A stretch of DNA of 64,000 nucleotides from a virus (taxonomy: Duplodnaviria; Heunggongvirae; Uroviricota; Caudoviricetes). Below are positions 1 to 64,000 of the stretch, one piece after another. The notes below the pieces were generated by a model. The model worked only from the letters and a program-made list of their open reading frames with translations. It did not search any database and had not been told where the DNA came from. The DNA is taken from positions 1-64,000 of IMG/VR virus record IMGVR_UViG_2713896909_000009. The stretch is one strand, 5' to 3'. Made by a program: the position numbers and the translations under genes. Numbering within the stretch: position 1 is the first letter of the stretch; the number at the start of each line of letters is the position of its first letter.

Positions 1-49
1 ATTAGCGCTGATTTATGGGGATCCCTCAGCGCCAATTGGCGGGTTCTTT

Positions 50-838
50 TTAATCACTTTCCACTTCTTCCGTGGTGTTTTCTTGCAGTTCTGTTAATGC
101 AGCACGACACAGGTTCCGGGCCTTGGCTATAGCCACACTTTTTACCTCATCCGTCATTGTGCAGGTAATGTACTGATCGAGTTCTTCAGCTCGGATGATG
201 CTTTTCCCAATCATAAACTCTATTTGCCAGAGCAGATCGGCATCCATCGTCAGTATTTCAGCCTGGCCTTCTGGGCCTGCGGGGAAGCAAACATAAGACT
301 GTTTGCCCAGGCCGATAACTCGACAACTTGCTTCAAGAATTGCGCGCTTGAGATCTGACTTTGTAACGGAAACAGGTTGGTTTTCACCTGTGATTACACC
401 GTTGACATGGACGTGGAAGGGCATGTAGCTTGAAATACGCTCTACTTTCCACACGCCAGCAAGCGATCCTTCATGCAGCACAATGGGGGTAACCGCGAGC
501 TTCATCTCACCATATAACTGCTGGCAGATAGCTGGGTTGCTGAATACATCCAAAGGCTCACATTCAAACAGCGGCGCAATCTGCATGAGGTCCATCATGG
601 TCATCCCTGGGGTACGAGCAGTAATGAATTTGCGCATGCCAGTATCCATTGTTCGCCAGATAGCCACACCATGTTTTTTGCTCACTTCTTCAGTAAAGCC
701 AAGGTGGCACATGATGGTTTTTTCGATAGCCAGATCGGAGATAGAAACCTTTTCGCCAGGTACACCATCATTATTGATGGTTACTTCGACGTTCTGGCCA
801 TTACGCAGGCGGTATTGAATTGCTTTAGTATTTTCCAT
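50..838 (-). CDS. hypothetical protein, last gene of the ssb-side minus-strand operon
   Basis: 262-aa ORF starting 7 nt after the upstream 233-aa ORF; no motif recognised. Confidence 0.35.
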   Translation of the reverse strand: MENTKAIQYRLRNGQNVEVTINNDGVPGEKVSISDLAIEKTIMCHLGFTEEVSKKHGVAIWRTMDTGMRKFITARTPGMTMMDLMQIAPLFECEPLDVFSNPAICQQLYGEMKLAVTPIVLHEGSLAGVWKVERISSYMPFHVHVNGVITGENQPVSVTKSDLKRAILEASCRVIGLGKQSYVCFPAGPEGQAEILTMDADLLWQIEFMIGKSIIRAEELDQYITCTMTDEVKSVAIAKARNLCRAALTELQENTTEEVESD

Positions 839-844
839 GTTAAA

Positions 845-1546
845 TCACTCCACTACAAACCAGTCACATGCCAGCAGGTCACCTACAGAAGGCATCCATG
901 GAACAACTACACCTTGTGCATTTTTCAAAACGAAATGCGCACCATAAGGAGCAAGAGGAGAGTCGAAATTGATTTCAAGCTCTCCGTTTGCGGCATGTTT
1001 TATAGGGGTTAGTCTTGAAGCACCCTGTTTGTCAGGAACCAGCCAGCAGAATTGGTTTTCGCCGTTCCACCCGCGTCGAGCAACTTTCTTGCCATCCTTC
1101 AGCCACATCAGCGCGTCAGAAAAGTCGGCTGCTTCAAGGTCGATTTCTTCTTGCTGGGTGGTGATGCCACCAGCAGAAATAGTTACGCTCCCGGTAAGAT
1201 TAATCATCACGCCGTTGTCATCCGTAATGATGACCGTGGTTCCATTTTCGGAGGCGTCGTTAACCAGGCCGTAGCGTTCCTCAAATGGTTTCTCCGGGGC
1301 ATAGAACAGATAACCGTTTTCATAAACGATCAGATACCCGCCAGTTTTTGGTCGGTGTTTTTGTAAAAACATTGCGTCAACACAAACTGTTGCCCCTTTT
1401 GGTTCAACGAGTTCGATGCAGCCCCAAAGTGGGGCATCAGTTACTCCGAAAATAACAACATTTTTAATTTTCGATGCACTAACGTTTTTGTGAGCTTTGT
1501 ATTTGGGAAGGAACTTAAAAAGCTCTTTCGTTGTCATGTTATTCAT
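845..1546 (-). CDS. hypothetical protein with C-terminal DUF2829 (Tad2-like) region
   Basis: 233-aa ORF; C-terminal 'ALMWLKDGKKVARRGWNGENQFCWL' resembles the DUF2829 signature. Confidence 0.4.
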   Translation of the reverse strand: MNNMTTKELFKFLPKYKAHKNVSASKIKNVVIFGVTDAPLWGCIELVEPKGATVCVDAMFLQKHRPKTGGYLIVYENGYLFYAPEKPFEERYGLVNDASENGTTVIITDDNGVMINLTGSVTISAGGITTQQEEIDLEAADFSDALMWLKDGKKVARRGWNGENQFCWLVPDKQGASRLTPIKHAANGELEINFDSPLAPYGAHFVLKNAQGVVVPWMPSVGDLLACDWFVVE

Positions 1547-1560
1547 AGTCTTTTCTCTGC

Positions 1561-1743
1561 TTAAAAGCTGATGTATTGCGCCTTCAGGTGGGGCAAGAAT
1601 GTTTTCCCACCAGCGAAAGCAATATCTCGGGGTGTTCTATTCGTTAAAAGCGCGTGCCATTGCCAACTTTGGCGTTTTTTAGCGAGTTCGTGCTTTTGTT
1701 GGCGTCTGGACCACCGCTTTTCTTTCAGTCGTTTTTTACTCAT
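1561..1743 (-). CDS. small basic protein
   Basis: 60-aa Lys/Arg-rich ORF whose ATG abuts the ssb stop codon. Confidence 0.3.
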   Translation of the reverse strand: MSKKRLKEKRWSRRQQKHELAKKRQSWQWHALLTNRTPRDIAFAGGKTFLPHLKAQYISF

Positions 1744-2232
1744 TCAAAACGGAATATCGTCATCAAAGTCCATTGGAGGTTCGTTATTGGCGTTGCTCTG
1801 AGGTTTACCGCCACCGCTGTATTGCTGGTGGTTTTGAGGTTGGTTCGATTGCCCCCAGCCATTTGAGGGCTGTGAATCGTCACGGCGAGCGCCGATCATT
1901 TGCATGGTGCCGCCCTGGCTGACGATAATTTCCGTCGTGTAACGTTCTACACCGGCGTCATCTGTCCACTTACGGGTTTTAAGTTTCCCTTCGATGTAGA
2001 CCTGAGAACCTTTTCGTAAATACTCACTCGCAATTTCAGCAAGTTTTCCGAACAAAACGACTTTATGCCATTCTGTTTGCTCTTTCTGGTGGCCCGTTTG
2101 TTTGTCGCGCCATGATTCATTCGTTGCGATGCTGAGTCTTCCGACCGCTCCGCCATTTGGTATATACCTGATCTCCGGGTCTTGCCCCAGGGTACCAATC
2201 AGGATGACTTTGTTTACACCGCGTTGTGCCAC
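1744..2232 (-). CDS. ssb: single-stranded DNA-binding protein
   Basis: 162 aa; OB-fold N-terminus '[13 protein letters not shown]', Gly/Gln/Asn-rich linker, acidic tail ending DDDIPF. Confidence 0.93.
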
Positions 2233-2251
2233 TTATCTTACCTAATAAAAT

Positions 2252-2268
2252 AAATTAATTAGAGCAAT
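2252..2268. promoter_or_regulatory. C1 operator-like site just upstream of ssb
   Basis: 'aaattaattagagcaat' is the reverse complement of an ATTGCTCTAAT-type 17-mer. Confidence 0.5.
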
Positions 2269-2401
2269 AATGTATATCTTTGAAACGTAGCTAACAAGTG
2301 ATTTGCATTATCCTGTGCCTTCTAAAGGGATCGAGTCAGTCGGTATTGGCTGTGAATGGGTGTTTGTCCTGGAGCGTAAAAAATTCGCTTATGAGGTCTT
2401 T

Positions 2402-2959
2402 ATGAAGGGAAAAACAGCCGCAGGAGGCGGTGCAATTTGCGCTATCGCGGTGATGATTACCATCGTGATGGGTAATGGCAATGTGCGAACCAACCAGGCG
2501 GGGCTTGAGCTGATTGGTAACGCTGAAGGTTGCCGACGTGATCCATACATGTGCCCGGCAGGGGTATGGACTGACGGGATCGGTAATACACACGGGGTAA
2601 CGCCGGGTGTGCGAAAAACAGACCAGCAAATCGCCGCTGATTGGGAAAAGAATATCCTGATCGCTGAACGCTGTATTAATCAGCACTTCCGGGGCAAAGA
2701 CATGCCCGATAATGCCTTCAGTGCAATGACAAGCGCGGCATTCAATATGGGATGCAATAGCTTACGGACCTACTACAGCAAAGCGCGAGGCATGCGAGTA
2801 GAAACGTCCATCCACAAGTGGGCGCAGAAAGGGGAATGGGTGAATATGTGTAACCATCTCCCTGATTTCGTGAACAGTAACGGCGTGCCCTTGCGAGGTT
2901 TAAAGATTCGCCGTGAAAAAGAACGCCAGCTTTGCCTGACTGGGCTGGTCAATGAATAA
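2402..2959 (+). CDS. lyz: SAR endolysin, T4-lysozyme family
   Basis: 185 aa from the internal ATG of ORF 2303..2959; N-terminal Gly/Ala-rich SAR helix 'GGGAICAIAVMITIVMGNG'; E-x8-D-x5-T catalytic triad in 'NAEGCRRDPYMCPAGVWTDGIGNTHG'. Confidence 0.9.
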   Translation: MKGKTAAGGGAICAIAVMITIVMGNGNVRTNQAGLELIGNAEGCRRDPYMCPAGVWTDGIGNTHGVTPGVRKTDQQIAADWEKNILIAERCINQHFRGKDMPDNAFSAMTSAAFNMGCNSLRTYYSKARGMRVETSIHKWAQKGEWVNMCNHLPDFVNSNGVPLRGLKIRREKERQLCLTGLVNE

Positions 2960-3203
2960 ACTCCGGCAGCTCCGCCGACTTTCGACAATGAAGTTATCGC
3001 TGGCGGCGATAGTTTTTGACTCGATTTTCATGGCGGTATATGTGCTCATTGAGACGTGGCCACTGGAACCGCTATTGTATGCCGGGCTTCGGCTGTGCCT
3101 GACATTTTTGAGCATGGCTGCAAGATTGATGCAGCAGAAAGAAACCGCTTCAGATTGCCCACGTCGCGCGGTGCGCAAATATATGGCACGCAGGCGAAGA
3201 TGA
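2952..3203 (+). CDS. small two-TM membrane protein (holin-like), overlaps the lyz stop
   Basis: 83 aa; two hydrophobic helices and a basic C-terminus 'RRAVRKYMARRRR'. Confidence 0.4.
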   Translation: MNKLRQLRRLSTMKLSLAAIVFDSIFMAVYVLIETWPLEPLLYAGLRLCLTFLSMAARLMQQKETASDCPRRAVRKYMARRRR

Positions 3204-3213
3204 TTTAACCATC

Positions 3214-3247
3214 ATTGCTCTAATAAATTTGATTTATTAGAGCAAAT
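3214..3247. promoter_or_regulatory. bipartite C1 operator (two overlapping 17-mers in inverted orientation)
   Basis: 'attgctctaataaatttgatttattagagcaaat': a perfect ATTGCTCTAATAAATTT plus an inverted partner. Confidence 0.7.
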
Positions 3248-3546
3248 AACCTACCATCGAACACGGCTCTATTGATCTCATCGTCGTTCAGGCTTATAGT
3301 TCCACCGTCGTAGCAAATTCTGCGACCAGGTTTGACAGCCTGAATACGAATGCGGACAACCGCAGATTTCCGATATTGCGGTATTTTTGTGTCCGTAAAC
3401 CACGTTACGCCCGAATTATGGTGGGGCGTGATGGGGAGGCTTCGGCCTGCTGGTTTCATTCGTGCCAGTCTGTCAACCCTGTCACGTCCTGCCACCTGTT
3501 TGACAGCGGGTCGCAGGTTGTTAAACCTACGAATGAGGCCGTAACT

Positions 3547-3768
3547 ATGGTTAATGCCAATCCTTGCGCACGCCCTGAATTTATCTGGCGCTTTTACTCC
3601 TGCCAGAAACGTCACTATCACTTAGTAATTGCACCGACAGAAGATGAGGCCCGCTCTCAGCTTCCTGACGCTCCCTGCATTTTCTCTGCCCGCTTTTCCA
3701 CTGATTCGCGCAACTCTCTCAGTTACTGGTGCCTCCCTGTTAACGCTTCTGCTCAGGAGGGGCTATGA
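3547..3768 (+). CDS. small ORF translationally coupled to the antirepressor-like gene (icd-like position)
   Basis: 73 aa 'MVNANPCARPEFIWRFYSCQKRHYH...'; stop overlaps the next ATG (ATGA); conserved in all three cassettes. Confidence 0.5.
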   Translation: MVNANPCARPEFIWRFYSCQKRHYHLVIAPTEDEARSQLPDAPCIFSARFSTDSRNSLSYWCLPVNASAQEGL

Positions 3769-4856
3769 GAACGTCATTAGTCACCCGTGAAGAAATGATT
3801 GAGGCAATTGAACAGCACACATCCTGTATCAGTACCAGGGATATACCGGGTGTTATTGCCAACTACTTCATGATCACCAAACAACTTTACCGGAGAAAGG
3901 ACAAGAACGCGGTTCACCGCATTCTGTTGTCTGATATCCGTGAATACCTGCTCGAACAGGGTCGTCTTGATTATGCAACCGTAACCGCCGAAGCACGCAA
4001 GGAGGCACACAGGATGAAAGCAACTAATGTTAAATCAGAAAAAATTACCCTGCCTTCAGTTCAGGAATCCGAGCTGGTGGTTGTTCAGAATCAGTCTGAT
4101 GAAATTCCCGTTCTGGAATGGCTGGGAGTGCGTGTCGTAACGACCGAAACTCTTGCTAGAGGGTATGGTACCGATGAAGCCAATATTCGTAAAAATTTGT
4201 CTCGCAACTCCGATCGCTTTGAAGAAGGCAAGCATTACTATCTCTTAACCGGTTCAAAGTTAAAGGAATTTAAAAGGCTAGTGACTATTAGTCACTTGGT
4301 TAGCAAATATACAAGTCAGGTAATTCTCTGGACAGAGCGCGGCGCTGCACGCATGTCTAAGATCGTGGACACAAATGAAGCATGGGCATTCTTTGAAAAA
4401 CTGGAAGACAGCTACTTCCGACAAAAAGAACAGCAACCGGTCTCAATTCCCCAGACGCTTCCAGAAGCTCTGCGCCTGGCTGCCGAGTTGGCAGAACAGA
4501 AAATGCAACTGGAACAACAGCTGGTGGCCGCCGCTCCTAAAGTCGATTTTGCCGACCGGGTATCAGTAGCTAAAGGGATCCTGATTGGGAATTTTGCAAA
4601 GGTTGTTGGACTTAAGCAAAACGCGCTGTTTGCCTGGTTACGGGAGAACGGCATCCTGATTGCGTCCGGCGGACGTAAAAATGTACCGTTTCAGCAGTAC
4701 ATAAATGCCGGGTATTTCACGGTGAAAGAAGTGGTGCTGGATGATGAAGATGGCTACCAGATACGGTTGACGCCCCAGCTAACGGGGAAAGGCCAGCAGT
4801 GGCTGACGCGTAAACTGCTCGATGCAGGTTTATTAAAGCCTGTAGCGGCTGAGTGA
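3765..4856 (+). CDS. antirepressor-like protein (ORF6N/Bro-N-like central domain, KilA-C/ORF6C-like C-terminus), paralog 1
   Basis: 363 aa; 'VLEWLGVRVVTTETLARGYG' and C-terminal 'PKVDFADRVSVAKGILIGNFAKVVGLKQNALFAWLRENGILIASGGRKNVPFQQYINAGYFTVKEV'. Confidence 0.7.
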   Translation: MRTSLVTREEMIEAIEQHTSCISTRDIPGVIANYFMITKQLYRRKDKNAVHRILLSDIREYLLEQGRLDYATVTAEARKEAHRMKATNVKSEKITLPSVQESELVVVQNQSDEIPVLEWLGVRVVTTETLARGYGTDEANIRKNLSRNSDRFEEGKHYYLLTGSKLKEFKRLVTISHLVSKYTSQVILWTERGAARMSKIVDTNEAWAFFEKLEDSYFRQKEQQPVSIPQTLPEALRLAAELAEQKMQLEQQLVAAAPKVDFADRVSVAKGILIGNFAKVVGLKQNALFAWLRENGILIASGGRKNVPFQQYINAGYFTVKEVVLDDEDGYQIRLTPQLTGKGQQWLTRKLLDAGLLKPVAAE

Positions 4857-4868
4857 TTAAATTAAAAA

Positions 4869-4886
4869 GGCGGCCTTTCGGCCGCC
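4869..4886. terminator. GC hairpin terminator between the antirepressor-like gene and pro
   Basis: 'ggcggcc tttc ggccgcc' flanked by an A-run on the plus strand, so a T-run in minus sense. Confidence 0.5.
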
Positions 4887-4931
4887 AGTGATTTCAGATA
4901 CCCCGGCAGCCGCCGGGGTTATTTTTGGTGG

Positions 4932-7662
<2,731 letters not shown>

Positions 7663-7729
7663 TTAATTAGAATAATTCGCATCGTGTTTGAACGGAAATT
7701 TAACACTAGTCACTTGTTAAGGATTACCA

Positions 7730-10700
7730 ATGAACAAGCTATCTATGGGGGTGTTTCGCTGTTCAAGTGTCAGCGAAATATTGAAATACATTAGTGCAAT
7801 AACATCTCACCGAGCGCCGATTAGATACGGCGTGGAAAAGGTGGAAGGCAAAAGCTATGACCGACTACGCCGGGAGGCGAATCAGAAGGCGATAGATTTG
7901 CTTAATTCGCTGGTGGACGGCGCGACACTGACAGATGAACAGCGCCAGATCCTGGCTGGGTACACCGGCGAAGGCGGCATTGGCGGGTCCGTCTCCGAAT
8001 ATTACACACCAAAGCCGATCGCTGAAGGTGTCTGGGAGATCATGAAGCTCTACGGCGCGGACGTAGGTAACACTCTGGAACCATCGGCGGGAACCGGCGT
8101 TTTTAATGAGACAAAACCGGTTGGTACGGTGATGACCGCGACTGAGATCAGCAGTGTTTCCGGTCGTATAAACCAGCTGTTGCACCCGGAAGACAGCGTA
8201 CAGATTTCTCCGTTCGAACAACTGGCTGTAAGCACGCCTAACGATTCATTCGACCATGTTGTGGGTAACGTTCCGTTCGGTGGTCGTGATAACACACGCA
8301 ACATCGATAAGCCTTACGCAGAAGAAACGGACATGGGTTCTTACTTTATGCTCCGCATGCTGGACAAGATAAAGCCAGGCGGATTCATGTGCGTGATTGT
8401 GCCGCCGTCCATTGTTTCAGGTTCAAACATGAAGCGGTTACGCCTGCGTCTATCCCGTAAAGCTGAATTTCTTGGCGCTCACCGCTTGCCTACCGGTACT
8501 TTTGACGCAAACGGGACCAGTACGGTCGTTGATGTGGTGCTGATGCGCAAGCATCCGGCAGAGATGGCTGAGAAAATCCCCCTGGTGGATGAAAGCACTC
8601 TTGAATCGGCAAATGTGCTTTGGCCAACGTTTATTTCTGGCAAGTGGTTTGAAAAGGACGGCCGCCGGTTTGTTCATGGCACCCAGGAGAAGGGATTCCA
8701 GGGGCGTATTGAGGTTCGTGCCGACGGGCAGATTGATAACCAGGCTCTTAAAGCGAAGCTGATTCATCGTTTCGAAAGTCGTATCGACTGGTCTTTGCTC
8801 AATATGGCTGAACCGTCACCGACCGCAGACGTTGTTGATGAAGGGGAAATGCGCCTGATTAATGGCGTATGGCAAAAATATGCTGGTGGTCGCTGGATTG
8901 AATCTGATGCCGGGAAGGAGCTGAAGATTGATGTTGCCAGTTATGGCGCGGACAGCTGGGAGGCTCTTCAGCGTAACCTGACTACAACAGAAGGCCGTCT
9001 CGGTATGACATTTACCCAGATGGCAAATGTCCGCGATAAGTACACCACATCAATCAGCGACGATATGGTGCAGCTGGTGGACTGGATTAACAGCCAGCCT
9101 GAAAAATACCGTGAACGCTTGTATCGCGGGGCGATGATTGGCCGGATGTTAATTGAATATCAGGATATGAAGGCCGCCGGGCATAGTGCTGAACAAATCG
9201 AACAGCAGCGCCTTTCCCTAGTATCCCGTTTGCAGGCAGAGATTGACCGTTTTGGTAACCCCGGTCGCGGTCCGATAGCGAAATTATCGGGGAGCGGTGC
9301 GCGCGCCTGGTTTGCTTTCCGTGGTGCAATTAAGCTGGATGGCACTATTTCTGACGAGCTGACAGGAAAGCTGGTTACGCATGATTCCAGCGCCAGTTAT
9401 GACTCCACCAGCTATCAGGACACCCTGCGTTATCTCTACAGTGATCTCACTCGCGATCCAATCCAGCTCGATGATTTCCGCCTTGCGTTTACCGGCGAAC
9501 TGCCAGCCAGTGATGACGAGTTGCTTAATTTATTGGCCAGCACCCCTGGCATTGCGGTTTCACCGTATGGCGGGATTGTTCCGTTTGCCCGCGCCACCAG
9601 CGGCGACATTAACGAGATAGTGGCTCCAAAACAGGAATTCCTCGCCACGCTCCCCGACGGTCCAGTAAAGAACAACGTCCTTAATCAGCTGGCAGCGATC
9701 GAAGAGAAGCGCATCAAGACGCCAGCAGAGAATATCCGCTTTAAGCTCAATAGTCGTTGGTTCGACCGTTCCGTCATTCTGGAGTTTTTGCAGGAAAACG
9801 GCTATCCGGATCTGCGCTATGTGCAGTCAGTGCAGTTGGAAGGCGACGAAATGGTTTCTGACACCTATCACGGTGGTGATGGTCTGTTTGTCGGGCACCG
9901 ATACGGTGTCGTCCAGCGTAAGGATAAAGAAACAGGCGAGATCCGCTACGAGTGGGACCGTAAATCAGGTGAAAACGCGACCGGGTTCCCGGCACAACTG
10001 GAAAAGTATCTCAATGGTGCACGTATCGGTGGCAAAGATAGCGCGACGGCGAACGGCTACCGCGAGCAGATGGCACTGCTTGAGGACCAGTTCAATAAGT
10101 GGATCAAGACGCACGATCGCTACGATGAACTGGTTGCCAAATACAACGATGTGTTCAATAGCAATATCCCGTATGAACACTCTGGCGATCCGCTTGGGTT
10201 GAAGGGATTAAGCGGTAAGCGACAGCCATTTGATTACCAGAATAGCGAGGTGCGCAGACTGTCCGAAGATGGGCGCGGAATCCTGGGCTTCGGTACCGGG
10301 CTGGGTAAAACCACGACCGCGCTGGCGCTTGAGGCGTTCAACTATGAGAACGGTCGCTCCACCCGTACTGCGTATGTAGTGCCTAAATCAGTGCTGGAAA
10401 ACTGGTATTACGAAGCAAAAGAGTTCCTGAGTGAAGAGGCATTCAGTAACTACCTGTTCGTCGGTCTTGATGTGCTGATGGATGGCGATCAGATTCGCCA
10501 GGTGCCGGTGCTCGATGAGAACGGTAAACCTGTTCTTGGTACTGATGGCACTCCACTTATGCGCGATGCCCTTAAACTGGCAGATGAAGCCACTATCACG
10601 GCGCGTATGAACGCGATCCCGCACTCAAATTACCGTGCTGTAGTGCTCACCAAAGAACAATACTTCCGCCTTCCTCTACGCGATGAAACCGTAGATGAGC

Positions 10701-13700
10701 ATGCTCAAGATATGCTTTTGGACTTTGTTGCCGCCGGGCGTGTAGCCAGCGCAATGGACTCCGACTCCCACCGCAAAGAGGCCGCGCGTCGCCGTATATT
10801 GTCGGAGTATTCAGATACCGGCACCGAAAAATCAGATAAGTATCCGTACTTTGAGGATATGGGCTTCGATAGCGTGATCGTTGACGAAGGCCACAACTAC
10901 CGCAATAGCTATAAAAATGGTCGCGAAGCGTCACAGTTGGCCTATCTGCCCACCAGCGCGGTGGCGCAATCGGCGCGAGATATGGCAATCAAAAACGCGT
11001 ACCTGATGAAAAAGAATGGCGGGCGCGGACCGGTTCTCCTGACTGCAACGCCAGTCGTTAACACCCCGATCGATGCATACAACATGCTTTCTCATGTTCT
11101 GCCGAAGGAATACTGGCAGAAGATGGGGATCTACAGTCCTGATGACTTCGTTAAATTCTTCGGCAAGACCAGGCTGGAAACGGTACAGAAAATCAGCGGT
11201 GAAGTTGAAGAAAAAATGGCGCTGGTGGGCTTTGAAAACCTTGATGCGCTGCGCGGTATATTCCATCGCTGGGTAACGCTTAAAACGGCGGAAGACGTTA
11301 AGGATACCGTGGAGATCCCGGAGCTGGACGAACACCAGCAGGATGCACCACTTACTGAAGAACAACTGGCGGCGTATGAAGAATTGCGTCAGCAGGCGGA
11401 AGCGGCAGCCAAAGCCAACAATGGCGTAACGTCCTCGGTCAATGAAGACGGCGTGATTGAGCACGAGAAAGCCCGTCCGATCTTCTCAATAATCAGGGAT
11501 ATGGACCGCGTATGTACTGACATGGACCTGTACTATCGCCGGATCACCTATCGTTTCCTGCCGGAGTACGCCGATGCGGTGCAGCAGCTGGCGGACAGTT
11601 TGCCTAAACAAGCCACTAGCGAAGACGACGACAGTGATGATTCTATCACGCAGCAATCGCAATACTCCCTGATAGATAAGGGCGAGTTTATTCAGTTGCA
11701 GGTTCCGGAAGCGTTCGAGCAGGAAGTGAATAAGCGCCTGGCCAGGTTTGGCATTGACGAACAGACCGTTACTCACCCCGTTATGCCCAAATACGCGAAG
11801 CTGATCGCCACGCTGAAGGAGTTTTTCCCGGAAGGTAAGCAAATCATCTTCACCGATGAAAAAACGCAGCACCAGAAGCTCAAGCGCATTATCTGCAATG
11901 CTCTTAACCTTGAACCTTCAAAGGTGGGGATCCTGAATGCTCAGACGGTTGCCGAGGCAGGTAAAACCGGTAAGAAACTGAAAGCGGTTAAACCGCCGAA
12001 AGAGTTACCGGATGAACCAACAGATGCACAGATAGCGAAATACAACGAGCAAATGGCTCTGTATGACGCCTATATCGCGCAGCAAAATGAAATGTCGCTG
12101 GGCGGGCTGGAAAAGATTGCTGCCGACTTCCAGGAGGGCCGGACTCCGATCATCATCTGCAACAAAAAGGCAGAGGTGGGTATCAACCTGCATCGAGGAA
12201 CGACTGACATCCATCATCTGACGTTGCCATGGACACCAGCCAGTATCGCACAGCGTAACGGTCGCGGTGCCCGAGTTGGCTCCAACCGTGCAAGCGTTCG
12301 CGTTCACTACTACTGCGGCAAGGGTTCTTTCGATGAATACCGACTGAAGACGCTGAAGCGTAAAGCAGGCTGGATCTCCGATATCCTCCGTTCAGATAAG
12401 TCAGAAATGGAGAACGCCGACGCCAACGATATGATCGAAATGCAGATGTATACCGCTAAGGATGATGGCGAACGTCTGGCAATGATGCAGGTTCAAATGG
12501 ATAAGGCGAAAGCCGCGCAACGCGCTCGCCAGAAAGAACAGGCTACTATCGACCTTCAGAACTACATCAAGGCGCAGCACGCAGCTGGCGAGGATGTGGA
12601 GGTACTTACCGCTGAATTGGAGCGAAGCAAAGCGGAACTTGAAAAGACCACCGCCGACGTCGACAAATTCAAACAAGCAGCAATGGCCAAAGCAGCTGAT
12701 AACGCAGACTGGAAGGCCCGCTGGGGGAGTGTCCATCACACAGACCGTATGTTGTTAGCACAGTATCGCGCGTCGTTGAAAAGCGCCATTCAGCGCAAGG
12801 CTAATATCTCTCAAGCCATCTCCCGCTATGAGAAATTATTGAACCGTACTCAGAAGGCCGCGACGGATATCAAACGCCTGCGCCCGCTGGTGGAGGATGC
12901 AATAAATAAAGGCATTCTGGATGTTGATCCTGACCTAGTTAACCATGCGAGTGAGTTCCTTGTTATCGGCGATCGCTCATGGCGTGTAGGCCAATACTAC
13001 GATTGTGCCGGTGATATCGTTCGCATTAAGTCGCTGGACTTCGACAGCCAGCGCGCAGACGTGGAGATCATCTTTACCTTCAAAGGCACCAAATCGGGTA
13101 ACTGGGATGTGAAGACGCTGGATAAACAGGTGGATGTAACTCCCGATGAAGATGCTGTTATGCAGAAAATCAGTGGTGGCGTCTCCATCGCCGGGATTAA
13201 CGACATCATTTCCTGTGACGATTTCTACCGTTTCCAGCAGCGCGGCATGATCAAAATCACTGACTCATACGGCGTTCAGACTACAGAGTCAGGCTATAGC
13301 ATTGATTTTGTTGGTACCTATACGGACCCACTGAAGCATGCGGTTTACCCGGATCGCCGTGACGGCGCGCTGAAGTCGTCAATTGCAAAATGGGTGCTTG
13401 GTATGATGTCGGAAGGGAATAACCGCCAGATCCGTTCGGCAGAAACATTCCTGGTTGAACTGTTTGGCTCCAATTATGGCGATGTAATCGCGTCATACGG
13501 AGATACGCTATCCCCTGAAGCAATTCAGGAGAAAATAGCGGATGCGATCGCCAGAATGCCGGAAAAAACAAACCAGGGGGCTACTCGTAACGGGGATTCT
13601 GAACTTGAAGTCACCAATGCCATTTTCGGTACCAATGAGTTCCGGGCGTCAGATTATGAGATCACCACAGCACAGTTTGGCACCATTGGCATTTACAGCA

Positions 13701-14497
13701 ATAAAGACGAGATCAAGCAGGCAATGGACGCAGCAAGTGCGCGCATTGCAGCAGAACGGAAAGCCAATCTGAATCATGCAGTCGCCGCGCTGACTCAATC
13801 GTGGGTAACAGCAATCAGGGAGGCCGCCACCACAGGAAAAATCACACCGGCAATTGCGGATGTCGTAAACGACGGCTCTAAATTTATGGATGCCTATAAA
13901 ATGGATGCGGTGCAGTTGCCATCAGCCTATGGCCAACTCAGCTATCGCATGACCTACAACCTGGTATCAATGTTTACTGACCTTGCCATCCTTGGGCTGG
14001 TGGATCTTAACGAGGTTACGCCGGAATTGCTCAGCATGCGCAAGAATCATGTGGAGATATTGCAGAGAATTAACACTGTTCTTGCCGGGCGCACCGATGA
14101 AGAGAAACAGGCCGACGCTGATCGGATAAACCTGGCCCTTGGCAACATCACGGAGGAAGAAATTGCCGCCAGAAACGAGAAACAAGAAGAGTTATCATCA
14201 ATACAGGGTGATGCCACCAGCATAGCTCAGTCTCTTGGTCTGAATTATCGCGTATCCACTGCCGACCTGAAGATGATGTACGCACCAAAATTCGCCTCTG
14301 GCGAGGTATTTGGGCTTCAGGAGGCGTCCGGCATGAAAGGTGTCCTTTTCCGTGCTAAAGACGCAATCAAGGTGAAATTCGGCGCTCGCTGGCTGCCAGC
14401 GAAGGCGAAGAACAGCGATTTCCCGGGTAACTGGTGGATTATCGAGACAAAACACAACGTGGCGGACGTTCTGGCCGTCATCCAACAATACGCATAA
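7730..14497 (+). CDS. darB: DarB antirestriction protein (N6-adenine methyltransferase fused to SF2 helicase)
   Basis: 2255 aa; SAM motif 'LEPSAGTGVF', 'NVPFG' (NPPF-like), Walker A 'GTGLGKTT', 'VDEGHNYRN', 'QRNGRGARVGS'. Confidence 0.9.
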   Translation: MNKLSMGVFRCSSVSEILKYISAITSHRAPIRYGVEKVEGKSYDRLRREANQKAIDLLNSLVDGATLTDEQRQILAGYTGEGGIGGSVSEYYTPKPIAEGVWEIMKLYGADVGNTLEPSAGTGVFNETKPVGTVMTATEISSVSGRINQLLHPEDSVQISPFEQLAVSTPNDSFDHVVGNVPFGGRDNTRNIDKPYAEETDMGSYFMLRMLDKIKPGGFMCVIVPPSIVSGSNMKRLRLRLSRKAEFLGAHRLPTGTFDANGTSTVVDVVLMRKHPAEMAEKIPLVDESTLESANVLWPTFISGKWFEKDGRRFVHGTQEKGFQGRIEVRADGQIDNQALKAKLIHRFESRIDWSLLNMAEPSPTADVVDEGEMRLINGVWQKYAGGRWIESDAGKELKIDVASYGADSWEALQRNLTTTEGRLGMTFTQMANVRDKYTTSISDDMVQLVDWINSQPEKYRERLYRGAMIGRMLIEYQDMKAAGHSAEQIEQQRLSLVSRLQAEIDRFGNPGRGPIAKLSGSGARAWFAFRGAIKLDGTISDELTGKLVTHDSSASYDSTSYQDTLRYLYSDLTRDPIQLDDFRLAFTGELPASDDELLNLLASTPGIAVSPYGGIVPFARATSGDINEIVAPKQEFLATLPDGPVKNNVLNQLAAIEEKRIKTPAENIRFKLNSRWFDRSVILEFLQENGYPDLRYVQSVQLEGDEMVSDTYHGGDGLFVGHRYGVVQRKDKETGEIRYEWDRKSGENATGFPAQLEKYLNGARIGGKDSATANGYREQMALLEDQFNKWIKTHDRYDELVAKYNDVFNSNIPYEHSGDPLGLKGLSGKRQPFDYQNSEVRRLSEDGRGILGFGTGLGKTTTALALEAFNYENGRSTRTAYVVPKSVLENWYYEAKEFLSEEAFSNYLFVGLDVLMDGDQIRQVPVLDENGKPVLGTDGTPLMRDALKLADEATITARMNAIPHSNYRAVVLTKEQYFRLPLRDETVDEHAQDMLLDFVAAGRVASAMDSDSHRKEAARRRILSEYSDTGTEKSDKYPYFEDMGFDSVIVDEGHNYRNSYKNGREASQLAYLPTSAVAQSARDMAIKNAYLMKKNGGRGPVLLTATPVVNTPIDAYNMLSHVLPKEYWQKMGIYSPDDFVKFFGKTRLETVQKISGEVEEKMALVGFENLDALRGIFHRWVTLKTAEDVKDTVEIPELDEHQQDAPLTEEQLAAYEELRQQAEAAAKANNGVTSSVNEDGVIEHEKARPIFSIIRDMDRVCTDMDLYYRRITYRFLPEYADAVQQLADSLPKQATSEDDDSDDSITQQSQYSLIDKGEFIQLQVPEAFEQEVNKRLARFGIDEQTVTHPVMPKYAKLIATLKEFFPEGKQIIFTDEKTQHQKLKRIICNALNLEPSKVGILNAQTVAEAGKTGKKLKAVKPPKELPDEPTDAQIAKYNEQMALYDAYIAQQNEMSLGGLEKIAADFQEGRTPIIICNKKAEVGINLHRGTTDIHHLTLPWTPASIAQRNGRGARVGSNRASVRVHYYCGKGSFDEYRLKTLKRKAGWISDILRSDKSEMENADANDMIEMQMYTAKDDGERLAMMQVQMDKAKAAQRARQKEQATIDLQNYIKAQHAAGEDVEVLTAELERSKAELEKTTADVDKFKQAAMAKAADNADWKARWGSVHHTDRMLLAQYRASLKSAIQRKANISQAISRYEKLLNRTQKAATDIKRLRPLVEDAINKGILDVDPDLVNHASEFLVIGDRSWRVGQYYDCAGDIVRIKSLDFDSQRADVEIIFTFKGTKSGNWDVKTLDKQVDVTPDEDAVMQKISGGVSIAGINDIISCDDFYRFQQRGMIKITDSYGVQTTESGYSIDFVGTYTDPLKHAVYPDRRDGALKSSIAKWVLGMMSEGNNRQIRSAETFLVELFGSNYGDVIASYGDTLSPEAIQEKIADAIARMPEKTNQGATRNGDSELEVTNAIFGTNEFRASDYEITTAQFGTIGIYSNKDEIKQAMDAASARIAAERKANLNHAVAALTQSWVTAIREAATTGKITPAIADVVNDGSKFMDAYKMDAVQLPSAYGQLSYRMTYNLVSMFTDLAILGLVDLNEVTPELLSMRKNHVEILQRINTVLAGRTDEEKQADADRINLALGNITEEEIAARNEKQEELSSIQGDATSIAQSLGLNYRVSTADLKMMYAPKFASGEVFGLQEASGMKGVLFRAKDAIKVKFGARWLPAKAKNSDFPGNWWIIETKHNVADVLAVIQQYA

Positions 14498-14530
14498 CAG
14501 GAGCGCCCGGTTAGCCGGGCGTCGCATAAT

Positions 14531-14971
14531 ATGGCCACACTATCTGATACAATAAAACCGAATAAAACATATCTTGAGGCGGTACTCCGTACAGCGTTGT
14601 TAGGAAAGACAGAAGACGAATACGTTGATTTCTTCCTGTCAGGGCTACGCGGGCGATTACTGAAAAATCCCCGCTTGTACCGCAGCTATGGTCCATACTG
14701 GCCGGAAATTAAAAAATTATTACTGGAGCGCGGTTATGGTAATTTCGGTCGTCTCGTTGACCGTGACGTTCGCAAAATTTACCGTTATGACCGCCCGGCG
14801 CTAACACTCATAGCCGCGACGCTCTACAGCCAGGAGCGTTTTGATAATGGTCAGATATACTCAGCCTGGCATTTACTGCCAGTGCCTGAAGAAGTTGACG
14901 ACCAGGACTATGAGTTTGAGTCTTACGATTTGGAAGTTGAAGCCTTGGCACGGGCTGGAGAGAAAACTTGA
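14531..14971 (+). CDS. ulx: Ulx-like protein downstream of darB
   Basis: 146-aa ORF 34 nt after darB; assignment by synteny and size. Confidence 0.45.
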   Translation: MATLSDTIKPNKTYLEAVLRTALLGKTEDEYVDFFLSGLRGRLLKNPRLYRSYGPYWPEIKKLLLERGYGNFGRLVDRDVRKIYRYDRPALTLIAATLYSQERFDNGQIYSAWHLLPVPEEVDDQDYEFESYDLEVEALARAGEKT

Positions 14972-15216
14972 AAAAGCGATACTACACAGTAAAGCATGGG
15001 ACGCTACGAGCATTACAAGAGTTTGCTGACAAGCATAACGTTGAGGTGCGCAGGGAAGGGGGAAGTAAAGCTCTGCGCATGTACCGTCCTGACGGAAAAT
15101 GGCGGACGGTCGTCGATTTCAAAACTAACAGCGTTCCCCAGGGCGTCCGCGACCGGGCATTCGAAGAATGGGAGCAGATCATCATAGATAATGCATTGCT
15201 TCTGAATGCTGATTAA
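14968..15216 (+). CDS. lxc: Lxc-like small protein
   Basis: 82-aa ORF with a 4-nt overlap with the preceding gene; assignment by synteny and size. Confidence 0.45.
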   Translation: MKKRYYTVKHGTLRALQEFADKHNVEVRREGGSKALRMYRPDGKWRTVVDFKTNSVPQGVRDRAFEEWEQIIIDNALLLNAD

Positions 15217-15264
15217 TGGTTTTGTTTCCCGGTATCGTATTATACCGGGAAATATCTTTTTATA

Positions 15265-15672
15265 TTAACCCGCGGCTGCAATTAGTGCTGACCCAACCGC
15301 CAGTGTGGTGACAAGGCCTATAATGACCACTGTCGCTGTTACCCCTCCTGCAACAGCAGCTCCAGTCTTTGTTTTGGATAACTCTTTCTTTTCTAGAGAA
15401 ATGATTTCACCCATAGGAATAGACTGGTTGTTAATACCATTGATATATTGTGGGGTAACTTTCGATACTGTCATTTCACCTTCGCTACCTGATTTTAACT
15501 TGTATTTAATTAGGTCACCAGCATATATCGGCGGCTCCGTTAAATAATAGGTACTTCTTTCAAGATTTTTCTGCTGTATGTTAACTCCCTGATAAGACTG
15601 ACATCCACATAACACAAGCGATAAAATTAGCGTTGTCAGTAATTTTCTTTTGTTTTTTATCATTGCCAGCAC
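15265..15672 (-). CDS. putative lipoprotein with C-terminal glycine-zipper helix (SlyB/Pcp-like)
   Basis: N-terminal signal 'KRKLLTTLILSLVLCGCQS'; C-terminal 'GAAVAGGVTATVVIIGLVTTLAVGSALIAAAG'; AT-rich gene. Confidence 0.55.
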   Translation of the reverse strand: MLAMIKNKRKLLTTLILSLVLCGCQSYQGVNIQQKNLERSTYYLTEPPIYAGDLIKYKLKSGSEGEMTVSKVTPQYINGINNQSIPMGEIISLEKKELSKTKTGAAVAGGVTATVVIIGLVTTLAVGSALIAAAG

Positions 15673-15797
15673 TCCTTCTCCTTTTCTTTGTATAGCTAAA
15701 ACACATTATTTATTCTTGTCAAATAGTTTTGAGTTTGAGAGTGAGGTTTGCGTGACGACGCTCTAAAAGTTGCAGATAGCGGTAAAGATAATTTTAT

Positions 15798-16466
15798 TTA
15801 CAATATGTTACCTTTTCCGGTAAGTATGCCTTGCGGTACTTTACTTTCCCCCATTAGTTGAGTGGCATGAATGATATTAATAAATGACATTAGTTGTGAT
15901 GAACTCTTATTAACATTTATCTCTCCTGCCATTGCCCTAATGTAGTCGGCGCTTGCAACGTTGTTATATTCCGTTGCGAAGCAGCATAACAACGTCAGAA
16001 CGTGCTCTGTCGTTATTTCGCTCCAGTTGATGTTGAAAAATTCATCGCCTTTTTTGTCATGTTCGGAATCGAAGATGCTTTGGTGGAGGATGTATTTGCC
16101 GGATTCCTTGCGCGGTAACTTGATCGCTTTCTGGCGTTCCAATTCCTTGTAAATCTGCATTGCTTCAATCAGTACCGGCCTGCCGTTCATGAAGGGATCG
16201 CGCAACCTTACACGCTGGCCAACTCGACCGGTAATAAAGCTGTTTTCCTCTTCCACCAGCACGATAAAACCTTTTTCCTCTTTCTCACGCAATTCGCGCA
16301 GCAACTGGAGTTCCATATCGCGGCGGCGTTCAGGGTAGCTGGTCCGCTCAGCCATTATCAGCTCGTTATTGATCCATGCAGCAGTCATTGACGCCGGTTT
16401 GCCGACGCTCATCGAAACAACGCATATTTTCTTATCCATAGCGCCCCTACAAAAAAGAAAAGCCAC
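15798..16466 (-). CDS. hypothetical cytoplasmic protein, upstream partner of the lipoprotein
   Basis: 222-aa ORF (start may be the internal Met at about 16439); AT-rich; no motif recognised. Confidence 0.5.
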   Translation of the reverse strand: MAFLFCRGAMDKKICVVSMSVGKPASMTAAWINNELIMAERTSYPERRRDMELQLLRELREKEEKGFIVLVEEENSFITGRVGQRVRLRDPFMNGRPVLIEAMQIYKELERQKAIKLPRKESGKYILHQSIFDSEHDKKGDEFFNINWSEITTEHVLTLLCCFATEYNNVASADYIRAMAGEINVNKSSSQLMSFINIIHATQLMGESKVPQGILTGKGNIL

Positions 16467-16697
16467 CAGCGGCGGCTTAGCAATACAACTGAAGGTAGCG
16501 CCCGGTACTCAGACTGTGCCGTCCATGGAATATTTGAAAAGGGATCCATCCGTACCGGGCATATGATGATTCTGACTGAAGTCACTTGTCAGTTGTCAAT
16601 TATTTCAGATTAAAAATAATATATTTATTAGTGCATACAAATAAAACAATAAGTGTGCACATTGCAACCTCAGAGAGGAAACATTCAATCAGATTGA

Positions 16698-16730
16698 ATT
16701 GCTCTAATAAATTTGATTTATTGGATCAAA
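16698..16730. promoter_or_regulatory. C1 operator (perfect 17-mer plus degenerate inverted partner)
   Basis: 'attgctctaataaatttgatttattggatcaa'. Confidence 0.6.
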
Positions 16731-17031
16731 AATACTACCATTGAACGCCAGAGTATTGATCTTCCTGTTGTTCAGGCTTATAGTTCCGCCGTCGTAGCAA
16801 ATTCTGCGACCGGGTTTGACAGCCTGAATGTACATGCGGGCAACCGCAGATATCCGATATTGCGGTATTTTTGTGTCCGTAAAACCACGTTACGCCCGAA
16901 TTATGGTGGGGCGTGATGGGGAGGCTTCGGCCTGCTGGTTTCATGTACGCCAGTCTGTCAACCCCGTCACGTCCTGCCACCTGTTTGACAGCGGGTAGCA
17001 GGTTGTTAAACCTGTACATGAGGCCGTAACT

Positions 17032-17256
17032 ATGGTTAATGCCAATCCTTGCGCACGCCCTGAATTTATCTGGCGCTTTTACTCCTGCCAGAAACGCCAC
17101 TATCACTTCGTTATTGCACCGACAGAAGCTGAGGCACGTTCTCAGCTTCCTGACGCCCCCTGTATTTTCTCCGCCCGTTTTTCTACCGATTCGTCGCGCA
17201 ATTCTCTCAGTTACTGGTGCCTCCCTGTTAACGCTTCTGCTCAGGAGGGAGTATGA
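17032..17256 (+). CDS. small ORF coupled to antirepressor-like paralog 2 (icd-like position)
   Basis: 74 aa 'MVNANPCARPEFIWRFYSCQKRHYHFV...'; ATGA overlap with the next gene. Confidence 0.5.
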   Translation: MVNANPCARPEFIWRFYSCQKRHYHFVIAPTEAEARSQLPDAPCIFSARFSTDSSRNSLSYWCLPVNASAQEGV

Positions 17257-18365
17257 GAACGTCATTAGTCACCCGTGAAGAGATGATCGAGGCAATTGAA
17301 CAGCACACAACCTGTATCAGTACCAGGGATATTCCGGGCGTTATTGCCAACTACTTCATGATCACCAAACAACTTTACCGGAGAAAGGACAAGAACGCGG
17401 TTCACCGTATCCTGCTGTCTGATATCCGCGAATACCTGCTCGAACAGGGGCATCTGAATTACGCAACCGTTGCAGCCGAAACACGCAAGGAGGCACACAG
17501 AATGAAAGCTACTAACGTTAAATCCGAAAAAATTCATGCACCTTCAGTTCAGGTATCGGAGCTGGTGGTTGTTCAGAATCAGTCTGATGAAATTCCCGTT
17601 CTGGAATGGCAGGGAGTGCGTGTCGTAACGACCGAAACTCTTGCTAAGGGGTATGGAACCGAAACTAATAACATCAAAGTTAACTATACGCGTAATGCTG
17701 ATCGCTTTGAGGAAGGTAAACATTACTTTCTACTAACTGGTTCAAAATTAAGAGAATTGAAGGACAAGGTTACTCAAAGTAACTTAGTCGCACCGCGAGC
17801 AAAGCACCTCACTCTCTGGACGGAACGCGGCGCAGCCCGCCACGCTAAAATGCTCGAAACCGATCAGGCATGGGCATTCTTTGAAAAACTGGAAGACAGC
17901 TACTTCCGGCAAAAAGAACAGCAACCGGTTGCAATCCCCCAAACATTACCAGAAGCCCTACGCCTGGCTGCCGAACTGGCTGAACAAAAGCAGCTTCTGG
18001 AACAGAAAGCCCACCAGCTAAATCAGCAGCTGGTGGCCGCAGCCCCCAAAGTCGATTTTGCCGACCGGGTATCAGTAGCTAAAGGGATCCTGATTGGGAA
18101 TTTTGCAAAGGTTGTTGGACTTAAGCAAAACGCGCTGTTTGCCTGGTTACGGGAGAACGGCATCCTGATTGCGTCCGGTGGACGTAAAAATGTGCCGTTC
18201 CAGCAGTACATAAACGCCGGATATTTCACAGTGAAAGAAGTGGTGCTGGATGATGAAGATGGCTACCAGATACGGCTGACGCCCCAGCTAACTGGGAAAG
18301 GCCAACAGTGGTTGACGCGTAAACTGCTCGAAGCTGGCTTGTTAAAACCGGTGGCGGCTGAATGA
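17253..18365 (+). CDS. antirepressor-like protein, paralog 2
   Basis: 370 aa; N- and C-terminal thirds near-identical to paralog 1, central domain diverged. Confidence 0.7.
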   Translation: MRTSLVTREEMIEAIEQHTTCISTRDIPGVIANYFMITKQLYRRKDKNAVHRILLSDIREYLLEQGHLNYATVAAETRKEAHRMKATNVKSEKIHAPSVQVSELVVVQNQSDEIPVLEWQGVRVVTTETLAKGYGTETNNIKVNYTRNADRFEEGKHYFLLTGSKLRELKDKVTQSNLVAPRAKHLTLWTERGAARHAKMLETDQAWAFFEKLEDSYFRQKEQQPVAIPQTLPEALRLAAELAEQKQLLEQKAHQLNQQLVAAAPKVDFADRVSVAKGILIGNFAKVVGLKQNALFAWLRENGILIASGGRKNVPFQQYINAGYFTVKEVVLDDEDGYQIRLTPQLTGKGQQWLTRKLLEAGLLKPVAAE

Positions 18366-18371
18366 TTAAAA

Positions 18372-18392
18372 AAGGCGGCCTTTAGGCCGCCA
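18372..18392. terminator. GC hairpin terminator
   Basis: 'ggcggcc ttta ggccgcc' with adjacent A-run (T-run in minus sense). Confidence 0.5.
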
Positions 18393-18508
18393 ATGATTTC
18401 AAGAAGCAGGCAATGGCCATGTCTTCGTAGTTGACTAATGCCATCGCTTAATTATAACAATAAATTAGAACAATGGCATTTTTTATTTTTTTATCGAGAA
18501 TCACATTC

Positions 18509-18610
18509 TTTCACTTCGGCACCTGTGTGCTATACTCCTTCTTGATTGATTGGATGCGGAATACAAACCCGCTTTTTTGTGCAGCCTGGCTACTTGCCAG
18601 GCTTTTTTTT
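18509..18610 (+). ncRNA. candidate small RNA unit (promoter to intrinsic terminator)
   Basis: -35 'tttcac', 16-nt spacer, extended -10 'tgc tatact'; about 68 nt later hairpin 'agcctggc tactt gccaggct' followed by T8. Confidence 0.3.
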
Positions 18611-18920
18611 ATTTCATCATGGAAGCTGTTAACGCTTTGAACCTTGCTGAACTGATTGAAAGGACATTGTTAACCTTACCCAAGAGTTCGCCAAACTCAG
18701 ACATCACTTTAGCAAAACCGCGCCGTGCTTCTTCCTCGGTGGCATTCATCACGAAATGTTCAGCACTACGCATACTTTTGACAGGGAACGCAACAGATAT
18801 TGAGTCAATATCAGGCATTCTATCGCTCAACTTTACAGTGACAATGACGGCTGGCGACTGAATATTAGTGCTTACAGACAGCACTACATATTTTCCGTCG
18901 ATGTTGAAATCCTTTCTCAT
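18609..18920 (-). CDS. hypothetical protein at the position where P1 carries ref
   Basis: 103-aa ORF directly downstream of cre, preceded by an operator-like site; no HNH motif. Confidence 0.4.
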   Translation of the reverse strand: MRKDFNIDGKYVVLSVSTNIQSPAVIVTVKLSDRMPDIDSISVAFPVKSMRSAEHFVMNATEEEARRGFAKVMSEFGELLGKVNNVLSISSARFKALTASMMK

Positions 18921-18937
18921 ATGCCACCATAAATATC

Positions 18938-18953
18938 AAACAATTAGAGCAAT
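18938..18953. promoter_or_regulatory. C1 operator-like site
   Basis: 'aaacaattagagcaat' (reverse complement of ATTGCTCTAATTGTTT). Confidence 0.4.
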
Positions 18954-18970
18954 TTCCTATGCATTGACGG

Positions 18971-20002
18971 CTAATCACCATCTTCCAGCAGGCGCACCAT
19001 TGCCCCCGTTTCACTATCCAGATTACGGATATAGTTCATGACAATATTTACGTTGGTCCAGCCACCAGCTTGCATGATCTCCGGTATTGAAACTCCGGCG
19101 CGGGCCATATCTCGCGCGGCTCCGACACGGGCACTGTGTCCAGACCAGGCCAGGTACCTCTGGCCAGAGTCATCCTTAGCCCCGTAAATCAATCGGTGAA
19201 TTGCTTCAAAAATCCCTTCCAGGGCGCGAGTTGATAGCTGGCTGGTGGATGATGGCGCGGCAACACCATTTTTTCTGACCCGGCAAAACAGGTAGTTATT
19301 CGGATCATCAGCTACACCAGAGACAGAAATCCATCGCTCGACCAGTTTAGTTACCCCCAGGCTAAGTGCCTTCTCTACACCTGCGGTGCTAACCAGCGTT
19401 TTCGTTCTGCCAATATGGATTAACATTCTCCCACCGTCAGTACGTGAGATATCTTTAACCCTGATCCTGGCAATTTCGGCTATACGTAACAGGGTGTTAT
19501 AAGCAATTCCCAGAAATGCCAGATTCCGTATATCCTGGCAGCGATCGCTATTTTCCATGAGTGAACGAACCTGGTCGAAATCAGTGCGTTCGAACGCCAA
19601 TGCCTGTTTTGCACGTTCACCGGCATCAACGTTTTCTTTTCGGATCCGTCGCATGACCAGTGAAACAGCATTGCTGTCACTTGGTCGTGGCAGCCCAGAC
19701 CGACGATGAAGCATGTTTAGCTGGCCCAAATGTTGCTGGATAGTTTTTACTGCCAGACCACGCGCCTGAAGATATAGAAGGTAATCGCGAACATCTTCAG
19801 GTTCTGCGGGAAACCATTTCCGGTTATTCAACTTGCACCATGCCGCCCACGACCGGCAAACGGACAGAAGCATTTTCCAGGTATGCTCAGAAAACGCCTG
19901 GCGATCCCTGAACATATCCATCAGGTTCTTGCGAACCTCATCACTCGTTGCATCGACCGGCAATGCAGGCAAATTTTGGTGTACGGTCATTAAATTGGAC
20001 AT
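18971..20002 (-). CDS. cre: Cre site-specific tyrosine recombinase
   Basis: 343 aa 'MSNLMTVHQNLPALPVDATSDEVRKNLMDMFRDRQAFSEHTWK...'; essentially the Cre sequence; adjacent loxP. Confidence 0.97.
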   Translation of the reverse strand: MSNLMTVHQNLPALPVDATSDEVRKNLMDMFRDRQAFSEHTWKMLLSVCRSWAAWCKLNNRKWFPAEPEDVRDYLLYLQARGLAVKTIQQHLGQLNMLHRRSGLPRPSDSNAVSLVMRRIRKENVDAGERAKQALAFERTDFDQVRSLMENSDRCQDIRNLAFLGIAYNTLLRIAEIARIRVKDISRTDGGRMLIHIGRTKTLVSTAGVEKALSLGVTKLVERWISVSGVADDPNNYLFCRVRKNGVAAPSSTSQLSTRALEGIFEAIHRLIYGAKDDSGQRYLAWSGHSARVGAARDMARAGVSIPEIMQAGGWTNVNIVMNYIRNLDSETGAMVRLLEDGD

Positions 20003-20009
20003 TTAACAC

Positions 20010-20231
20010 TCAGATAATGGTTTTAAGTAAAGTGTACAGGATCGGCTCTGCCTTTACCTGGTTATGGTTCTCGTCATAGAAACGCCAGCGACCGCGCGTG
20101 CGTTCTATTTTCTCTTCACCGCGATATAATGACAGTTGGTGACTATCACGCTCAAAGCCTTTTGCCCGCCAGTAACCACGGTTTTTCTCAAGCTCAAGAT
20201 GAGTGGACACTTTAGCAGTTGAATATCCCAT
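20010..20231 (-). CDS. small protein between loxP and cre (cra-like position)
   Basis: 73-aa ORF ending 8 nt upstream of the cre ATG; SD 'gaggtg'. Confidence 0.4.
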   Translation of the reverse strand: MGYSTAKVSTHLELEKNRGYWRAKGFERDSHQLSLYRGEEKIERTRGRWRFYDENHNQVKAEPILYTLLKTII

Positions 20232-20420
20232 TTTTCACCTCTGATTGATTGGTGGTGCTAAGTGCGCTACGCGAAATCTGGAGCACTAACACTGCCAACA
20301 TTTCGCAGATTTTACGTAGCGCAACCTTGATCAAATGATCAAGTGATCACTATTTGACCTGATAAGGTATTGAACTGTATGGATTTACAGGTAAATTGAT
20401 CATGTTCAATAACCCTTAAG

Positions 20421-20454
20421 ATAACTTCGTATAATGTATGCTATACGAAGTTAT
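20421..20454. other. loxP: loxP recombination site
   Basis: exact 34 bp 'ataacttcgtata atgtatgc tatacgaagttat'. Confidence 0.97.
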
Positions 20455-20500
20455 TAGGTCCAAAGAGGAGTTTACGTCCAGCTGCGCACAAAAATCAAGA

Positions 20501-20601
20501 ATTATTAGAGCAATAAATTTTGAGAGAAAAATCCCACTCCACCAGCTAAAAACTGGATTGTTTTTCATAGTTGTTTGACAATTGCTCTAATAAATTATAG
20601 T
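20501..20601 (+). promoter_or_regulatory. C1 operator cluster with sigma70-like promoter facing coi/c1 (Op99-like)
   Basis: 'attattagagcaat' (inverted) and 'ttgaca attgctctaataaatta tagt': -35 TTGACA with the operator in the spacer. Confidence 0.6.
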
Positions 20602-20835
20602 TTTGCCGCCGTTTCGTAATACAACTTTGGATTCACTATTTAATGTGCCTTCAGCGTTGTAGAGCGGCTCAGAAGGAAATGAGCAAACAGGGAAACCTTA
20701 TACAACGGCATTACAGCTATGCATTGCTCATCTTACACACAGCGCAATGTTGTTAGATTACCCCAGCATGGATCATGGGTGAAACAGTAGGTCAGAGCTT
20801 CAGGCTCTGTGTTGTCAATACAGTGAGGCATAATT

Positions 20836-21045
20836 ATGGCTTTCATTCAACCAACCATCGACGACGTTAGACATTGCTCTAACGCTTTATCTGTAGACCC
20901 TGCCGAAACCGACGCAGCCCGCGCCATTGCTGAACACTACTCAAAGATATCCAATCAGGAGTACCGCATCACCCAAGACGACCTGGATGACCTCACTGAC
21001 ACAATCGAATATCTCATGGCAACTAACCAGTTAGACTCACAATAA
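20836..21045 (+). CDS. coi: Coi (C1 inactivator)
   Basis: 69-aa ORF immediately upstream of c1. Confidence 0.8.
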   Translation: MAFIQPTIDDVRHCSNALSVDPAETDAARAIAEHYSKISNQEYRITQDDLDDLTDTIEYLMATNQLDSQ

Positions 21046-21062
21046 ATGCACTAATAAATCTA
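21046..21062. promoter_or_regulatory. weak C1 operator-like site between coi and c1
   Basis: 'atgcactaataaatcta'. Confidence 0.35.
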
Positions 21063-21155
21063 TTATTTTTGTTTGATCCCTCTATAATATAGGTCAGTAA
21101 TGACCGGTTTTCTCAGCCGGGCGTTATTGACCATGTCAATTCTGGAGGAGGATCA

Positions 21156-22007
21156 ATGATAAATTATGTCTACGGCGAACAACTGTACCAGGAGTTCGTC
21201 AGCTTCAGGGATCTCTTTCTAAAAAAAGCTGTTGCACGCGCCCAACACGTTGATACCGCCAGCGACGGTCGTCCTGTACGCCCGGTTGTCGTTCTACCGT
21301 TCAAAGAAACGGACAGCATTCAGGCTGAAATTGATAAATGGACTTTAATGGCGCGGGAACTGGAACAGTACCCAGACCTCAATATCCCAAAGACTATTTT
21401 ATATCCAGTGCCTAACATCCTTCGCGGTGTGCGCAAGGTTACAACTTATCAGACAGAAGCTGTGAACAGCGTCAACATGACCGCAGGCCGCATTATTCAT
21501 CTGATTGATAAGGACATTCGCATCCAAAAAAGCGCGGGGATCAATGAGCACAGTGCAAAATACATAGAGAACCTGGAAGCAACAAAAGAGCTAATGAGGC
21601 AGTACCCGGAGGATGAAAAATTCCGTATGCGCGTACACGGCTTTAGCGAAACAATGCTGCGCGTCCACTACATTTCCAGTAGCCCTAACTACAATGATGG
21701 TAAATCAGTTAGTTACCATGTGCCACTGTGTGGCGTGTTTATCTGCGATGAAACTCTCCGTGATGGAATTATCATCAACGGTGAATTCGAAAAAGCAAAA
21801 TTTAGCCTTTATGACTCCATAGAACCGATCATCTGCGACCGCTGGCCGCAAGCAAAAATATATCGCCTGGCAGATATTGAAAATGTAAAAAAACAAATTG
21901 CCATCACTCGCGAAGAGAAAAAGGTTAAGTCAGCCGCATCAGTTACGCGCAGCCGTAAAACCAAAAAGGGGCAGCCAGTAAACGACAACCCCGAAAGCGC
22001 GCAATAA
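21156..22007 (+). CDS. c1: C1 repressor of lytic functions
   Basis: 283 aa 'MINYVYGEQLYQEFVSFRDLFLKKAVARAQHV...'; matches P1 C1 as I recall it. Confidence 0.95.
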   Translation: MINYVYGEQLYQEFVSFRDLFLKKAVARAQHVDTASDGRPVRPVVVLPFKETDSIQAEIDKWTLMARELEQYPDLNIPKTILYPVPNILRGVRKVTTYQTEAVNSVNMTAGRIIHLIDKDIRIQKSAGINEHSAKYIENLEATKELMRQYPEDEKFRMRVHGFSETMLRVHYISSSPNYNDGKSVSYHVPLCGVFICDETLRDGIIINGEFEKAKFSLYDSIEPIICDRWPQAKIYRLADIENVKKQIAITREEKKVKSAASVTRSRKTKKGQPVNDNPESAQ

Positions 22008-22039
22008 ATTATGCCCGGCATCAACCGGGCATTCTTCCA

Positions 22040-23155
22040 TTATTCAGCCGCCACCGGTTTTAACAAGCCAGCATCAAGTAGCTTGCGAGTTAACCACTGC
22101 TGGCCTTTACCCGTTAATTGAGGCGTCAACCGTATCTGGTAGCCATCTTCATCATCCAGCACCACTTCTTTCACCGTGAAATACCCCGCGGTGATGTACT
22201 GCTGGAACGGCACATTTTTACGTCCGCCGGACGCAATCAGGATGCCGTTCTCCCGTAACCAGGCAAACAGCGCGTTTTGCTTAAGTCCAACAACCTTTGC
22301 AAAATTCCCAATCAGGATCCCTTTAGCTACTGATACCCGGTCGGCAAAATCGACCTTAGGAGCGGCGGCCACCAGCTGCTGATTTAGCTGGTGGGCTTTC
22401 TGTTCCAGAAGCTGCTTTTGTTCAGCCAGTTCGGCAGCCAGACGCAGGGCTTCTGGAAGCGTCTGGGGGATTGTGACCGGTTGCTGTTCTTTTTGTCGGA
22501 AGTAGCTGTCTTCCAGTTTTTCAAAGAATGCCCATGCCTGATCGGTTTCGAGCATTTTAGCGTGACGGGCAGCGCCGCGTTCTGTCCAGAGAGTGAGTGA
22601 GCGGGCTTTGGGTGAGACTGGATTTTGTGAGTAGTTTAAAGCTACCCGCAAATTTTTCAGCTCATCGCCAATAACCTTGAAAAAGTGCTTCCCTTCAACA
22701 AAGCGCACTTTGTTCTCATGATGATTCTGGCGAATACGGATTGTTTCTGTCCCATACCCTTTAGCAAGAGTCTCGGTTGTCACTACACGCACCCCCTGCC
22801 ACTCCAGAACGGGAATTTCATCAGGCTGATTTTGAGCAACCACCAGCTCCGATTCCTGAACTGAAGTTGCATGAATTTTTTCTGATTTAACGTTAGTTGC
22901 TTTCATTCTGTGTGCCTCCTTGCGTGCTTCGGCTGCGATGGTTGCGTAATTCAGATGCCCCTGTTCGAGCAGGTATTCGCGGATATCAGACAACAGGATA
23001 CGGTGAACCGCGTTCTTGTCCTTTCTCCGGTAAAGTTGTTTGGTGATCATGAAGTAGTTGGCAATAACGCCCGGTATATCCCTGGTACTGATACAGGCAG
23101 TGTGCTGTTCAATTGCCTCGATCATCTCTTCACGGGTGACTAATGACGTTCTCAT
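22040..23155 (-). CDS. antirepressor-like protein, paralog 3
   Basis: 371 aa; conserved N/C termini; central domain diverged ('TETIRIRQNHHENKVRFVEGKHFFKVIG'). Confidence 0.7.
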   Translation of the reverse strand: MRTSLVTREEMIEAIEQHTACISTRDIPGVIANYFMITKQLYRRKDKNAVHRILLSDIREYLLEQGHLNYATIAAEARKEAHRMKATNVKSEKIHATSVQESELVVAQNQPDEIPVLEWQGVRVVTTETLAKGYGTETIRIRQNHHENKVRFVEGKHFFKVIGDELKNLRVALNYSQNPVSPKARSLTLWTERGAARHAKMLETDQAWAFFEKLEDSYFRQKEQQPVTIPQTLPEALRLAAELAEQKQLLEQKAHQLNQQLVAAAPKVDFADRVSVAKGILIGNFAKVVGLKQNALFAWLRENGILIASGGRKNVPFQQYITAGYFTVKEVVLDDEDGYQIRLTPQLTGKGQQWLTRKLLDAGLLKPVAAE

Positions 23156-23373
23156 AGCCCCTCCTGAGCCGAAGCGTTAACAGGGAGGCACCAGTAACTG
23201 AGAGAATTGCGTGAATCAGTGGAAAAACGGGCAGAGAAAATACATGGGGCGTCAGGAAGCTGAGAGCGGGCCTCATCTTCTGTTGTTGCGATAACGAAGT
23301 GATAGTGACGTTTCTGGCAGGAGTAAAAGCGCCAGATAAATTCAGGGTGAGTTGGGGTAGGGATAGTAGCCAT
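23152..23373 (-). CDS. small ORF coupled to antirepressor-like paralog 3 (icd-like position)
   Basis: 73 aa 'MATIPTPTHPEFIWRFYSCQKRHYHFVIATTEDEARSQLPDAPCIF...'; ATGA overlap. Confidence 0.5.
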   Translation of the reverse strand: MATIPTPTHPEFIWRFYSCQKRHYHFVIATTEDEARSQLPDAPCIFSARFSTDSRNSLSYWCLPVNASAQEGL

Positions 23374-23557
23374 AATGGCAGCCTCCTTTTGCTAACTTAA
23401 GGAGCTACCGCGTGAGGTTCCAATCTCAATGGCGGTAGCACTGACTGGGTTGGAACTACCGGCGCAAAAGGGAACCGGCCTGCCTTTCGGCAGCCCAGCC
23501 AGCACTACCATTGATCTCGGAGCTATGTGCTACGTATGGCTGTGCGATGGCATGACA

Positions 23558-23579
23558 CAAAAAAAGACGCTTTTGGCGT
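23558..23579 (-). terminator. intrinsic terminator inside the cassette-3 leader
   Basis: plus strand 'aaaaaaa gacgc ttttg gcgtc'; in minus sense a hairpin followed by T7. Confidence 0.45.
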
Positions 23580-23712
23580 CTGTGTCGCCTTTTGCATTAT
23601 CCGGGGTTCCAATCCCGGCACCCGTTTTAATGAGGTGCCTGATAAGCATAAACCGAAAATGCCTCAAGGCGCAAGAGGTCAGGTTCAATGTAACATCGGT
23701 AGTCAAAAAACA

Positions 23713-23729
23713 CAATTTATTAGAGCAAG
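23713..23729. promoter_or_regulatory. C1 operator-like site abutting the pacB stop
   Basis: 'caatttattagagcaag' (reverse complement CTTGCTCTAATAAATTG). Confidence 0.55.
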
Positions 23730-23732
23730 TTT

Positions 23733-25217
23733 TTACTCATTAAGCCATGCCAGAGCTTCATCAACCTGCGCTTCGTCTTCAACGCTAAGCACTTCATCCT
23801 GGGGAACATAGTTCGCCAACATAGCGAAACAATATGTATCCCAATGGTCCGGTGAGTGCAGGTTGAGTTTTTTCTTCATGTCTTCCTTTGACATCACCTT
23901 CCATTGACCTGCGGAATTTATCCCTACCGGTATCTTTGATGCTTCCTCTATAGTCGCAGCCCCCTTATCAAGCCGCATACGCCCTGATTTTACAGCTTCT
24001 GCCGCTTGAATATTCGCGAAAGCGCGCATATCGAAATAAAGGCTTTTATCTTCACGGCTGTGCATCTTTTTACCCCAGCGGATACGCTGGACGGTAATAC
24101 CATAGCGTTCGTACATCAGATCAGCCGTCGATTTCCCCAAGCCATCGCCATCAATAGCTATGGTGATATTGGAGAATCGCTCAGGATTACATTCTGCGAA
24201 AATTTTGGCGGCAAGCTGCGTTTCTGTAACGTCTGTGTATTCCAGCATTCGATAGTTGATTACACGGCGTTTATTTCTCTGGCCGGACACCATCATGATA
24301 TTGATAACGGACTTATCCCGTCCCGTACCACCAGCAACGTCCACACATGCAAGCCAGCCCCATCCTTTGGCAATCTTGACTTTCCGCCGCGTTGCACGTT
24401 CAACCTCATCACGTCCAAGAAGGAAGCCATCCTGTGATTTAGGGAATAGGCCGCGTACCTTAATCATGTACATAGGGTTATCACGCCCGCCGTACTCCGC
24501 CAGCTTCATTTTGATAAATGCTGGCGTTACCAGCGGTGATTCCTCACTGTTAAGCGTAATCGCCGTATAAACGCCATCAGGATTACCATGACGCTTGGCC
24601 AGTTTATGGTGAGTATCGTAGAAATAGCCGCTTGGGCGTGTAGGCTGTGACAGCAATAAGATGCGGTTATCCTGTCCGGTAAGAGCACCGGTGATGATAC
24701 CGAAAGCTCTATCACTGACACCGGAGGCTTCATCGATAATATACAGAAGATGATCTGCGTGTTCACCTGCGAGAGCTTCTTCACTTCCCAGACGAAAGCC
24801 CTTCGGTACTACAGTCCATACACCTTTACCAGTAACCTCATAGAAAGCGGTTTCTGTCAGAACAAAATAATCAGCAAGCCATGGAAAACGGCTGGTGGCC
24901 GTAGCCCAGTTTATCTTGATGTACTTGAATATACCGGTCATTACCTGCTGAATTTTGTTCGCAACGATAATGGCACGGGCACCGGGATACATGATTATGA
25001 ACAACATGATCATGATAGAAGTCATGTCTGATTTCCCGGTACCGTGGCCAGACGAAACAGATGTCTTGCTACCCTGTTCCTGCACAGACTCAATAATCAG
25101 ATCCTGCTGCCAGGTAGGTGTTTTGCCGAACAAAACATCAGCGGCCGCAATCCAGTCATAACGATATAGCGCCACCAGCTCGCGCCAACGTGGATCCGTT
25201 ACGCAACTTCTGGCCAT
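23733..25217 (-). CDS. pacB: terminase large subunit
   Basis: 494 aa; Walker A-like 'GHGTGKSD'; directly downstream of pacA. Confidence 0.85.
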
Positions 25218-26410
25218 TAATCATCATCCCCGTATAGCTTGCGGGTAACTTCTTCGTCTTCCTCCTCGTCTTCGTCCAGGTCTTGTTCCAGCCATGGTTC
25301 GTTTGATACACCTTCAGCATCAACATCTCCATAACCGCCTGTATCAACGATATCGGCGATTTCTTCCCTACGTTGCTCAATCCACAATGCAGCATCGGCG
25401 CGGCGGTTGGCGGCTCGTTCTCGCGCAACTTTGTCCAGATCTTCAAGAGAAGGGCCACCGACGGCTGTTTGCCTTTCCTCATCATCGGTATTGGTCTTAG
25501 GAGCACGCAGATCGGCTTTGATTTGCTCCAGCATCAGGGGCGGCACTTTCCCGCCATGCGCCTCGATGAATTCAGCTGCTTCCAGCACTGACCAGTTATT
25601 TTCACGCTTTCGTTCGTATGCCAGCTTAACAATGCCAGCTTGCCCCATAGACAAAGCGTGCTTTTCCGCCTCCCGGCTTTCTTTTCGATAGTTATTCCGG
25701 ATGCTGTAAATGGTGTTGATCAGACTGCTTATCTGCGCGGAACAGCTGTTTAGCATGCTCGCGATACGGTATTCAGGCGGAGTACCTTCATCATCGTCTT
25801 TTTGCTGATCGCGCATTTCCTGCACCAGGCGAATACACGTATCCCTGGCGTTCTCCAGCATAAGGAGATGAGAAAGAGACTTTTCAAGAAGAGTGGTTTC
25901 CAGAACATCGGCCCCGGACCGACGCAACATAGCGCGCGCGGCCTTCCGCGCTTCAACGTTATCGATCAGGTAATCGCCAGCTTCGAATTCAAAGCGTTCA
26001 CCATCATCATCCAGGGTGTCGCGTTCCAGGCGATCACGTAAGGTCCGGTGGGCGCGGGTGATCACGTCATGATCATCTGAACGATCATTTATGCGCTTAT
26101 TTTGGCGCTTCGCATTCTCGACTGCGGCATTGATAACGGCATTAACTCTCTGTTTTTCCGCTATTTCAGCCGCAATATGATCACCTGCATGTTGATCATT
26201 AGAGTGATCAATGATCATGCTTTTTAGTGGCTTCCTGACTGGCTTATTTGGCTTGCGGCTGTCCGCAGTCCTGGTGTCTTCTTTGAAGGCACGGAGATAA
26301 CGACGTGCGGTATTAGGGTTAAGATTAAACTCGGCGGCATACTGTGCGATGGTGTAACCACCATCTCGCGCCAGGCGAGCAAAATTCTTCTTGTGATCGT
26401 CCCAGGTCAC
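25217..26410 (-). CDS. pacA: terminase small subunit (pac recognition)
   Basis: 397 aa; acidic C-terminus; contains the hexamer pac site. Confidence 0.85.
26059..26217. other. pac: pac packaging site (clustered TGATCA/CGATCA hexamers with Dam GATC)
   Basis: three hexamers at 26059-26087 and four at 26178-26217, inside the 5' part of pacA. Confidence 0.7.
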
Positions 26411-26495
26411 TTATGCTTCCTTTCGTAAAAACTCTTTTTGACGCGAGGGTAACGAAAGTCACATGTCAAAAGGCCCGGAACGGGCAAGCAATCAA

Positions 26496-26948
26496 TCAGA
26501 TACGTGCGGATGTGGCATTACCGTAATGACGGTGCTGACGGGCCACCTTATTGAAAAGTTGACGCGCCATTACCCAAGGCTGGTGCTCCCGGCGTTCCTT
26601 TTCGTCCTGCGTCATATAGAGTTCGTTCTGGAGTTTTTCATCAAACCGACGCGGCGCGCGGCTGCGGCGAAAGAATTCAGGATTCAGAGAGTGGATCTGA
26701 AATCTGCGTGGGCGTGTACTGTCATCAATCAAAACAGATGAATACTTAGACACAGCGATAGCCTTTAAGCGCAGATAAACGTCGCGCTTATCGACATCCA
26801 GATGCGGGTATTCCTTTTCAAGGATTGCTGCGAGTTCTTTCGCTGATAGAAGAGATTTAGTGCGGATCATGTAATCCGCAATCTCATACGATGTTATTCG
26901 TGAGTGATTTATTTCCATGAAGTGGCGTCCCTGCCAGTTAAGTAACAT
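26496..26948 (-). CDS. lpa: late promoter activator-like protein
   Basis: 150-aa ORF upstream of pacA with an operator in front; assignment by synteny and size. Confidence 0.55.
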   Translation of the reverse strand: MLLNWQGRHFMEINHSRITSYEIADYMIRTKSLLSAKELAAILEKEYPHLDVDKRDVYLRLKAIAVSKYSSVLIDDSTRPRRFQIHSLNPEFFRRSRAPRRFDEKLQNELYMTQDEKERREHQPWVMARQLFNKVARQHRHYGNATSARI

Positions 26949-27018
26949 CCTGTCACCTACTGATTAGCCCATGTCAACTAATCAACGTGGAATATAATAC
27001 CCTCGATTAAAGAAATAG

Positions 27019-27035
27019 CAATACATTAGAGCAAT
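27019..27035. promoter_or_regulatory. C1 operator-like site upstream of lpa (Op88-like)
   Basis: 'caatacattagagcaat'. Confidence 0.55.
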
Positions 27036-27036
27036 T

Positions 27037-28080
27037 TTATCTAACGCTCGACGAATGACTTGTGATAACGCCGACTCCAAGCGCGTAATCAAAGAACAAT
27101 CGTTGATGCATCGCCAGCCTGCCGTGCGTTTTCTCCCAATTATCGCGGTCACGCTCAATATCACGCTGGCATGACTGGCACAGAGGAATTGCGTAAATGT
27201 CATGCGCGCATAATCGACTATGACGAACGATATAAGGCGTAATGTGAGCGCCAGCTCCCGCAGCTCCACACCCACAGCATGGACGGGAAGCAACAAAGTC
27301 CATGTACTCAGGTAATTTTAGCGATTGCAGTTTTGGTATTTTGAAATGCGCCATGCCAGGGTCGGAGTCAACATCCACAGGGCATACTTTTGCACGCATC
27401 GGCGCAGCGCGTTCTTCCATCATCTGAACATATGCTGTAGCGCGATCGTCATACGGGCGAATATCCGCCTCTTTCAGAGGTCCGCTATCCTGCGTTGCAG
27501 CCTTAATCTTATTTATTGATATACGGCAGACTTCTTCCGGCATCAGGTGCATCATGTCGCGCATGAAAGCCCACCAGCACAGTTCCTGAATACTTAAATC
27601 ATGGCCGTCTGAAAACCCCATTTCCTGACGGGCGACATCCAGTATCCAGTTAACGCGATTATTATGCAGCGTTTCTTTCAGCTCATTAAAACCACGCATC
27701 CGGTAATGGTTATCGTGATGCCAGCACAACAACACCGCGCTATTGTCTCGTTCTGCGTGGACAATATGGTTGTCACACCAGCTACGATCTGCGGCCTGGC
27801 ATTGCCCCTCTTTCCTGCGCAACCACGCCACCAGCGAGTCAATTCCACCAATACGGCGAAACAGTTCATCGCTGTTAAAAAACGGCTGCAACGCCTCATT
27901 TGTTGCCATAGTTTGCTCGGAAACAACGAGGCCGTCGTCCATGTGCTCGATTAACTCACGCGGCACCGGCTCCATAATAAATTTACGGCCAGCCTCCACC
28001 AGCTTTCTGACTTCCTGATCCACTTTGAATGTGGCGACGCCAAGCTCTTTTTGTACAAAGGGAGTAATTACGGCTTTCAC
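27037..28080 (-). CDS. hypothetical Cys-rich protein (P1 pdcB position)
   Basis: 347 aa; Cys clusters '[12 protein letters not shown]' and 'CQSCQ'. Confidence 0.4.
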
Positions 28081-28107
28081 ATCACACCTTTAATCACTGA
28101 TTGGGCT

Positions 28108-28308
28108 TTATATGCTGCCCGGCATTCTCTGTTTAAGCACAACCATTTCCTGACGGCATAACACAGCAATAGCAGTCCTGGCTCCAATTTGCTTACCAAC
28201 CAGGTATTGCTTTACCTCGCGGCGACTCACGCCATCAAGAAGCATCTTTAACGCTTCACGGGACAATTTGTTGTATTTACGTGCCATTAATCTACTCCGC
28301 GGAACCAT
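28108..28308 (-). CDS. small ORF downstream of doc (pdcA position)
   Basis: 66 aa, overlaps the doc end. Confidence 0.3.
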
Positions 28309-28672
28309 ACAATCTACGTAACGTGTCGGCGACAGAAGATACAGATATCTCGCCAGTCGCAGCGCCTACGGTAAGGTCTGCCAGTTCAGGTGAATCAAAT
28401 ACCTGCACCCCGTTACGGCGTAGAAATAGCAGCGCACTGTTTAGCGCGGTACGCTTATTGGCATCATTGAAAATATGCCCTCTCGCTGTAGCCACCAGGT
28501 AGGTGGCGGAGACTTCGAAAAGGTCAGTGATCTCTTCGTAGGCAACTCTGGCCTGAACTCTCCCGATAATGGCCTCTGCCCTACCCGGATCTGACATTCC
28601 CGGCAGGCCGCCGTAGCGGCTTATATTCGCATCATGAAGCGCAATAAGTTCTTCCGGTGATATATGCCTCAT
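28292..28672 (-). CDS. doc: Doc toxin (Fic-fold kinase) of the phd-doc addiction module
   Basis: 126 aa '[25 protein letters not shown]...[19 protein letters not shown]'. Confidence 0.9.
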
Positions 28673-28893
28673 TATCGGTTAACCAGTTCCTTGTTGGTGG
28701 AGTCCAGGGTGTCAAACAGGGCTGCAAATTCAGCATCCAGCGCCGCTTTTTTGTAGGCTTCAAAAGTAGCCTTGCTGACAATTACTGCTGGCTCACGGCC
28801 TCTGCGGGTGATTTCAACCTCTTCCCCGGCTTCAACATTGTTGAGCACTTCAGAAAGGTTGCCGCGCGCGGTACGGAAGTTAATGGATTGCAT
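28672..28893 (-). CDS. phd: Phd antitoxin
   Basis: 73 aa from the internal Met '[42 protein letters not shown]'; stop overlaps the doc start. Confidence 0.9.
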
Positions 28894-28901
28894 AAACACC
28901 T

Positions 28902-28930
28902 CGTGTACTCGTTATGTGTACACAATTATA
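28902..28930. promoter_or_regulatory. Phd/Doc autoregulatory operator palindromes
   Basis: 'gtgtactcgttatgtgtacacaat' with GTGTAC palindromic half-sites just upstream of phd. Confidence 0.6.
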
Positions 28931-29364
28931 AACTTCACAGGCATAAAGCACCAGCACTTTGCAGCTTAAATAACCGGACAATCATCAAACTCCCCACTTC
29001 GGGCATCATTGATGACATGAGTGATCACACCAAAAACAGCATTACTGCCCGTACATCCTAGTGTTGACGTGGATACATCCACTATCTTTGGCTATCCGCT
29101 GCCCACATGAAGTAGCTCACTGATGGATATCGAAGTAACCTTGCTGAAAATTACCGCTAGTTATTCATACTCCGCCATTCCTCCTATGCTTCCATACACC
29201 GAGTTCATGTGTTTTTAATCGACAGTAACCATCTGAAACATAGATAAGAGAATCTAAAATGAAGGTCTACTCTATGCTAAATAGAAAGGGAGGCTCAATA
29301 GAATAATGGCGTTGAGGAAGTCAACGCCATTATTATTTAAGATTGAGTCATTCTAAGCAAAAAA

Positions 29365-32300
29365 TTATTCCGCTTCCTTATCATTCGCCTCTACAGCATT
29401 AATGGTTATTGTTACCGGTTCCATTTCGTATCCTCCATAGTTTAGAGAGTTGAATGTTAATGTATATTTTCCTGGCTTAGTGGTGCTAAATTTGCGTGTA
29501 ATTTTACCGTTTACAAAATGGTCGAATTTAGAAGGCAGGAATTCATAATCCTCTTCTTTCACATTGTCAGGTGCCTGAATCTCAACCCACATAGTGCCCC
29601 CGACAGGATTATTTTCCGCCATAAGAGTAATCTCCAACGTTGCGGTTGTTGTCCCATCCGCCACCAGAGATGTAACATCAGACGATGCGGCAAGCACTGC
29701 GTTTTTGTAATCCACAACAAATTTGGACTCAGCTGTTTTAGTCGATGTTTGACCATTAGTCTGCTTAACTGTAGCCGTCACTGTATACGTCGCAGCCGTT
29801 GTTGTTGTTGCAGTGAAAACAGCCAGCCCTTGCTCATCTGTTGTAGCAACCCCGTCAGGAGACAGAGTTAATTCTCCCTGACTGGTACTAGCACTGGCAC
29901 TCAACGTTACCTCACTCCCTTTCAGGAGGTTGTTATTAGCATCTGTTACAGTGATCTTGTACGTTTGTTTATCTTTGCCATTTGCCAGAGCATAGTTATT
30001 AATCACCTCTATGCTAGAAATGGTTGCTGTAGCTTTGTCAGCCACAAACGTAATCGTCTTGGCATCTGAAAGCTGCTCATTTTCTTTTGATGCCCTGACC
30101 TCATACGAGCCAGCAATCACGGAAACTACTTGTAGTTCCGCTTTACCCTCATCGTCGGTCCTCACCCAAATGTGTTTTCCAGCAGCAGGTGTGACCCCCT
30201 TAGGTAGATTAAACGTAACCAACTCTCCAGAGAGTGCATTGCCATTTTTATCCTTAACAATAGCCGTCAGCGTAAAGGCATCACTGCCATTTGCTGCTCT
30301 TTGAGAGCTATCGTCAACCTGAAGGCTTACCTGCCCAGAACTGGCATCCGCACTGAACGTCACCGTAACCGTCTTCTGAGCACCATTCACCGAAGCAGTA
30401 ATATTGTGTTCCCCAGCAACCGTTGACATCAACTCAATATCAGCTTTACCCGCCGCATTAGTTGTTACCGTATTCCCTGTCTTGCTGGTCACACCCTGCG
30501 GTAAAGTCAGCGTGACATTTTGCCCCTGTAACGGGTTGCCATAGGTATCCACGACGGTCAGAGTTATCTGGTTAGCAGACTGTCCATTAGCCAGTTGGTT
30601 GTTAACCTTCACTGTCATATCACTGATTACTGCCTGAGATGTGTCGCCTGCAACATTCAGCACCAGAGGCTGGGCAACGGCATTTTGGCCGTTCACTCGC
30701 GGCATCACGATTAATTCACCCGCCGTAGTACCCAGAGAAATCTGCGCAGTCCATGTTCCATCGCCATTATCTGTCCAATCTGATACCGACGACCCCGCAG
30801 AGGCTGCGCCCGATAATGACGGCGCTTCCGGGGTGATACCTGTTACTGGGTTGTCATTGGCATCTTTTGCTGACCAGATTGCCGTAAGCGTACCGCCAAC
30901 CACAGGTTTATCCGAGGTCAGAGTGATAGTTGAGTGTTTGGCATCAATCGGCCCGGCAACAAACTTCAGCGTTTGTTGCAACGAGCCCAACTGATACTGC
31001 TCACTAAAGACACGCACAACAACATCTCCGGCACTGGTCGAAGAAACCGTGGCGCTGTAAATCCCAGGTTTTATCTCCGAAATAGTGCCAACGGTAACTC
31101 CGTTGTTGTCCTGCGGAACAAAGCGCAGACGGCTGGCTTCTCCCGTCACAGCGTTGCCATCGGTATCTACCGCTGTAAGCGTCAGCGTGTAGGATTGCTG
31201 ACCATCAGCAGCCACATCATCTGAAAGCTCACTCACACTCAGAGTGGACTTTGTCACATCCATCATTGTGGCACGCAAATCGGCAGTAACGGTTTTGCTC
31301 ATACCATCAATGCTCACAGTAATGGTTGCTTCACCTGATTGCGTACCAGTAGTGAAGACTGACTGATACACCCCTGCTTCAGTTTCGGTGAACTCACCCA
31401 ATGTTGGCTGTGTCTGTGATTTAGCAGACCTAAGAGCCCGCGTTACGATGTTTCCGGCAGGTTTAAACGTCAGCTCAGTCTTGATCTGATCTTTCATACC
31501 CGTGATTGGTTGTCCCTCGGCATCGCGCAGAGACAGCGCCAGCGTTTTTTGCGAGCTACCATTAGCAAGCATCTGGATACTGTCCTGTCCGTCAAGCGTT
31601 AGCGCAGAACGATCGGCACTCATACTCGCACCGGTAATGACCACCTGTGTCTGTACACGCTTCGAGGCATTGCCTTTGTTATCATATGCTACCGCAGAGA
31701 TCGCGTAATAATTGTCTTTGCCTGCCTGATAAGCCGGGAGCGTCACTTGCCACTGGTTGCCCTGCCCGGTAATTTTACCGCCCGCAGCCAGCAAAGACGG
31801 CGCCTCCCACTGCACATTTTTTAGACCGTGGGTTGCTTTACTGACCACAAGCCCCAGGGATACCGTCTGCCCGCTCTTACCTTCAATACGCTCAGGCAGA
31901 GCAATACGGATCACTTCAGATTTGCGGTATTCAAGAACGATGTTGTTATTACGCTCAACCAGGTCATAGCGGCTGCCTGTCAGCACACGGCGCTCGCGAA
32001 TGCTGTCTGTATCGAGTTGTTTTTCCAGAGGTTCGCCAATCCGGTAGTTAATTTCCAGGCCCAAACGGGTGTCATTCTGACCGCTCTTGCCCTGCTTATG
32101 CTCTGCGCTCAGGGTCAGAAGAGGTACAGGCGTGTAGTTCACCCCAGCTGAAATAGCATGTGGGTTTTTCTGGCGTTTATCTTTACCAAACAGTCCTACC
32201 TCATCGCCGTAATACTGTTCATACATCAGGCTTGCGCCAAGCTGTGGCCAGGCCGGTAAATAGCCCTCAGCACGGATATCCCAGCCATTCGCCGGACGTT

Positions 32301-44332: not shown

Positions 44333-45331
44333 TTATCCGTTACCGCGCGACGGTTTCTGCGTGATAAACGTATCAAGCATCTTTTCCGCAATTGCCGACC
44401 AGGTGTGACACTGGACCTTTTCAGCATTTTTCACGCGATCAATGCGAGCAATAACCTCATCCCAATCAATCCGCGACTTGATAACCATATGGTTCACCAA
44501 AGTCAGGCGATCCGGCGGAAGACAATCGGGCGGCGTTAATATCAACGCCCCACACATTGCCGCCTCAAGAACAGTTAATCCAAGGCTTTCGGGATGCGTA
44601 ACGATAAAAACGTCACTCTTACGCAATTCAGCTGCAAATTCGGTTGCTGGTACCGGCGTCCGTCTGTATGGGGTTACCGAAATATTCCCCGGATCAATGG
44701 TAACCAATCCGTCATCGGTCAACGTTCTGGCCTCATACGGAACGGCCAGGCGCTGAAGGTTCATAAGGATACTTAAGGAGTGATCAAACCCACTAACATC
44801 AAATGCAGCGTGGTCTACAAAAATACGCAGAACATCGTCTGTTTTGGTTTCCAGATGGAACAGCTCCTGATTCGCTGCCCATCCAACATGTTTGTTAAAG
44901 CGATTATGACGCTCTAACCGACCGGGATTATCCAGGTACCGCCAGGTATCATCGCGGACAGTAAAAGTAATATCGACTGGTGCCGAATCCAGCATAGAAC
45001 CGTCATATACCTGGGCTACCCATCCAGAGAATCGGCGACACAGTTGCATGCCTATTTCCCTGGGTACCGTAGTAAAATACCTCAATCCTGGTGCCAAAAT
45101 GGCCTTCGCAGAACATGCGGTTGCAGCAGTCAACACAGCTTCAACATAATCCTCTGGGCTTTCGACGCCAGGGGAATATGGACGATGGTATTGCAATGTT
45201 ACCCCTGCCTCACTAAAGGCGCAGGCCAGGTTATAAGCCCACATTTCCGTATATGTTTTCACATCACTGATGGCTTCAAATTTTCGCCCAATGATCAGGA
45301 TGTTCATCGGCTTTTCCTCATTCCATTGCAT
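44333..45331 (-). CDS. GT-B (GT4-like) glycosyltransferase, translationally coupled to ban
   Basis: 332 aa; C-terminal 'ESLGLTVLEAAMCGALILTPPD'; start overlaps the ban stop. Confidence 0.5.
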   Translation of the reverse strand: MQWNEEKPMNILIIGRKFEAISDVKTYTEMWAYNLACAFSEAGVTLQYHRPYSPGVESPEDYVEAVLTAATACSAKAILAPGLRYFTTVPREIGMQLCRRFSGWVAQVYDGSMLDSAPVDITFTVRDDTWRYLDNPGRLERHNRFNKHVGWAANQELFHLETKTDDVLRIFVDHAAFDVSGFDHSLSILMNLQRLAVPYEARTLTDDGLVTIDPGNISVTPYRRTPVPATEFAAELRKSDVFIVTHPESLGLTVLEAAMCGALILTPPDCLPPDRLTLVNHMVIKSRIDWDEVIARIDRVKNAEKVQCHTWSAIAEKMLDTFITQKPSRGNG

Positions 45332-46701
45332 TAATAATCCTCTTGCCAGTCAGCACCGGCATAGTTATCAAACCGTGAGTATTGGCCGTTAAAAGCCAAT
45401 CTCACCGTGCCAATTGGGCCATTTCGTTGCTTACCAATAATCACCTCGGCAATGCCCTTCATTTCGCTATCCGGGTGATAAACCTCGTCGCGATACAGAA
45501 ACATGATCAGGTCTGCGTCCTGTTCAATTGCTCCAGATTCACGCAAATCTGAATTTACCGGTCGTTTGTCCGCACGCTGTTCAAGCGAGCGATTAAGTTG
45601 TGACAATGCCACCACCGGTACTTGTAATTCCTTCGCCAACGCCTTAAGTGAGCGAGAAATCTCGGCAATTTCCAGCGTTCGGTTGTCTTGCAGCTCGGGG
45701 ACGCGCATAAGTTGCAGGTAGTCGATCATGATCATGCTCAATCCGCCATTTTCTTTATAAACACGACGAGCGCGGGAACGAAGCTCTGTAGGTGTCAGGG
45801 CGCTTGAGTCATCAATAAAAATATTCTGCTTGTCCAACAGAATCCCCATTGCGCCAGAAACCCGCGCCCAATCCTCGTCGTTAAGTTGCCCAGTTCTAAT
45901 ACGAGTCTGATCAACACGTGCAAGAGAGGCCAGTGAGCGCATCATCAGCTGGTGGCTTGGCATCTCAAGGCTAAAAACCAATACAGGCTTATCGCTACGG
46001 ACTGCGGCATTTTCGACAAGATTCATCGCAAACGTGGTCTTTCCCATAGATGGGCGGGCGGCGACAATAATGAGATCGGATGGCTGAAGCCCTGCCGTCT
46101 TCTTATTGAGATCGGTAAATCCGGTATCAAGCCCCGTTACACCATCATGCGGTCGCTGAAACAACTCTTCTATGCGAGATACCGTTGCATCGAGAATGCT
46201 GGCGATATCTTTTGGACCACTACCGCTCTTTTGTCGTTTTTCAGCTATTTCAAAAACGCGGCGCTCGGCCATATCCAGCAATTCATTGCTGCTCCGGCCA
46301 TCTTGCGCATATCCAGCTTCGGCTATTTCATTTGCGACGGAAATCATTTCACGAACAACCGCGCGTTCACGAACGATATCCGCATAAGCACAAATATTTG
46401 CCGCGCTGGGCGTGTTCTTTGACATCTCCGCAAGGTAAGCAAAACCACCGGCGCGTTCTAATTTACCGTTCTGTTCAAGTGCTTCAGCAAGTGTTATCAA
46501 ATCAATCGGTTTGCCATGACTTAATAACCTCTCCATCTCACTGAAAATTTCACGATGAGCACTGGTATAAAAATCATCAGCAACTATACGATCTGCAACT
46601 TCATCCCAGCGGCAGTTATCAAGCATTAAGCCACCAAGCACAGCTTGTTCTGCACTAAGGGAATTTGGCATGGATTCAAGAGGGGATGCAGACATTAACA
46701 C
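45331..46701 (-). CDS. ban: DnaB-family replicative helicase
   Basis: 456 aa; Walker A 'ARPSMGKTTFAMN', 'IMIDYLQLM', DnaB N-terminal domain. Confidence 0.9.
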   Translation of the reverse strand: MLMSASPLESMPNSLSAEQAVLGGLMLDNCRWDEVADRIVADDFYTSAHREIFSEMERLLSHGKPIDLITLAEALEQNGKLERAGGFAYLAEMSKNTPSAANICAYADIVRERAVVREMISVANEIAEAGYAQDGRSSNELLDMAERRVFEIAEKRQKSGSGPKDIASILDATVSRIEELFQRPHDGVTGLDTGFTDLNKKTAGLQPSDLIIVAARPSMGKTTFAMNLVENAAVRSDKPVLVFSLEMPSHQLMMRSLASLARVDQTRIRTGQLNDEDWARVSGAMGILLDKQNIFIDDSSALTPTELRSRARRVYKENGGLSMIMIDYLQLMRVPELQDNRTLEIAEISRSLKALAKELQVPVVALSQLNRSLEQRADKRPVNSDLRESGAIEQDADLIMFLYRDEVYHPDSEMKGIAEVIIGKQRNGPIGTVRLAFNGQYSRFDNYAGADWQEDY

Positions 46702-46980
46702 TCCACCCTAGTGTGCTGAATGTCAGATATAGTCGGCATACTCAAATCACTCCTAACGATATGAGTCATCACCAGAAAATCAGGATTAATGCGCCGGACT
46801 CTTCCCGGCTGTCACACCGAATCGCCAGGGTGGTGAGTCCCTGAATCCGCTATCCTACCAACGGTGACTTGCACATTCCGGCTACCTGGTTTGTTGCCTG
46901 AGCTAGGGGAAAAGGCAACCCCTTTAACGTCACCAGACCGCTAACGACGCATGTGCCAGACGCCGTGTTACAACCAAATA

Positions 46981-47056
46981 TGGTGGCCCCTACCGGACTC
47001 GAACCGGTGACCGTGCGATTATGAGTCGCCAGCTCTAACCACTGAGCTAAAGGGCC
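46981..47056 (-). tRNA. tRNA-Ile2-like (anticodon CAT, ileX-type)
   Basis: 76 nt 'GGCCCTTTAGCTCAGTGGTTAGAGCTGGCGACTCATAATCGCACGGTCACCGGTTCGAGTCCGGTAGGGGCCACCA'; near-identical framework to E. coli ileX; CCA encoded. Confidence 0.8.
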
Positions 47057-47059
47057 GGA

Positions 47060-47167
47060 TTACTGTTTACTAAGTGCTTCAATGGCGCTAACAATGCCGC
47101 CTACAACTATGGCAACAATGATAATAAGAACAATTGGATACTTGTCAGCAAAATCCCAGAAGCCCAT
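47060..47167 (-). CDS. 35-aa hydrophobic peptide
   Basis: 'MGFWDFADKYPIVLIIIVAIVVGGIVSAIEALSKQ'; ATG overlaps the upstream stop (TGATG). Confidence 0.3.
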   Translation of the reverse strand: MGFWDFADKYPIVLIIIVAIVVGGIVSAIEALSKQ

Positions 47168-47331
47168 CACTGATCCTTCGAAGCTGTTTTAAATATCGGC
47201 CATACCAATGTTACAGCCACTGCCACCAACGCCCCGTCCGATAAAACTGACAGGATTGTGCTGGTGAAATCCACCAGCACGGACAGCAAGAGAAAACCAA
47301 TGGCGATTGCGATACGTGCCTTGCTTGCCAT
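47167..47331 (-). CDS. 54-aa membrane protein
   Basis: 'MASKARIAIAIGFLLLSVLVDFTSTILSVLSDGALVAVAVTLVWPIFKTASKDQ'; ATG overlaps the TerB-like gene stop (TAATG). Confidence 0.3.
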   Translation of the reverse strand: MASKARIAIAIGFLLLSVLVDFTSTILSVLSDGALVAVAVTLVWPIFKTASKDQ

Positions 47332-47765
47332 TACAGATAATCTTCCACACGAAGACCTAAACGACGGCCTACTTCTTCCAGTACTTTGTGTTCTGCTGGC
47401 TCGATTTCACCGTCCGCTTCTGCAATCGTCAGCATGTTAACGAATACTTCTTCCGCTTCTTTTGGGTCGTTTTTGATATCTTCAATTTCGCGAAGGATAT
47501 TCATGCGACCAACACGGAAGCCAGCTTCCAGTTGCTCGGTAAAGCGGGTAATTGTTGCGGTAATTTCGTTACCAAAATGACTAAGACGCGGATTAGAGCG
47601 GATAAGCTGATCAAGTTTCGCTGTTTCTTCTTTTTCGATTTCACCATCAGCGGCAGACACCAACAAACAGCCACCGATAATGGCCTCCATCAGATCGCGA
47701 TTCTCAACTTTTTTCAGCTCTACTTTTGCAGAAGCGACTTTCTTGCCGAACAATTTACCGAACAT
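47331..47765 (-). CDS. tciA: TerB-family protein (P1 TciA-like)
   Basis: 144 aa; two 'ADGEIE' repeats ('AADGEIEKEE', 'EADGEIEPAE'). Confidence 0.65.
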   Translation of the reverse strand: MFGKLFGKKVASAKVELKKVENRDLMEAIIGGCLLVSAADGEIEKEETAKLDQLIRSNPRLSHFGNEITATITRFTEQLEAGFRVGRMNILREIEDIKNDPKEAEEVFVNMLTIAEADGEIEPAEHKVLEEVGRRLGLRVEDYL

Positions 47766-48054
47766 TGGTTATCCCTCAATAAAAGTGACATATTTATTAG
47801 ATTGCGGTGCCGGGTGCCTCCCGGTGACGTTAACCAGTTAACAATTAACGCCGGAATGTTTAATCATCAAGGAGGATTGTTTTAACTGTTCCGCGTGCGC
47901 TTAGCCGCATTCACCACAACGGAAAGAGCATTTATGGCTCGCATCGCGGGAAAAAGCCCACGGTAGAGAGTCGAACTCTACAAATACTCTTACCTGTTGT
48001 GTGCTCCGTTTCGTGGAGCTAACGGCGGAGTAATCATCCGCCTCAAATTTATAA

Positions 48055-48468
48055 TTAACTGCTTGCTGATGGGTCATATTCGGTTAATTTAATCAACCGC
48101 GAATCAAGAGCTTTTCGATACTCAATCATGCTTTCGAGCTGATTTTGTAATTCCAACTGATTGTCCAAGCCCATGGCGAGGAAGTTATCTGTTCCGATAA
48201 ATCGAACTAGCTTATTTATGCGCTGGCACAGCTGAGCACGTTCGATAATCATTCGCTTGTGGTATTCTTCCAGACCATCAATTTTGCCCAACGGAGCTGC
48301 TATTTCATTAAATTCACGAAGTGGTATTTTTAGTTCGTTACCGAACACATCTACAACATCAATTTCAGATGCATTTTCTTTCGAAACTTTATCGACCTGA
48401 TAACTGGTGCTAACCACTAAAGAAATAACAAACTGCTCTTTCTGCATAATTACCGTTCTCGCACTCAT
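48055..48468 (-). CDS. hypothetical protein inside the tRNA/repeat region
   Basis: 137-aa AT-rich ORF; no motif recognised. Confidence 0.4.
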   Translation of the reverse strand: MSARTVIMQKEQFVISLVVSTSYQVDKVSKENASEIDVVDVFGNELKIPLREFNEIAAPLGKIDGLEEYHKRMIIERAQLCQRINKLVRFIGTDNFLAMGLDNQLELQNQLESMIEYRKALDSRLIKLTEYDPSASS

Positions 48469-49155
48469 TGGTGACAGTTTCTAAATAAATTGTGGTGGTC
48501 GGCGCTGATCTCCGACTGCGCCTCTTTTTGTTCATAACCCATAAGGCCGGTCAGTGCGCTTGATGACTGAGGCATCGATATTTACTACGCCGCCTCGTTG
48601 CCATAGGGCGGACTTGCGCGCCAGCAACACGCATTCACCACAATGTTGAGAACACTGGTTGTCACGCGGCAACGCAACATTTATTCATAGGTTGGGAAAT
48701 GAACCCGTTACGCCAATGTTCTCAACGTTGTAGTGCCGGTTACGGTTCCGGCCAGGCCTCTTCCTCAACGGGGTGTTCTCCGTACGGACTACCGTTTATT
48801 GGTCGTTCCTGCGGTTTATGTTGTGAAGCCAGATGCTTATCTTCTGGTTGCTTCAAAGAGCTGCACTTCATCACAACGGTAAGAGCACTCGATGCATTTA
48901 AGCCAAGCCCCATAAGGGAGAATGCCCTTACCTGTTGTGTTGTGATGACCGGTGCTGATCTCCGGCTTGCGGTTATTTCAGACTCTCACGGGCGTTTAAT
49001 TGCCCCGCCGGACAGCTCTTTTCCGCAATAGCTGCAATGTCTTTCGCGCATCAGCCTGCGCATTCATCACAACGGTAAGGGTACTTCGTAGGGATTCGAA
49101 CCCTCTGCCAAGCTCGGCGATCTCCGACGTCGCAAAATACCCTTACCTGTTGTGC

Positions 49156-49288
49156 TGGTGCCGGTTAACGGATTCGAACCGCTGACCTCTGGCCTAACAT
49201 CGAATCGTTGTCATTTGACCAGCAAGGCTGTCTACCGAAGTAGAAACGATGCTTTGGCTCTCGTGCTCTCCCACTGAGCTAAACCGGC
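49156..49288 (-). ncRNA. atypical 133-nt tRNA-like element
   Basis: 5' 'GCCGGTT TA GCTC AGTGGGA GAGC' and 3' 'AGCGG TTCGAAT CCGTT AACCGGC A CCA' with perfect 7-bp acceptor pairing, separated by about 83 nt with a UUCG hairpin and no canonical anticodon arm. Confidence 0.35.
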
Positions 49289-49290
49289 AT

Positions 49291-49366
49291 TGGCGATGGT
49301 GGGTGGATTCGAACCACCGACCAGTTAGTTAACAGCCAACTGCTCTAACCGCTGAGCTACACCATC
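49291..49366 (-). tRNA. tRNA-Asn (anticodon GTT)
   Basis: 76 nt 'GATGGTGTAGCTCAGCGGTTAGAGCAGTTGGCTGTTAACTAACTGGTCGGTGGTTCGAATCCACCCACCATCGCCA'; canonical cloverleaf. Confidence 0.8.
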
Positions 49367-50036
49367 ACTTGCCGGGTACGTCTCCGGCGAGGGCTTCCAC
49401 CTCCGTATGCTTTTCGGCGCACCGCGCCCTGGCTGCAATTCGGTAACAGGGGATGCATAACCCTGGCTTCCAGCGTGATTAGCGCTTTCAGCATGACGGG
49501 ATATACCCGTAAATTCGTGGAACTGTACCCAAAGTGCTGTTAAGCACCGCTGTTACGCTGAAAAGAAGACGCAACAGGAAAGGACGCTGACCAACAGATG
49601 GCCCCTTCTCGTTCATCTGGTTAATCACACCAGCGCCCTTACCTGTTGTGCCTCCCCGTTCCCTAATACACAGACGGGGACACTCTGCGGTCGATTTTTT
49701 GACGGGGGACGACTCATACCCCGTGGCGTCTGGCTTCTTAGGCCGCAGCCATCATCAGATCATCGTTTGCATTTACTTTAATGGTCAGTTTCTAAACCGC
49801 CGCAAAGTCGCTAACCATGACGAAAACCCTGAAAAAACGCCCACCCGAAGATGGGCAAACAGGATGTAAGCTCGTTACGCATTTCGGTATTGCCACTTAG
49901 GCGTATGGTCAACCTGGCAACTCGGCGTCATGAGGGGGAAGGAGTCACTACCCCGCCATACTTGCCGCCGCGCCTGTCGCGGCTAACAGCTAAATCGCTC
50001 TATAAATCACGATTCATTGAAACCATATTACACTAA

Positions 50037-50053
50037 TGAATTTATTAGAGCAA
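50037..50053. promoter_or_regulatory. C1 operator-like site overlapping the dmt stop codon
   Basis: 'gaatttattagagcaat' (reverse complement ATTGCTCTAATAAATTC). Confidence 0.5.
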
Positions 50054-53000
50054 TATAGCAATAACGTCATGAGCTACACCACGAGTGTTCCCCTTACAAG
50101 ACACAGAACGTCTGGCAAAAAGAGGTTCCACTCTGAAGCCACTGTCTTGGTAAAGCTCCCTGATGTTTGGCGCACCACTATTAGTAATGAGGATCTTTGC
50201 ACCTCGGCGATGAGCATCCATTAGCAGAGATACCAGGCGTTTTTGCTCTTCAAACTTAAAGTCATGACCGGAATAGTTTGTGAACCCCTCTGTATTGGGG
50301 AGCGGTTCATACGGAGGATCGCAAAAGATGACATCTCCTTCTCCGGCAGCTTCAATCACCGCTGAAAAATCACCACATACAAACTCAGAACGCCCTTCAG
50401 CACCGAGGAAGGCTTCCATCTCCTGTAATGGGAAATACGGAGTTTTATACTTCCCATAACCAACATTAAACTCACCGGCCTGGTTGTAACGCGTCAATCC
50501 GTTAAAACAATGTCGGTTCAGGAACAAAAACGCTGCTGCACGATGTAAATCATCATAGGCTTGTTTGTTAAACGCATTCCGTACTGCCAGGTATCCTTCC
50601 TGTGTGTTGTAGTCCTGGAAAAACCGATGCGCCAGAGTGATAAGTGAATGTCCCTCACGTTGCAGAGTCCTGTAAAAGTTAATCAGGTCAGCATTCACAT
50701 CATTTAGCAGATTTTCTTGATATCCGGCATTTATGAAAACAGCTCCGCCACCAACGAAAGGCTCGATCAGGCGCTTTCCGTCAGGTAAATGCCTAAAGAT
50801 TTGTTCAAGAACACCAAATTTTCCGCCGACCCATTTAAATATGGGACGGTCAAATTCTGCCGTTAGCTTAACTCTCCGTTCTGTTGCTTCATGATTTTTT
50901 GCCTGCTGATATGCAGCCTTAATAATCCGCTCACCAATCCATCGCATTACTGGTATCGCCATGCTATTGCCGATCGCTTTGTAACGCGGTCCGTCAGCTG
51001 CAAGCATCGCGGCCTCTTCTTCGCTTAAATCTGGATAGTGATTGCGAAGGTATGCCAGTTCATCTGAAGTAACTTTTTTACGCTTTTCCGTCGGGATCAA
51101 CGTATGCCCATCAGGAAAACCTTGCAGTCTTTCACATTCGACAGGGGTAAGACGGCGGACAGCTACTGCTGCGTTTCCTACGTCATAGCAAACGGCTGTT
51201 GTATTTTTGGCCATTAAAGATGGTGAAGTATTCTTAGTTGCAGCATGTTGTGTACCGCTCATACGTTCAGGAAAAGCCAATGTAACAAGATGCTCATGGC
51301 TTTCTTGCTCACGTGCCCGCAATGTACCATGCCCTTCTGACCAAAAACCTGCTCCTGTGCTGCTAAAAACTGCAAGGTCAGTGGCATCTTTAAAGTCTCT
51401 CGCCTTTACTGTCGATGCGGTTTCATCGCCAATATATTCCCCAAATGCCGCCATCCTGAAAGCGTTTACGGCTTTCGTCGATTTCATACCGGGGGTAATG
51501 TCAGCGTGTAGGCATGGATTTAGGCTTTCGCCACTGATTGCAGCGCCATTTGCAATAATGGCGGAAGCGATTTCCTTCTTTTTTCGGCTCGGCGCAATAT
51601 TCCGGCGCACGCCTTCGAACTCAAAAAGTACCGTTGCGGGATCGAGGTCTGTTCGAGCACTTGCGACAACAAACACACGTCGGCGTCGTTGTGCCACTCC
51701 GAAGTATTGGGCATCAAGGATTCTCCAGGCCACCTTTCGCTGCGGTCCATAAATACAACCACACTGCGGCCACTTTGGAGCATGGCAACCGGTTTTGCCA
51801 TCCCACCGCCAGAACGCGTTACTTTTTCCTGATTCAGGTCGATCACCTGGTTCAAATGGCGCATCTTCTCCAGCCAATCCGGCAAGGAAACATCCGAAGG
51901 CGTTATCTGCCGATGACAAGACTCCTGGGACATTTTCCCAGACGATAACGGCTGGTTTGAGAAATGACTCAGCCCGTTTGTCGTCAATTGCATTTGCAAG
52001 CTCCACATACTTTAAAGTTAGCGCGCCACGCTCATCATCAAGCCCACCACGTAATCCCGCGATACTGAATGCCTGACAGTTATGGACCACCGCACCATTG
52101 AGGATATAGGAATGATCACCTTCGACTTCTATGTTGTATACAGTATCTAGGCCTACCGATTTAAACTCTTTGACTGTTCGTAAAAGCATTCCATGAGCCA
52201 ATCTTGATTTACGTGACAATTTCTGCGGGCAGATTGTTACCTGATAATAATTCCGTTGATTTACCACGCGATCCTCGATCACTTTTTTGGGCTCAACTTC
52301 AATAAAGCTGACCGAAGAAACATAACCACAAGTCTGTGACACCCCCGCAACGCCCCAAGCAAGCGCAGGACTAACACTATTAATTCTAAATCCCGCTTTA
52401 CCACTTGGTGTCCCATCAGTATCAAGATAGCCTTGTAAAAACACATGACGCAATGGATGCGACATCACCCATGCAGGGATACGCTTAGCATGGCTTAACT
52501 CGCCAAAATGTTCATTAAGCCAATTGGCATAACACGTATCATTCAAGGTTACTTTGATGCTCCCTCGGATTTCTCTTGCCACGGAAAATATGTTTTCTGG
52601 TATGCGACAATGAAACTTTCTCAATTTCTGGCAATTTATGCAAAAAACAACCGCCTTCTTAGATTTACCTCTCCATCTCCTAATATATCCATCGCCAACA
52701 TAAGCGCCCGCAAGATACATAGCCTGTTCTTCAGACAAGAACCGAGAACAAATATCTGGAGATGCAATATTGAAATTAGTTAGAGCGCACCATTGATATC
52801 CTGGCATATCACATGCTGCTCGCCATTCCGGTTCAGACAACAACTCTCTCTTAAAATATGTGCCATTTTTCCGGGTGTTTTGGGCTTTCCACCGAACAGC
52901 CAGGAAGGGATGGTCATTGGTTGTTCTTATACCTAAAGGCTGCCCAACGGCATTAAGTAACCCCGTATTAGCTATTTTTGAACCAACTCTTTTTACTTGT

Positions 53001-53332
53001 TGTAACCGCCCGAGATGACTGACTACGTAATCGCCAGGGCAAACATCTTCTATTGGTTTATAACCATTTTTACAAAGAACCATATGCCCCGCGGTAAAAC
53101 ATGGTGTTCCCCCGACGAGCACGTCAGGGGATTCTATTTCCCCAGCCAGGACTTTTTTGGCAAGTTTAGTCATGTCGCCAAGGTTGGCGACATGGGGCCA
53201 GCGGTGCGCAAGAACGGCCGATGGAAAAGACTCGATTTCAGCAAACCACGCCGGACGCATACCCAACGGTTCCCAGGCAATACTCGCGGCTTCAATTCCA
53301 CTGCAAACAGATCCATAGCACAGCTCTTTCAC
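50045..53332 (-). CDS. dmt: Dmt bifunctional DNA methyltransferase (N-terminal C5-cytosine, C-terminal Dam-like) interrupted by an intein
   Basis: 1095 aa; C5 motifs '[12 protein letters not shown]', 'WENVPG', 'QRRRRVF', '[13 protein letters not shown]'; Dam motifs 'FKWVGGK', 'DPPY'; 754 aa after removing the 341-aa intein. Confidence 0.9.
52079..53101 (-). other. intein with LAGLIDADG homing-endonuclease domain inside dmt
   Basis: ORF residues 78-418: Cys1 'CFTAGHMVL', block B 'TTNDHPF', 'LAGAYVGDG' and 'LQGYLDTDG', C-terminal '[17 protein letters not shown]' followed by Cys+1; coordinates by arithmetic from the ORF start. Confidence 0.85.
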
Positions 53333-54234
53333 TGCTTAGCCTCTCCACCAAGGGCATTTACCAGAGCATCAACCAGGCACGAAATTTCACTGGTCAACAG
53401 GAAGAAATCTGCGTCCAGTCGCTGCGCAACATCTTCACTATCAATATCAGAGTTCTGCTCAAGCAATTCATCCGCAAATTTGACGCTGGTAAGGCTGAAG
53501 TTATGGTCCAGTGTAAATTTAATGCGGTTCTGCCAGTCGAGTGCCAACTTAGTGACGAGCTTGCCAGCTTCCAGGTGTGTGGAAATTTCATCGCTTCCCA
53601 AATCCTGCTTTTTCACTCGGGCAATACCGCCATCCTCAAGCACTGCCTTAAGTTCTGCCGCATCCCCCATTTGAAATCCCTGTGGAGCACTACCATCACG
53701 TACCCAGTCGGTCAGCGTTAATTCAATGGGATTTTCAACACTTAGGGGAACAACAGGAAGAGAACCCAGAGACTTACGCATAAGTGCGAGCATATCCTCT
53801 GCCTGCCGCGCGCAGGCATTGATATAGATACGTTTAGTTGAACGATCGTAGATCGCCTGGATAACAGAAAACTTTGAAAAAGCCCGTGGCAGAAGAGAAT
53901 GCAGAACTTCGTCTTTCAGGGAATCCTTTTCTGTTTTCTTCAGTTTACGCGCTTGTTCTTGCTCAAGTTTTTCAATTTTTTCTTGAATAGCTCGCTGGAT
54001 AACCGGCAGGGGAAGAATTTTTGTTTCGCGCTTTGCTTCAACAAGGATAAAACCATTTCCATGCATAGCGATAACTTCGGAATTATCACCAAATGGCGAT
54101 ACAAAACCGAACTTGGCCATATCCTGACTACCGCATGGCGTGAAAAGGATCATTTTCTTTTTATCTTCTAAGTCGGTCAGATCCGCCTCACGAGAAAGTT
54201 TATAAATAGTAATGTTTTTCCAGTGCTTAAACAT
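53329..54234 (-). CDS. rdgC: RdgC-family recombination-associated protein (P1 hrdC-like)
   Basis: '[16 protein letters not shown]...[14 protein letters not shown]...[22 protein letters not shown]', close to E. coli RdgC; internal ATG of ORF 53329..54348. Confidence 0.8.

Positions 54235-64000: not shown

Follow-up and report, generated by a model that had tools for sequence, protein, structure and literature searches.

The question raised by this locus is what protein is encoded by the reading frame found near the beginning of the window (the whole stretch of 64,000 nucleotides that was analysed), whether its C-terminus is related to the Tad2 sponges, and what the remaining part of the protein is. 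A gene had been proposed here by a sequence-only reading, and the exact ORF, on the minus strand with an ATG start and a product of 233 aa, could be assigned at that place. It is identical to the RefSeq CDS WP_059241930.1 in NZ_CP117630.1, which carries the label 'DUF2829 domain-containing protein', and phrog_872 matches the full length of the protein (E 5.9e-53). The record in question is plasmid pEA22_2 of Escherichia albertii BIA_22 (95,979 bp, classed as non-mobilizable), with 100% identity to the first 3 kb of the window. Given 93-97% identity of the region to phages SJ46, Ro157c2YLVW and P1, the element in the window can be classed by its sequence as a P1-like phage-plasmid.

The gene is the third of an array on the minus strand with the order ssb, orf60, Tad2-like gene and isaA-like gene, separated by gaps of 0, 14 and 6 nt. 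Upstream of ssb a match to the C1 repressor operator was found, the counterpart of Op21/Ossb in the P1 record; the window has ten matches to the C1 operator consensus, where chance alone would give 0.04. No terminator-like sites were found on the minus strand of the array. A promoter consensus scan of positions 1-2400 gave no sigma-70-like promoter, so that the case for an operon depends on the P1 annotation and on the match to the C1 operator. The gene had been described as part of the ssb operon, which is reasonable for a gene that lies downstream of ssb, shares its strand and is separated from it by a 60-codon ORF, behind a C1 operator match and without an intervening terminator-like site.

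The evidence for the coding status of orf60 is weak. P1 and three sister plasmids also have this frame open, with 4 synonymous vs 9 non-synonymous changes, while the frame annotated in P1 as the N-terminal extension of IsaA contains stops in the window. NCBIfam and PADLOC scans of the Tad2-like protein, orf60 and the IsaA-like protein gave no match, nor did a sequence search of the IsaA-like protein against the PDB. The coordinates of all features are collected in the table below.

Table. Features of the ssb-isaA array and of the Tad2-like protein, with positions in the window.
Feature	Position	Strand	Remarks
C1 repressor operator match (ATTGCTCTAATTAATTT)	2252..2268	-	16/17 to consensus; upstream of ssb
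ssb	1744..2232	-	first gene of the array; Pfam SSB E 1.5e-39; P1 ssb annotation
orf60, unannotated, very basic, 60 codons	1561..1743	-	from the ORF list; start abuts the ssb stop
Tad2-like gene, complete ORF, 233 aa + stop (845-847)	845..1546	-	OB-fold domain + linker + Tad2-like domain
OB-fold domain, residues ~11-96	1259..1516	-	motifs LPKYKAHK..SASKI and GGYLIVYENGYLFYAPEKPFEERY
Beta-rich linker, residues 97-134 (NGTTVIITDDNGVMINLTGSVTISAGGITTQQEE)	1145..1258	-	two allelic forms in the population
Conserved junction (IDLEAADF) and Tad2-like domain, residues 135-233	848..1144	-	Pfam part, residues 141-232, at 851-1126
W160-N161-G162, GWNG loop of the predicted ADPR-ligand pocket	1061..1069	-	aligned with SPO1 W25/N26 and HgmTad2 W21/N22/G23
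Variable beta2-beta3 insertion, long allele, residues 171-201	944..1036	-	pLDDT ~40
W217-M-P-S220-V-G-D223, second half of the predicted pocket	878..898	-	aligned with SPO1 W73/S76/D79 and ModTad2 W72-TPSVS-D78
isaA-like gene	50..838	-	last gene of the array; phrog_2326 E 8e-150; P1 IsaA annotation

The resemblance of the C-terminus to DUF2829 had been attributed to a short motif only; the string quoted for it, ALMWLKDGKKVARRGWNGENQFCWL, corresponds to residues 145-169. The Pfam scan proposed as a check gave a significant match to PF11195 (Tad2-like/DUF2829; E 2.6e-21, 76.3 bits vs a gathering score of 25), and this match is full-length, covering positions 2-73 of the 73 in the profile. The assignment thus stands on much broader ground than a motif, and it is also borne out by PDB sequence matches and by the predicted fold. 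Sequence matches in the PDB comprise five different solved Tad2 proteins and include ModTad2 (9eib, 8v3e), SptTad2, HgmTad2/AcrIIA7 and SPO1 Tad2. The E-value for ModTad2 is 1.5e-12 (9eib) with the full protein and ~2e-13 (9eib/8v3e) when only the domain is used as query. Among solved structures ModTad2 is the closest (33-35% identity), and the motif 'PSV(S/G)D' is common to both proteins. In the AlphaFold2 model built from 46 homologues the Tad2 core has a pLDDT of 80-90, with a helix at 142-150 followed by strands, and model confidence is low for residues 174-201 of the insertion. In a Foldseek comparison with the PDB, Tad2 structures fill each of the first 24 ranks (target-normalised TM 0.62-0.87).

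Residues known to contact the ADP-ribose-derived ligand in solved Tad2 proteins could be located by alignment. The published contacts of SPO1 Tad2 (W25, N26, W73, S76, D79; 10.1101/2023.05.01.538930) and of HgmTad2 (W21, N22, G23, W87, S90, D93; 10.1101/2023.11.15.567273) correspond to W160, N161, G162, W217, S220 and D223. W160, W217, S220 and D223 are invariant across the 46 homologues, and N161 is replaced by K in the short-insertion allele. Peripheral contacts of SPO1 Tad2, with the adenine or with ordered waters, are changed (T78 to G222, I63 to L207, T65 to N209, D67 to Q211 and H71 to V215). In HgmTad2 the insertion corresponding to the variable beta2-beta3 insertion makes a cyclic-dinucleotide pocket (10.1101/2023.11.15.567273). 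The residues of that pocket (R31, S47, F70, N85) are not retained here: R31 is replaced by V170, N85 falls in a gap, and F70 is the sole one with an aromatic counterpart, Y201. This second pocket is a feature of a subfamily and does not define the family. From the profile, the alignments and the model, the C-terminal 99 residues can be regarded as a bona fide Tad2-family domain with the predicted core pocket residues intact. Helix alpha1 (FSDALMWLK) is nearly invariant in the alignment of 46 homologues; it carries the fusion point and belongs to the Tad2 tetramer interface. The PDB also holds an AcrIIA7 homologue of 158 aa with an N-terminal extension, in four chains (9kzr).

It is highly improbable that the DUF2829 domain has a different role in this protein, as an AcrIIA7-like anti-CRISPR, as a toxin of the MW1434 family of type I toxin-antitoxin systems or as a decaying passenger. 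According to PDB titles, AcrIIA7 was the name under which a DUF2829 protein was initially described, and one plasmid copy of the present gene is labelled MW1434 family toxin. However, the anti-Cas9 activity of HgmTad2/AcrIIA7 was not reproducible (10.1101/2023.11.15.567273), the NCBIfam and PADLOC models give no match, and the ORF is intact, is under purifying selection and has been conserved in over 200 plasmids. A bioinformatic survey is the origin of the MW1434 label. Proteins of the Tad2 family have been found to act against Thoeris types I, II and IV as well as CBASS and Pycsar (10.1101/2025.08.24.671296), so that 'anti-Thoeris' alone is too narrow as a label.

The remainder of the protein had been called an unrelated N-terminal domain of 140 aa. 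It is indeed unrelated to Tad2, and its ~134 residues have no Pfam match, but it is a recognisable domain followed by a linker. The domain is modelled as a five-stranded barrel with an inserted helix, at a pLDDT of ~90 in both models, and reaches a pTM of 0.80 when modelled alone as a monomer. It shows a Dec-type OB-fold, with Dec of phage L (PDB 6e3c) as the nearest solved relative. No Pfam entry matches it, and the PHROGs of its family (phrog_11049, phrog_9467, phrog_32732) have no function assigned in that database. In a profile search of 1.84 billion representatives, 4,731 clusters were retrieved at E<=1e-3, of which 2,126 also passed E<=1e-10; the members are mostly stand-alone proteins of 85-100 aa. 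In three other phages examined the homologues are found among small early or accessory genes, outside the structural modules. Tyr, His and Lys are frequent among the invariant or near-invariant residues of the domain (Y16, H19, K20, Y71, Y75, Y79, Y92).

Several candidates for the identity of this domain were set aside. Giant adhesin-like proteins (~1,600-5,400 aa, with 3-28 matching stretches each) were the top hits of the profile and were rejected as homologues because they have in common only the hairpin motif GG-x-I-V-x-x-x-DG-S-Y-S-Y-T-P of VCBS-like repeats. Lockin was rejected as well, being a hexameric curved beta protein that is reported as absent from INPHARED phages, and the newer sponge TadIV-1 was considered and rejected. 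No paper was found in the literature that ties the N-terminal domain to Dec or to fusions with Tad2, Sequestin or Acb4.

The similarity to Dec raises the question of whether the protein is part of the virion, as a decoration or fibre protein with the OB-fold bound to the capsid, the linker trimerising and DUF2829 displayed distally. The order of secondary structure elements (beta1-3, alphaOB, beta4-5, helix, beta-rich tail) does mirror that of Dec (PMC6449081), the motifs 'kpevGGYl' and 'aFe.nYt' are common to both, and the phmmer alignment with Dec reaches into its C-terminal spike region (INLTGSVTISAG vs ITLTGAVTGSAS), which in Dec is a trimerising three-stranded beta-helix. In addition, homologue P0010 bears a tail-fibre repeat at its N-terminus, and a homologue in a Pseudomonas phage is annotated 'capsid decoration protein'. 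The linker of 38 residues that aligns with part of the spike is predicted as four short strands with a pLDDT of only ~55, and it is followed by another domain and not by the end of the protein; most family members lack the spike segment. The family signatures Y-x-C-H-K and Y-E-D-G-Y, kept in the present protein, are lost in Dec, which suggests that it is Dec that has diverged. As a trimer that binds the capsid, Dec is made late, whereas the present gene carries a Tad2 domain and is situated in a presumably early operon, behind the C1-controlled ssb promoter and together with DNA-metabolism genes. It is also dispensable: P1 is without it, the P7 record matches the query from ssb onward only, and the homologues of other phages belong to small early or accessory genes. 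Based on these results a virion-associated function is very unlikely.

A different relationship became apparent from the partners of the N-terminal domain. Pfam scanning of 62 multidomain members of its family revealed partners from only three families, PF21825 (12 proteins), PF11195 (10) and PF13876 (4), and the N-terminal domain precedes the partner in every case examined. Some family members, such as P0152, P0158, P0159, P0194 and P0242, have C-terminal extensions of ~100 aa without an assignment, which are candidates for new sponges. PF21825 corresponds to Sequestin and PF13876 to Acb4, both of which are sponges by experiment and have known fusions with Tad2 (10.1101/2025.07.12.664507). 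A fourth partner is RyR Tad, gp68 of Pectobacterium phage vB_PatP_CB1 (10.64898/2026.06.04.730250). Residues 2-71 of gp68 match the N-terminal domain profile in hhalign with 96.7% probability (E 3.3e-10), and hmmsearch gives 32.6 bits in two segments, the central third (profile positions 25-59) being missing. A phmmer search with the RyR-like C-terminal domain of gp68 found no such partner among the retrieved proteins with the N-terminal domain. These comparisons show that one small N-terminal domain precedes four unrelated sponge domains, Tad2, Sequestin, Acb4 and RyR Tad, all experimentally shown to be sponges (10.1101/2025.07.12.664507; 10.64898/2026.06.04.730250). This recurrence in front of other sponge domains supports an anti-defence role, which we infer to be the best reading of the present protein as well.

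The point of fusion to Tad2 is conserved. Of 120 homologues, 110 have a junction motif like IDLEAADFSDAL and 75 have this exact string, irrespective of the upstream partner, which can also be a dUTPase (P0059) or the tail-fibre repeat of P0010.

The distribution of the gene marks it as an accessory gene of P1-like elements. P1 is without exactly this ORF: its DNA is collinear up to the ATG, and in P1 that ATG starts isaA. RCS47 has an interrupted copy, while in D6-like elements the gene follows dut and is again situated before an isaA-like gene. In PLSDB, 231 plasmids have a copy at a query coverage of at least 80%. An allele was detected in 213 of 5,426 complete E. coli genomes, with 213 of 220 places on plasmids, almost always of ~90 kb. 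According to a DefenseFinder survey of 2025, Tad2 is carried by 56% of the P1-type and 93% of the D6-type phage-plasmids (10.1101/2025.09.12.675607).

The alleles are mosaics occurring in many combinations of at least nine OB types (46-72% identical to each other), two linker types and three Tad2 types, the latter with a long, a medium or a short insertion, and the substitution N161K belongs to the short type. Three sister plasmids illustrate this. In L008 the DNA of the OB module is 99% identical to that of the window and the Tad2 module 78%, in L010 the values are 78% and 99.7%, and in L009 they are 74% and 78%, while the flanking genes of all three are 95-100% identical. The OB, linker and Tad2 modules have thus been exchanged independently among P1-like plasmids. 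The dN/dS ratio of the Tad2 domain is 0.19-0.34, which points to purifying selection on this module. To judge from its value of 0.40-0.54, the OB domain evolves fast, under purifying and not positive selection. The OB and Tad2 modules are therefore old functional units that are being exchanged, and not decaying sequence.

Such shuffling bears on a reading in which both halves of the protein are directed against host defence, with the OB-fold domain itself a sponge or immune antagonist and the protein bivalent like Acb4-Tad2 or Acb4-Sequestin. In one variant the N-terminal domain would bind a different signal; in another it would bind a phage structural protein or a TIR sensor, and so mask sensing or bring the sponge to the source of the signal. 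The family consists mostly of stand-alone, phage-borne domains of ~90 aa (the 4,731 clusters mentioned above) encoded in early or accessory gene runs and not in structural modules, and its fusion partners come from four unrelated sponge families; Sequestin was discovered by the same reasoning from fusions (10.1101/2025.07.12.664507). Its conserved Tyr, His and Lys residues are as expected at a ligand site, and the OB alleles have diverged to 46-72% identity despite flanks of 95-100% identity and are swapped independently of the Tad2 module. Against this, the sole homologue tested, residues 1-86 of gp68, is inactive alone against type I Thoeris and forms a domain-swapped dimer through strand beta1 in the crystal, where its role is dimerisation (10.64898/2026.06.04.730250), and the dN/dS of the OB domain reflects purifying rather than positive selection. 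In gp68, however, the N-terminal domain is shortened by its central third, and a single defence system was assayed. We consider a bivalent protein unlikely. It is also rather unlikely that the OB-fold domain as such is a widespread anti-defence module, either a new sponge or a binder of a structural protein or sensor that masks the trigger or positions the sponge; this would explain its independent fusion to four sponge families and the shuffling of its alleles apart from Tad2.

The gene probably encodes a sponge for immune signals, an accessory protein that the P1-like phage-plasmid would express early. We infer this from the family match, the predicted fold, the pocket residues, selection, operon context, accessory status, the fusions and parallels in the literature. 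According to this reading, the array from ssb through orf60 and the Tad2-like gene to isaA would be transcribed once C1 repression is lifted upon infection or induction, the early timing following from the ssb-operator annotation of P1. The Tad2 domains would assemble like the solved Tad2 tetramers, with pockets between protomers formed by W160/N161 of the GWNG loop and W217/S220/D223 of the C-terminal loop and helix. These pockets could trap a TIR signal derived from ADP-ribose, for which 3'cADPR, His-ADPR and N7-cADPR are the candidate classes, or some other nucleotide immune signal, so that the downstream effector would stay off. A further pocket, for a different nucleotide, may be provided by the variable beta2-beta3 insertion; such pockets occur in some Tad2 proteins. 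The OB-fold domain is most likely an oligomerisation or accessory module. The dimeric RyR Tad homologue, inactive alone on type I Thoeris, can be cited beside this role.

Identification of the Tad2 domain is in itself not new, as it is already found in RefSeq, UniRef and DefenseFinder-based surveys. New are the identification of the N-terminal domain and its relation to Dec and RyR Tad, its recurrent place before four sponge families, and the independent shuffling of modules in P1-like plasmids. The N-terminal domain is the real lead of this analysis. It lacks a database entry, and it is a candidate anti-defence or sponge-accessory module that has gone unnoticed. P1-like phage-plasmids are widespread in E. 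coli, Shigella and Salmonella, and the hosts that they can enter and persist in are determined by their accessory genes. If confirmed, the sponge would add signalling-based immunity to the defences they counter, beside restriction, which is countered by the Dar system. The swapping of alleles on near-identical backbones also provides a natural experiment for mapping changes in sponge specificity.

Compared with the known Tad2 proteins (SPO1 gp34.65, ModTad2, HgmTad2/AcrIIA7, SptTad2), the present protein has the same profile, predicted fold, GWNG loop and W-x-x-S-x-x-D segment, and is likewise phage-borne, accessory and probably early. It differs in length (233 aa vs ~90-105) through the N-terminal extension of 134 residues comprising OB-fold and linker, in the changed adenine and water contacts and the long allele-specific beta2-beta3 insertion, and from HgmTad2 in the missing residues of the cyclic-dinucleotide pocket. 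RyR Tad gp68 shares the homologous N-terminal beta domain followed by a C-terminal sponge domain; however, its sponge is an all-helical RyR Repeat12-like domain, its N-terminal domain is shorter, and it has no beta-rich linker. In N4-like phages, too, anti-signalling genes cluster beside SSB (10.64898/2026.06.04.730250).

In the sponge-sponge fusions described so far (Acb4-Tad2 of Pasteurella phage Pm86, Tad2-Sequestin and Acb4-Sequestin; 10.1101/2025.07.12.664507), Tad2 is likewise joined to a small phage domain, and fused Acb4-Tad2 proteins are active (10.1101/2025.07.12.664507). The partner in the present protein is a candidate module, in contrast to the proven sponges of those fusions. The N-terminal domain is absent from Pfam, and the Pfam-based fusion screen of that study would therefore have missed such a protein. 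A C-terminal Sequestin (PF21825) domain is also present in relatives of the protein; P0088, for example, combines all three elements, the N-terminal domain, Tad2 and Sequestin, in a single polypeptide.

In P1-like and D6-like elements alike, the isaA-like gene is the next gene after the Tad2-like gene; the two stand after ssb in the former and after dut in the latter. Based on this same adjacency in two groups of phage-plasmids, the two genes appear to move as a pair; in P1, isaA is retained without the Tad2-like gene. No match was found for the isaA-like protein in Pfam, PDB, NCBIfam or PADLOC. For IsaA of P1, a 56-residue N-terminal extension beginning at a GTG start is annotated, while the corresponding frame in the window is interrupted by three stops. 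The start of P1 IsaA is therefore probably the internal ATG (MTAQNTK...).

Coordinates of the features in the window and in two loci of related elements (L002, L011)
Feature	Sequence	Positions	Strand	Description
isaA-like gene	window	50-838	-	262 aa, phrog_2326
isaA-like gene	L002	2267-3043
isaA-like gene	L011	2158-2925
orf60	window	1561-1743	-	60 codons, strongly basic, unannotated; MSKKRLKEKRWSRRQQKHELAKKRQSW...
C1 operator matches	window	2252-2268, 3214-3230, 16698-16714, 20498-20514, 20581-20597
C1 operator matches	window	23713-23729, 33681-33697, 39446-39462, 50038-50054, 54583-54599

Two chimeric homologues of the Tad2-like protein, P0059 and P0010, retain the junction GGITTQQEEIDLEAADF, with the region upstream of it swapped wholly or in part. 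A complete dUTPase takes the position of the OB domain in P0059 (241 aa, 15 member sequences), and in P0010 (306 aa) an N-terminus of tail-fibre repeats substitutes for the first ~23 residues only. In D6, a C-terminal-only DUF2829 gene is located directly downstream of dut, so that either read-through or a deletion may have produced the dUTPase-DUF2829 fusion.

Seven representatives of the N-domain family (P0152, P0158, P0159, P0194, P0242, P0239 and P0248) carry a further C-terminal region of ~90-125 aa, for which no Pfam family match was obtained. Because the identifiable partners of the N-domain are all sponges, these extensions are candidates for new sponge domains. The top scores in the N-domain profile search were reached by giant adhesin-like repeat proteins of ~1,600-5,400 aa (P0121-P0126 and similar). 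These scores are due only to a repeated hairpin motif, 'GGTIVIAADGSYSYTPAPNFNG', which is similar to 'GGYLVVYEDGYLSYSPEKPFEEGY' of the N-domain; the resemblance probably reflects a common beta-hairpin motif rather than homology of these adhesins to the N-domain.

One plasmid copy of the two-domain gene (NZ_CP148988.1, 2121-2792; hit H86) is labelled 'MW1434 family type I TA system toxin' and not DUF2829. Among the papers found, MW1434 is mentioned in a single one, in which toxin-antitoxin systems of S. aureus are surveyed both bioinformatically and functionally. The 233-aa protein of the window gave no match to the NCBIfam models.

Between ssb and the Tad2-like gene lies orf60, the ATG of which directly adjoins the ssb stop. 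Its frame is likewise uninterrupted in P1 and three sister plasmids. Of the 13 substitutions, seven are at third codon positions; 4 changes are synonymous and 9 non-synonymous, a pattern which hints only weakly that orf60 is coding.

A scan of the window for the consensus operator of the P1 C1 repressor, ATTGCTCTAATAAATTT, allowing up to two mismatches, returned ten matches versus 0.04 expected by chance. These sites provide a predicted map of the immunity-controlled promoters of the phage-plasmid.

Follow-up and report, generated by a model that had tools for sequence, protein, structure and literature searches.

Judged by sequence, a 64,000-nt stretch of a P1-like plasmid prophage (the window) contains three complete P1 immI-type modules, each consisting of a C1 operator, a C4-encoding leader, an Icd ORF and Ant, and the whole genome contains four. 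Within each module the C4 antisense RNA matches two target sites exactly through a code of two short boxes, a and b. The loci are likely self-contained immI-type modules with their own codes, which together would confer stacked and mutually orthogonal immunity and anti-immunity.

Organisation of the three window cassettes

An earlier sequence-only reading had described three copies of one cassette, at 3214-4886 (plus strand), 16698-18392 (plus strand) and 22040-23730 (minus strand), and had likened them to the c4-icd-ant region of P1. Every element it described was found at these coordinates, and the annotated P1 region was matched element by element. The order known from P1 and P7 (Oc4/Op51 - P51a/b - a1 b1 - c4 - a2 b2 - icd - ant1/ant2) is the same in the window cassettes, as are the C1 operator consensus, the ATGA overlap of icd and ant, the Met84 Ant2-type start, and the N-terminal and KilAC segments of Ant. 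The P51b-type promoter and C4 scaffold of P1 are found in cassettes 1 and 2. Unlike in P1 and P7, the three cassettes lie away from kilA-repL, their codes differ, and cassette 3 has an isrK-type leader with a different C4 scaffold.

The operator ascribed to each cassette is exact in cassettes 1 and 2 and has two mismatches in cassette 3. The structured leader, given as about 300 nt, measures ~333-356 nt from operator to ATG and contains an Rfam C4 match in each case. The small ORF of 73-74 aa with its ATGA overlap was confirmed in all three cassettes, where it matches the Icd-like family NCBIfam NF033153 with 48-50 bits (cut-off 25). RNA elements were called at the Rfam gathering scores (C4 RF01695, 45; c4-a1b1 RF03163, 46.7; isrK RF01394, 50).

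Cassette 1 lies at the lydD-pro site and has the following features.

3214-3247, plus strand: C1 operator; the 17-mer ATTGCTCTAATAAATTT is exact at 3214-3230, and a second half-site, inverted and imperfect, comes directly after it
3272-3300, plus strand: sigma-70 promoter TTGATC-17-TATAGT, aligning with the annotated P1 promoter P1c4 (P51b)
3294-3352, plus strand: c4-a1b1 leader 5' element (RF03163, 57.1 bits; gathering score 46.7)
3332-3338 and 3346-3352, plus strand: a1 TTGACAG and b1 ACGAATG, predicted upstream C4-binding sites
3420-3496, plus strand: C4 antisense RNA of 77 nt (RF01695 match at 3414-3499, 69.8 bits)
3500-3538, plus strand: C4 target region on the icd-ant mRNA, with a2 TTGACAG at 3500-3506 and b2 ACGAATG at 3529-3535
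3547-3768, plus strand: icd-like ORF of 73 aa (NF033153), with the ATGA overlap with ant at 3765-3768
3765-4856, plus strand: ant, 363 aa, with a P1-Ant1-like N-terminus, ORF6N at 117-200 and KilAC at 250-352
4869-4886, no strand assigned: 3' hairpin GGCGGCC-TTTC-GGCCGCC, followed by a T-run on the minus strand

The operator of cassette 1, whose P1 counterpart is Oc4/Op51, contains a 14-nt perfect inverted repeat (TTGCTCTAATAAAT / ATTTATTAGAGCAA) and is therefore possibly bivalent. Its C4 presents b' CAUUCGU in a loop and a' CUGUCAA in a single-stranded joint, and has the fold of P1 C4 (-43.2 kcal/mol, z -5.1). Box b2 abuts the icd Shine-Dalgarno GAGG, and the cognate helices extend over 11 bp for b and 7 bp for a. 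By ORF calling the small ORF can be extended to a TTG at 3376; the start homologous to that of P1 icd is the ATG at 3547, and the product is 81% identical to P1 Icd. Within Ant, the internal Met84 has an AAGGAGG Shine-Dalgarno ahead of it and is a candidate second start of the Ant2 type. The inserted region (3200-4899) adds 1.7 kb relative to P1, where it would fall between positions 20065 and 20085.

Cassette 2 takes the place of ref.

16698-16714, plus strand: C1 operator, exact consensus 17-mer
16756-16784, plus strand: promoter TTGATC-17-TATAGT, aligning with the P1 promoter
16778-16836, plus strand: c4-a1b1 element (RF03163, 56.8 bits), with a1 TTGACAG at 16816-16822 and b1 GTACATG at 16830-16836
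16905-16981, plus strand: C4 antisense RNA (RF01695 match at 16899-16984, 70.7 bits)
16985-17023, plus strand: C4 targets, a2 TTGACAG at 16985-16991 and b2 GTACATG at 17014-17020, the latter adjoining the Shine-Dalgarno
17032-17256, plus strand: icd-like ORF of 74 aa (NF033153), with the ATGA overlap with ant at 17253-17256
17253-18365, plus strand: ant, 370 aa, with ORF6N at 116-200 and KilAC at 258-360
18374-18391, no strand assigned: 3' hairpin GGCGGCC-TTTA-GGCCGCC, a terminator on the minus strand

The C4 of this cassette (b' CAUGUAC, a' CUGUCAA) folds with -45.3 kcal/mol and z -5.5. Region 16637-18367 substitutes for P1 2070-2628, the ref gene, and the minus-strand terminator faces a retained ref-type promoter at 18479-18451 (minus strand).

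Cassette 3 lies between c1 and pacB.

23713-23729, minus strand: C1 operator CTTGCTCTAATAAATTG with 2 mismatches, 3 nt past the pacB stop codon
23560-23638, minus strand: isrK-type leader element (RF01394, 62.4 bits against 50)
23612-23606 and 23595-23588, minus strand: a1 TTGGAAC and b1 GCAAAAGG, within the isrK-type element
23581-23565, minus strand: intrinsic terminator of the isrK-type element
23432-23509, minus strand: C4 antisense RNA (RF01695 match at 23428-23515, 76.7 bits)
23385-23423, minus strand: C4 targets, a2 TTGGAAC at 23423-23417 and b2 GCAAAAGG at 23392-23385
23152-23373, minus strand: icd-like ORF of 73 aa (NF033153), with the ATGA overlap with ant at 23155-23152
22040-23155, minus strand: ant, 371 aa, with ORF6N at 116-201 and KilAC at 259-360
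22011-22032, minus strand: 3' hairpin ATGCCCGG-TTGA-...CCGGGCAT, situated between the stop codons of ant and c1

The promoter candidate of cassette 3, read by eye, is weak (TTGCGC-17-TATGCT, 8/12 consensus positions); its position fits the start of the isrK model. The C4 has a different scaffold, with b' CCUUUUGC and a' GUUCCAA (fold -46.4 kcal/mol, z -5.4), and b2 overlaps the Shine-Dalgarno AAGGAGG. The insert spans 22007-23732, equivalent in P1 to the interval between the pacB stop at 93206 and the c1 stop at 93232. Neither the isrK-type leader nor a fourth, canonical cassette outside the window had been noticed in the sequence-only reading; the latter lies ~7-9 kb beyond the right end of the window (contig GCA_001515005.1, 99.99% match).

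The leader of cassette 3 recalls the isrK - orf45 - anrP locus of Salmonella Gifsy-1, which combines a translationally coupled small ORF with an antirepressor, and in which the short RNA IsrK activates translation of a read-through mRNA in trans (PMC4825925). In both, an isrK-family element with its own terminator comes first and a small ORF and antirepressor follow, which fits translational coupling of the Gifsy-1 type (PMC4825925). In cassette 3, unlike Gifsy-1, a C4 RNA separates the isrK-like element from the small ORF, the element bears a1/b1, and the small ORF is Icd-like with 73 aa, compared with 45 aa for orf45. The IsrK trans-activation mechanism may or may not apply to cassette 3.

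All three cassettes are ectopic, occupying lydD-pro, the ref site and c1-pacB, whereas the immI site of P1 and P7 lies beside kilA/repL. In agreement with the single copy expected for P1, the P1 and P7 records show one cassette, at the kilA/repL locus. P1 is empty at all three window sites and thus does not carry the same three cassettes at the same positions. Genomic position characterises the type phages, not the module as such. Independent complete plasmids share the same junctions, which excludes an assembly artefact.

The window also carries the gene for the repressor to which the cassette operators point.

21156-22007, plus strand: c1, repressor gene, ORF of 283 aa, 95.7% identical to the P1 c1 region

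A gene identical to it bears the Pfam label Phage_P7_repressor_C1. The operator 17-mer occurs at 10 sites in the window with up to 2 mismatches (0.04 expected). C1 is the presumed target protein of the Ants and the presumed binder of the three cassette operators.

Recognition codes of the C4 RNAs

The codes (a/b) are TTGACAG/ACGAATG in cassette 1, TTGACAG/GTACATG in cassette 2, TTGGAAC/GCAAAAGG in cassette 3 and TTAGCAG/GTTAGTG in the canonical cassette. These different target codes of the three leader-encoded C4 RNAs had escaped the sequence-only reading. All C4s in the window fold like P1 C4 (z ~-5): b' lies in a loop of 9 nt, and a' is unpaired. The cognate helices of the three cassettes measure 8-11 bp for b and 7 bp for a. 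The codes of P1 (TTGACAG/GTTAGTG) and P7 (TTAGCAG/GATTGTG) are 2 nt apart in each box; box b differs more among the window modules than between P1 and P7.

The pairing rule extends well beyond this genome. Scanning IMG/VR for the C4 scaffold yielded 44 loci with a variable loop stretch of 6 nt, and among P1-scaffold C4s an exact complement of b' was present in both b1 and b2 in 48/48 cases, involving six different b' loops. In a survey of 135 cassettes from IMG/VR and reference records (the wobble-aware analysis covered 135/137), helices of at least 7 bp with the cassette's own C4 were found at b'-b2, a'-a2 and b'-b1 in 135/135; a1 was detected in 81/135 with a fixed search window. These cassettes comprise 17 (a',b') codes, every one self-complementary, built from 6 variants of a' and 9 of b'. 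Nineteen surveyed cassettes carry a further code, TTGGYCT/GTCYAAGG, which pairs via G-U wobbles.

Across the survey, the b duplex has a mean energy of -12.0 kcal/mol for cognate pairs versus -3.4 kcal/mol for non-cognate pairs. Cross-pairs within this genome range from -1.1 to -6.0 kcal/mol, and the P1 x P7 cross-pair gives -4.9 / -5.2 kcal/mol; the cross-pairs of this genome are thus about level with P1 x P7 or, with a single exception, weaker. P1 and P7 represent the classical case of c4-determined heteroimmunity (reviewed in PMC12197685). In this pair, the sole one that is experimentally heteroimmune, both boxes differ. Cassettes 1 and 2 have the a box TTGACAG in common and an identical C4 scaffold, so partial cross-repression between them is possible.

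Working model and antirepressor targets

In P1, the c4 promoter P51b is constitutively active, C4 is processed to 77 nt by RNase P, and Ant inactivates the C1 repressor. A module of the present type would work in a corresponding way. A P51b-homologous promoter with a C1 operator just upstream would transcribe the leader, made up of the a1/b1 element as a decoy or auto-target, the 77-nt C4, and a2/b2 at the icd ribosome-binding site. Processed C4 would pair with a2/b2 through its b' hairpin loop and a' joint and block icd translation; since the ant start lies inside the icd stop (ATGA), this block would also extend to Ant, the protein expected to inactivate C1. With a different a/b code in each module, each C4 should lock its own ant only, and with an RNA code of its own for each copy the phage probably holds several independent immunity specificities at once.

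As a prophage it would make four C4 species and hence be immune to any relative with an ant module of one of these four codes. Upon infection, at least one Ant would be expressed in any lysogen lacking one of the four C4 types, and the resident C1 would be defeated. From these sequence features we infer that the codes are orthogonal in vivo, that these Ants, with their ORF6N domain, inactivate C1, and that stacked heteroimmunity is what the modules provide ecologically. Phage P22 offers a parallel: its immI (sar/ant) is a second immunity region with an antirepressor that is silent in the lysogen and an antisense RNA, sar, that is involved. Two protein repressors, Mnt and Arc, exert most of the control there, and no two-box kissing code is known in P22 immI; the likeness lies in the logic, a lysogen-silenced antirepressor.

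The Ant proteins had been called antirepressor-like, with 363-371 aa. This was borne out for all three, which contain ORF6N and ANT/KilAC domains (KilAC, PF03374, at 1e-31 to 1e-32) and align along their entire length with PHROG 63, 'anti-repressor Ant'. Met84, with AAGGAGG ahead of the start codon, is invariant in the Ants. Comparison of the Ants with PDB sequences by phmmer gave chance matches only (ribosomal protein L9 at E 0.003), that is, no solved relative by sequence. Assignment to a known defence system was rejected: PADLOC returned only weak domain-level ORF6N matches to the candidate system PDC-S05 (22-32 bits).

The description of the Ants as near-identical at both ends and diverged at the centre also held, with 93-98% identity in the ends and 46-62% in the ORF6N core. 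This contrast is what would be expected if the modules differed mainly in their Ant targets, such as other C1 alleles or unrelated prophage repressors, and served as cross-induction weapons that the C4 codes keep silent. The central module of P1 Ant1 is altogether different, has no Pfam match and stands where the window Ants carry ORF6N, so the Ant target need not be C1; antirepressors of the Gifsy type act on lysogenic repressors in Salmonella (PMC4825925). Against this, the C1 operator is kept in all three cassettes and the N- and C-terminal segments common with P1 Ant1 are retained, which ties the cassettes to the C1 circuit, and no candidate alternative repressor was identified. We consider target divergence as the main difference doubtful, but it is compatible with the stacked immunity that we favour.

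In the C-terminal part of Ant, codon differences are 29-36 synonymous versus 3-4 non-synonymous. With all ORFs intact and the conserved Ant segments differing mostly synonymously, the cassette copies look to have been kept by selection. The synonymous divergence and the mosaic central domain support the earlier view of a diversified family rather than recent duplicates, and recent duplication in situ is ruled out by this divergence together with the different leader type of cassette 3.

It is improbable that the extra cassettes are merely redundant paralogues, gathered by hot-spot recombination and cross-regulated without added specificity, with code differences that hitch-hiked neutrally from donor phages. 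Such redundancy would fit the a box and C4 scaffold common to cassettes 1 and 2, and the fact that one copy suffices in most P1-like plasmids (median 1 cassette per plasmid). However, the three-way covariation of b1, b' and b2 is perfect in every cassette examined, which is not expected if pairing specificity were unimportant, and the ORFs and RNA folds are all intact despite substantial synonymous divergence. The four-site, four-code arrangement, moreover, recurs in a plasmid of a different species: E. coli O111:H2 plasmid NZ_CP077553.1 has the same four sites occupied, with four different codes.

Repeats of codes within a genome bear on the same question. None was found in the 17 multi-cassette genomes (0/17). 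Relative to a global null, this absence has P 0.04 for the full code and 0.004 for b only; once the null preserves the code frequencies of each insertion site, P(0 duplicates) rises to 0.43 (full code) and 0.13 (b only), and the absence is not significant. Codes are partly associated with insertion site, and within-genome non-redundancy is statistically inseparable from this site effect, both points in favour of redundancy.

A chiefly plasmid-stabilising or abortive function akin to a type I toxin-antitoxin, with Icd and/or Ant harmful, C4 as antidote and extra copies strengthening retention, would suit an antisense RNA that controls translation of a small ORF annotated as a cell-division inhibitor, and an element that is a plasmid already equipped with phd/doc (seen in the relative pEA22_2). 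It is highly improbable: one transcript gives rise to both C4 and its target, and C4, a highly structured RNA, is presumably stable, so plasmid loss should not tip the balance toward toxicity, and the known role of the region in P1 is immunity (PMC12197685).

Distribution, stacking and significance

The 135 surveyed cassettes occupy five insertion sites. The ant family was found in 668/5,426 complete E. coli genomes and in roughly 660 PLSDB records, and P1-like plasmids are common in E. coli and E. albertii. Public databases already contain many multi-cassette P1-like plasmids, a point that the sequence-only reading had missed, so this genome is not alone in its arrangement. Plasmid records matched cassette 1 with its flanks at 99.9% and the cassette 2 region at 98.4%, and the phage collection gave no full-length match for cassettes 1 and 2. 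For cassette 3, the pacB-c1 inserts of RCS47, vB_EcoM-673R5 and JL22 are full-length matches at 90-94% identity.

The literature on P1-like and D6-like plasmids that we covered yielded no description of code diversity or stacking; Gilcrease and Casjens 2018, on D6 and plasmid prophage diversity, may discuss immI diversity. Extra copies as such are known, being annotated in many plasmids and mentioned in papers: an additional ant lies between pacB and c1 in RCS47 and pTZ20_1P, icd-ant1/2 homologues occur in RD-1 of pSvP1, and the D6-like pYU39_89 has a second c4 and icd region (PMC6906374; PMC6799933). Published P1-like plasmid examples carry resistance genes (PMC6906374). These reports of extra copies list genes in passing, without C4 RNAs, codes or a functional reading, and a genome with three ectopic cassettes besides the canonical one is described in none of them.

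More tentatively, P1-like phage-plasmids may have in common a form of immunity based on combinatorial RNA barcodes of two boxes, with at least 17 non-pairing codes on ~1.7 kb modules, five backbone hot spots and up to four or five modules stacked per genome. Each module would then be both lock and key: its C4 would shield the lysogen from relatives of the same code, and its Ant would break the immunity of any lysogen without that C4. If this barcode reading is true, stacking is the visible trace of an arms race among related plasmid prophages, and the modules together make up an existing collection of orthogonal antisense regulators, ready for use.

Textbooks explain P1/P7 heteroimmunity by the c4-icd-ant region, which has so far been regarded as one locus for which two specificities are known. 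The picture that emerges here is of a mobile module with many natural specificities, of which one plasmid prophage can have four. If the codes are orthogonal in vivo, this would provide a natural set of compact, orthogonal antisense switches for engineering, and would explain how closely related P1-like plasmids sharing one C1 still discriminate, exclude or induce each other.

Genomic setting of the cassettes

The window belongs to a plasmid prophage of the P1-like (Punavirus) kind. Its leftmost 20 kb run collinear with P1 (~97% identity), and among its genes are cre, c8, c1, coi, pacB, lyz, pro, prt and darB. Contig BBWA01000014.1 (96,467 bp) of NCBI assembly GCA_001515005.1 matches it with 1 mismatch in 12,276 bases over 51725-64000 and agrees at 99.86% over 14253-21373, while the closest complete plasmid in PLSDB, Escherichia albertii pEA22_2 (NZ_CP117630.1), is 99.5% identical over 30-15214 and 98.8% over 33539-64000. 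Between lxc/ulx and mat (15215-15921; compared with L001 44747-45697), an interval described in the literature as variable region RD-1, the P1 res-mod (EcoP1) genes are absent; pEA22_2 has a PIN-domain gene there, unlike the window, and the matching contig a 132-aa ORF on the opposite strand. The tRNA region of the backbone contains two tRNA genes (46984-47056 and 49294-49366) and an Rfam match to the STnc100 sRNA (47803-47918) that barely attains the gathering score (47.3 bits vs 47), all on the minus strand.

Insertion sites and C1 operators of the three window cassettes
Cassette 1: 3200-4899; 1.7 kb insertion at P1 20085/20065, between the lydD and pro stop codons; operator at 3214 (+), exact 17-mer ATTGCTCTAATAAATTT
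Cassette 2: 16637-18367; in place of P1 2070-2628 (ref ORF), opposite orientation; operator at 16698 (+), exact 17-mer ATTGCTCTAATAAATTT
Cassette 3: 22007-23732; in the 25-bp gap between the c1 and pacB stops; operator at 23729-23713 (-), ATTGCTCTAATAAATTT with two mismatches

The P1 and P7 records each have one module, at the kilA-repL locus, in agreement with the single copy that the sequence-only reading had assigned to P1. The canonical module of the present genome lies on the matching contig, ~7.2-8.8 kb past the right end of the window, in the order icd (73 aa), a 348-aa P1-type Ant without ORF6N, kilA and repL. Together with the three window modules, it brings the genome to four, compared with one each in P1 and P7.

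Cassettes 1 and 2 end in a hairpin, GGCGGCC-N4-GGCCGCC (4869-4886 and 18374-18391). The P1 record (~2046-2070) has this hairpin in the ref 5' UTR, directly upstream of the start codon; a T8 run comes after it there, giving it the look of an intrinsic terminator for transcription in the ref sense direction. The hairpin-ended cassette type may originally have occupied the mat-c8 site, or the hairpin may represent a common recombination joint. The copy at 18374-18391 faces a retained ref-type promoter (18479-18451, minus strand) and should stop transcription from it.

Cassette anatomy and divergence of the Ant proteins

The immI anatomy is complete in all three cassettes. Operator, leader, small ORF and antirepressor-like protein were each found in the positions proposed from the sequence, and their reading as paralogous immI-type cassettes was correct and the finding real. 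Mean column identity in an alignment of the loci, operator to ant stop, is 87%, and the window has 10 C1 operator sites with two or fewer mismatches where chance would give 0.04. The P1 promoter TTGATC-17-TATAGT is present in cassettes 1 and 2, which correspond piece by piece to P1 immI, annotated in its record as Oc4, P2c4, P1c4, a1, b1, c4, a2, b2, icd, ant1 and ant2. In cassette 1 a perfect inverted copy of 14 nt lies behind the operator (3214-3247; TTGCTCTAATAAAT TTG ATTTATTAGAGCAA), and the pair could act as a bivalent C1 operator. Cassette 2 has a degenerate version of this second arm, and cassette 3 and P1 lack it, so the tightness of C1 control may differ between cassettes.

Each cassette encodes an Icd of 73-74 aa scoring above the cut-off of NCBIfam NF033153 (Icd-like); the cassette 1 product has 81% identity with P1 Icd. 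In 3/3 the icd stop codon and the following start codon overlap in an ATGA. The Ants (363-371 aa) combine ORF6N and ANT/KilAC domains, match PHROG 63 'anti-repressor Ant' along their entire length, and keep an internal Met84 with an AAGGAGG Shine-Dalgarno sequence corresponding to the Ant2 start. Identity among the three is 94-97% over the N-terminal 95 residues and 93-98% over the C-terminal 156, and 46-62% in the ORF6N core. Synonymous codon differences in the conserved C-terminal part (29-36 vs 3-4 non-synonymous) rule out a fresh duplication and indicate old selected paralogues or separately acquired modules; with the divergent core, they support the earlier view of a diversified family rather than recent duplicates.

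Leader RNAs and recognition codes

All three leaders contain a C4 antisense RNA (RF01695; 69.8-76.7 bits vs a gathering score of 45), predicted to fold like P1 C4 (-43 to -46 kcal/mol, z ~ -5). The fold comprises a long closing stem and two hairpins, one capped by a tetraloop and the other by a 9-nt loop, plus an unpaired joint of 7-8 nt. The Rfam element upstream of C4 is c4-a1b1 (RF03163) in cassettes 1 and 2 and isrK (RF01394; 23560-23638(-); 62.4 bits vs 50) in cassette 3. Cassette 3 retains the P1 logic but builds it on another RNA scaffold: the isrK-like element contains the a1/b1 boxes and, at 23581-23565(-), a terminator of its own.

The C4 of P1 uses its loop (b') and joint (a') to base-pair with a2/b2, at the icd ribosome-binding site, and with a1/b1 upstream. 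The boxes listed below were read off the sequences themselves.

Recognition codes (a box, b box)
P1: TTGACAG, GTTAGTG
P7: TTAGCAG, GATTGTG
Cassette 1: TTGACAG, ACGAATG
Cassette 2: TTGACAG, GTACATG
Cassette 3: TTGGAAC, GCAAAAGG
Canonical module, same genome: TTAGCAG, GTTAGTG

In all six modules each box is identical at both target sites and is matched by an exact complement in the loop or joint of C4; the four modules of the one genome carry four different codes. Cassettes 1 and 2 have the same a box and differ in the b box. This shared a box is the main source of uncertainty: a mismatch confined to the b box, the one covering the Shine-Dalgarno sequence, may or may not suffice for escape.

Two IMG/VR scans, with the C4 scaffold and with a conserved icd stretch, supplemented by reference records, yielded 137 cassettes, with C4 parsable in 135. 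Helices of at least 7 bp for b'-b2, a'-a2 and b'-b1 occur in 135/135, and the complement at b1 and b2 is exact in 48/48 P1-scaffold C4s, which have six b' loops. The 135 fall into 17 (a',b') classes drawn from 6 a' and 9 b' variants. Predicted b duplexes average -12.0 kcal/mol for cognate and -3.4 for non-cognate pairs; cross-pairs among the modules of this genome (-1.1 to -6.0 kcal/mol) are about equal to P1 x P7 (-4.9 / -5.2) or, for all but one pair, weaker. A passage of PMC12197685 citing Citron and Schuster 1990 names c4 as the cause of P1/P7 heteroimmunity.

The 3' half of the cassette 3 C4, its a2/b2 sites and the icd start are ~77% identical to a stretch in >100 Stx-converting lambdoid phages, annotated there as 'regulatory protein' or bare of annotation; the C4-icd unit is therefore common to phages well outside the P1-like group. 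The Gifsy-1 isrK-orf45-anrP locus may be a module of the same kind.

Stacking of modules and its proposed role

The cassettes surveyed occupy the canonical site beside kilA-repL (46), c1-pacB (43), the site beside ref (19), mat-c8 with ref replaced (14) and lydD-pro (6). The site beside an intact ref (19/137 loci, ref upstream of the cassette) is a fifth one, common in IMG/VR contigs and unused in the window; most cassettes there have the isrK scaffold and the code TTGGAAC/GTCAAAGG. One code may occupy different sites in different genomes, as with that of cassette 3 (canonical 7, c1-pacB 7, beside ref 5).

The multi-module arrangement recurs in other plasmids. The ant C-terminal segment occurs at 1,005 places in 660 PLSDB records and in 668/5,426 complete E. 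coli genomes (1,023 places, 1,001 on plasmids; median 1 per genome, maximum 5). In E. coli O111:H2 plasmid NZ_CP077553.1 the same four sites are occupied by four different codes, with the cassette 3 code at the canonical site and another at c1-pacB. RefSeq 'ash family protein' ORFs, one a pseudogene, overlie the isrK-type/C4 leaders of two of its cassettes (L158 20524-20643 and L159 11481-11798, both sequences of this accession); in all likelihood non-coding RNA was mistaken here for protein-coding sequence.

Extra copies might be redundant hitch-hikers. No code or b box is repeated within any of 17 multi-cassette genomes; an a box is repeated in 3/17. This absence of duplicates is improbable under a global null model (P = 0.04 for the full code, 0.004 for the b box only) but not when site-specific code frequencies are kept (0.43 and 0.13), and a no-duplicate-code rule within genomes is thus suggestive, not proven. 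Alternatively, different Ants, divergent in their ORF6N core, might hit different protein targets. A toxin-antitoxin-like stabilising role is a further alternative.

Each cassette belongs to a well-known family, and PGAP routinely annotates the proteins of extra icd-ant copies. An ant between pacB and c1 was noted in passing for pTZ20_1P and RCS47, as were icd-ant1/2 homologues in RD-1 of pSvP1 (PMC6906374), and a second c4+icd region of a D6-like plasmid was termed 'noteworthy' (PMC6799933). In the literature searched, with incomplete coverage, we found no description of the C4 genes of ectopic copies, their code diversity and combinatorial make-up, or the stacking of distinct codes. Novelty lies in the arrangement: four modules with four codes, Ants with a swapped central domain and a single isrK-type leader.

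In P1, C4 blocks translation of icd and thereby also of ant, and Ant1/Ant2 bind and inactivate C1 (P1 record annotation; PMC12197685). We propose that the ORF6N-type Ants would likewise act on C1 and that the four C4s would be orthogonal in vivo. Stacking of modules would then broaden the lysogen's own immunity as well as the power of an infecting phage to overcome related lysogens.

Follow-up and report, generated by a model that had tools for sequence, protein, structure and literature searches.

The immI operon of phage P1 consists of an operator (Oc4/Op51), two promoters (P51a and P51b), c4, icd and ant1/ant2, and is located between sim and kilA-repL. In P1, RNase P excises the 77-nt C4 RNA from the operon transcript. 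P1-like plasmids are very common in E. coli, E. albertii and Salmonella, and often carry resistance genes. Phage P7 is heteroimmune to P1 through c4, and matched changes in C4 and its targets shift the specificity of the antisense interaction (PMC12197685; PMC6906374). In the immI region of P22, the sar antisense RNA blocks translation of the antirepressor gene ant (PMC12197685), and a short leader RNA of Gifsy-1 in Salmonella has been reported to activate anrP translation in trans (PMC4825925). Extra icd-ant genes at secondary sites in P1-like elements, one of which lies in the known recombination hotspot RD-1, have been noted (PMC6906374).

Organization of Cassette 2

Three cassettes of the c4-icd-ant type are present in the window, the whole 64-kb stretch of DNA that was analysed. 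At 16698-18391, cassette 2 constitutes a complete operon of the immI type in a P1-like phage-plasmid: a C1 operator is followed by two putative promoters, the a1/b1 leader, C4, the a2/b2 target covering the ribosome-binding site of icd, icd itself, ant1/ant2 and a candidate terminator (Table 1). All annotated immI elements of P1 and P7 could be aligned to the cassette from the operator through the icd start. Perfect copies of the C1 operator occur only twice in the window, at cassettes 2 and 1, and the copy at cassette 2 lines up with the operators annotated as Oc4 in P1 and Op(c4) in P7. The putative P2c4-like promoter has a weak -10 element (TACCAT) and was placed by alignment only. The GGCGGCCTAAAGGCCGCC hairpin at the cassette end, which is conserved at the end of cassette 1, was called a terminator when the minus strand was scanned. 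An IsrK-style terminator between a1b1 and c4 also was considered, and is kept as a speculative possibility: the fold reaches only -6 to -9 kcal/mol, which is no better than that of shuffled sequences. No match to isrK (Rfam RF01394) was found upstream of C4 in cassette 2; within the window this motif is confined to cassette 3.

Table 1. Elements of cassette 2 and the paralogous cassettes in the window
Feature	Positions	Strand	Basis
C1 repressor operator (Oc4/Op51 homologue), ATTGCTCTAATAAATTT	16698..16714	+	17/17 match to P1 C1 operator consensus
P2c4 (P51a)-like promoter, TTGATT-17-TACCAT, overlaps operator	16713..16741	+	Alignment to annotated P1 P2c4
P1c4 (P51b)-like promoter, TTGATC-17-TATAGT	16756..16784	+	Consensus scan; aligns with annotated P1c4 of P1
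c4-a1b1 leader motif, upstream of C4	16778..16830	+	Rfam RF03163, 56.8 bits (gathering score 46.7)
a1 target-mimic site TTGACAG	16816..16822	+	Aligns with annotated a1 of P1
b1 target-mimic site GTACATG, cassette-specific code	16830..16836	+	Sequence comparison, covariation
Weak hairpin and U-run between a1b1 and c4, candidate IsrK-like leader terminator	16844..16876	+	Read from sequence
C4 antisense RNA, 77 nt by homology to P1 c4	16905..16981	+	Rfam RF01695, 70.7 bits (gathering threshold 45); full-length model match 16899-16984
b' recognition sequence CAUGUAC, 9-nt hairpin loop of C4	16942..16948	+	Unpaired in MFE structure; complementary to b1 and b2
a' recognition sequence CUGUCAA, single-stranded junction of C4	16955..16961	+	Unpaired in fold; allele as in P1 and cassette 1
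a2 target site TTGACAG in icd-ant mRNA	16985..16991	+	Aligns with annotated downstream C4 target site of P1; covaries with a'
b2 target site GTACATG, overlapping icd Shine-Dalgarno GAGG (17020-17023)	17014..17023	+	Sequence comparison, covariation
icd, 74 aa	17032..17256	+	ORF and translation; phrog_1426 E 1e-44; homologues annotated Icd-like
ant1, 370 aa	17253..18365	+	phrog_63 'anti-repressor Ant' E 1e-134 over residues 1-370; 58% identity to P1 Ant1
ant2, in-frame internal start Met84 after AAGGAGG	17502..18365	+	Met aligns with annotated Ant2 starts of P1 and P7; Shine-Dalgarno read from sequence
GC-rich hairpin GGCGGCCTAAAGGCCGCC, cassette end, two-way terminator candidate	18374..18391	.	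-16 kcal/mol, z = -3.6
Cassette 1: operator, a1b1, C4 (3414-3499), icd, ant; b = ACGAATG, a = TTGACAG	3214..4880	+	Paralogue
Cassette 3: operator, isrK-type leader (23560-23638), C4 (23428-23515), icd, ant; b = GCAAAAGG, a = TTGGAAC	22040..23729	-	Paralogue

In an alignment to P1, homology stops at 16636/16637 and is picked up again at 18368. Thus, cassette 2 occupies exactly the slot of the ref ORF between mat and c8/cre, which accords with the cre-proximal position assigned to it in an earlier note on this DNA. It is not in the canonical immI position and is not followed by kilA-repL, and is a paralogue at another locus rather than the canonical immI. Cassette 1 lies between lydD/E and pro within a 1.7-kb stretch (3200-4899) without a P1 counterpart. 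Cassette 3, which belongs to a second leader family, is situated between c1 and pacB; it went unlinked to the other two cassettes in the earlier note.

Cassette 2 most likely works as immI: we assign a probability of about 0.85 to the reading that it is an additional intact operon of the P1/P7 kind that was recruited into the ref slot. The location in the RD-1 hotspot (PMC6906374) would also be compatible with a neutral or decaying duplicate that arose by recombination between P1-like elements and has no function of its own. Damaged homologues do exist, as icd in the homologous cassette of the closest plasmid, p06-3542, is cut to 44 codons, and several icd and ant genes in the survey described below are short or missing, in part because the loci end. 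The truncation in p06-3542 therefore shows that the module can decay. However, no element of cassette 2 is damaged, from the perfect operator and the putative promoters through C4 and its two targets to icd, ant1/ant2 and the candidate terminator, and c4-icd-ant-type cassettes with several different codes and Ant variants occupy the mat-c8/cre site in at least 56 plasmids. Moreover, the three-way compensation at site b described below requires selection for pairing. A functionless duplicate is very improbable on this evidence.

The C4 RNA and Its Recognition Code

The C4 RNA of cassette 2 is predicted to fold with a minimum free energy of -45.1 kcal/mol (z = -5.9) into a structure identical to that of P1 c4, in which a long closing stem encloses a UUCG-capped hairpin (ggaggcttcggcctgc), a second hairpin that exposes b' in its loop, and a single-stranded junction that contains a'. 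Processing-related features that are visible in the sequence comprise the conserved stem and a 3' CCACC only. Complementarity of C4 is exact, 7+7 nt, both to the target pair at the icd ribosome-binding site and to the upstream a1/b1 pair. Because a1b1 repeats the sequence of a2b2 at the ribosome-binding site, it mimics the target.

The leaders of cassettes 1 and 2 had been described in the earlier note as matching almost base for base, a resemblance that is real but slightly overstated: 268 of 301 positions (89%) are identical between 3248-3546 and 16731-17031, rising to 91-95% between the a1/b1 region and the icd start. The two DNA strings quoted there each occur exactly twice, once per leader (gtttgacagcctgaat at 3330 and 16814; ggaggcttcggcctgc at 3435 and 16920), and both quoted peptides were located in the two Ant proteins. 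Among the 33 differences, ~14 fall in the first 40 nt, the promoter spacer, and another 12 make up three blocks of 4 nt, one each at b1, b' and b2. The Ant proteins of the two cassettes are nearly identical at their ends and diverge at residues about 135-200, where the DNA identity over 17684-17883 is 65-68%. The contention that the leader encodes a structured antisense regulator was substantiated by the matches to the C4 RNA of P1/P7 immI and to its a1b1 leader motif (Table 1), and the described pattern of a conserved RNA module joined to a variable central effector domain was recovered. The further proposal, that the 5' leader can pair with the ribosome-binding region, failed: a1b1 and a2b2 are the same sequence, and both are complementary to the C4 loops.

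The earlier note also suggested that the antisense regulator is shared. Near-identical leaders would then supply one antisense RNA pool that co-regulates cassettes 1 and 2, with the effector alone differing. The leaders are indeed 89-95% identical, a single position separates the two C4 stems (C versus T, on the 3' side of the long stem), and both cassettes have the same site a (TTGACAG/CUGUCAA), with a predicted a-junction duplex of -8.4 kcal/mol that is equal for cognate and non-cognate combinations among P1, cassette 1 and cassette 2. However, the specificity-determining b sites differ, and the RNA loop and both targets have changed to match: the blocks compensate perfectly at b1, b' and b2, reading GTACATG in cassette 2 and ACGAATG in cassette 1. 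The predicted b-loop duplex amounts to -11 to -12 kcal/mol for cognate combinations versus -4.1 to -4.5 kcal/mol between cassettes 1 and 2; across all pairs tested, non-cognate values were -2.6 to -6.8 kcal/mol and the matrix was diagonal. The ribosome-binding site is covered by b2, the site that differs. Moreover, none of 21 same-family pairs of co-resident cassettes carried the same full code, and co-resident pairs with one common site always differed at the other. A shared RNA pool is therefore quite improbable. As C4 and both targets carry their own matching recognition code, the cassette copies of this genome instead appear private, and the paired a..b target of each code is confined to its own cassette within the window. 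The C4 RNA of cassette 2 should act mainly on its own mRNA because its b code differs from those of cassette 1, P1 and P7, but some cross-repression between cassettes 1 and 2 is possible because site a is identical.

The icd and ant Genes and a Proposed Mechanism

The icd stop and the ant start overlap (ATGA), and the internal start of Ant2 is conserved together with its Shine-Dalgarno sequence. The ant1 product has a P1-Ant1-like N-terminus, an ORF6N domain in the middle (residues 116-200; nt 17598-17852) and a KilAC/ANT C-terminus (residues 258-360), with Pfam matches to PF10543 (1.3e-20) and PF03374 (KilAC; 3.9e-32). A PDB sequence search for Ant found no solved structure of any relative. 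The middle region of P1 Ant1, in place of which cassette 2 has ORF6N, showed no Pfam match. The middle domain is the part of Ant that varies among the three paralogues.

The anatomy, RNA family membership, complementarity and covariation established here can be combined with processing, translational repression, coupling and Ant-C1 binding, as inferred from work on P1, into a scheme for cassette 2. Transcription would initiate from the two promoters, the upstream one of which is overlapped by the perfect C1 operator. By analogy with P1, the transcript would comprise in order the a1/b1 target mimic, a 77-nt C4 that RNase P excises in P1, a2/b2, icd, and translationally coupled ant1/ant2. Mature C4 may then pair through b' in the hairpin loop and a' in the junction with b2 and a2, as in P1, and so occlude the icd Shine-Dalgarno sequence. 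This pairing would silence the antirepressor because translation of ant depends on that of icd. When cognate C4 is lacking, for example upon entry into a cell whose resident prophage does not have the code, Icd and Ant would be produced, and Ant would be expected, from its P1 counterpart, to inactivate the C1 repressor. Binding of Ant to C1 is an assumption because the middle domain differs from that of P1 Ant1.

That difference allows a variant in which the RNA switch operates as described, but the ORF6N/KilAC Ant acts on a repressor other than C1, such as that of a co-resident lambdoid prophage or satellite, or binds DNA as a regulator, which would make cassette 2 a cross-induction or anti-competitor module. 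In addition to the variable, non-P1 type of the middle domain, the same c4-icd leader in non-P1 contexts drives an unrelated 235-aa protein (cluster M1), and the related isrK-orf45-anrP module of Gifsy-1 activates antQ transcription (PMC4825925). However, the first 95 residues and the last ~150 closely resemble those of P1 and P7 Ant1, Ant2 start included, and the perfect C1 operator over cassette 2 ties it to the C1 circuit. A target other than C1 is thus rather unlikely, and action of the operon as immI is preferred.

Comparison with Known Systems

Cassette 2 resembles P1 immI in element order, C4 fold, a allele, icd-ant overlap, internal Ant2 start, and the N- and C-terminal regions of Ant. 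It differs in site b (GTTAGTG in P1 versus GTACATG), in the ORF6N domain that replaces the P1-specific middle segment, in its location by c8/cre rather than between sim and kilA-repL, and in sharing the window with two other such operons. P7 immI provides a precedent for the matched change in C4 and target specificity. Whereas both sites of P7 (a, TTAGCAG; b, GATTGTG) are distinct from those of P1, cassette 2 departs from P1 and cassette 1 at b only, and the alternative codes of P1 and P7 are in different phages but those described here are within the same genome. The isrK-orf45-anrP module of Gifsy-1 likewise has a leader RNA and a small ORF that is translationally coupled through AUGA to the downstream gene of an antirepressor-like protein, and cassette 3 shares with it an Rfam isrK match that adjoins C4. 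In contrast, cassette 2 has a leader of the c4-a1b1 type (RF03163) rather than isrK, and a weak leader hairpin. P22 immI also relies on an antisense RNA to prevent translation of an antirepressor, but sar, which is unrelated in sequence and structure, is read from the strand opposite ant and spans the ribosome-binding site of that gene, whereas C4 precedes its target in a common transcript and acts by means of two short loops. Cassette 2 is known P1 biology at a new place with a new code.

Covariation and Codes across Relatives

Related c4 loci with complete flanks were surveyed (204 loci). All four target sites were complementary in 203 of these, and 16 codes were distinguished in total. Among 37 distinct leaders, all 518 cells (100%) were Watson-Crick paired between C4 and a1b1, and likewise between C4 and a2b2, compared to 26-51% in slid controls. 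Double changes were found in 8 of the 14 pairs and one-sided changes in none. For b1 and b', compensatory double changes affected six of seven pairs with every cell paired, and a1 was complementary to a' in each of the 37 sequences. This natural variation constitutes a clean three-way covariation test, which supports pairing of C4 with the a1b1 mimic as well as with the a2b2 target. The b and a sites were extensively combined: 12 of the 14 possible combinations were seen in one leader family and all four in the other. A chimeric cassette with an ACGAATG-type b' and a P1-type b2, which emerged from a fuzzy-regex pass, was absent from the exact-match pass and was dropped.

The cassettes number three in this window and up to five in E. 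albertii plasmid p06-3542, where the five have five different codes. Of 60 matching plasmids that were sampled evenly, ~45% had two or more cassettes; cassette counts per contig in IMG/VR are lower bounds. Co-resident cassettes carry different codes in almost every case, although avoidance of duplicate codes within a genome was marginal (P about 0.05) without control for site-specific history. Neighbourhood labels of the type 'kilA downstream' proved unreliable, as the kilA DNA marker cross-matches the KilAC-encoding portion of ant, with matches a mere 946 nt past c4; occurrence of the GTACATG code at canonical immI is not claimed. Among the full-text papers searched, none described multiple c4 codes within one genome.

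Discussion

Cassettes of the kind represented by cassette 2 are already known; what is of interest is that cassettes with distinct codes are stacked in one genome. Our tentative proposal, which we hold to be possible rather than probable, is that P1-like phage-plasmids may stack several c4-icd-ant operons, each with its own two-part combinatorial antisense code, in an immunity arms race that yields a multi-locus, combinatorial immunity type. If so, a resident could remain repressed only if it had a cognate C4 for each Ant cassette that an incoming relative brings, and a single cassette with a code that is absent from the resident would suffice for the invader. As the resident would need all codes and the invader one, an added cassette would improve both defence and attack. 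The 16 natural orthogonal loop-target codes on one conserved scaffold also offer a toolkit for orthogonal translational repressors. The classical heteroimmunity of P1 and P7 would become a multi-locus, combinatorial property, and the orthogonal RNA code set, rather than one immI type, may set the superinfection immunity of P1-like plasmids. Such code sets would bear on which of these plasmids coexist, displace or induce each other.

Cassette 2 in the P1 Framework

Megablast placed the first 25 kb of the window among the P1-like phage-plasmids (Punavirus), with P1 coordinates 22531-1 (reverse) corresponding to window 50-20437 at ~97% identity in five pieces. The best full-length matches were plasmids of Escherichia albertii and E. 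coli. Cassette 2, the c4-icd-ant operon under study, is embedded in the order lxc, mat homologue, cassette, c8, cre, loxP, c1, pacB. Homology with P1 ends on the left at 16636, the edge of the Omat operator, and restarts at 18368, 8 nt upstream of the position of the ref start codon in P1. Thus, the ref ORF alone has been replaced by cassette 2. Homology with the paralogous cassette 1 stretches from the C1 operator to the terminal hairpin, the repeat unit being operator-to-terminator and ~1.69 kb in length. The promoter (18451-18479) and C1 operator (~18459-18475) that belonged to the lost ref gene are still present and now point toward the 3' end of ant. On the ref-promoter strand, the 18374-18391 hairpin makes a good terminator, and so may insulate cassette 2 from antisense transcription.

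Features of the window, with positions and supporting matches
Feature	Position	Strand	Match
233-aa ORF, Tad2-like domain	845-1546	minus	Pfam, E 2.6e-21
Cassette 1	3214-4880	plus	
lxc	14968-15216		
135-aa ORF	15265-15672	minus	
mat homologue	15798-16466	minus	
Cassette 2	16698-18391	plus	
Cassette 2 C1 operator	16698-16714		17/17 consensus
Cassette 2 c4-a1b1 motif	16778-16830		Rfam, 56.8 bits
Cassette 2 C4 antisense RNA	16899-16984		Rfam, 70.7 bits (gathering 45)
c8	18609-18920	minus	
cre	18971-20002	minus	
c1	21156-22007		
Cassette 3	22040-23729	minus	
Cassette 3 C4	23428-23515	minus	Rfam, 76.7 bits
Cassette 3 isrK-type leader	23560-23638	minus	Rfam
tRNA gene	46984-47056	minus	
STnc100	47803-47918	minus	Rfam, 47.3 bits, barely above threshold (47)
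tRNA gene	49294-49366	minus	

Other features of the window were noted. The mod-IS5-res block of P1 (~6.4 kb) is missing and is replaced by ~700 bp (15217-15921) whose sole ORF, of 135 aa, is without a Pfam match. An ORF with a Tad2-like (Thoeris anti-defence 2) domain falls inside an interruption of P1 homology (835-1542), and two tRNA genes and the marginal STnc100 match lie where the window corresponds to the tRNA/ban area of P1.

The anatomy and family membership of cassette 2 were established by the Rfam pair C4 plus c4-a1b1, which also is found in cassette 1, and by alignment, element by element, with the annotated immI of P1 and P7: C1 operator, both candidate promoters, a1, b1, the 77-nt c4, the downstream targets, and the icd start. 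Of the operon's parts, C4, a1b1, icd, and ant1/2 are classical and Rfam-curated (PMC2864571). Within the window, perfect copies of the C1 operator are confined to cassettes 1 and 2. That of cassette 1 is directly abutted by an inverted 14/17 operator-like half, the two forming a near-palindrome (3214-3246) that resembles a bivalent operator, whereas cassette 2 has a single operator only. The C4 RNA of cassette 2 adopts the same predicted fold as P1 c4 (-45.1 kcal/mol, z -5.9), with recognition sequence b' exposed in the 9-nt loop of a hairpin and a' in a single-stranded junction. The icd and ant ORFs are intact and coupled: icd comprises 74 aa and its terminal ATGA overlaps the start of ant, Met84, preceded by an AAGGAGG Shine-Dalgarno, corresponds to the Ant2 start as annotated, and a hairpin (-16 kcal/mol) closes the unit. 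Ant matched phrog_63 'anti-repressor Ant' along its full extent (1e-134), with ORF6N in the middle and KilAC at the C-terminus; a Pfam search did not find ORF6N in the corresponding middle region of P1 Ant1. Cassette 2 is real and intact, and represents the P1/P7 immI family in the ref slot.

A Recognition Code Specific to Cassette 2 Within the Window

The earlier note proposed that near-identical leaders in cassettes 1 and 2 encode a shared antisense regulator upstream of a variable effector domain. The underlying observation is confirmed: the two DNA strings that it quoted occur once per leader, both quoted peptides are present, and the leader does encode an antisense regulator. Near-identity holds best from a1b1 through c4 to the icd start (91-95% per 100 nt), and is 89% (268/301) over the intervals compared originally. 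Identity between the two ant genes is 87-99% toward their ends and 65-68% mid-gene, the protein differences residing mostly in residues ~135-200.

Sharing of the regulator was not borne out. The leader differences are nonrandom: twelve of the 33 form three 4-nt blocks at the target-mimic site b1, the C4 loop b', and the icd mRNA target b2, which overlaps the icd Shine-Dalgarno, and these changes compensate exactly. The resulting codes, defined as the sequence pair at sites b and a, are GTACATG (b' CAUGUAC) with TTGACAG in cassette 2, ACGAATG (b' CAUUCGU) with TTGACAG in cassette 1, GTTAGTG with TTGACAG in P1, GATTGTG with TTAGCAG in P7, and GCAAAAGG with TTGGAAC in cassette 3. No cassette's paired a..b arrangement recurs elsewhere in the window. 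Hence, what the 5' segment of the leader carries is a duplicate of the target at the ribosome-binding site, not the complement that the check proposed in the earlier note presumed. Cognate b-loop duplexes of P1, P7, and cassettes 1 and 2 were predicted at -11 to -12 kcal/mol compared with -2.6 to -6.8 kcal/mol for non-cognate duplexes overall (-4.1 to -4.5 for cassette 1 against cassette 2). For the a-junction duplex, predictions are equal for P1 and these two cassettes. Judged from sequence, the antisense RNA of cassette 2 is private at b and common with that of cassette 1 only at a.

Covariation Among Relatives

IMG/VR pattern scans for two C4 scaffolds recovered 111, then at least 118, P1-type loci and 70 cassette 3-type loci. 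Among the matches listed, 204 of 216 C4 copies had complete flanks, and 203 of these 204 carried exact complements of both loops upstream and downstream. The listed matches included at least 16 codes in total, with 12 of 14 combinations of seven b and two a alleles seen in the P1-type family and all four combinations (2 x 2) in the cassette 3-type family. In a formal count with 37 distinct leaders, C4:a1b1 and C4:a2b2 were scored separately with identical outcome: 518/518 cells were standard pairs, and two-sided changes were evident in 8 of 14 pairs and one-sided changes in none. Slid controls were 26-51% paired, and 0/500 shuffles reached the observed covariation score. The rest of the leader outside the code sites is at least 90% conserved. 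Because a and b sites alternate along the leader (a1, b1, b', a', a2, b2), a single exchange cannot create a new combination; the near-complete matrix therefore probably reflects recurrent selection for matching sets.

Multiple Cassettes and Sites

A mat-c8 cassette with both junctions is present in at least 56 PLSDB plasmids. Among the IMG/VR matches listed, this site harbors GTACATG with either a allele, ACGAATG, GTTAGTG, and GATTGTG, as well as several Ant middle-domain variants; thus, code, effector, and site are reshuffled. In p2RM10507, a plasmid of E. albertii, the Ant variant of cassette 2 is combined with code ACGAATG. The closest plasmid, E. albertii p06-3542 (NZ_CP034163.1; P1-like, 95.7 kb, 98% identity), possesses five C4 genes, all with different codes, at canonical immI, lyz-pro, mat-c8, c1-pacB, and upstream of ban. 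The last site, near ban/dnaB, is empty in the window. The p06-3542 cassette at mat-c8 has a truncated icd of 44 codons.

A query of c4, icd, and 5' ant matched 1051 places in 687 plasmids, with two or more places in ~45% of an evenly spaced 60-plasmid sample. Among the matches listed, none of 21 same-family co-resident cassette pairs had a full code in common, compared with 2.45 duplicates expected by shuffling (P about 0.05), which is no more than suggestive of avoidance of duplicate codes. Metagenomic contig 3300045988_157941 (IMG/VR) is the sole identical-code co-resident case among the matches listed, with GCAAAAGG/TTGAGAC in two cassette 3-type copies. These loci have no identical 200-mers in common; one copy is 95 nt from the contig end, and so may be an assembly artefact.

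Cassette 3, located between c1 and pacB, also is c4-icd-ant with a different leader family. Its a site covaries between elements, being TTGGAAC in the window and TTGAGAC in p06-3542 and p2RM10507. In cluster M1 (16 IMG/VR loci), whose neighborhoods lack P1 markers, the c4-icd leader is the same but is followed by an unrelated protein of 235 aa that is not Ant-like in the compared region. The RNA switch therefore is a portable module for other effectors.

Discussion

In P1, C4 is processed by RNase P and the icd-ant operon is subject to Rho-dependent polarity. Those parts of the literature that deal with P1 immunity describe excision of C4 from the operon transcript (Citron and Schuster 1990 and later), its pairing at the icd ribosome-binding site which blocks icd translation and hence ant expression, and binding of C1 by Ant1/Ant2 (PMC8198154, PMC12197685). 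By extension, C4 of cassette 2 probably represses chiefly its own mRNA, and Ant would still act on C1 despite its ORF6N middle domain. Gifsy-1 IsrK is reported to activate anrP translation in trans (PMC4825925) and, by analogy, the a1b1 segment may compete for C4.

Venturini et al. 2019 (PMC6906374) noted that pSvP1 has icd-ant1/2 homologues in its res-mod region (RD-1) and that pTZ20_1P and RCS47 carry an ant gene between pacB and c1; their analysis did not extend to c4. A full-text search of one literature collection found no description of antisense codes that differ between paralogous cassettes within a single genome. Cassette 2 combines a code undescribed for P1 or P7 with an ORF6N-type Ant. 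The feature worth following is the combinatorial code across multiple cassettes, which may reflect an immunity arms race, a tentative hypothesis to which we assign a probability of about 0.4.

Follow-up and report, generated by a model that had tools for sequence, protein, structure and literature searches.

Results

Genes of the third immunity cassette

The stretch of DNA analyzed here (the window, 64,000 nucleotides) is that of a P1-like plasmid prophage, and it carries a third immI-type immunity module (22008-23732, hereafter cassette 3) inserted between pacB and c1. The antirepressor gene of the module (22040-23155, minus strand) encodes a 371-amino-acid protein with ORF6N and ANT/KilAC domains (Pfam E-values of 2.9e-20 and 1.5e-31), and it is preceded by an icd-like ORF of 73 amino acids (23152-23373, minus strand) whose stop codon overlaps the ant start codon in the sequence ATGA (23155-23152). 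The ORF list confirmed 23373 as the start of this small ORF, as initially annotated, and a homolog of it carries the RefSeq annotation 'Icd-like'. Identity between the Icd protein of cassette 3 and P1 Icd is 74%, rising to 85-86% for the counterparts in cassettes 1 and 2, and the corresponding values for Ant are 62% to P1 Ant1 and 84-90% to cassettes 1 and 2; between the cassettes of the window, identity ranges from 85 to 96% for Icd and from 84 to 90% for Ant. A terminator scan also found a terminator-like palindrome, ATGCCCGG-TTGA-CCGGGCAT (22011-22032), between the convergent ant and c1 genes.

Nucleotide similarity to cassettes 1 and 2 in blastn covers positions 23347 to 22039 only, with none upstream of 23347, so the initial annotation correctly described conserved coding parts behind a different leader at the nucleotide level. 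Its further statement that this leader is unrelated to those of cassettes 1 and 2 stands for nucleotide similarity but not for organization, since the architecture is the same and a C4 RNA is present in all three.

Upstream of the icd-like gene, a candidate ORF of 39 amino acids (23392-23511, minus strand) overlaps the C4 RNA described below and is the counterpart of orf45 of the Salmonella prophage Gifsy-1; it matches Pfam Phage_ASH (E-value 1.3e-7), and its PGAP name is 'ash family protein'. As the coupling model for Gifsy-1 would require an open frame, we examined frame openness over C4 and found the orf45/Ash-like frame open to the downstream start in 39 of 60 homologs, compared with 31 and 17 for the other two frames. 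A protein-coding leader is rejected: the ORFs in question (23429-23743 and 23527-23811 on the plus strand and a 61-amino-acid ORF on the minus strand) all overlap structured RNAs, and none is supported.

A terminator and an IsrK-like RNA in the leader

The initial annotation had placed a hairpin followed by seven T at about 23558-23579 on the minus strand, and its coordinates were right to within 1-2 nt: gacgccaaaagcgtc occupies 23580-23566 and the seven T follow at 23565-23559. Sequence, consensus scan and conservation together define an intrinsic terminator, AGACGC-CAAAA-GCGUCU plus U7, at 23559-23581 (minus strand). The scan reported it as a terminator-like site, AGACGCCAAAAGCGTCT at 23581-23565, with 6 pairs (4 G-C), a loop of 5 and the tail TTTTTTTGTG, and the fold energy of the hairpin is -7.6 kcal/mol, next to -7.5 for the experimentally studied terminator of Gifsy-1 IsrK.

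The same hairpin is the 3′ hairpin of a match to the IsrK small RNA family (Rfam RF01394) at 23560-23638 (minus strand), which scores 62.4 bits against a gathering score of 50, is full-length (model positions 1-77 of 77) and has an E-value of 5.7e-11 for the 64-kb window. By its sequence, the hairpin with its T run is thus assigned as the Rho-independent terminator of an IsrK-family small RNA. In this RNA, hairpin 1 is followed by hairpin 2, whose loop contains a target site of C4 (a1), by a single-stranded linker containing a second target site (b1), and by the terminator hairpin and U-run. Both 5′ hairpins appear in the minimum free energy fold (fold z-score of -2.1), and hairpin 1 covaries, with 15, 7, 4 and 19 double changes per pair. 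About 8% of complete E. coli genomes contain the IsrK-like part, and there is no RefSeq annotation under it.

Conservation of the terminator was assessed by analyzing stems sequence by sequence, anchored on the U-run. Of the 44 distinct homologous segments, 41 have the hairpin directly against the U-run. The stem covaries, with 12 different sequences, and a run of at least 5 T follows b1 in 69 of 70 distinct viral homologs. RNAalifold was applied to 32 IsrK homologs aligned with MAFFT; it found hairpins 1 and 2 and missed the terminator because stems of unequal length were misaligned. A chance hairpin is ruled out by the E-value of the isrK covariance model and by the conservation in homologs, and these results support, as first described, a genuine intrinsic-terminator motif in the leader that precedes the operon of the small ORF and the antirepressor gene.

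The terminator and its U-run are bracketed by a lower helix (23554-23586, minus strand) in which GACAC (23586-23582) pairs with GUGUC (23558-23554), and whose formation requires read-through of the terminator. At this place, 92% of 49 distinct homologs have a helix of 5 bp or more, compared with 26% in a shuffled-flank control, and many covarying stems occur. The lower helix was found in P1-type leaders too.

When the P1-type leader model was applied to cassette 3, c4-a1b1 (RF03163) gave 23.1 bits against a threshold of 46.7 (E-value 0.0011), so on covariance-model scores the a1/b1 element of this cassette is better described as isrK than as c4-a1b1. The c4-a1b1 model overlaps the 5′ part of Gifsy-1 IsrK, and the predicted IsrK-like RNA corresponds in structure and position to the a1/b1 leader element of P1 immI. 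Conversely, the isrK model aligns full-length to the leader of cassette 1 (44.1 bits), including a weaker hairpin followed by AUUUUU; the terminator is therefore stronger in cassette 3 and not unique to it.

No other terminator-like site lies between pacB and the hairpin, which is about 150 nt past the pacB stop codon and might be a plain terminator or insulator of the pacA-pacB late operon that shields the antirepressor cassette and yields no functional small RNA. P1 proper has just 24 bp between pacB and c1 and no annotated terminator there, and the ant operon of cassette 3 is inserted in the same orientation as pacB, so insulation would be needed. However, the hairpin and U-run are kept away from pacB in the immI region of plasmid prophage D6, in Stx and other lambdoid phages and in Gifsy-1, they always stand directly after b1, and they are part of the match to the IsrK covariance model. 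We consider a plain insulator quite improbable; insulation could be an added benefit in the pacB context, but it cannot explain the existence of the element.

Operator and predicted promoters

The operator proposed at about 23713-23729 corresponds to a C1-repressor operator-like site, CTTGCTCTAATAAATTG (23713-23729, minus strand), which lies 4 nt past the pacB stop codon and differs at 2 positions from the P1 C1 operator consensus. The window contains 18 such sites against 0.39 expected by chance, and the one in cassette 3 is kept in all homologs with the pacB-c1 context; its position resembles that of Oc4 in P1 immI. Overlapping it is a predicted distal promoter (23687-23715, minus strand) with a -35 element TTGTGT (23715-23710), a spacer of 17 nt and an extended -10 element TGtTACATT (-10 at 23692-23687). 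Its geometry matches that of P1 P2c4/P51a, where the -35 element overlaps the end of the operator, and it is conserved in the pacB-c1 context only. By analogy, transcription from this promoter would start near 23680 and give an RNA of about 122 nt up to the U-run.

A second, proximal promoter is predicted for the IsrK-like RNA itself (23645-23674, minus strand), with a -35 element TTGCGC (23674-23669), a spacer of 18 nt and a -10 element TATGCT (23650-23645), which would place the +1 at a G 6 nt further on, at 23638. Its hexamers and their spacing are conserved in the pacB-c1 and D6-type contexts, which are unrelated genomic contexts, and the spacer sequence has diverged. The Gifsy-1 promoter PisrK has the same geometry (TTGACA-18-TATATT-6-A), and within the c4-a1b1 model the proximal -10 aligns with that of P1 P1c4/P51b. 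The predicted hexamers are weak (3/6 matches for the -35 and 4/6 for the -10), and the consensus scan listed no sigma-70 promoter in the cassette 3 leader, so the promoter assignments rest on conservation and analogy.

These predictions bear on the size and nature of the RNA, which the initial annotation had described as an antisense sRNA, some 140 nt long, from the operator-proximal promoter, which would be C1-controlled. A promoter that overlaps the operator is plausible, with conservation in the pacB-c1 context, and inactivation of C1 could give rise to a 5′-extended form of about 122 nt. However, homology to IsrK and to the lambdoid and D6 copies starts exactly at 23638-23642, a conserved predicted promoter lies directly upstream of that point, and a transcript from the predicted distal start would reach the U-run after about 122 nt rather than 140. 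As the RNA family begins at 23638 with this promoter directly upstream, the predicted main product is about 80 nt. Nor does the opposite strand carry a gene, so the RNA would be antisense to nothing. We give the 140-nt antisense RNA hardly any credence. Instead, a1 and b1 duplicate the target sites of C4, and the predicted IsrK-like RNA is thus a target mimic or decoy for C4, not an antisense RNA.

C4 and its target sites

The C4 antisense RNA lies at 23428-23515 (minus strand), where Rfam RF01695 matches at full length with 76.7 bits against a gathering score of 45, starting 45 nt downstream of the IsrK-like RNA; it folds at -46.4 kcal/mol with the structure of the family. Its b′ loop is at 23471-23464 and its a′ junction at 23456-23450 (both minus strand). 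In the IsrK-like RNA, the a1 site TTGGAAC (23606-23612, minus strand) is the exact complement of C4 nucleotides 60-66 (GUUCCAA), and the b1 site GCAAAAGG (23588-23595, minus strand) is the exact complement of the C4 loop at nucleotides 45-52 (CCUUUUGC). Both sites recur downstream of C4: a2, again TTGGAAC (23417-23423, minus strand), lies 5 nt past the C4 match at a position corresponding to P1 a2, and b2, again GCAAAAGG (23385-23392, minus strand), overlaps the Shine-Dalgarno sequence of the icd-like gene (AAGGAGG), 12 nt before the ATG. The C4 junction is therefore exactly complementary to a1 and a2 and the loop to b1 and b2, and in homologs b2 ends 7-13 nt upstream of the start codon.

We tested these sites comparatively in IMG/VR viral homologs. 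Of 105 distinct homologs, 70 preserve the triple formed by a1, the C4 junction and a2, in which a has 7 variants; a mismatched-partner control gave 29 of 9160 (0.3%). Among the 70 homologs, 55 have exact triples of b1, loop and b2, the number of (a,b) combinations exceeds 30, and the three copies of the sites covary across 70 distinct viral homologs. Specificity differs through coordinated substitutions at three places, as it does among P1, P7 and cassettes 1 and 2. Local duplex energies are -28.9 and -32.2 kcal/mol for the cognate pairs and -13.7 to -21.5 kcal/mol for pairs with cassettes 1 and 2. Full-length RNAcofold, for which loop-loop kissing is beyond the method, gave gains of -1 to -5 kcal/mol and did not single out the cognate C4-target pairs, so that cognate and non-cognate pairs are separated only by local duplex energies and exact complementarity.

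Comparison with known systems

The closest characterized system is IsrK of the Salmonella Gifsy-1 prophage, where Hershko-Shalev et al. (2016) described the isrK-orf45(STnc1160)-anrP locus (PMC4825925). The two loci share the Rfam family of the short RNA, its three-hairpin shape, the strength of the terminator and the promoter geometry, and in both a C4-family RNA (orf45/STnc1160 in Gifsy-1) follows isrK immediately, the antirepressor is the regulated gene, and second copies of the a and b sites precede the antirepressor start codon. The compensatory pairs published for Gifsy-1, G28-C162 and G31-C159 (PMC4825925), fall, in our mapping, in a1 (UUGGCGU) and the C4 junction (ACGCCAA). Cassette 3 differs in that an icd-like ORF separates C4 from ant and has b2 on its Shine-Dalgarno sequence; Gifsy-1 has no icd gene, and the downstream logic is therefore not identical. 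The antirepressor is also a 371-aa ORF6N and KilAC protein in cassette 3 but the 187-aa AnrP in Gifsy-1, the sites are TTGGAAC/GCAAAAGG as opposed to UUGGCG/UCACCG, and cassette 3, unlike Gifsy-1, has a C1 operator-like site and a second predicted promoter upstream and neither antQ nor isrJ nearby.

In P1, RNase P frees C4 from a precursor, and the RNA is a trans-acting immunity factor that represses through a2/b2. Cassette 3 keeps the order of every element of P1/P7 immI (Oc4, P51a/P51b, a1 b1, c4, a2 b2, icd, ant1/2) and shares with it C4, the spacing of a2 and b2, the ATGA at which icd and ant overlap, and Icd and Ant proteins of the P1 type; two promoters, the distal one with a -35 overlapping the operator end, are predicted by analogy with P1. 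It has, however, no nucleotide similarity to P1/P7 immI upstream of icd codon 9, and its a1/b1 element, unlike that of P1/P7, reaches the isrK threshold and not the c4-a1b1 threshold. Its terminator is canonical, with a 5-nt loop and U7, whereas the P1 type is a hairpin with a 12-nt loop followed by AUUUUU, and cassette 3 lies between pacB and c1, whereas P1/P7 immI is beside sim/kilA.

The immI region of plasmid prophage D6 is 90% identical to cassette 3 from 23682 to the icd start, which spans the proximal promoter, IsrK, the terminator and C4, and in Stx phages the identity, counted from the 5′ end of IsrK, is 67-72%. Pairs of isrK and C4 occur in Stx and lambdoid phages such as phiP27, and both ncRNAs are annotated in LC710661. 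D6 and the Stx/lambdoid phages differ from cassette 3 in having an upstream region without the P1 C1 operator and other antirepressor genes downstream, and the a and b sites are reassorted, with TTGAGAC plus GCAAAAGG in D6 and TTGGAAC plus GCAAAAGG in the window. The CI RNA of satellite phage P4 is homologous to C4, as seen in a blastn match to the P4 ash/CI region, and P4 (CI RNA; seqA, seqB, seqC) likewise has target copies upstream and downstream, but there transcription of the replication operon is terminated prematurely, in place of translational control of an antirepressor. The authors of the Gifsy-1 study called IsrK a structural homolog of P4 seqA (PMC4825925).

Discussion

The leader element of cassette 3 is recognizable as part of a regulatory module that is already known, and it is not a new type of element. 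Building on the observed family memberships, the target sites and their covariation, and the conserved terminator and promoter geometry, we propose that the hairpin is probably the terminator of an IsrK-like RNA of about 80 nt (23638 to about 23560) within a C4-controlled icd-ant module.

In the proposed mechanism, transcription would come from a constitutive proximal promoter and, without C1, also from the distal promoter that overlaps the operator. The majority of transcripts would end at the terminator and give the short RNA, and read-through transcripts would carry C4, then a second set of target sites (a2, followed by b2 at the Shine-Dalgarno sequence of icd), and then icd-ant. Pairing of C4 with a2/b2 would block icd translation and, given icd-ant coupling, would therefore also stop antirepressor synthesis. 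The short IsrK-like RNA would compete with a2/b2 for the same C4 sequences and so relieve the block, and the terminator would therefore set the ratio of decoy to C4 and mRNA.

The transcript ends, the read-through and the direction of regulation at cassette 3 are what we infer by analogy with Gifsy-1, where read-through of the terminator into a long mRNA and trans-activation of anrP were demonstrated experimentally (PMC4825925). There, short IsrK supplied in trans increased anrP translation more than 100-fold, point mutants lost this trans activity, and IsrK accumulated as a stable sRNA (PMC4825925). The behavior of this homologous locus suggests that a discrete small RNA with read-through into the operon, as the initial annotation had anticipated, is most likely at cassette 3 as well. 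Binding of IsrK to Hfq is known from the Gifsy-1 experiments only (PMC4825925), and the authors of that work explain activation by orf45 translation and a structural switch, not by titration of processed C4 (PMC4825925).

The a1/b1 sites and the terminator could also act purely in cis, as a leader or attenuator in the nascent transcript whose terminated fragment has no function in trans. C4 pairing to a1/b1 would then modulate termination, as the P4 CI RNA does at seqA/seqC, and the analogous P4 sites indeed act in transcription termination (PMC4825925). Such a role would also fit P1-type leaders, where a1/b1 is accompanied merely by a weak terminator-like hairpin, and the conserved lower helix that bridges the U-run and forms only in read-through RNA. 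The trans-supplied IsrK of Gifsy-1, its inactive point mutants and its stability (PMC4825925) speak against it, as does the strong canonical terminator of cassette 3, which predicts an abundant short product. We regard a purely cis-acting leader as improbable, although less so than an insulator of the pac operon, and retain the predicted IsrK-like decoy RNA as the preferred reading.

A further-reaching proposal, which we make tentatively and think is on balance unlikely, is that termination makes the upstream copy of the targets a diffusible anti-immunity RNA able to titrate any C4 with a matching two-site code. If true, the C4 titrated could be that of the plasmid itself or that of a co-resident or resident prophage, and the three mutually orthogonal locks of the window would form part of a combinatorial RNA system in which a and b sites reassort independently between phages. 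The superinfection immunity of the plasmid itself would be wider, and the plasmid or an incoming relative could trigger antirepressor synthesis in a prophage that shares the code. On this reading, P1 itself may also produce an unrecognized IsrK-like short RNA from its weaker hairpin. Antirepressor control decides the dormancy of P1-like phage-plasmids, which frequently bear resistance genes.

An 'ant' insertion between pacB and c1 has so far been noted at the gene level only (PMC6906374), and our results indicate that this additional insertion is a complete RNA-controlled immunity module. They also join three literatures, on P1 a1/b1-c4, P4 seqA-CI and Salmonella IsrK, in that IsrK, judged from covariance models and target sites, is an a1/b1 element with a terminator; the link between IsrK and P4 had already been hinted at in the Gifsy-1 paper (PMC4825925). 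The result is useful for annotation and for the design of experiments and introduces no new principle.

The leader hairpin of cassette 3 ends a predicted IsrK-type RNA

On the minus strand, the cassette 3 leader carries gacgccaaaagcgtc at 23580-23566 followed by T7 at 23565-23559, and a terminator scan agreed with this reading of the sequence, returning a 6-pair stem (four of the pairs G-C) that closes a 5-nt loop and is followed by a T-rich tail. The initial annotation had pointed out this hairpin together with an operator-like site, which we found at 23729-23713 with 2 mismatches, and a small ORF starting at 23373, and all three were borne out. In an Rfam scan of the whole window, the isrK family (RF01394) matched over its full length at 23638-23560 on the minus strand, with 62.4 bits for a gathering score of 50, and the hairpin is the 3′ end of this match. 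A C4 antisense RNA (RF01695, 23515-23428, minus strand, 76.7 bits) lies 45 nt downstream of this match, and after C4 and a Shine-Dalgarno sequence come an icd-like ORF of 73 aa (74% identity to P1 Icd) and an ant ORF of 371 aa with ORF6N and ANT/KilAC domains (62% identity to P1 Ant1), whose start overlaps the icd-like stop (ATGA). A 39-aa ORF (23392-23511, minus strand) coincides with the C4 RNA gene and begins with C4's conserved AUGG; PGAP labels it 'ash family protein', with a Pfam match to Phage_ASH, and the Ash protein family may largely mirror C4 RNA conservation.

In C4 of cassette 3, the loop of the second internal hairpin contains CCUUUUGC and the single-stranded junction contains GUUCCAA, and the exact complements of loop and junction each occur twice in the leader, all on the minus strand. 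IsrK hairpin 2 has a1 (TTGGAAC, 23612-23606) in its loop, and a2 (TTGGAAC, 23423-23417) lies a little past C4; b1 (GCAAAAGG, 23595-23588) is in the IsrK linker, and b2 (GCAAAAGG, 23392-23385) falls within the icd-like ORF's Shine-Dalgarno (AAGGAGG). The curated map of P1 immI has the same order, a1, b1, c4, a2, b2, with nearly equal spacings.

Relation to cassettes 1 and 2

The same gene pair is present on the plus strand near 3200-4860 (cassette 1) and 16690-18370 (cassette 2), with Rfam matches to c4-a1b1 and C4 in the leaders. The cassette 3 leader had been described as unrelated to these two in spite of conserved coding parts. Blastn supports the coding conservation, with similarity from 23347 (26 nt inside icd) through the ant stop, and it found no similarity to cassettes 1 and 2 upstream of 23347, so the leaders are indeed unrelated at the nucleotide level; their architecture, however, is shared, as the isrK and c4-a1b1 models cross-align. 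On the cassette 1 leader, the isrK model gives a full-length alignment slightly below threshold (44.1 bits, E 1.8e-8) that takes in a hairpin, AACCGCAG[12 nt]GCGGU, and the AUUUUU after it; the c4-a1b1 model reaches 23.1 bits (E 0.0011) on cassette 3, and in Gifsy-1 both models match one and the same RNA. This cross-alignment argues that IsrK is an a1/b1 element plus a terminator. At the level of sequence, cassette 3 is a mosaic of a D6/lambdoid-type RNA leader fused to a P1-type icd-ant pair: D6 is 90% identical to it from 23682 up to the icd start, and Stx phages are 67-72% identical, beginning exactly at the IsrK 5′ end.

P1-type leaders have a weaker form of the IsrK terminator, in which the hairpin is stable (-8.5 kcal/mol) but has a big loop and only U5. 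Full-length isrK matches slightly below threshold (44.1 bits) were seen in P1-type immI leaders at window 3307-3388, in cassette 2 (~16791-16873), in P1 immI (L003, ~331-412) and in P7 (L128), with the -8.5 kcal/mol hairpin followed by AUUUUUGUGU at the terminator position. The curated P1 record has no terminator annotation at the equivalent position, and the isrK match with its hairpin and U tract suggests that P1 itself may make an unrecognised short a1/b1 RNA.

Three C4 specificities in one genome

Three complete modules (operator, leader, C4, icd and ant) lie in the window, each with a C4 specificity of its own: cassette 1 at 3214-4856 (plus strand, a/b sites TTGACAG/ACGAATG), cassette 2 at 16698-18365 (plus strand, TTGACAG/GTACATG) and cassette 3 at 22040-23729 (minus strand). 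Cassettes 1, 2 and P1 immI are 91% identical to each other and show coordinated differences at three places only, b1, the C4 loop and b2, which is the known basis of P1/P7 heteroimmunity (PMC6906374). P7 immI is yet another variant at these specificity sites, and neither P1 (GTTAGTG) nor P7 (GATTGTG) shares its b site with cassette 1 or 2. Local duplex energies of cassette 3 C4 favour its cognate targets (-28.9 and -32.2 kcal/mol) over those of cassettes 1 and 2 (-13.7 to -21.5 kcal/mol), and cassette 3 should therefore be orthogonal to both. Three orthogonal modules co-existing in one genome were not found in the literature searched. Cassette 2 occupies the P1 res-mod location, and the corresponding location has been reported for pSvP1 (PMC6906374).

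In the cassette-3 family (23385-23612; RCS47, L001; D6, L006; and loci L030 and L074), each of the two a variants (TTGGAAC, TTGAGAC) is found with each of the two b variants (GCAAAAGG, GTCAAAGG), which suggests that the a and b specificity sites reassort independently. The 5′ end of cassette 3 C4 (UCAAUGGUAGU, 23514-23504) also shows 11-nt exact complementarity to the promoter-region leader of cassette 2 (ACTACCATTGA, 16734-16744), with a 7-nt version in cassette 1 (3251-3257); this may be coincidence or common promoter-region ancestry.

Conservation and covariation across viral homologs

An IMG/VR search with a pattern for IsrK hairpin 2, leaving the variable part of a1 unconstrained, retrieved 120 loci. 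The a1 heptamer, then its reverse complement, then the heptamer again were found in 70/105 distinct extracts, with seven different a heptamers among the 70, whereas a control that matched each a1 to the body of another locus, one with a different a1, succeeded in only 29/9160 cases. An exact b1/loop/b2 triple (at least 6 nt) was present in 55 of the 70, in more than 30 (a,b) combinations, and the b2 end was mostly 7-13 nt upstream of a start codon. A run of at least 5 T comes shortly after b1 in 69/70 extracts; the terminator stem itself varies, with 12 different stem sequences, and its hairpin (median -7.8 kcal/mol) adjoins the U-run in 41/44 distinct segments. IsrK hairpin 1 shows numerous double compensatory changes. 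This conservation and covariation argue that selection has kept the terminator as an integral component of the unit and also acts on the three-way a/b pairing. An explicit statement that IsrK equals a1/b1 plus terminator, backed by large-scale covariation, was not found in the literature searched. Earlier sources do cover the two RNA families, the fact that they occur in tandem and the comparison of IsrK with seqA: LC710661 annotates both ncRNAs (isrK and C4), PMC7313666 remarks that the two occur together in APSE phages, and the seqA analogy was stated earlier (PMC4825925). An IsrK-like element is present in 449/5426 complete E. coli genomes, with no annotation under it.

A lower helix (window 23586-23582 with 23558-23554) encloses the terminator hairpin, leaving the U-run looped out. 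It covaries and has at least 5 bp in 92% of homologs versus 26% in the control, with an equivalent in cassette 1 (~3351-3357 with 3390-3396), and was not found described in the literature searched. Because its 3′ strand falls beyond the Rfam isrK model, the helix is confined to read-through RNA, where it may serve in processing or stability. Such a conserved structure, formed only upon read-through, would also fit a purely cis-acting attenuator, which is possible but clashes with the trans activity demonstrated in Gifsy-1.

Promoters and RNA size

A generic promoter scan of the cassette 3 leader found no promoter. Comparing thirteen cassette-3-type sequences from two upstream contexts (pacB-c1 and D6-type), we found TTGCGC, an 18-nt spacer of differing sequence, TATGCT or TATATT, 6 nt and then the G that is IsrK nt 1 in both. 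The geometry is that of Gifsy-1, where IsrK was studied experimentally (TTGACA, 18 nt, TATATT, 6 nt, A), and the proximal -10 aligns with that of the P1c4/P51b promoter of P1. This conserved geometry predicts a main product of ~80 nt, from 23638 to 23559-23565. A putative second promoter overlaps the operator (TTGTGT 23715-23710, 17 nt, TGtTACATT, minus strand), mirrors P2c4/P51a of P1 and is kept in the pacB-c1 context alone; a transcript from it, beginning near 23680, would measure ~122 nt. We infer both promoters from these comparisons. The ~140-nt antisense sRNA initially proposed is supported neither in size nor in kind; the RNA bears a1/b1 copies of the C4 target sites.

Proposed mechanism

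In P1, C4 pairing with a2/b2 stops translation of icd and hence, via coupling, of ant, as reflected in the curated record. In Gifsy-1, part of the isrK transcripts pass the terminator to give an untranslated orf45-anrP mRNA, short IsrK in trans boosts anrP translation >100-fold, and compensatory mutant pairs (G28-C162, G31-C159) prove that IsrK pairs with the downstream RNA (PMC4825925). In our own mapping, these positions fall in a1 (UUGGCGU) and the C4 junction (ACGCCAA). Building on P1 C4 and Gifsy-1 IsrK, we propose that the cassette 3 terminator would split transcripts into a short decoy with a1/b1 and a long RNA with C4, a2/b2 and icd-ant; C4 would hold icd-ant silent, the decoy would compete for C4, and C1 could add a second control layer via the distal promoter. 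We infer the direction of effect and the transcript ends in cassette 3 by analogy.

The Gifsy-1 authors' model invokes orf45 translation and a structural switch (PMC4825925). The cassette 3 counterpart of orf45 is the 39-aa Ash frame, to which such a model may also apply; among homologs, this frame extended to the downstream start in 39 of 60, compared with 31 and 17 for the alternative frames. The published orf45/STnc1160 region of Gifsy-1 (L007, 34076-34329, minus strand) is a full-length C4-family RNA (69 bits), with a b2 copy (AUCACCGGAGGG) lying across the Shine-Dalgarno of anrP. This suggests an alternative, P1-style reading of the published Gifsy-1 data in which C4 would block the RBS and IsrK titrate C4.

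Genomic setting of the insertion

The window is a P1-like plasmid prophage, with 18 C1-operator-like sites against 0.39 expected by chance and genes for a Cre-like recombinase (18971-20002, minus strand), Coi (20836-21045, plus), C1 (21156-22007, plus), PacB (23733-25217, minus) and PacA (25217-26410, minus). In P1 only 24 bp separate the pacB and c1 stop codons, so 22008-23732 is inserted DNA by comparison with P1. Phages RCS47, JL22 and vB_EcoM-673R5 share this insertion, as do 321 plasmid records (query coverage at least 80%), the closest relatives of the stretch being Escherichia albertii P1-like plasmids (~95-96% identity). An ant insertion in P1-like plasmids, with RCS47 named, was already published (Venturini et al., PMC6906374); no description of the RNA layer of the pacB-c1 cassette was found in the literature searched. 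An extra role of the leader hairpin as a pacAB terminator or insulator is plausible, but it leaves its conservation in contexts without pacB unexplained.

Between the ant stop codon (22040-22042) and the c1 stop at 22007, a terminator-like palindrome, ATGCCCGG-TTGA-CCGGGCAT (22011-22032, perfect 9 bp), separates the convergent ant and c1 and is a candidate terminator for both directions that arose with the insertion. Elsewhere in the window, the minus strand has two tRNA genes (46984-47056 and 49294-49366) and, at 47803-47918, a match to STnc100, an enterobacterial sRNA family, that barely reaches the threshold (47.3 bits vs 47).

Follow-up and report, generated by a model that had tools for sequence, protein, structure and literature searches.

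The ban leader and its RNA modules

We analysed a stretch of 64,000 nucleotides (the window) that is 100% identical to an Escherichia albertii plasmid of the P1 type, P1 itself being a model phage and a laboratory workhorse. Between tciA and dmt the window carries five long hairpins with conserved arms, all of them on the minus strand, and in this region the minus strand is the leader of the C1-controlled ban operon. An operator-like sequence for C1 lies in the Pban/C1 operator region at 50040-50054, and downstream of Pban and this operator a terminator-like hairpin (49838-49861, minus strand) occupies the position of the 'dicF-like region' that the P1 annotation places after Pban. Further along the same strand lie a tRNA-Asn (GUU) gene (49291-49366; called by ARAGORN and scoring 71.7 bits with the Rfam tRNA model) and a 133-nt tRNA-Thr-like gene ('tRNA-OTHER', 49156-49288), which retains an intact acceptor, D arm, T arm and CCA. 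The sequence-only reading had put the repeats on a probable polycistronic minus-strand transcript together with the tRNAs, and this setting is borne out: the Pban/C1 operator, tRNA-Asn, the tRNA-Thr-like gene, tciA, tRNA-Ile and ban are all on the minus strand.

A scan of the minus strand from 47300 to 50200 found no promoter-like site, and a terminator scan found no U-tract after any of the five hairpins; the minus-strand terminator calls were at 49863-49838 (two, overlapping) and 47685-47669, none of them at a long hairpin. The 3' arms of the long hairpins are followed by GUGAAUGCG. With neither an internal promoter nor a U-tract, we place the hairpins within a longer transcript and do not regard them as terminators, as the combination of a GC-rich hairpin with a U-tract that marks an intrinsic terminator does not occur at them. 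The P1 annotation of this region has two plus-strand ORFs, upl and plp, which overlie the hairpins and tRNA-Thr; our results suggest that the strand opposite to upl and plp carries instead a succession of structured RNA modules, at least ten in number.

The long hairpins alternate with STnc100-like modules and are found at the joints between tRNA-Asn, the tRNA-Thr-like gene, these modules, a cargo ORF and the tciA mRNA. STnc100 is described as prophage-encoded (bioRxiv 10.64898/2026.05.13.724894), and the related PasD are prophage sRNAs as well. The module nearest to tciA, the STnc100-like tciA leader (S-C, 47803-47918, minus strand), reached the Rfam gathering score for RF02076 (47.3 bits against 47), matching model positions 31-147; model positions 1-30 are an AU-rich leader. 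S-C starts with UGUGGUGAAUGCG and ends in the hairpin CCGGG-AGGCA-CCCGG (47810-47824), followed by CACCGCA, and it is near-identical to the dicF-dicB spacer of the Qin prophage, which matches the full-length model. Module S-B (48490-48650, minus strand), whose predicted fold closes via its end motifs and which contains repeats of families D4 and D5, has ends like those of S-C, i.e. UGUGGUGAAUGCG at the start and GUCGG-AGAUCAGCG-CCGAC with CACCACAA at the end. Module S-A (48940-49079, minus strand) starts with UGUGAUGAAUGCGC and ends with CCGG-AGAUCAGCA-CCGG and UCAUCACAAC; segments of lambdoid phages (mEp460, IME207 and Stx phages) match it at 97.8% identity. Neither S-A nor S-B had an Rfam match at E<=1, so membership of S-B in STnc100 is not established: S-C resembles STnc100 at the level of the gathering score, whereas the resemblance of S-A and S-B is limited to the end motifs, and the STnc100 model covers the modules between the hairpins but not the long hairpins themselves.

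A GATC-containing motif had been noted three times in this region as a second motif besides the arms. The three occurrences are present (48498-48516, 48949-48965 and 49114-49127; repeat families D4 and D5), and the motif is not part of the long-hairpin arms. It is the loop of small hairpins of 4-5 bp, two of which close the modules S-B (terminal hairpin 48498-48516) and S-A (48949-48965) while the third lies within one of the long hairpins. A role for the motif in connection with Dam or Dmt is not supported, since in the homologous hairpins that end S-C and the Qin spacer the loop is AGGCA and contains no GATC.

Five copies of a long hairpin

The right arm, CCTTACCTGTTGTG, had five matches with at most two mismatches in the 64 kb, where 0.24 were expected, and none of 100 shuffled sequences gave five. 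The left arm likewise had five matches with at most three mismatches (0.54 expected in the 64-kb window), four in the hairpin region and one, with three mismatches, at 13747-13763. We then built a covariance model, R1, from relatives and scanned the window with it. Exactly five copies were found, all on the minus strand, and none elsewhere in the window. Scores were 48-62 bits on the minus strand vs 30-40 bits on the plus strand, an advantage of 11-22 bits in each unit, and the minus-strand fold was the better one in five out of five.

In order along the transcript, the first unit is U5 (49570-49650; R1 48.0 bits; fold z-score -6.4; 3' arm CCUUUCCUGUUGCG), which lies upstream of tRNA-Asn and is kept in P1, P7, D6 and Ro157c2. 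The 5' end of U4 (49068-49154; 55.5 bits, with a supporting fold) is 2 nt past the CCA of the tRNA-Thr-like gene; this unit is present in P1 and D6, and its tip holds both a T-arm mimic, AGGG-UUCGAAU-CCCU (49090-49104, minus strand), and the small hairpin with the third GATC loop (49114-49127). U3 (48872-48939; 60.5 bits; fold z-score -5.8) is found in P7 at the tRNA-Thr-proximal position. U2 (48639-48732; 55.1 bits; inverted repeat I1) has the divergent arms UACAACGUUGAGAAC.../...GUUCUCAACAUUGUG, and in its tip is an element resembling an initiator anticodon arm, CGGG-UUCAUUU-CCCAACC (48690-48707). The last unit, U1 (47915-48001; 61.6 bits; basal helix of ~26 bp in its predicted fold), has the T-arm mimic GUAGAG-UUCGACU-CUCUAC (47963-47981) in its tip. 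Directly 5' of U1 is a small hairpin, GCUCC-ACGAAAC-GGAGC (48003-48019), and the same element also precedes hairpins in P1, Ro157c2 and viral contigs.

The earlier count of at least four units with complementary arms thus becomes five: the arms are complementary where they had been placed, and the units overlooked were those formed by the partner (49570-49583) of the arm at 49637 and by the divergent U2. The T-arm mimic that had been read in the insert at about 49075-49140 is the one in U4, with a second in U1.

In a set of 79 distinct hairpins, eight begin 1-2 nt past a tRNA-like ...CCA and a further 12 of the 79 begin just past a terminator U-tract; many of the remaining ones are preceded by a small GC-rich hairpin, as judged from upstream sequences inspected by eye.

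Conservation of the stem as RNA

The conserved basal stem consists of 6 bp, usually a bulged A, and then ~13 bp. The near-continuous helix varies by unit between 16 and 26 bp and carries a variable tip of 30-55 nt; in the predicted folds the basal helices are 19-26 bp long in U1-U4, and that of U5 is 16 bp, arranged as 7+9 bp below an internal loop, beyond which the stem goes on. A U.U mismatch is present in the stem in 20 of 37 aligned sequences.

We examined the stem in relatives from phage contigs, 37 to 44 sequences depending on the test. The sense fold was the more stable one in 38 of 44 distinct relatives (p=3e-6). On the transcribed strand the arm pairs of the 44 relatives comprised 745 Watson-Crick and 60 G.U pairs vs only 4 A.C pairs. 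In the 37 aligned sequences 94.6% of the cells were paired, compared with at most 53% when the arms were slid out of register, and compensatory changes were present in 11 of the 13 pairs of the inner helix, values that none of 500 shuffles reached. In the annotated loci examined, the best-scoring strand was the strand of the neighbouring genes. Because of the compensatory changes and the excess of G.U over A.C, the repeats are to be understood as an RNA structure and not as a DNA repeat: they are structured RNA on the minus strand. A covariance model and a comparison across P1-like genomes had been proposed as checks on the sequence-only reading; the first gave a covarying stem with five copies in the window, and the second found copies in the relatives. 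The family reaches well beyond P1-like genomes.

Hairpins of this family occur in P1-like and SSU5-like phage-plasmids, in lambdoid phages and in the Qin prophage. An Rfam scan of 46000-51000 at E<=1 returned only two tRNAs, STnc100 and chance matches; the latter (mir-465 on U5, YrlA, permuted tmRNA, Plastid-ycf2 and RefB11) were discarded because all were far below their gathering scores. We found no paper or Rfam entry that describes the hairpin family as such, a literature search by sequence strings gave unrelated primer matches only, and a search on the P1 transcriptome gave nothing relevant. The hairpins belong to a widespread, uncatalogued family in temperate enterobacterial phages, without an Rfam model. 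With such a family one can explain simply how a temperate phage could use a single repressor-controlled promoter for the expression of tRNAs, small RNAs and accessory genes, and also how cassettes of this kind could be swapped between unrelated phages.

A probable relative in the Qin prophage and the case for RNase III processing

In E. coli K-12 model R1 matched the Qin prophage on the sense strand between ydfC and dicF (NC_000913.3 1649173-1649256). The match is weak (27.6 bits, E=1e-5, the E-values of the model being rough), and the Qin hairpin is probably a family member, as the arm consensus CAUAAC...GGUUGUG is common to both. The neighbourhoods are also alike, with DicF or a DicF-like RNA, an STnc100-like spacer and early-operon genes. 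The Qin copy differs from those in the window in being a single, divergent copy in a protein-coding operon (ydfABC), whereas in the window, which is of a P1-type phage-plasmid, five copies are set among tRNAs and sRNA-like modules. A similar series is found in mEp460: downstream of the repressor gene, and on the same strand as the adjacent early genes, two hairpins flank an S module followed by a DicF-like terminator.

According to a passage in bioRxiv 10.1101/2023.04.14.536235 that cites Faubladier 1990, the 5' end of the 190-nt form of DicF is made by RNase III, and this form is gone when rnc is deleted. A distance of 190 nt upstream of the 3' end of dicF corresponds to a paired base of the 3' arm of the Qin hairpin, and by this arithmetic, which uses the reported RNA lengths (190 and 53 nt) and assumes a shared 3' end, the cut would lie 12 nt from the 3' end of the arm. 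In an mBio study of RNase III dicF occurs in the reference list only.

The stem of the family has the size of an RNase III stem (about two helical turns, 20-22 bp); the RNase III valley takes ~22 bp of dsRNA, and the enzyme prefers favourable proximal and distal box pairs, no antideterminant pairs and G-C between the cuts (PMC6212723). We consider it reasonably likely that the five repeats serve as RNase III processing sites between the RNA modules of the C1-repressed ban leader. Processing signals had been one of several options named for the repeats, and this one is now the best supported, via the probable Qin homologue with its RNase III cut within the hairpin arm; for the P1-like elements the reading is anchored on this one characterised relative.

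RNase III cleaves a stem either on both sides, leaving a 2-nt 3' overhang, or by a single nick, and such cleavage is lost in rnc mutants. If the hairpins are processed in this way, host RNase III would bind the basal helix and cut both arms, which would free the tRNA-containing 5' part and also the tip. The modules and mRNAs further downstream would acquire new 5'-monophosphate ends, which would determine how stable these RNAs are and how well they are translated. By homology with Qin the 3' arm of U1 would be cut at 47927/47926, and the 3'-arm cuts in the other units are predicted near 48651/0, 48884/3, 49080/79 and 49582/1, each with a partner cut on the 5' arm. The analysis establishes the structure of the hairpins, their strand, the family, their place at module borders and the agreement of a published RNase III cut with a probable homologue; that the window copies are cut, and what this does to expression, we infer.

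Long imperfect stems in polycistronic transcripts that are cut to separate functional RNAs are familiar from the RNase III signals of T7 and lambda and from the rRNA processing stalks. As in the rRNA stalks, the stem here surrounds an RNA that would be released; in contrast to these systems, the hairpins surround only 30-55 nt, and phages of unrelated types have the arm sequence in common but differ in what it encloses. The position of U4 directly behind a CCA end resembles the arrangement of the metY-rimP-nusA-infB operon, in which an RNase III site in the rimP-metY intergenic region is on record directly after the co-transcribed tRNA (PMC5371410) and where, according to the title of a 1989 paper, the cut frees the tRNA and triggers decay of the mRNA that follows. 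That operon differs in that it belongs to the host, has one site and lacks a family of variable tips.

Two features count against the processing reading. The sequence conservation of the arms, including the bulged A and the U.U mismatch, exceeds what RNase III needs and may reflect another, sequence-specific partner, and a pure processing role leaves unexplained that the tips are enriched in mimics of tRNA fragments.

Mimics of tRNA parts in the tips

Of 44 tips, 6 contained a T-arm-like hairpin when the sense strand was searched and none when the antisense strand was, with 0.14 expected. A second element, AC-GGG-NYCAUAN-CCC-AAUC, was found in 7-8 of 72 tips where 0.003-0.06 were expected. When a stricter pattern was used, in which Y33 and R37 were fixed and the triplet was left free, the triplet equivalent to the anticodon was CAU in all eight matches; two other anticodon-arm-like hairpins in tips had the triplet CGA. 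The CAU element occurs 56 times, in 16 distinct versions, in 1.2 Mb of retrieved loci. Covariation is seen at 5 of the 7 pairs of the helix that flanks it, loop and internal loop are invariant, and in tips of the mEp460 type 13 nt are exactly as in the anticodon arm of the E. coli initiator tRNA.

These results raise the possibility that the hairpins mainly carry functional small RNAs, with the stem as a scaffold or release device and the tip as an active mimic of a tRNA part, e.g. a decoy or sponge for tRNA-binding enzymes or for tRNA-cleaving toxins such as VapC. This would be compatible with cutting by RNase III. The frequency of both mimics in the tips, the covariation of the CAU-element helix around an invariant loop and the 13-nt identity with the initiator tRNA all point in this direction, as does the fact that VapC cleaves initiator tRNA in enterobacteria (PMC5175351) and that phage tRNAs are known as counter-defence (PMC10264068). 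We nevertheless think it rather unlikely that this is the main role, as most of the 72 distinct tips, and those of U3 and U5, have neither mimic, the mimics could be relics of tRNA genes that were captured between the arms, and nothing connects these phages in particular with tRNA-targeting systems, whether of the VapC type or others. A fuller and more speculative version, to which we give a low probability, is that the stem serves as a release-and-display scaffold whose tips are diversifying mimics of tRNA fragments, made early by temperate phages as RNA decoys or sponges against tRNA-targeting toxins of the host or of plasmids (VapC, for example) or tRNA-handling enzymes, and that the 133-nt tRNA-like gene belongs to the same tool-kit. 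The initiator-type mimic in question is defined by its invariant CAU loop, its GGG/CCC stem and its AC/AAUC internal loop. The tip mimics, together with a tRNA-like gene in which the anticodon arm has been replaced, are directly testable leads on RNA-based interference with tRNA-directed host functions.

Cassette exchange and the remaining alternatives

Alignment with P1, P7, D6 and Ro157c2 placed breakpoints at hairpin arms at 47933, 48630, 48734/5, 48889, 48942, 49063 and 49136. P1 has U4 where P7 has U3, and the window carries both. The repeats might thus be primarily DNA recombination linkers for the exchange of modules, in which case the RNA hairpin would be without function. Nearly all of the breakpoints lie at the arms, the P1/P7 swap involves whole hairpins, and the near-identity of S-A with lambdoid phages would also be accounted for. 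However, DNA linkers should have strand-symmetric mismatches, and what we observed was the bias towards G.U over A.C, compensatory changes and an orientation relative to transcription that was fixed in every locus examined. The strand asymmetry largely refutes DNA linkers as the sole explanation, and we regard it as improbable that they are the primary one; arm conservation is the more plausible cause of recombination at the arms, and as a side effect at the DNA level the conserved arms mark the points of cassette exchange between phages. The mismatch bias and the fixed strand are likewise at odds with the symmetry of a DNA inverted repeat or MITE-like element. Integron attC-like cassette sites were considered as well and rejected by inspection, since their RYYYAAC/GTTRRRY cores are not matched by the arms. 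Type III antitoxin repeats, retron ncRNAs and CRISPR-like repeats were set aside by reasoning from the sequence: the units are not tandem direct repeats, and no reverse transcriptase or cas gene was noticed nearby.

That the units are mere remnants of tRNA genes, or tRNA pseudogenes, and serve no purpose today is very improbable. Their location in a tRNA cluster and the canonical T-loops or anticodon-loop-like hairpins in some tips would fit such an origin, but the conserved part is a long basal stem that tRNAs do not have, and compensatory changes keep the stems across distant phages, which is unexpected for pseudogenes. The suggestion that the units are tRNA-like holds for the tips, in the enrichment described above, and not for the hairpins as genes, since ARAGORN and the Rfam tRNA model called none of the five, even at E<=1.

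Least probable of all is a role of the hairpins in transcription, be it termination, attenuation or antitermination of the nut or put type. A nut site has a single-stranded boxA followed by a boxB hairpin to which an N protein binds. In the hairpins the 3' arm has the consensus GUGCUCUUUCC, in which we take GCUCUUU to resemble boxA, with a small hairpin 10-15 nt later, and many hairpins come after terminators, where antitermination would help, but the stems lack a trailing U-tract, the boxA-like stretch is base-paired within the 3' arm, covaries with its partner and is not conserved in U2, U4 and U5, and no N-like protein or put-like two-hairpin element came to notice.

The tRNA-Thr-like gene was also considered as a tmRNA, but ARAGORN in tmRNA mode finds nothing and the acceptor stem is without G3.U70. 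In intron mode ARAGORN gives only a poor model of a tRNA-Ser(cga), whose 54-nt intron sits at a non-canonical position and whose anticodon stem has two mismatches, a reading that we rejected. The gene is conserved, with ~74 nt standing in for the 17-nt anticodon arm, and the remaining two alignment breakpoints are at the edges of this replaced arm.

Five conserved hairpins on the minus strand

The sequence-only reading had described at least four inverted-repeat stem-loops within the tRNA cluster and had proposed covariance-model building as a check. In the window the right-arm motif is strongly over-represented (5 matches, 0.24 expected), and the left-arm motif has 5 matches against 0.54 expected, four of the five falling within the hairpin region; the arm motifs were also found as repeat families D1 and D2 and as inverted pairs I1 and I4. 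A covariance model of the family (R1), trained on 35 relatives and two window units and run over the 64 kb with filters off, bore out the claim: it recovered exactly five copies, all on the minus strand, i.e. U1 (47915-48001, 61.6 bits), U2 (48639-48732, 55.1 bits), U3 (48872-48939, 60.5 bits), U4 (49068-49154, 55.5 bits) and U5 (49570-49650, 48.0 bits). Plus-strand scores at the same positions were only 30-40 bits. Directly 5' of U1 is a small hairpin, GCUCC-ACGAAAC-GGAGC (48003-48019, minus), an element that is also found 5' of hairpins in P1, Ro157c2 and several viral contigs.

The hairpins are RNA structure of the minus-strand transcript. Relatives were collected from viral contigs (more than 120 loci) by the pattern GTTGTGRTGAATGCG, the most conserved junction; the family has a 5' CACAACAGGUAAGAGCAUU, a variable 25-100 nt and a 3' AGUGCUCUUUCCGUUGUG, with many arm variants in which pairing is kept. 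Of 44 distinct units, 38 fold more stably in sense than in antisense (Wilcoxon p=3e-6), and a strand-neutral alignment of the arms gave 745 Watson-Crick pairs, 60 G.U pairs and only 4 A.C pairs, a strand asymmetry that a DNA-level repeat would not show. When 37 sequences were aligned in an explicit register (6 bp, a bulged A, 13 bp), 94.6% of cells were paired, compared with 36-53% when the partner was slid; 11 of the 13 inner pairs had changes on both sides, and the observed values were reached by none of 500 shuffles. The covariation evidence is that of the inner helix; the collecting pattern includes the final six bases of the 3' arm, which tilts the sample towards an invariant outermost helix (CACAAC/GUUGUG). 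A U.U mismatch recurs at one stem position in 20 of the 37 sequences. For U1-U5 themselves, minus-strand folds were better by 3.5-15 kcal/mol, with z-scores of -3.3 to -6.4.

The hairpins lie in the ban-operon leader

The window is 100% identical to the E. albertii plasmid NZ_CP117630.1 (95,979 bp), and its hairpin region is piecewise 92-98% identical to phages P1, P7, D6 and their relatives. The cluster is bounded by tciA (47331-47765, TerB domain) and dmt (50045-53332), an interval corresponding to the ban-operon leader of P1, which is under C1 repression. In P1 a single strand carries, in order, Pban with a C1 operator, the 'dicF-like region', tRNA-Asn, tRNA-Thr, tciABC, tRNA-Ile and ban; the equivalent in the window is the minus strand, which has an operator-like sequence (50040-50054), tRNA-Asn (49291-49366) and tRNA-Met/Ile(CAU) (46981-47056). 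Between 47300 and 50200, scanning of this strand gave a terminator-like site in the dicF-like position (49861-49838), a weak one within tciA (47685-47669) and no others, and no promoter-like site. The transcript order is Pban, dicF-like region, U5, tRNA-Asn, tRNA-Thr-like gene, U4, S-A, U3, a short spacer, U2, S-B, ORF137, small hairpin, U1, S-C and tciA.

The S modules that alternate with the hairpins start with UGUGRUGAAUGCG and a small hairpin; at their other end a further small hairpin precedes YCAYCACA, and this sequence pairs with the module start. S-C (47803-47918, minus), upstream of tciA, scored 47.3 bits against the Rfam gathering score of 47 for STnc100, a prophage-encoded sRNA family (bioRxiv 10.64898/2026.05.13.724894); positions 1-30 of the STnc100 model are not the hairpin. 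S-B (about 48490-48650, minus) and S-A (about 48940-49079, minus) were recognised by their end motifs, have only these ends in common with S-C and gave no Rfam hit. This second module type explains the GATC motif of the sequence-only reading: its three occurrences stand, and they fall in small hairpins outside the long arms, namely the terminal hairpins of S-B (GUCGG-AGAUCAGCG-CCGAC, 48498-48516) and S-A (CCGG-AGAUCAGCA-CCGG, 48949-48965) and a small hairpin within the U4 tip (49114-49127). The homologous hairpins of S-C and of Qin, the E. coli K-12 prophage with dicF and dicB, have the loop AGGCA, so GATC itself is not conserved.

The hairpins as proposed RNase III processing sites

R1 has a copy in Qin between ydfC and dicF (L133 9174-9257, i.e. 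NC_000913.3 1649173-1649256), a weak match of 27.6 bits on the sense strand (E=1e-5, R1 E-values being rough) versus 17.7 bits on the other. The Qin dicF-dicB spacer is an S module near-identical to S-C that matches STnc100 over the full model. According to one report (bioRxiv 10.1101/2023.04.14.536235, confirming Faubladier et al. 1990), the 53-nt form of DicF is made by RNase E, and the 5' end of a 190-nt form is made by RNase III, this form being lost when rnc is deleted. Since the dicF terminator is the 3' end of both RNAs, the RNase III cut is placed 137 nt 5' of the dicF start; derived in this way from the RNA lengths, the cut falls at L133 9245/9246, a paired base in the hairpin 3' arm, 12 nt from the arm's 3' end.

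About 22 bp of dsRNA fit into RNase III, which as a rule cleaves an intramolecular stem on both strands (PMC6212723), and the basal helices of U1-U4 are 19-26 bp. The hairpins also lie at module borders. Among 79 distinct hairpins, 8 start 1-2 nt after a tRNA-like ...CCA (in the window, P1, P7, Ro157c2 and SSU5-like plasmids, among others) and 12 start right after a terminator U-tract, that of a DicF-like sRNA or of another terminator hairpin; on reading the upstream sequences, many of the remainder were seen to be preceded by a small GC-rich hairpin. In one viral contig (L056) the hairpin is immediately downstream of an isrJ match. A precedent for an RNase III site after a co-transcribed tRNA is the host metY-rimP-nusA-infB operon, where, as given in PMC5371410 (citing Regnier and Grunberg-Manago 1989), the cut just after the tRNA frees it and starts decay of the downstream mRNA. 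The Qin cut position, helix size, module-border position and metY precedent together lead us to a proposal of moderate confidence: U1-U5 are processing hairpins at which RNase III divides the ban leader into modules. Cleavage in the window is inferred, and by homology the 3'-arm cuts would be near 47927/6, 48651/0, 48884/3, 49080/79 and 49582/1.

Elements of this kind are already known, as sites at which host RNase III divides the transcripts of phages and operons, and one probable family member (Qin) was characterised in 1990. We did not find a description of a family with the conserved arm sequence, bulged A and U.U mismatch, nor of the variable, partly tRNA-mimicking tips and regular alternation with STnc100-like modules. 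Searched against Rfam, the hairpins gave no hit beyond chance, and Rfam has no model of the family, which is spread over P1-like and SSU5-like phage-plasmids and lambdoid phages.

Cassette exchange at the hairpin arms

When the window is aligned with P1, P7, D6 and Ro157c2, breaks at 47933, 48630, 48734/5, 48889, 48942, 49063 and 49136 all lie at hairpin arms, so the arms also mark recombination joints. The strand asymmetry of pairing indicates that recombination is not their sole role. P1 has the U4 tip where P7 has the U3 tip, and the window has both, with S-A between them. S-A matches segments of lambdoid phages (mEp460, IME207 and several Stx-converting phages) at 97.8% identity, which points to P1-like and lambdoid phages having recently exchanged a non-coding module. 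In mEp460 the segment closely follows the repressor gene on its downstream side, shares the strand of the adjacent early genes and has the order hairpin, S module, DicF-like terminator, second hairpin. P1 and P7 have four R1 copies each and D6 has five, with one to three in SJ46, SSU5-like plasmids, mEp460 and IME207 and clusters of one to five in viral contigs; the exact window arrangement occurs in only 1 of 1,117 matching plasmids.

tRNA-like elements in the hairpin tips

The T-arm mimic noted from the sequence is present in U4 (49090-49104), and a second one lies in U1 (47963-47981). T-arm-like hairpins (UUCRANN loop, stem of 4 bp or more) occur in 6 of 44 tips in sense and none in antisense (0.14 expected). 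A second element (stem / AC / GGG / NYCAUAN / CCC / AAUC / stem) is found in 7-8 of 72 distinct tips, with 0.003-0.06 expected, and a stricter pattern leaving the middle triplet free returned CAU in all eight hits. In the fetched sequence (1.2 Mb) 56 copies of this element, of 16 distinct versions, were counted; its loop, GGG/CCC stem and internal loop are invariant, and in its flanking helix 5 of 7 pairs covary, with 82.5% paired versus at most 48% in slid registers. U2 has a variant, CGGG-UUCAUUU-CCCAACC (48690-48707, minus). The mEp460-type version has GGGCUCAUAACCC exactly in common with the anticodon arm of a tRNA-Met gene with a median of four copies per E. coli genome, which we take to be the initiator tRNA. 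The GGG-NYCAUAN-CCC sub-motif resembles the initiator-tRNA anticodon arm, as at L005 2855-2941 and, in P1, L001 2441-2519 and 2702-2795. VapC toxins cleave initiator tRNA (PMC5175351); the mimics may act as decoys against such toxins or other tRNA-directed factors, a novel reading that we regard as of low probability.

The tRNA-Thr-like gene (133 nt, 49156-49288, minus) has intact acceptor stem, D arm, T arm and CCA, and in place of the 17-nt anticodon arm that tRNA-Thr has in P1 and P7 it carries ~74 nt, with a UCUAC-UUCG-GUAGA hairpin among them; further alignment breaks, at 49189 and 49265, are the edges of this replacement. Default ARAGORN and Rfam tRNA do not call the gene, PGAP labels it 'tRNA-OTHER', and tRNA-Ser(cga) with an intron is rejected, as ARAGORN intron mode gives only a poor model. 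It is 89-100% conserved in 11 plasmids (P1-like in E. albertii, SSU5-like in E. coli and Salmonella) and in phage Jgk1, whose copy has compensatory changes in the acceptor and T stems and a nearly invariant insert.

Open reading frames and other leader segments

Between S-B and U1 is a 137-aa cargo ORF (48055-48468, minus) that matches the crAss001_48-related Pfam family PF21825 (5.6e-12) and phrog_15270 (1.5e-78), both without assigned function; nothing in P1, P7, D6 or Ro157c2 matches the stretch around it (47934-48629). A 58-aa ORF overlapping U1 (47901-48077, minus), with a sub-threshold DUF7030 match (20.4 bits, cut-off 27), is probably spurious. The P1 ORF plp (L001 2483-3052, plus) is, like upl, annotated opposite hairpins, and plp overlaps tRNA-Thr. 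The plp-like ORF of the window (48699-49031, plus) has only 64 aa in common with P1 plp, from a common DNA segment, and its ends shift with cassette swaps; plp has no match in Pfam or PHROG and is probably not a real gene. PHROG families without assigned function match upl. Two non-coding stretches of the minus-strand leader, 49367-49569 (U5 to tRNA-Asn) and 48733-48871 (U3 to U2), are conserved in P1, P7 and D6 and have no Rfam match. The second opens with GUUGUGAUGAAGUGC and has GCUUCACAAC ~45 nt downstream, an arrangement which suggests that it may be another bracketed module.

Follow-up and report, generated by a model that had tools for sequence, protein, structure and literature searches.

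A probable family of non-decoding, tRNA-shaped RNAs in phages, with a member at the trnT position of a P1-like genome

Phage tRNA arrays are usually read as helpers of codon usage or as replacements for tRNAs that are destroyed by host defences. Phage T4 also makes two stable RNAs of ~120-140 nt, species 1 and 2 (rnaC and rnaD), whose function is unknown and which are produced and processed together with the T4 tRNAs. In the laboratory, Ponchon and Dardel reportedly engineered a 'tRNA scaffold' in 2007, in which a recombinant RNA takes the place of the anticodon arm. YrlA and other bacterial Y RNAs (RF02553) mimic the D, T and acceptor arms of tRNA and have a second, protein-binding module (PMC4201824), and phages are known to encode solitary-repeat RNAs (Racrs) that inhibit type V-A CRISPR systems and match the 33-36-nt repeat at 90% or more (PMC10651486). 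The tRNA genes of the P1-family phages P1 and JL22 lie in the order dmt, C1 operator Op72 with Pban, DicF-like region, trnA (Asn), trnT (Thr), plp/upl, tciABC, trnI and ban, with plp/upl on the strand opposite to trnA and trnT.

In this study I describe an element found on the minus strand of the window, i.e. the whole stretch of 64,000 nt of viral DNA that was analysed, where the gene order is the same as in P1 and JL22. I consider it, with a probability of roughly 0.6, to be a functional, non-decoding, tRNA-shaped RNA from a family that is spread among phages and that, as judged from Rfam and the literature, is apparently undescribed.

Position and layout of the element

The element runs from 49288 to 49156 on the minus strand and, by a covariance model, occurs once in the 64-kb window. 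It reads GCCGGUU-UA-GCUC-AGUGGGA-GAGC-A-(75 nt)-AGGUC-AGCGG-UUCGAAU-CCGUU-AACCGGC-ACCA, with seven perfect pairs in the acceptor helix, a D stem of 4 bp, a T stem of 5 bp (one G-U) and an encoded CCA. The first-pass annotation had described a 133-nt element with intact acceptor, D and T arms and CCA that starts two nucleotides past a tRNA-Asn gene, and direct reading of the minus strand agrees in every respect: the tRNA-Asn ends at 49291 and the 2-nt spacer is AU. The CTAC-TTCG-GTAG hairpin reported in its middle is also present, as UCUAC-UUCG-GUAGA at 49231-49244. The features of the locus are as follows.

49156..49288, minus strand: whole 133-nt tRNA-shaped RNA gene, a family member (covariance model R1, 157.7 bits, E 9e-29, full length)
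49282..49288, minus strand: 5' strand of the acceptor stem, GCCGGUU (perfect pairing with 49160-49166; double changes at 7 of 7 pairs across the family)
49265..49279, minus strand: D arm, GCUC-AGUGGGA-GAGC (helix 100% paired, n = 19 sequences)
49189..49263, minus strand: 75-nt replacement of the anticodon arm (alignment to trnT of P1 and JL22; RNAalifold and pair counts), consisting from the core outwards of an irregular CGAGA/CAG stem, a GCC/GGC stem, an internal loop, helix P1 and a four-way junction
49199..49250, minus strand: conserved core module AUCGUU-P2-P3-P4-AACGAUUCGAU (in 19 of 19 distinct family sequences; no Rfam match)
49231..49244, minus strand: hairpin P2, UCUAC-UUCG-GUAGA (5 of 5 stem pairs constant in 19 sequences)
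49220..49230, minus strand: hairpin P3, CAGC-CUU-GCUG (covaries)
49210..49219, minus strand: hairpin P4, GUC-AAAU-GAC (GGC/GCC in L271 and L290; loop variable in length and sequence)
49196..49209, minus strand: near-invariant 3' strand AACGAUU and CGAUGUU, with two CGAU copies (outer pair N-N' covaries)
49184..49188, minus strand: variable loop AGGUC (kept in nearly all members)
49167..49183, minus strand: T arm, AGCGG-UUCGAAU-CCGUU (double changes at 3 of 5 pairs)
49156..49166, minus strand: 3' strand of the acceptor stem, AACCGGC, with discriminator A and encoded CCA (sequence)
49291..49366, minus strand: tRNA-Asn(GUU), 2 nt upstream of the element (SSU5-like type, not phage P1 type; compensatory stem differences)
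50027..50054, minus strand: C1 operator Op72/Pban region, presumed operon promoter by alignment only (to annotated P1 features, 1 mismatch)

Between position 26 and the variable loop the element has 75 nt, in which a 5-bp anticodon stem with a 7-nt loop (U33, anticodon, purine 37) is absent, as CGAGA cannot pair with GCCAG. The lack of such an arm had been noticed before and is confirmed by the gene finders, including the Rfam search proposed at the time as a check. ARAGORN without introns calls nothing at the element in the window and none of the 19 family members. The Rfam tRNA model (RF00005), run on the element alone, gives a spurious partial local match of 13.5 bits, below its gathering score of 29, and some homologues reach 35-47 bits with this model, as a tRNA with a large insertion. 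Lacking an anticodon loop, and with an arm whose length by far exceeds what the ribosomal A or P site can take, the element cannot decode.

The 600 bases around the element show 94-97% identity to the P1-family phages JL22, RCS47, P1, D6, SJ46 and P7, always in two separate matches with ~57 bases missing between them. The 740 bases upstream of the tRNA-Asn, operator included, are 96% identical to phage P1, and in the comparison of the window with P1 the cassette of tRNA-Asn and element is all that differs, its flanks being 96-100% identical. Over 161 bases around the element the identity is 100% with pEA22_2, a 96-kb P1-like replicon of Escherichia albertii, and identical (100%) copies of the element occur in P1-like plasmids of this species. 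The alignment to the P1 tRNA region, also suggested at first pass, puts the element at the position of trnT, whose tRNA-Thr had been reported missing from the stretch and is indeed lacking in the P1-like lineage of the window. When aligned with P1 and JL22, the element keeps the acceptor 5' strand, the D stem and the T arm of trnT, and has wholly other sequence for the anticodon arm and variable loop; judged from these alignments, the change from trnT to the element is a replacement and not a simple insertion. The tRNA-Asn of the window is of the SSU5 type; compared with that of P1, its anticodon and T stems carry paired, compensatory changes. Hence tRNA-Asn and element have probably been exchanged together between families of phage-plasmids. 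The pair probably represents a cassette gained by recombination, with no protein gene along.

Three long hairpins (z-scores -5.2 to -5.8) were seen on the minus strand of the same region, at 49565-49660, 49060-49155 and 48865-48945. They have a common basal stem, ACAACAGGUAAGGG... / ...CYCUUACCGUUGUGAUGA, and differing tops, the middle one (49060-49155) with the T-arm-like GAGGGUUCGAAUCCCUA. These hairpins flank tRNA genes, and are found also after the normal trnT in phage P1 and after the element in SSU5-like plasmids; they could be processing stems of the RNase III type or another family of scaffolded RNAs. The segment 48938-49074, which overlaps one of them, is ~98% identical to lambdoid phages (mEp460, IME207, Stx2c phages), its counterpart in mEp460 lying just downstream of the prophage repressor gene, and appears to be a small module common to unrelated temperate phages. 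The open reading frame at 48699-49031 on the plus strand corresponds to P1 'plp' (putative lipoprotein) and runs antisense through the conserved hairpin RNAs; in phage P1, plp even overlaps the 3' end of trnT. Its annotation as a protein may be worth re-examining. A borderline Rfam match to STnc100 (47803-47918, minus strand, 47.3 bits with a gathering score of 47) is located between the plp/upl region and tciA, and a similar match, below threshold, lies near the element of phage Jgk1 (L291:4846-4955). Elsewhere, the window has three C4 antisense RNA genes, at 3414-3499 and 16899-16984 on the plus strand and at 23428-23515 on the minus strand, with a1/b1 target sites for two of them (3294-3346 and 16778-16830), and an isrK-like RNA at 23560-23638, from which several immunity-I-type modules can be read, as opposed to the single one expected for P1.

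The family and its shared fold

Pattern scans of IMG/VR, metagenomes and GTDB genomes, combined with BLAST against cultured phages, retrieved the ~52-nt core from no fewer than 19 distinct sequences, whose tRNA bodies differ and whose acceptor stems are unrelated. It is carried by P1-like and SSU5-like phage-plasmids, by Escherichia phage Jgk1, by jumbo-phage contigs (134-342 kb) and by one contig of an Orrella MAG; the carrier loci that were measured vary in G+C from 32 to 48%, and metagenome contigs among the carriers reach 866 kb. The SSU5-like phage-plasmids of E. coli and Salmonella have full-length copies that are 93-97% identical and are located between tRNA-Asn/tRNA-Tyr and tRNA-Ser, the G-U pair in the T arm of the window copy being A-U in the Salmonella copies. 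The E. coli homologues are listed as 'tRNA-OTHER' in PGAP annotation, with identical 133-nt ends. Members with other tRNA bodies come from the loci L136/138/149, L139/151, L142/144, L143, L148/150, L147, L186/213/289, L200 and L297, and further ones from L140 (a 342-kb phage contig), L141/145 (a 70-kb contig), L259 (171 kb), L290, L271 (the contig binned with the Orrella MAG) and phage Jgk1. A first pattern scan of genome contigs gave no match and a second one mostly chance matches, and the cultured-phage collection had no similar sequence beyond Jgk1. Among its closest relatives the element is rare: of 709 plasmids with a match to the region 11 carry it, as do 6 of the 5,426 complete E. coli genomes. 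In every locus with enough flank to scan it sits among tRNA genes. Neither topic nor exact-sequence searching of the literature brought up a description of the family, and no Rfam family covers the element.

The covariance model R1, built from 12 members, scores the members at 95-161 bits and ordinary tRNAs of the same loci at 53 bits at most. With 157.7 bits, the window copy is far beyond chance resemblance, and it has all motifs of the family, namely a tRNA body with AUCGUU-UCUAC-loop-GUAGA-P3-P4-AACGAUYCGRU beside a tRNA-Asn. In most members, though not in all, the tRNA body includes an encoded CCA. One lineage, seen at L186:470-599 and also in L200, L213 and L289, departs in its acceptor: ahead of ACCA, GAUGUGGUG and CACCACAUC allow the helix to reach 9 bp, which is unusual for the acceptor of a tRNA-like RNA.

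A consensus fold was obtained with RNAalifold from a MAFFT alignment. It consists of the acceptor, D and T helices, a 3-bp stem (GCC/GGC in the window), the 6-bp helix P1 and the hairpins P2, P3 and P4. When the 19 distinct sequences are aligned to the model, standard pairs fill 99.1% of the pair cells, compared with 82% in shuffles and 30-48% when the partners are slid by 1-3 columns; changes on both sides are seen at 20 of 39 pairs, and none of 500 shuffles is as high on any measure. As this alignment was fitted to the model, the pair counts are somewhat inflated, but the MAFFT/RNAalifold result is independent of it and agrees. Pairing amounts to 98-100% in the acceptor, D and T helices, which also covary among the members. 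In the new arm, the outer P1 pair (N-N') is CG in 7 sequences, GC in 7, AU in 2, GU in 2 and UA in 1, P3 occurs as CAGC/GCUG, CGC/GCG, CUGC/GCAG, CCC/GGG and GCC/GGC, and P4 as GUC/GAC and GGC/GCC. This covariation supports the cloverleaf arms, the long irregular arm and the four-way junction.

Other parts of the arm hardly vary at all. The P2 stem UCUAC/GUAGA is the same throughout, with loops of UUCG, CUCG, UCCG, UUAG, GUAA or GAAA, the 5' strand AUCGUU is constant in the 19 sequences, and the 3' strand AACGAU(U/C)CG(A/G)U is near-invariant, with AACGAC in Jgk1 as the sole variant of its first part. Several of the search patterns had left P2, AUCGUU and AACGAU free. Pairing of AUCGUU with AACGAU would close the four-way junction without linker bases and leave a 5-nt bulge (YCGRU). 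In an alternative register, AUCG pairs with the second CGAU copy; the two registers are ~4 kcal/mol apart (-40.6 vs -36.5 kcal/mol), and the variation in the family fits either. At the base of the arm, beside the tRNA core, a conserved irregular stem sets C-R-A-G-A opposite C-A-G, in which G30-C41 is changed to A-U in L141.

At -49.3 kcal/mol, the minimum free energy fold of the single sequence is another structure than the comparative model (-40.6 kcal/mol), and it is not conserved. It includes a pairing of AACGAUUCGA with the T arm of the element itself, which I discarded as a family feature because the T loops of homologues differ and the pairing is not conserved. A CGAGAG resembling the sarcin-ricin loop and a K-turn in the CRAGA/CAG region were considered by inspection only and also dismissed, the former as its sequence is not kept as GNRA and the latter as the strand rules are not met.

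The phage tRNA arrays in which the family is found contain other odd tRNA-like genes too (L142:1779-1887, L142:1895-2001, L291:1671-1760, L271:1937-2007 and L141:580-645). Their acceptor, D and T arms are normal, their middles are expanded or odd, and ARAGORN does not call them, which suggests that a tRNA body with a foreign middle is a wider phenomenon.

Alternative readings and a possible function

As the core is conserved across many unrelated phages with compensatory changes, it points to a real RNA family and not to a broken gene. The first-pass annotation had left room for a pseudogene, i.e. a tRNA-Thr gene that was disrupted by an insertion and is drifting, and a mere chance resemblance can be considered alongside. 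Both would fit the rarity of the element among P1-like and SSU5-like replicons and its inability to decode. However, the module is kept nearly base for base in carriers with unrelated tRNA bodies, G+C contents (32-56%) and genomes, compensatory changes are found in P1, P3 and P4 as well as in all tRNA stems, and the members lie more than 40 bits above ordinary tRNAs in the covariance model, which makes decay or chance scarcely credible. An interrupted tRNA had been suggested as well, in which the ~57-nt module would be an intron, removed by itself or by an enzyme to give a working tRNA for Thr or another amino acid. The trnT position, with the acceptor and T arms of trnT retained, is what one would expect of such a gene; moreover, tRNAscan-SE within PGAP takes the homologues as tRNAs of undetermined type, and the Rfam tRNA model spans some of them with a large insertion (35-47 bits). 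However, the flanks that should form the anticodon stem have been replaced too, and CGAGA...GCCAG cannot make the pairs 27-31/39-43. When introns of 0-120 nt were allowed (n = 19), ARAGORN proposed tRNAs for Val, Ser, His, Lys, Arg and Ile and failed on 3 of the 19 members, and the forced introns, of 42-59 nt and starting at 30-36, cut the conserved module at differing points. The ~57 nt are also far too few for a group I core, no Rfam intron family matches, and outside the module the rest of the arm shows both conservation and helical covariation, which an intron would not lead one to expect. A bulge-helix-bulge splicing endonuclease is not known from bacteria, and inspection of the consensus structure revealed no obvious 3-4-3 bulge-helix-bulge. 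An interrupted tRNA is, with all this, very unlikely.

The remaining early suggestion, a tRNA-derived RNA with a regulatory or decoy role, holds in so far as covariation and spread argue for a conserved, structured, non-decoding tRNA-shaped RNA; the role itself is putative. The element lies downstream of the C1-controlled Pban and of a DicF-like RNA with a terminator-like hairpin, and the 2-nt gap leaves no room for a promoter, so that it should be transcribed together with tRNA-Asn. Its position suggests that this would happen in the C1-repressed ban operon on lytic derepression, and that RNase P and 3' trimming would release it like its tRNA neighbours, to give a stable CCA-ended RNA of ~133 nt. 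The tRNA body could serve as a scaffold by which the RNA is matured, stabilised and brought into tRNA-handling pathways; as the acceptor varies freely in sequence, the identity of an amino acid probably does not matter. The working part would then be the junction module, presumably by sequence-specific binding of a conserved host-encoded partner, most likely a protein. An invariant 5-bp stem with a free loop would be expected of sequence-specific protein recognition or of a catalytic or ligand-binding core, though the invariance of stems might just as well reflect a ribozyme core, a ligand pocket or an alternative pairing. In an all-against-all comparison of open reading frames for members of 12 lineages, no protein gene was consistently linked to the element. 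PF13876 (the N4 gp49/Sf6 gp66 family) is encoded near it in SSU5-like, Jgk1-like and L290 contigs, but with three lineages only, and absent from the window, it was rejected as an obligate partner, and Rad52, RdgC, a methylase and gp5.9 are shared by pairs of lineages only. As the cassette moved without a protein gene, and the module is alike in apparently very different hosts, the partner is more likely host-encoded and conserved, unless the RNA acts by itself. The invariant strands match E. coli 16S, 23S and 5S rRNA at 9 of 11 positions at best, nothing notable. Conceivably, the RNA helps in host take-over or counter-defence, as a decoy or as an inhibitor. My tentative proposal, drawn from sequence and position, is that the tRNA-scaffolded RNA inhibits a conserved host factor, or acts as a decoy for it, during early lytic growth; I would give this clearly less than even odds.

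Action of the RNA by itself has to be weighed against this proposal. On its tRNA scaffold, the module could be an aptamer for a small molecule, for instance a sponge for immune or stress nucleotides, or a small ribozyme. Riboswitches and ribozymes show a similar pattern, with an invariant junction strand and proximal pairs, variable distal loops and covarying peripheral stems, a co-transferred protein gene would not be needed, and the hosts appear diverse. On the other hand, all five P2 pairs are invariant, the junction-distal ones included, as one would not usually expect of an aptamer, no riboswitch or ribozyme of Rfam matches, and no candidate ligand or cleavage site is evident; I consider such an RNA quite unlikely. 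In a broader form, which is unlikely too, tRNA bodies would be natural scaffolds on which phages express small effector RNAs, the junction module being a new catalytic, ligand-capturing or protein-capturing RNA. If true, the module could, e.g., soak up a conserved immune or stress factor of the host and be delivered as a tRNA look-alike from tRNA arrays, and the odd tRNA-like genes at L142:1779-2001 and L291:1671-1760 would be further cargoes.

A more specific idea is that P2, with the UU on its 5' side, mimics the hairpin at the end of the type V-A (Cas12a) repeat and so titrates away the nuclease, as an RNA anti-CRISPR would. In a comparison made after the fact, GUUUCUAC-UUCG-GUAGAC (49231-49246) agrees with AUUUCUAC-UGUU-GUAGAU at 13 of 18 nucleotides, including the whole 5-bp stem; the repeat end used was AUUUCUACUGUUGUAGAU, from supplementary file 1 of PMC10651486. 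A protein that reads the repeat stem would explain the constancy of P2. However, the match may be a coincidence. It is limited to the hairpin, the 5' AAU and 3' U of the repeat being replaced here by CG.. and C that are invariant in the family; the hairpin is locked into the four-way junction in the model; and 13 of 18 nt compares poorly with published Racrs, which match nearly the whole 33-36-nt repeat. E. coli, Salmonella and E. albertii, the hosts of three carrier lineages, are not normally known to have Cas12a. Such mimicry is highly improbable.

For the preferred reading, a functional tRNA-shaped RNA that does not decode, a conserved array member of this kind suggests that phages also use tRNA maturation to make stable effector RNAs. 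The family is a candidate new class of structured RNA, annotated so far only as 'tRNA-OTHER', and genes of this kind ought to be left out of counts of decoding tRNAs. Its module is compact (~52 nt), with one hairpin and one strand almost invariant and the other helices covarying, a signature of conservation that earlier led to new riboswitches, ribozymes and protein-binding RNAs. With carriers in tractable hosts (the phage-plasmids of E. coli, Salmonella and E. albertii, and phage Jgk1), its function is directly testable.

Comparison with known RNAs

Among the closest known genes is trnT of phage P1: it has the same locus, 2 nt past tRNA-Asn, and nearly identical GCCGGUU strand, D arm, T arm and ACCA end. 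It differs by its CCUGC-CUUGUAA-GCAGG arm, where the element has the 75-nt arm with AGGUC and no anticodon loop. Like canonical phage tRNAs, the members of the family sit in tRNA arrays, at least in those loci that could be scanned. With tmRNA, the element has in common a tRNA-like acceptor and T arm, the CCA, and a long irregular helix that replaces the anticodon and leads to a structured domain. However, it keeps a full D arm, has C-G instead of G3-U70 at position 3-70, lacks a reading frame and a pseudoknot ring, and is 133 nt long as compared with ~360 nt for tmRNA. A tmRNA identity was dropped after a negative ARAGORN tmRNA search and the lack of an Rfam tmRNA match on the element.

YrlA is, like the element, a tRNA-mimicking non-coding RNA with a second module, and there are YrlA examples in phages too. 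Its topology is another one, as YrlA is circularly permuted, has its ends in the Ro-binding stem and is encoded beside Ro60 (rsr), whereas the ends of the element form the acceptor stem. The YrlA match obtained here (21.4 bits vs a gathering score of 69) spans both tRNA-Asn and element, and the topology of the element is not permuted, for which reasons YrlA was rejected; a Ro60/TROVE (rsr) gene is not annotated in the loci examined (PGAP, Pfam scans). Rfam runs covered the window, the element alone and five homologous loci, and at gathering and permissive E-value thresholds gave no riboswitch or ribozyme family in the window or the homologous loci; tRNA-with-insertion matches on some homologues and the sub-threshold YrlA artefact were the entire output there. 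The published Racrs are also small phage RNAs with an invariant hairpin that resembles the CRISPR repeat hairpin, but the hairpin of the element forms part of a junction within a tRNA body, and the similarity is confined to this hairpin.

T4 species 1 and 2 are alike in size and in their tRNA-cluster context, a likeness by description and not by sequence. The engineered tRNA scaffold is similar in principle: a tRNA body provides for RNase P and 3' processing and for nuclease resistance, and a cargo replaces the anticodon stem-loop. The scaffold is a laboratory construct, whereas the element would be its natural counterpart, with a conserved cargo.

What the first reader, a model, noticed from the sequence alone, without database searches (positions are those of the whole stretch)
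52079..53101. Intein with homing endonuclease inserted in the catalytic PCQ motif of the Dmt methyltransferase
The 1095-aa dmt ORF reads GGTP, then a 341-aa insert, then CQAFSIAG. The insert has all intein hallmarks: Cys1, block B 'TTNDHPF', two LAGLIDADG motifs ('LAGAYVGDG', 'LQGYLDTDG') and a terminal 'VVHN' followed by the extein Cys. Removing it restores a contiguous '[12 protein letters not shown]' motif IV and a 754-aa protein, the length I recall for P1 Dmt. So the catalytic cysteine of the C5-methyltransferase doubles as the intein +1 nucleophile, and methylation would depend on protein splicing.
Basis: partly seen in the sequence, partly recalled or inferred. Interest (0 to 1): 0.7.

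Follow-up and report, generated by a model that had tools for sequence, protein, structure and literature searches.

The report
Intein splitting P1-type Dmt methyltransferase
A self-splicing, mobile protein insert (an intein with a homing endonuclease) sits exactly at the catalytic cysteine of the cytosine-methylase half of the Dmt enzyme in about a third of P1-like phage-plasmids of E. coli and relatives; it is a textbook kind of element, but it seems not to have been reported in this well-studied phage family.

Summary
The dmt ORF (window 50045-53332, minus strand, 1095 aa) carries a 341-aa in-frame insert (52079-53101) between GGTP and CQAFSIAG. Reference phage P1 lacks exactly these 1023 nt and encodes the 754-aa protein.

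The insert is a canonical class-1 intein with a nested LAGLIDADG endonuclease:
- All splicing residues are present: Cys1, T61xxH64, block F, His-Asn, Cys+1.
- Both endonuclease Asp residues are present.
- Curated Pfam and NCBIfam intein models match.
- An AlphaFold model (pLDDT 92.7) best matches PI-SceI, TliVMA and PI-PfuI.

The +1 Cys aligns with the catalytic Cys81 of M.HhaI.

The element is polymorphic. It occurs in 152 of 492 dmt-bearing complete E. coli genomes, about 25% of PLSDB and IMG/VR P1-like records, and three extein length classes. It is 3-4 times less diverse than its flanks, has lower GC, and carries intein-linked synonymous flank markers. All of this is consistent with homing.

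Relatives occupy the same P|CQ site in more than 100 divergent C5-methyltransferase clusters.

Splicing and endonuclease activity are inferred, not shown. Only the C5 activity, not the C-terminal Dam domain, should need splicing.

Verdict: a real feature and a new member of a known kind. I found no paper on it. Interest is moderate.

The parts
50045..53332 (-). dmt precursor ORF: 1095 aa, 121.6 kDa, GTG start. It is the last gene of the uhr-hrdC(rdgC)-dmt operon.
   Evidence: operon and C1-controlled Pdmt as annotated in P1
53102..53332 (-). N-extein, aa 1-77. It holds C5-MTase motif I ([12 protein letters not shown]) and the first half of motif IV (GGTP), with Pro at -1.
52079..53101 (-). Intein: 341 aa, 38.4 kDa, pI 9.4, GC 42.7%.
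53063..53101 (-). Intein block A ([13 protein letters not shown]). Cys1 is the N-terminal nucleophile.
   Evidence: C1, F2, A4, G5 and G13 are invariant in homologues; all 157 family members have Cys1
52895..52933 (-). Intein block B ([13 protein letters not shown]), carrying the TxxH motif at T61 and H64.
   Evidence: T61 and H64 invariant
52688..52714 (-). LAGLIDADG motif 1 (LAGAYVGDG) with catalytic Asp137.
   Evidence: G132, D137 and G138 invariant; Pfam LAGLIDADG_3
52412..52438 (-). LAGLIDADG motif 2 (LQGYLDTDG) with catalytic Asp229. The invariant Lys206 lies at 52469-52495.
52079..52141 (-). Intein blocks F and G ([21 protein letters not shown]), with penultimate His340 and terminal Asn341.
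   Evidence: TIGR01443 above cut-off; aligns to the Spl DnaX mini-intein C-terminus; N341 invariant
50048..52078 (-). C-extein, aa 419-1095. It starts with the catalytic Cys (+1) of motif IV (CQAFSIAG, 52055-52078), then C5-MTase motifs VI (ENV, 51914-51943), VIII (QRRRR, 51665-51691) and X (GNSMAIPV, 50948-50971).
50057..50848 (-). Dam-type N6-adenine methyltransferase domain (aa 829-1092, DPPY at 50309-50320). It is not interrupted by the intein.
   Evidence: PF02086 193 bits, TIGR00571 252 bits
53102..53233 (-). Intein-linked flank tract in the N-extein. Synonymous markers are fixed at -1 (CCA vs CCT) and -22 (GAC vs GAT), and near-fixed at -48, -118 and -132.
   Evidence: 18 intein+ vs 55 intein- alleles; junction types

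Best explanation
This is a genuine class-1 intein with a nested LAGLIDADG homing endonuclease, inserted in the dmt gene of a P1-like phage-plasmid. Over the 2.2 kb tested, the window is identical to E. albertii plasmid pEA22_2.

Shown:
- It is a precise 1023-nt in-frame insertion between the Pro and Cys codons of motif IV ([12 protein letters not shown]) of the C5-cytosine methyltransferase domain.
- It has the full set of splicing residues and an intein plus endonuclease fold.
- It is polymorphic across otherwise homologous genes.

Inferred mechanism:
1. The 121.6-kDa precursor undergoes an N-S acyl shift at Pro77-Cys78.
2. The thiol of Cys419, which is the future catalytic nucleophile of the methyltransferase, performs trans-thioesterification.
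3. Asn418 cyclises with help from His417.
4. An S-N shift rebuilds the contiguous [12 protein letters not shown] loop in an 83.2-kDa Dmt and releases a 38.4-kDa basic protein.

C5 methylation should therefore require splicing. The separate C-terminal Dam domain probably does not.

The freed intein is predicted to cut intein-less dmt alleles near the CCT|TGT junction when two P1-like elements meet in one cell. Repair from the intein-bearing copy would then copy in the intein plus a short upstream tract (homing).
For: - Exact coordinates and junctions.
- Clean 1023-nt gap in P1 dmt (754 aa).
- Curated models above cut-off: LAGLIDADG_3, Hint_2 and TIGR01443.
- After virtual splicing the PF00145 match rises from 105.7 to 126.2 bits and becomes contiguous over motifs I-VI. 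[12 protein letters not shown] aligns to M.HhaI GFPCQAFSISG, with the +1 Cys on Cys81.
- Invariant in homologues of 29-52% identity: C1, T61, H64, D137/G138, K206, G230, D329 and N341, plus Cys+1 in all of them.
- AF2 model pLDDT 92.7, pTM 0.89. Foldseek top 16 hits are all intein-endonucleases: PI-SceI at E 9e-17, TliVMA at TMq 0.63, then PI-PfuI, PhoVMA and PI-TkoII.
- Presence/absence polymorphism: 5 of 24 phage records; 124-133 of 501 plasmids; 20 of 85 IMG/VR contigs; 152 of 492 dmt-bearing complete E. coli genomes.
- Extein length classes of 754, 672 and 807 aa each occur with and without the intein. There are 13 flank haplotypes among 18 intein+ alleles.
- Intein nucleotide diversity is 0.53%, against 1.7-2.3% in the adjacent exteins of the same genomes.
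- Intein GC is 42.7%, against 48-55% in the flanks.
- Intein-private synonymous markers lie at -1 and -22 and decay by about -130.
- All 19 sampled intein copies are full length without stops.
- The same P|CQ site is occupied by related inteins in more than 100 clusters defined at 50% identity, including a mini-intein.
Against: - There are no experimental data on splicing or cleavage.
- The -1 residue is Pro. From my own knowledge, Pro at -1 blocks or slows the first step in engineered contexts such as the Sce VMA1 intein. About 121 of 157 family members also have Pro at -1, which argues the family tolerates it.
- Polymorphism within the intein is 11 non-synonymous to 10 synonymous sites, so purifying selection is only moderate.
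- The fixed flank markers and low diversity would also fit a single ancestral invasion followed by ordinary recombination, without current endonuclease activity.
- Whether the C5 domain of Dmt is active at all is annotated only as 'perhaps' in P1.
- 2 of 16 complete intein+ loci have a disrupted N-extein.
Confidence: 0.85

Rival explanations
1. The intein splices, but its endonuclease is inactive or has no cleavable targets left. Its present distribution would then reflect one old invasion plus vertical descent and general homologous recombination among P1-like elements, not ongoing homing.
For: All intein+ alleles share the same -1 and -22 markers, and no intein-less allele carries them. That pattern is compatible with a single origin. 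P1-like dmt is highly mosaic anyway. The non-synonymous to synonymous ratio within the intein is 11:10.
Against: Both catalytic Asp residues and the invariant Lys206 are intact. No copy is degraded or shortened among 19 sampled, and all 153 E. coli places cover at least 80% of the intein. The intein is 3-4 times less diverse than its flanks. It sits on three extein length classes and 13 flank haplotypes.
Confidence: 0.3
2. The intein is non-splicing (a dead end). The insert would permanently disrupt the C5-methyltransferase domain, and the gene would be kept only for its C-terminal Dam domain.
For: Pro at -1 is unfavourable for the first splicing step in engineered inteins (own knowledge). The C5 activity of P1 Dmt is only putative. 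Lab P1 itself carries a Gly-to-Trp change in motif IV, which suggests the C5 function may be dispensable.
Against: Every residue needed for the four splicing steps is conserved in this copy and across 29-52% identical homologues. More than 100 divergent family members keep Pro at -1 together with Cys1, His-Asn and Cys+1, which is hard to explain without function. C5 motifs I, IV, VI, VIII and X remain intact in the exteins.
Confidence: 0.08
3. The segment is an ordinary conserved Dmt domain, or a fused free-standing endonuclease gene or intron, rather than an intein.
For: Database annotation calls the whole protein simply 'Dam family site-specific DNA-(adenine-N6)-methyltransferase'.
Against: About 70% of dmt alleles lack it precisely. 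It is in frame, with no internal start or stop. The HINT halves flank the endonuclease domain in the model. Intein-specific models match.
Confidence: 0.01

Closest known systems
PI-SceI (S. cerevisiae VMA1 intein) and the archaeal TliVMA, PhoVMA, PI-PfuI and PI-TkoII intein-endonucleases
   Same: Class-1 splicing chemistry: Cys1, TxxH, His-Asn and Cys+1. A LAGLIDADG double-motif endonuclease is nested in a HINT domain. These are the best structural matches (E 9e-17 to 6e-9, TMq 0.55-0.63).
   Different: Only 11-16% sequence identity. The host proteins differ (V-ATPase, RNR, DNA polymerase). At 341 aa this intein is smaller than the top structural matches (361-537 residues in the deposited chains). 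The host here is a temperate phage-plasmid of enterobacteria.
Actinobacteriophage DNA-methylase inteins (Kelley et al. 2016, PMC5050341; Gosselin et al. 2023, PMC9957025; bioRxiv 10.1101/2025.01.02.630785)
   Same: LAGLIDADG inteins in orphan phage DNA methyltransferases. They have patchy distribution, and intein divergence is lower than extein divergence. The 2025 preprint lists C-5 methylases (IPR001525) among hosts.
   Different: The cases described in detail are N6/N4 methylases (PF01555). I found no description of insertion at the catalytic Cys of motif IV, and none in P1-like or enterobacterial elements. Actinobacterial relatives found here are only 29-31% identical and sit in a 'SPE|CTNHS' variant of the motif.
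Uncharacterised database family of inteins at G-G-x-P|C-Q of C5-methyltransferases (e.g. the Mannheimia haemolytica 'Hint domain-containing protein' P0010, and metagenomic P0007, P0009, P0011 and P0012)
   Same: Same insertion site, same blocks, 47-52% identity to the closest members, and a homologous Dmt-like extein in the closest ones. 116 of 157 full-length hits have 'CQ' at +1/+2.
   Different: These are known only as automatic annotations ('Hint domain-containing', 'DOD-type homing endonuclease'). Some are mini-inteins (P0022). Others sit in different exteins: P0021 in an unknown protein, P0024 in an HNH protein, and P0047, P0087 and P0158 after an ENV motif.
Bacterial intein-like (BIL) domains
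   Same: HINT fold. A BIL structure gave a weak sequence hit (2lwy, E 0.81).
   Different: From my own knowledge, BIL domains lack a nested endonuclease and sit in variable regions of non-conserved proteins. This element has an endonuclease, sits in a conserved catalytic motif, and has a precise empty-site allele.

Membership tests
Class-1 intein | Nucleophile (Cys/Ser/Thr) at intein position 1 | tested here: met
   Cys1. It is invariant in 12 aligned homologues and in 157 of 157 family hits.
Class-1 intein | Block B TxxH motif | tested here: met
   T61-N-D-H64; both T and H are invariant.
Class-1 intein | C-terminal blocks F and G ending in His-Asn | tested here: met
   [25 protein letters not shown]01443 scores 26-28.9 bits against a cut-off of 15.6. 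140 of 157 family members end in HN.
Class-1 intein | Nucleophile (Cys/Ser/Thr) at the +1 extein position | tested here: met
   Cys419. It aligns to M.HhaI Cys81.
Class-1 intein | HINT fold formed by the N- and C-terminal segments | tested here: met
   AF2 pLDDT 92.7. Foldseek hits include PI-SceI and TliVMA, plus mini-inteins and splicing domains (Prp8, GyrA, gp41-1).
Class-1 intein | In-frame insertion at a conserved site, with precise intein-less alleles in homologues | tested here: met
   There is a 1023-nt clean gap in P1. 65 of 85 IMG/VR alleles are empty at the same junction.
Class-1 intein | Autocatalytic protein splicing that yields ligated exteins and free intein | not testable with these tools
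   This needs expression and western blot or mass spectrometry. The predicted products are 121.6 kDa going to 83.2 + 38.4 kDa.
LAGLIDADG homing endonuclease (intein-encoded, PI- type) | Two LAGLIDADG motifs, each with a catalytic acidic residue | tested here: met
   LAGAYVGDG (D137) and LQGYLDTDG (D229). D137 is invariant and D229 is at least 90% conserved. PF14528 scores 31.8 bits against a cut-off of 22.5.
LAGLIDADG homing endonuclease (intein-encoded, PI- type) | Pseudo-dimeric alpha-beta-beta-alpha-beta-beta-alpha fold | tested here: met
   The secondary structure of residues ~124-267 and Foldseek matches to I-SceI, I-AniI and I-OnuI.
LAGLIDADG homing endonuclease (intein-encoded, PI- type) | Site-specific cleavage of the intein-less allele, and homing | not testable with these tools
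   There is indirect support only: patchy distribution, lower diversity than the flanks, and linked flank markers.
C5 DNA cytosine methyltransferase (extein, PF00145) | Motifs I, IV (PCQ), VI (ENV), VIII (QRR) and X in order, once the insert is removed | tested here: met
   PF00145 scores 126.2 bits and is contiguous over residues 8-135 after virtual splicing. Motifs were located. The extein aligns to M.HhaI and M.HaeIII.
C5 DNA cytosine methyltransferase (extein, PF00145) | Demonstrated m5C methylation activity | not testable with these tools
   The P1 annotation says only 'perhaps at C5 cytosine'.
Bacterial intein-like (BIL) domain | No nested endonuclease; located in variable, non-conserved host proteins | tested here: not met
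   An endonuclease domain is present, and the insertion is in a conserved catalytic motif.

The most novel reading that the evidence does not exclude
The intein is not merely selfish.

One possibility follows from Cys1 and the catalytic Cys+1 flanking the splice junction. Splicing could be conditional, for example controlled by redox state or a disulfide. It would then act as a post-translational switch that times or restricts C5 methylation by Dmt during P1 lytic growth.

The other possibility is that the released endonuclease works as a weapon. It would cut the dmt gene of competing intein-less P1-like phage-plasmids during superinfection and give intein carriers a competitive advantage.
Probability: 0.12. 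Interest if true: 0.8.

Novelty: new member of a known kind. Interest (0 to 1): 0.5.

Why it matters
- P1 is one of the classic model phages, and its relatives are common phage-plasmids that carry resistance genes. The intein is in about 31% of dmt-bearing complete E. coli genomes, or 2.8% of all complete E. coli genomes sampled. Yet the protein is annotated simply as a Dam-family methylase.
- To my knowledge E. coli is usually treated as an intein-free host. I could not confirm that statement in the literature searches.
- A natural, full-length and apparently active intein-endonuclease in an E. coli-resident element gives a genetically tractable system. It could be used to measure intein homing, co-conversion and fitness effects in phage-plasmid populations.
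- The element also points to a very large and barely described intein family that uses the catalytic cysteine of C5 DNA methyltransferases as its +1 nucleophile. In that family enzyme activity is strictly coupled to splicing.
- In practice, annotation pipelines and methylome interpretation for these plasmids should take the intein into account.

Tried and rejected
- Ten literature searches found no report of an intein in P1, Dmt or phage-plasmids. They also found no quotable statement that E. coli lacks inteins. The library excludes most subscription journals, so absence is not proof.
- The methylase inteins of Kelley 2016 and Gosselin 2023 turned out to be in N6/N4 enzymes, not this site.
- A sequence-only PDB search with the intein gave only weak hits (Spl DnaX at E 0.0012, PI-PkoII at 0.013). 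The fold search was needed.
- Pfam Intein_splicing (PF14890) is below its gathering score (18-22 bits against 35.8), and Hint_2 is only just at threshold. I did not rely on them alone.
- A first MAFFT run on long flanks timed out and was repeated with shorter flanks.
- The synonymous/non-synonymous count for the 231-nt N-extein is unreliable, because the upstream alignment contains gaps that can shift the frame. I did not use it.
- I considered that the 'GIY-YIG nuclease' ORF at 58307-59116 might be a second mobile endonuclease. It is present at the same place in 12 of the 17 matching P1-like phage records at full coverage, so I dropped it as ordinary.
- I considered that the Trp in P1's motif IV might mark a widespread resistant homing site. 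It is absent from all 85 IMG/VR alleles, so it looks private to the reference P1 sequence.
Full report
**Observation.** The minus-strand ORF at window 50045-53332 encodes 1095 aa. Residues 78-418 map to window 52079-53101 (341 aa, 1023 nt). They begin with CFTAGHM directly after ...VLVGGTP and end with ...NGAVVHN directly before CQAFSIAG. Deleting the segment gives a 754-aa protein with a contiguous [12 protein letters not shown]. The reference P1 dmt gene (NC_005856) is 754 aa, and a DNA alignment shows a single clean 1023-nt gap at exactly this place.

**Source of the window.** The region is 100% identical over the 2.2 kb tested to plasmid pEA22_2 of Escherichia albertii BIA_22 (NZ_CP117630.1), a 96-kb P1-like phage-plasmid. 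dmt is the last gene of the uhr-hrdC(rdgC)-dmt unit. In P1 this unit is driven by the C1-repressed promoter Pdmt.

**Is it an intein?**
- *Family models.* Pfam finds LAGLIDADG_3 (31.8 bits, cut-off 22.5) and Hint_2 (28.5-29.3 bits, cut-off 28.4). Intein_splicing is below threshold. NCBIfam finds TIGR01443 intein_Cterm at 26-28.9 bits against a cut-off of 15.6. It also gives weak matches to intein-bearing RNR, GyrA, RFC, RtcB and DnaB models through the insert.
- *Homologues.* Proteins 29-52% identical to the insert were recovered and aligned. Invariant positions are C1, F2, A4, G5 (block A), T61 and H64 (block B TxxH), G132, D137 and G138 (LAGLIDADG 1), K206, G230 (with D229 at least 90% conserved; LAGLIDADG 2), V321, N323, V326 and D329 (block F), and V339 and N341 (block G). 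Cys is at +1 in all of them.
- *Structure.* An AlphaFold2 model built on this alignment is very confident (mean pLDDT 92.7, pTM 0.89). Its 16 best Foldseek matches in the PDB are all bifunctional intein-endonucleases: PI-SceI (E 9e-17), TliVMA (TMq 0.63), PI-PfuI, PhoVMA and PI-TkoII. These are followed by free LAGLIDADG enzymes (I-SceI, I-AniI, I-OnuI) and mini-inteins or splicing domains (Prp8, GyrA, gp41-1).
- Every sequence and fold criterion for a class-1 intein with a nested LAGLIDADG endonuclease is met. Catalysis itself cannot be tested here.

**Where it sits.** After virtual splicing the PF00145 match rises from 105.7 to 126.2 bits and becomes one contiguous stretch over motifs I-VI. 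The spliced N-terminus aligns to M.HhaI as [16 protein letters not shown] against diLcaGFPCQAFSISG. Counting along the chain, the +1 Cys falls on HhaI residue 81, which established knowledge identifies as the catalytic nucleophile. Motifs VI (ENV), VIII (QRRRR) and X (GNSMAIPV) are intact downstream. The Dam-type N6-adenine domain (aa 829-1092) is a separate C-terminal module. It is the function known to matter for P1 pac cleavage in Dam- hosts (PMC12707154).

**Population evidence.** The intein is a presence/absence polymorphism.

| Collection | With intein | Total |
|---|---|---|
| INPHARED phage records (RCS47 and vB_EcoM-Ro157c2YLVW, two records each, plus OP279344; P1, P7, SJ46 and JL22 lack it) | 5 | 24 |
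| PLSDB dmt-bearing plasmids | 124-133 | 501 |
| IMG/VR contigs | 20 | 85 |
| Complete E. coli genomes carrying dmt | 152 | 492 |

The 152 carriers are out of 5,426 complete E. coli genomes. Of the 153 intein matches, 148 are on plasmids and 5 on chromosomes.

- All 19 sampled copies are exactly 1023 nt, without stops, and differ from the window's copy at no more than 10 of 1023 nt.
- Extein length classes of 754, 672 and 807 aa each occur with the intein (1095, 1013, 1148 aa) and without it.
- The 18 intein+ alleles with enough flank fall into 13 flank haplotypes.
- Within the same genomes the intein is 3-4 times less diverse (pi 0.53%) than the adjacent N-extein (2.3%) and C-extein (1.7%).
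- Its GC content is 42.7%, against 55% and 48% for the flanks.
- Two synonymous flank markers separate the two allele types completely. At -1 (CCA vs CCT) and -22 (GAC vs GAT), the intein+ state is 18/18 and the intein- state 55/55. Further intein-private alleles at -48, -118 and -132 are present in 14-15 of 18. Downstream, the intein+ haplotype is shared with about 40% of empty alleles.

This is what is expected for an element that entered from outside with a short co-converted upstream tract and has since moved, or been recombined, onto diverse dmt backgrounds. It does not by itself prove that the endonuclease is active today.

**Wider family.** A profile of nine intein sequences searched against 1.84 billion representatives gave 3,055 hits at E ≤ 1e-30. 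Among 157 hits covering the whole profile:
- all have Cys1;
- 140 end in His-Asn;
- 116 have 'CQ' at +1/+2;
- about 121 have Pro at -1, typically as G-G-x-P|C-Q-x-x-S-x-A-G.

The catalytic-cysteine site of C5 methyltransferases is therefore a heavily used intein insertion point across bacteria and phages. It includes an actinobacterial 'SPE|CTNHS' variant and at least one mini-intein (P0022). This weakens the concern, from my own knowledge of engineered inteins such as Sce VMA1, that Pro at -1 blocks the first splicing step.

**Mechanism (inferred).**
1. Translation gives a 121.6-kDa precursor in which the motif-IV loop is split.
2. An N-S acyl shift occurs at Pro77-Cys78.
3. Cys419 attacks the thioester.
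4. Asn418 cyclises, assisted by His417.
5. An S-N shift restores a Pro-Cys peptide bond with a free catalytic thiol.

The products are Dmt of 83.2 kDa and a basic 38.4-kDa endonuclease. The endonuclease is predicted to cut empty dmt alleles around CCT|TGT when two P1-like elements share a cell. Recombinational repair then copies the intein and its flank.

**Rivals.**
- A splicing-competent intein with a dead endonuclease, spread only by descent and general recombination, is not excluded (confidence about 0.3).
- A non-splicing relic that permanently inactivates the C5 domain is unlikely given the complete conservation of the splicing residues (about 0.08).
- An ordinary domain or non-intein insertion is refuted.

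**Comparison with what is known.** Inteins in phage DNA methylases are documented for actinophage N6/N4 enzymes (PMC5050341, PMC9957025). A 2025 preprint lists C-5 methylases among actinophage intein hosts. None of ten literature searches found a report of an intein in P1, Dmt or phage-plasmids. The library lacks most subscription journals. GenBank and RefSeq annotate the protein as a Dam-family or DNA methyltransferase, and only fragments are labelled 'Hint domain-containing'.

**Verdict.** This is a real and well-supported feature. It is a new member of a known kind rather than a new mechanism. Interest is moderate (0.5). The points in its favour are that it lies in a model phage family, is frequent in E. 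coli, couples enzyme activity to splicing through a shared cysteine, and is experimentally very tractable.

Noticed in passing
L002:2089-2091 (NC_005856 dmt codon 74); window equivalent 53111-53113: Reference P1 reads VWGTPCQ (TGG) in motif IV. The window, RCS47, OP279344 and all 85 IMG/VR alleles read VGGTPCQ (GGG). The reference P1 sequence may carry a private Gly-to-Trp change in the catalytic loop of the C5 domain. That could explain why C5 activity of P1 Dmt is only 'perhaps'.
   Followed up: partly
window 58307-59116 (+): A 269-aa ORF between repA and parA is annotated by PGAP as a GIY-YIG nuclease family protein, with a Pfam T5orf172 domain (26 bits). It is present at the same position in 12 of the 17 matching P1-like phage records at full coverage, including SJ46, RCS47 and JL22. 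It is therefore an ordinary conserved gene of the family, not an obvious mobile insert.
   Followed up: partly
window 46696-50044: About 3.3 kb separates the dmt stop from dnaB/ban. It holds a TerB-family protein, a DUF3927 protein and hypothetical ORFs. In reference P1 the dmt stop overlaps the ban promoter and operator. This looks like an accessory-gene insertion or a variable spot.
   Followed up: no
window ~50620-50965 and ~51160-51600 (dmt C-extein): dmt is strongly mosaic. A ~340-nt block around motif X and the start of the Dam domain differs by about 20% from P1, RCS47 and OP279344. OP279344 has several indels between the C5 and Dam domains. Extein length classes of 754, 672, 807 and 862 aa exist.
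   Followed up: partly
L003 (OP279344.1, 'Escherichia phage P1 isolate del res del mod'): A record named phage P1, propagated in MG1655 Z1, carries the intein in a 1013-aa Dmt. At least one laboratory 'P1' derivative is therefore intein-positive and differs from the reference P1 dmt.
   Followed up: no
L006 and L080 (IMG/VR contigs): Two of 16 complete intein+ loci have a disrupted N-extein. L006 has a nonsense codon at residue 62. L080 has a garbled, poly-C-containing 5' end, which may be an assembly artefact.
   Followed up: partly
proteins P0150, P0047/P0087/P0158, P0021, P0024, P0022: The family shows several variants. One member has Ser instead of the catalytic Cys at +1 (HN|SQGFSLAG). 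Three members are inserted after an 'ENV' motif (..WENV|CF...HN|CGAFSS). Members also occur in an unknown extein (FHPP|C..|CTRLCNSG) and in an HNH protein. There is a 141-aa mini-intein at the same GGTP|CQ site.
   Followed up: no
window 52508-52783 (+): A 91-aa antisense ORF lies inside the intein-coding region. There is no supporting evidence and it is probably spurious.
   Followed up: no
window 52640-52642 (intein residue 154): The window's intein has Cys154, where all 18 other sampled copies have Gly. This is a private substitution in the endonuclease domain of the E. albertii copy.
   Followed up: no
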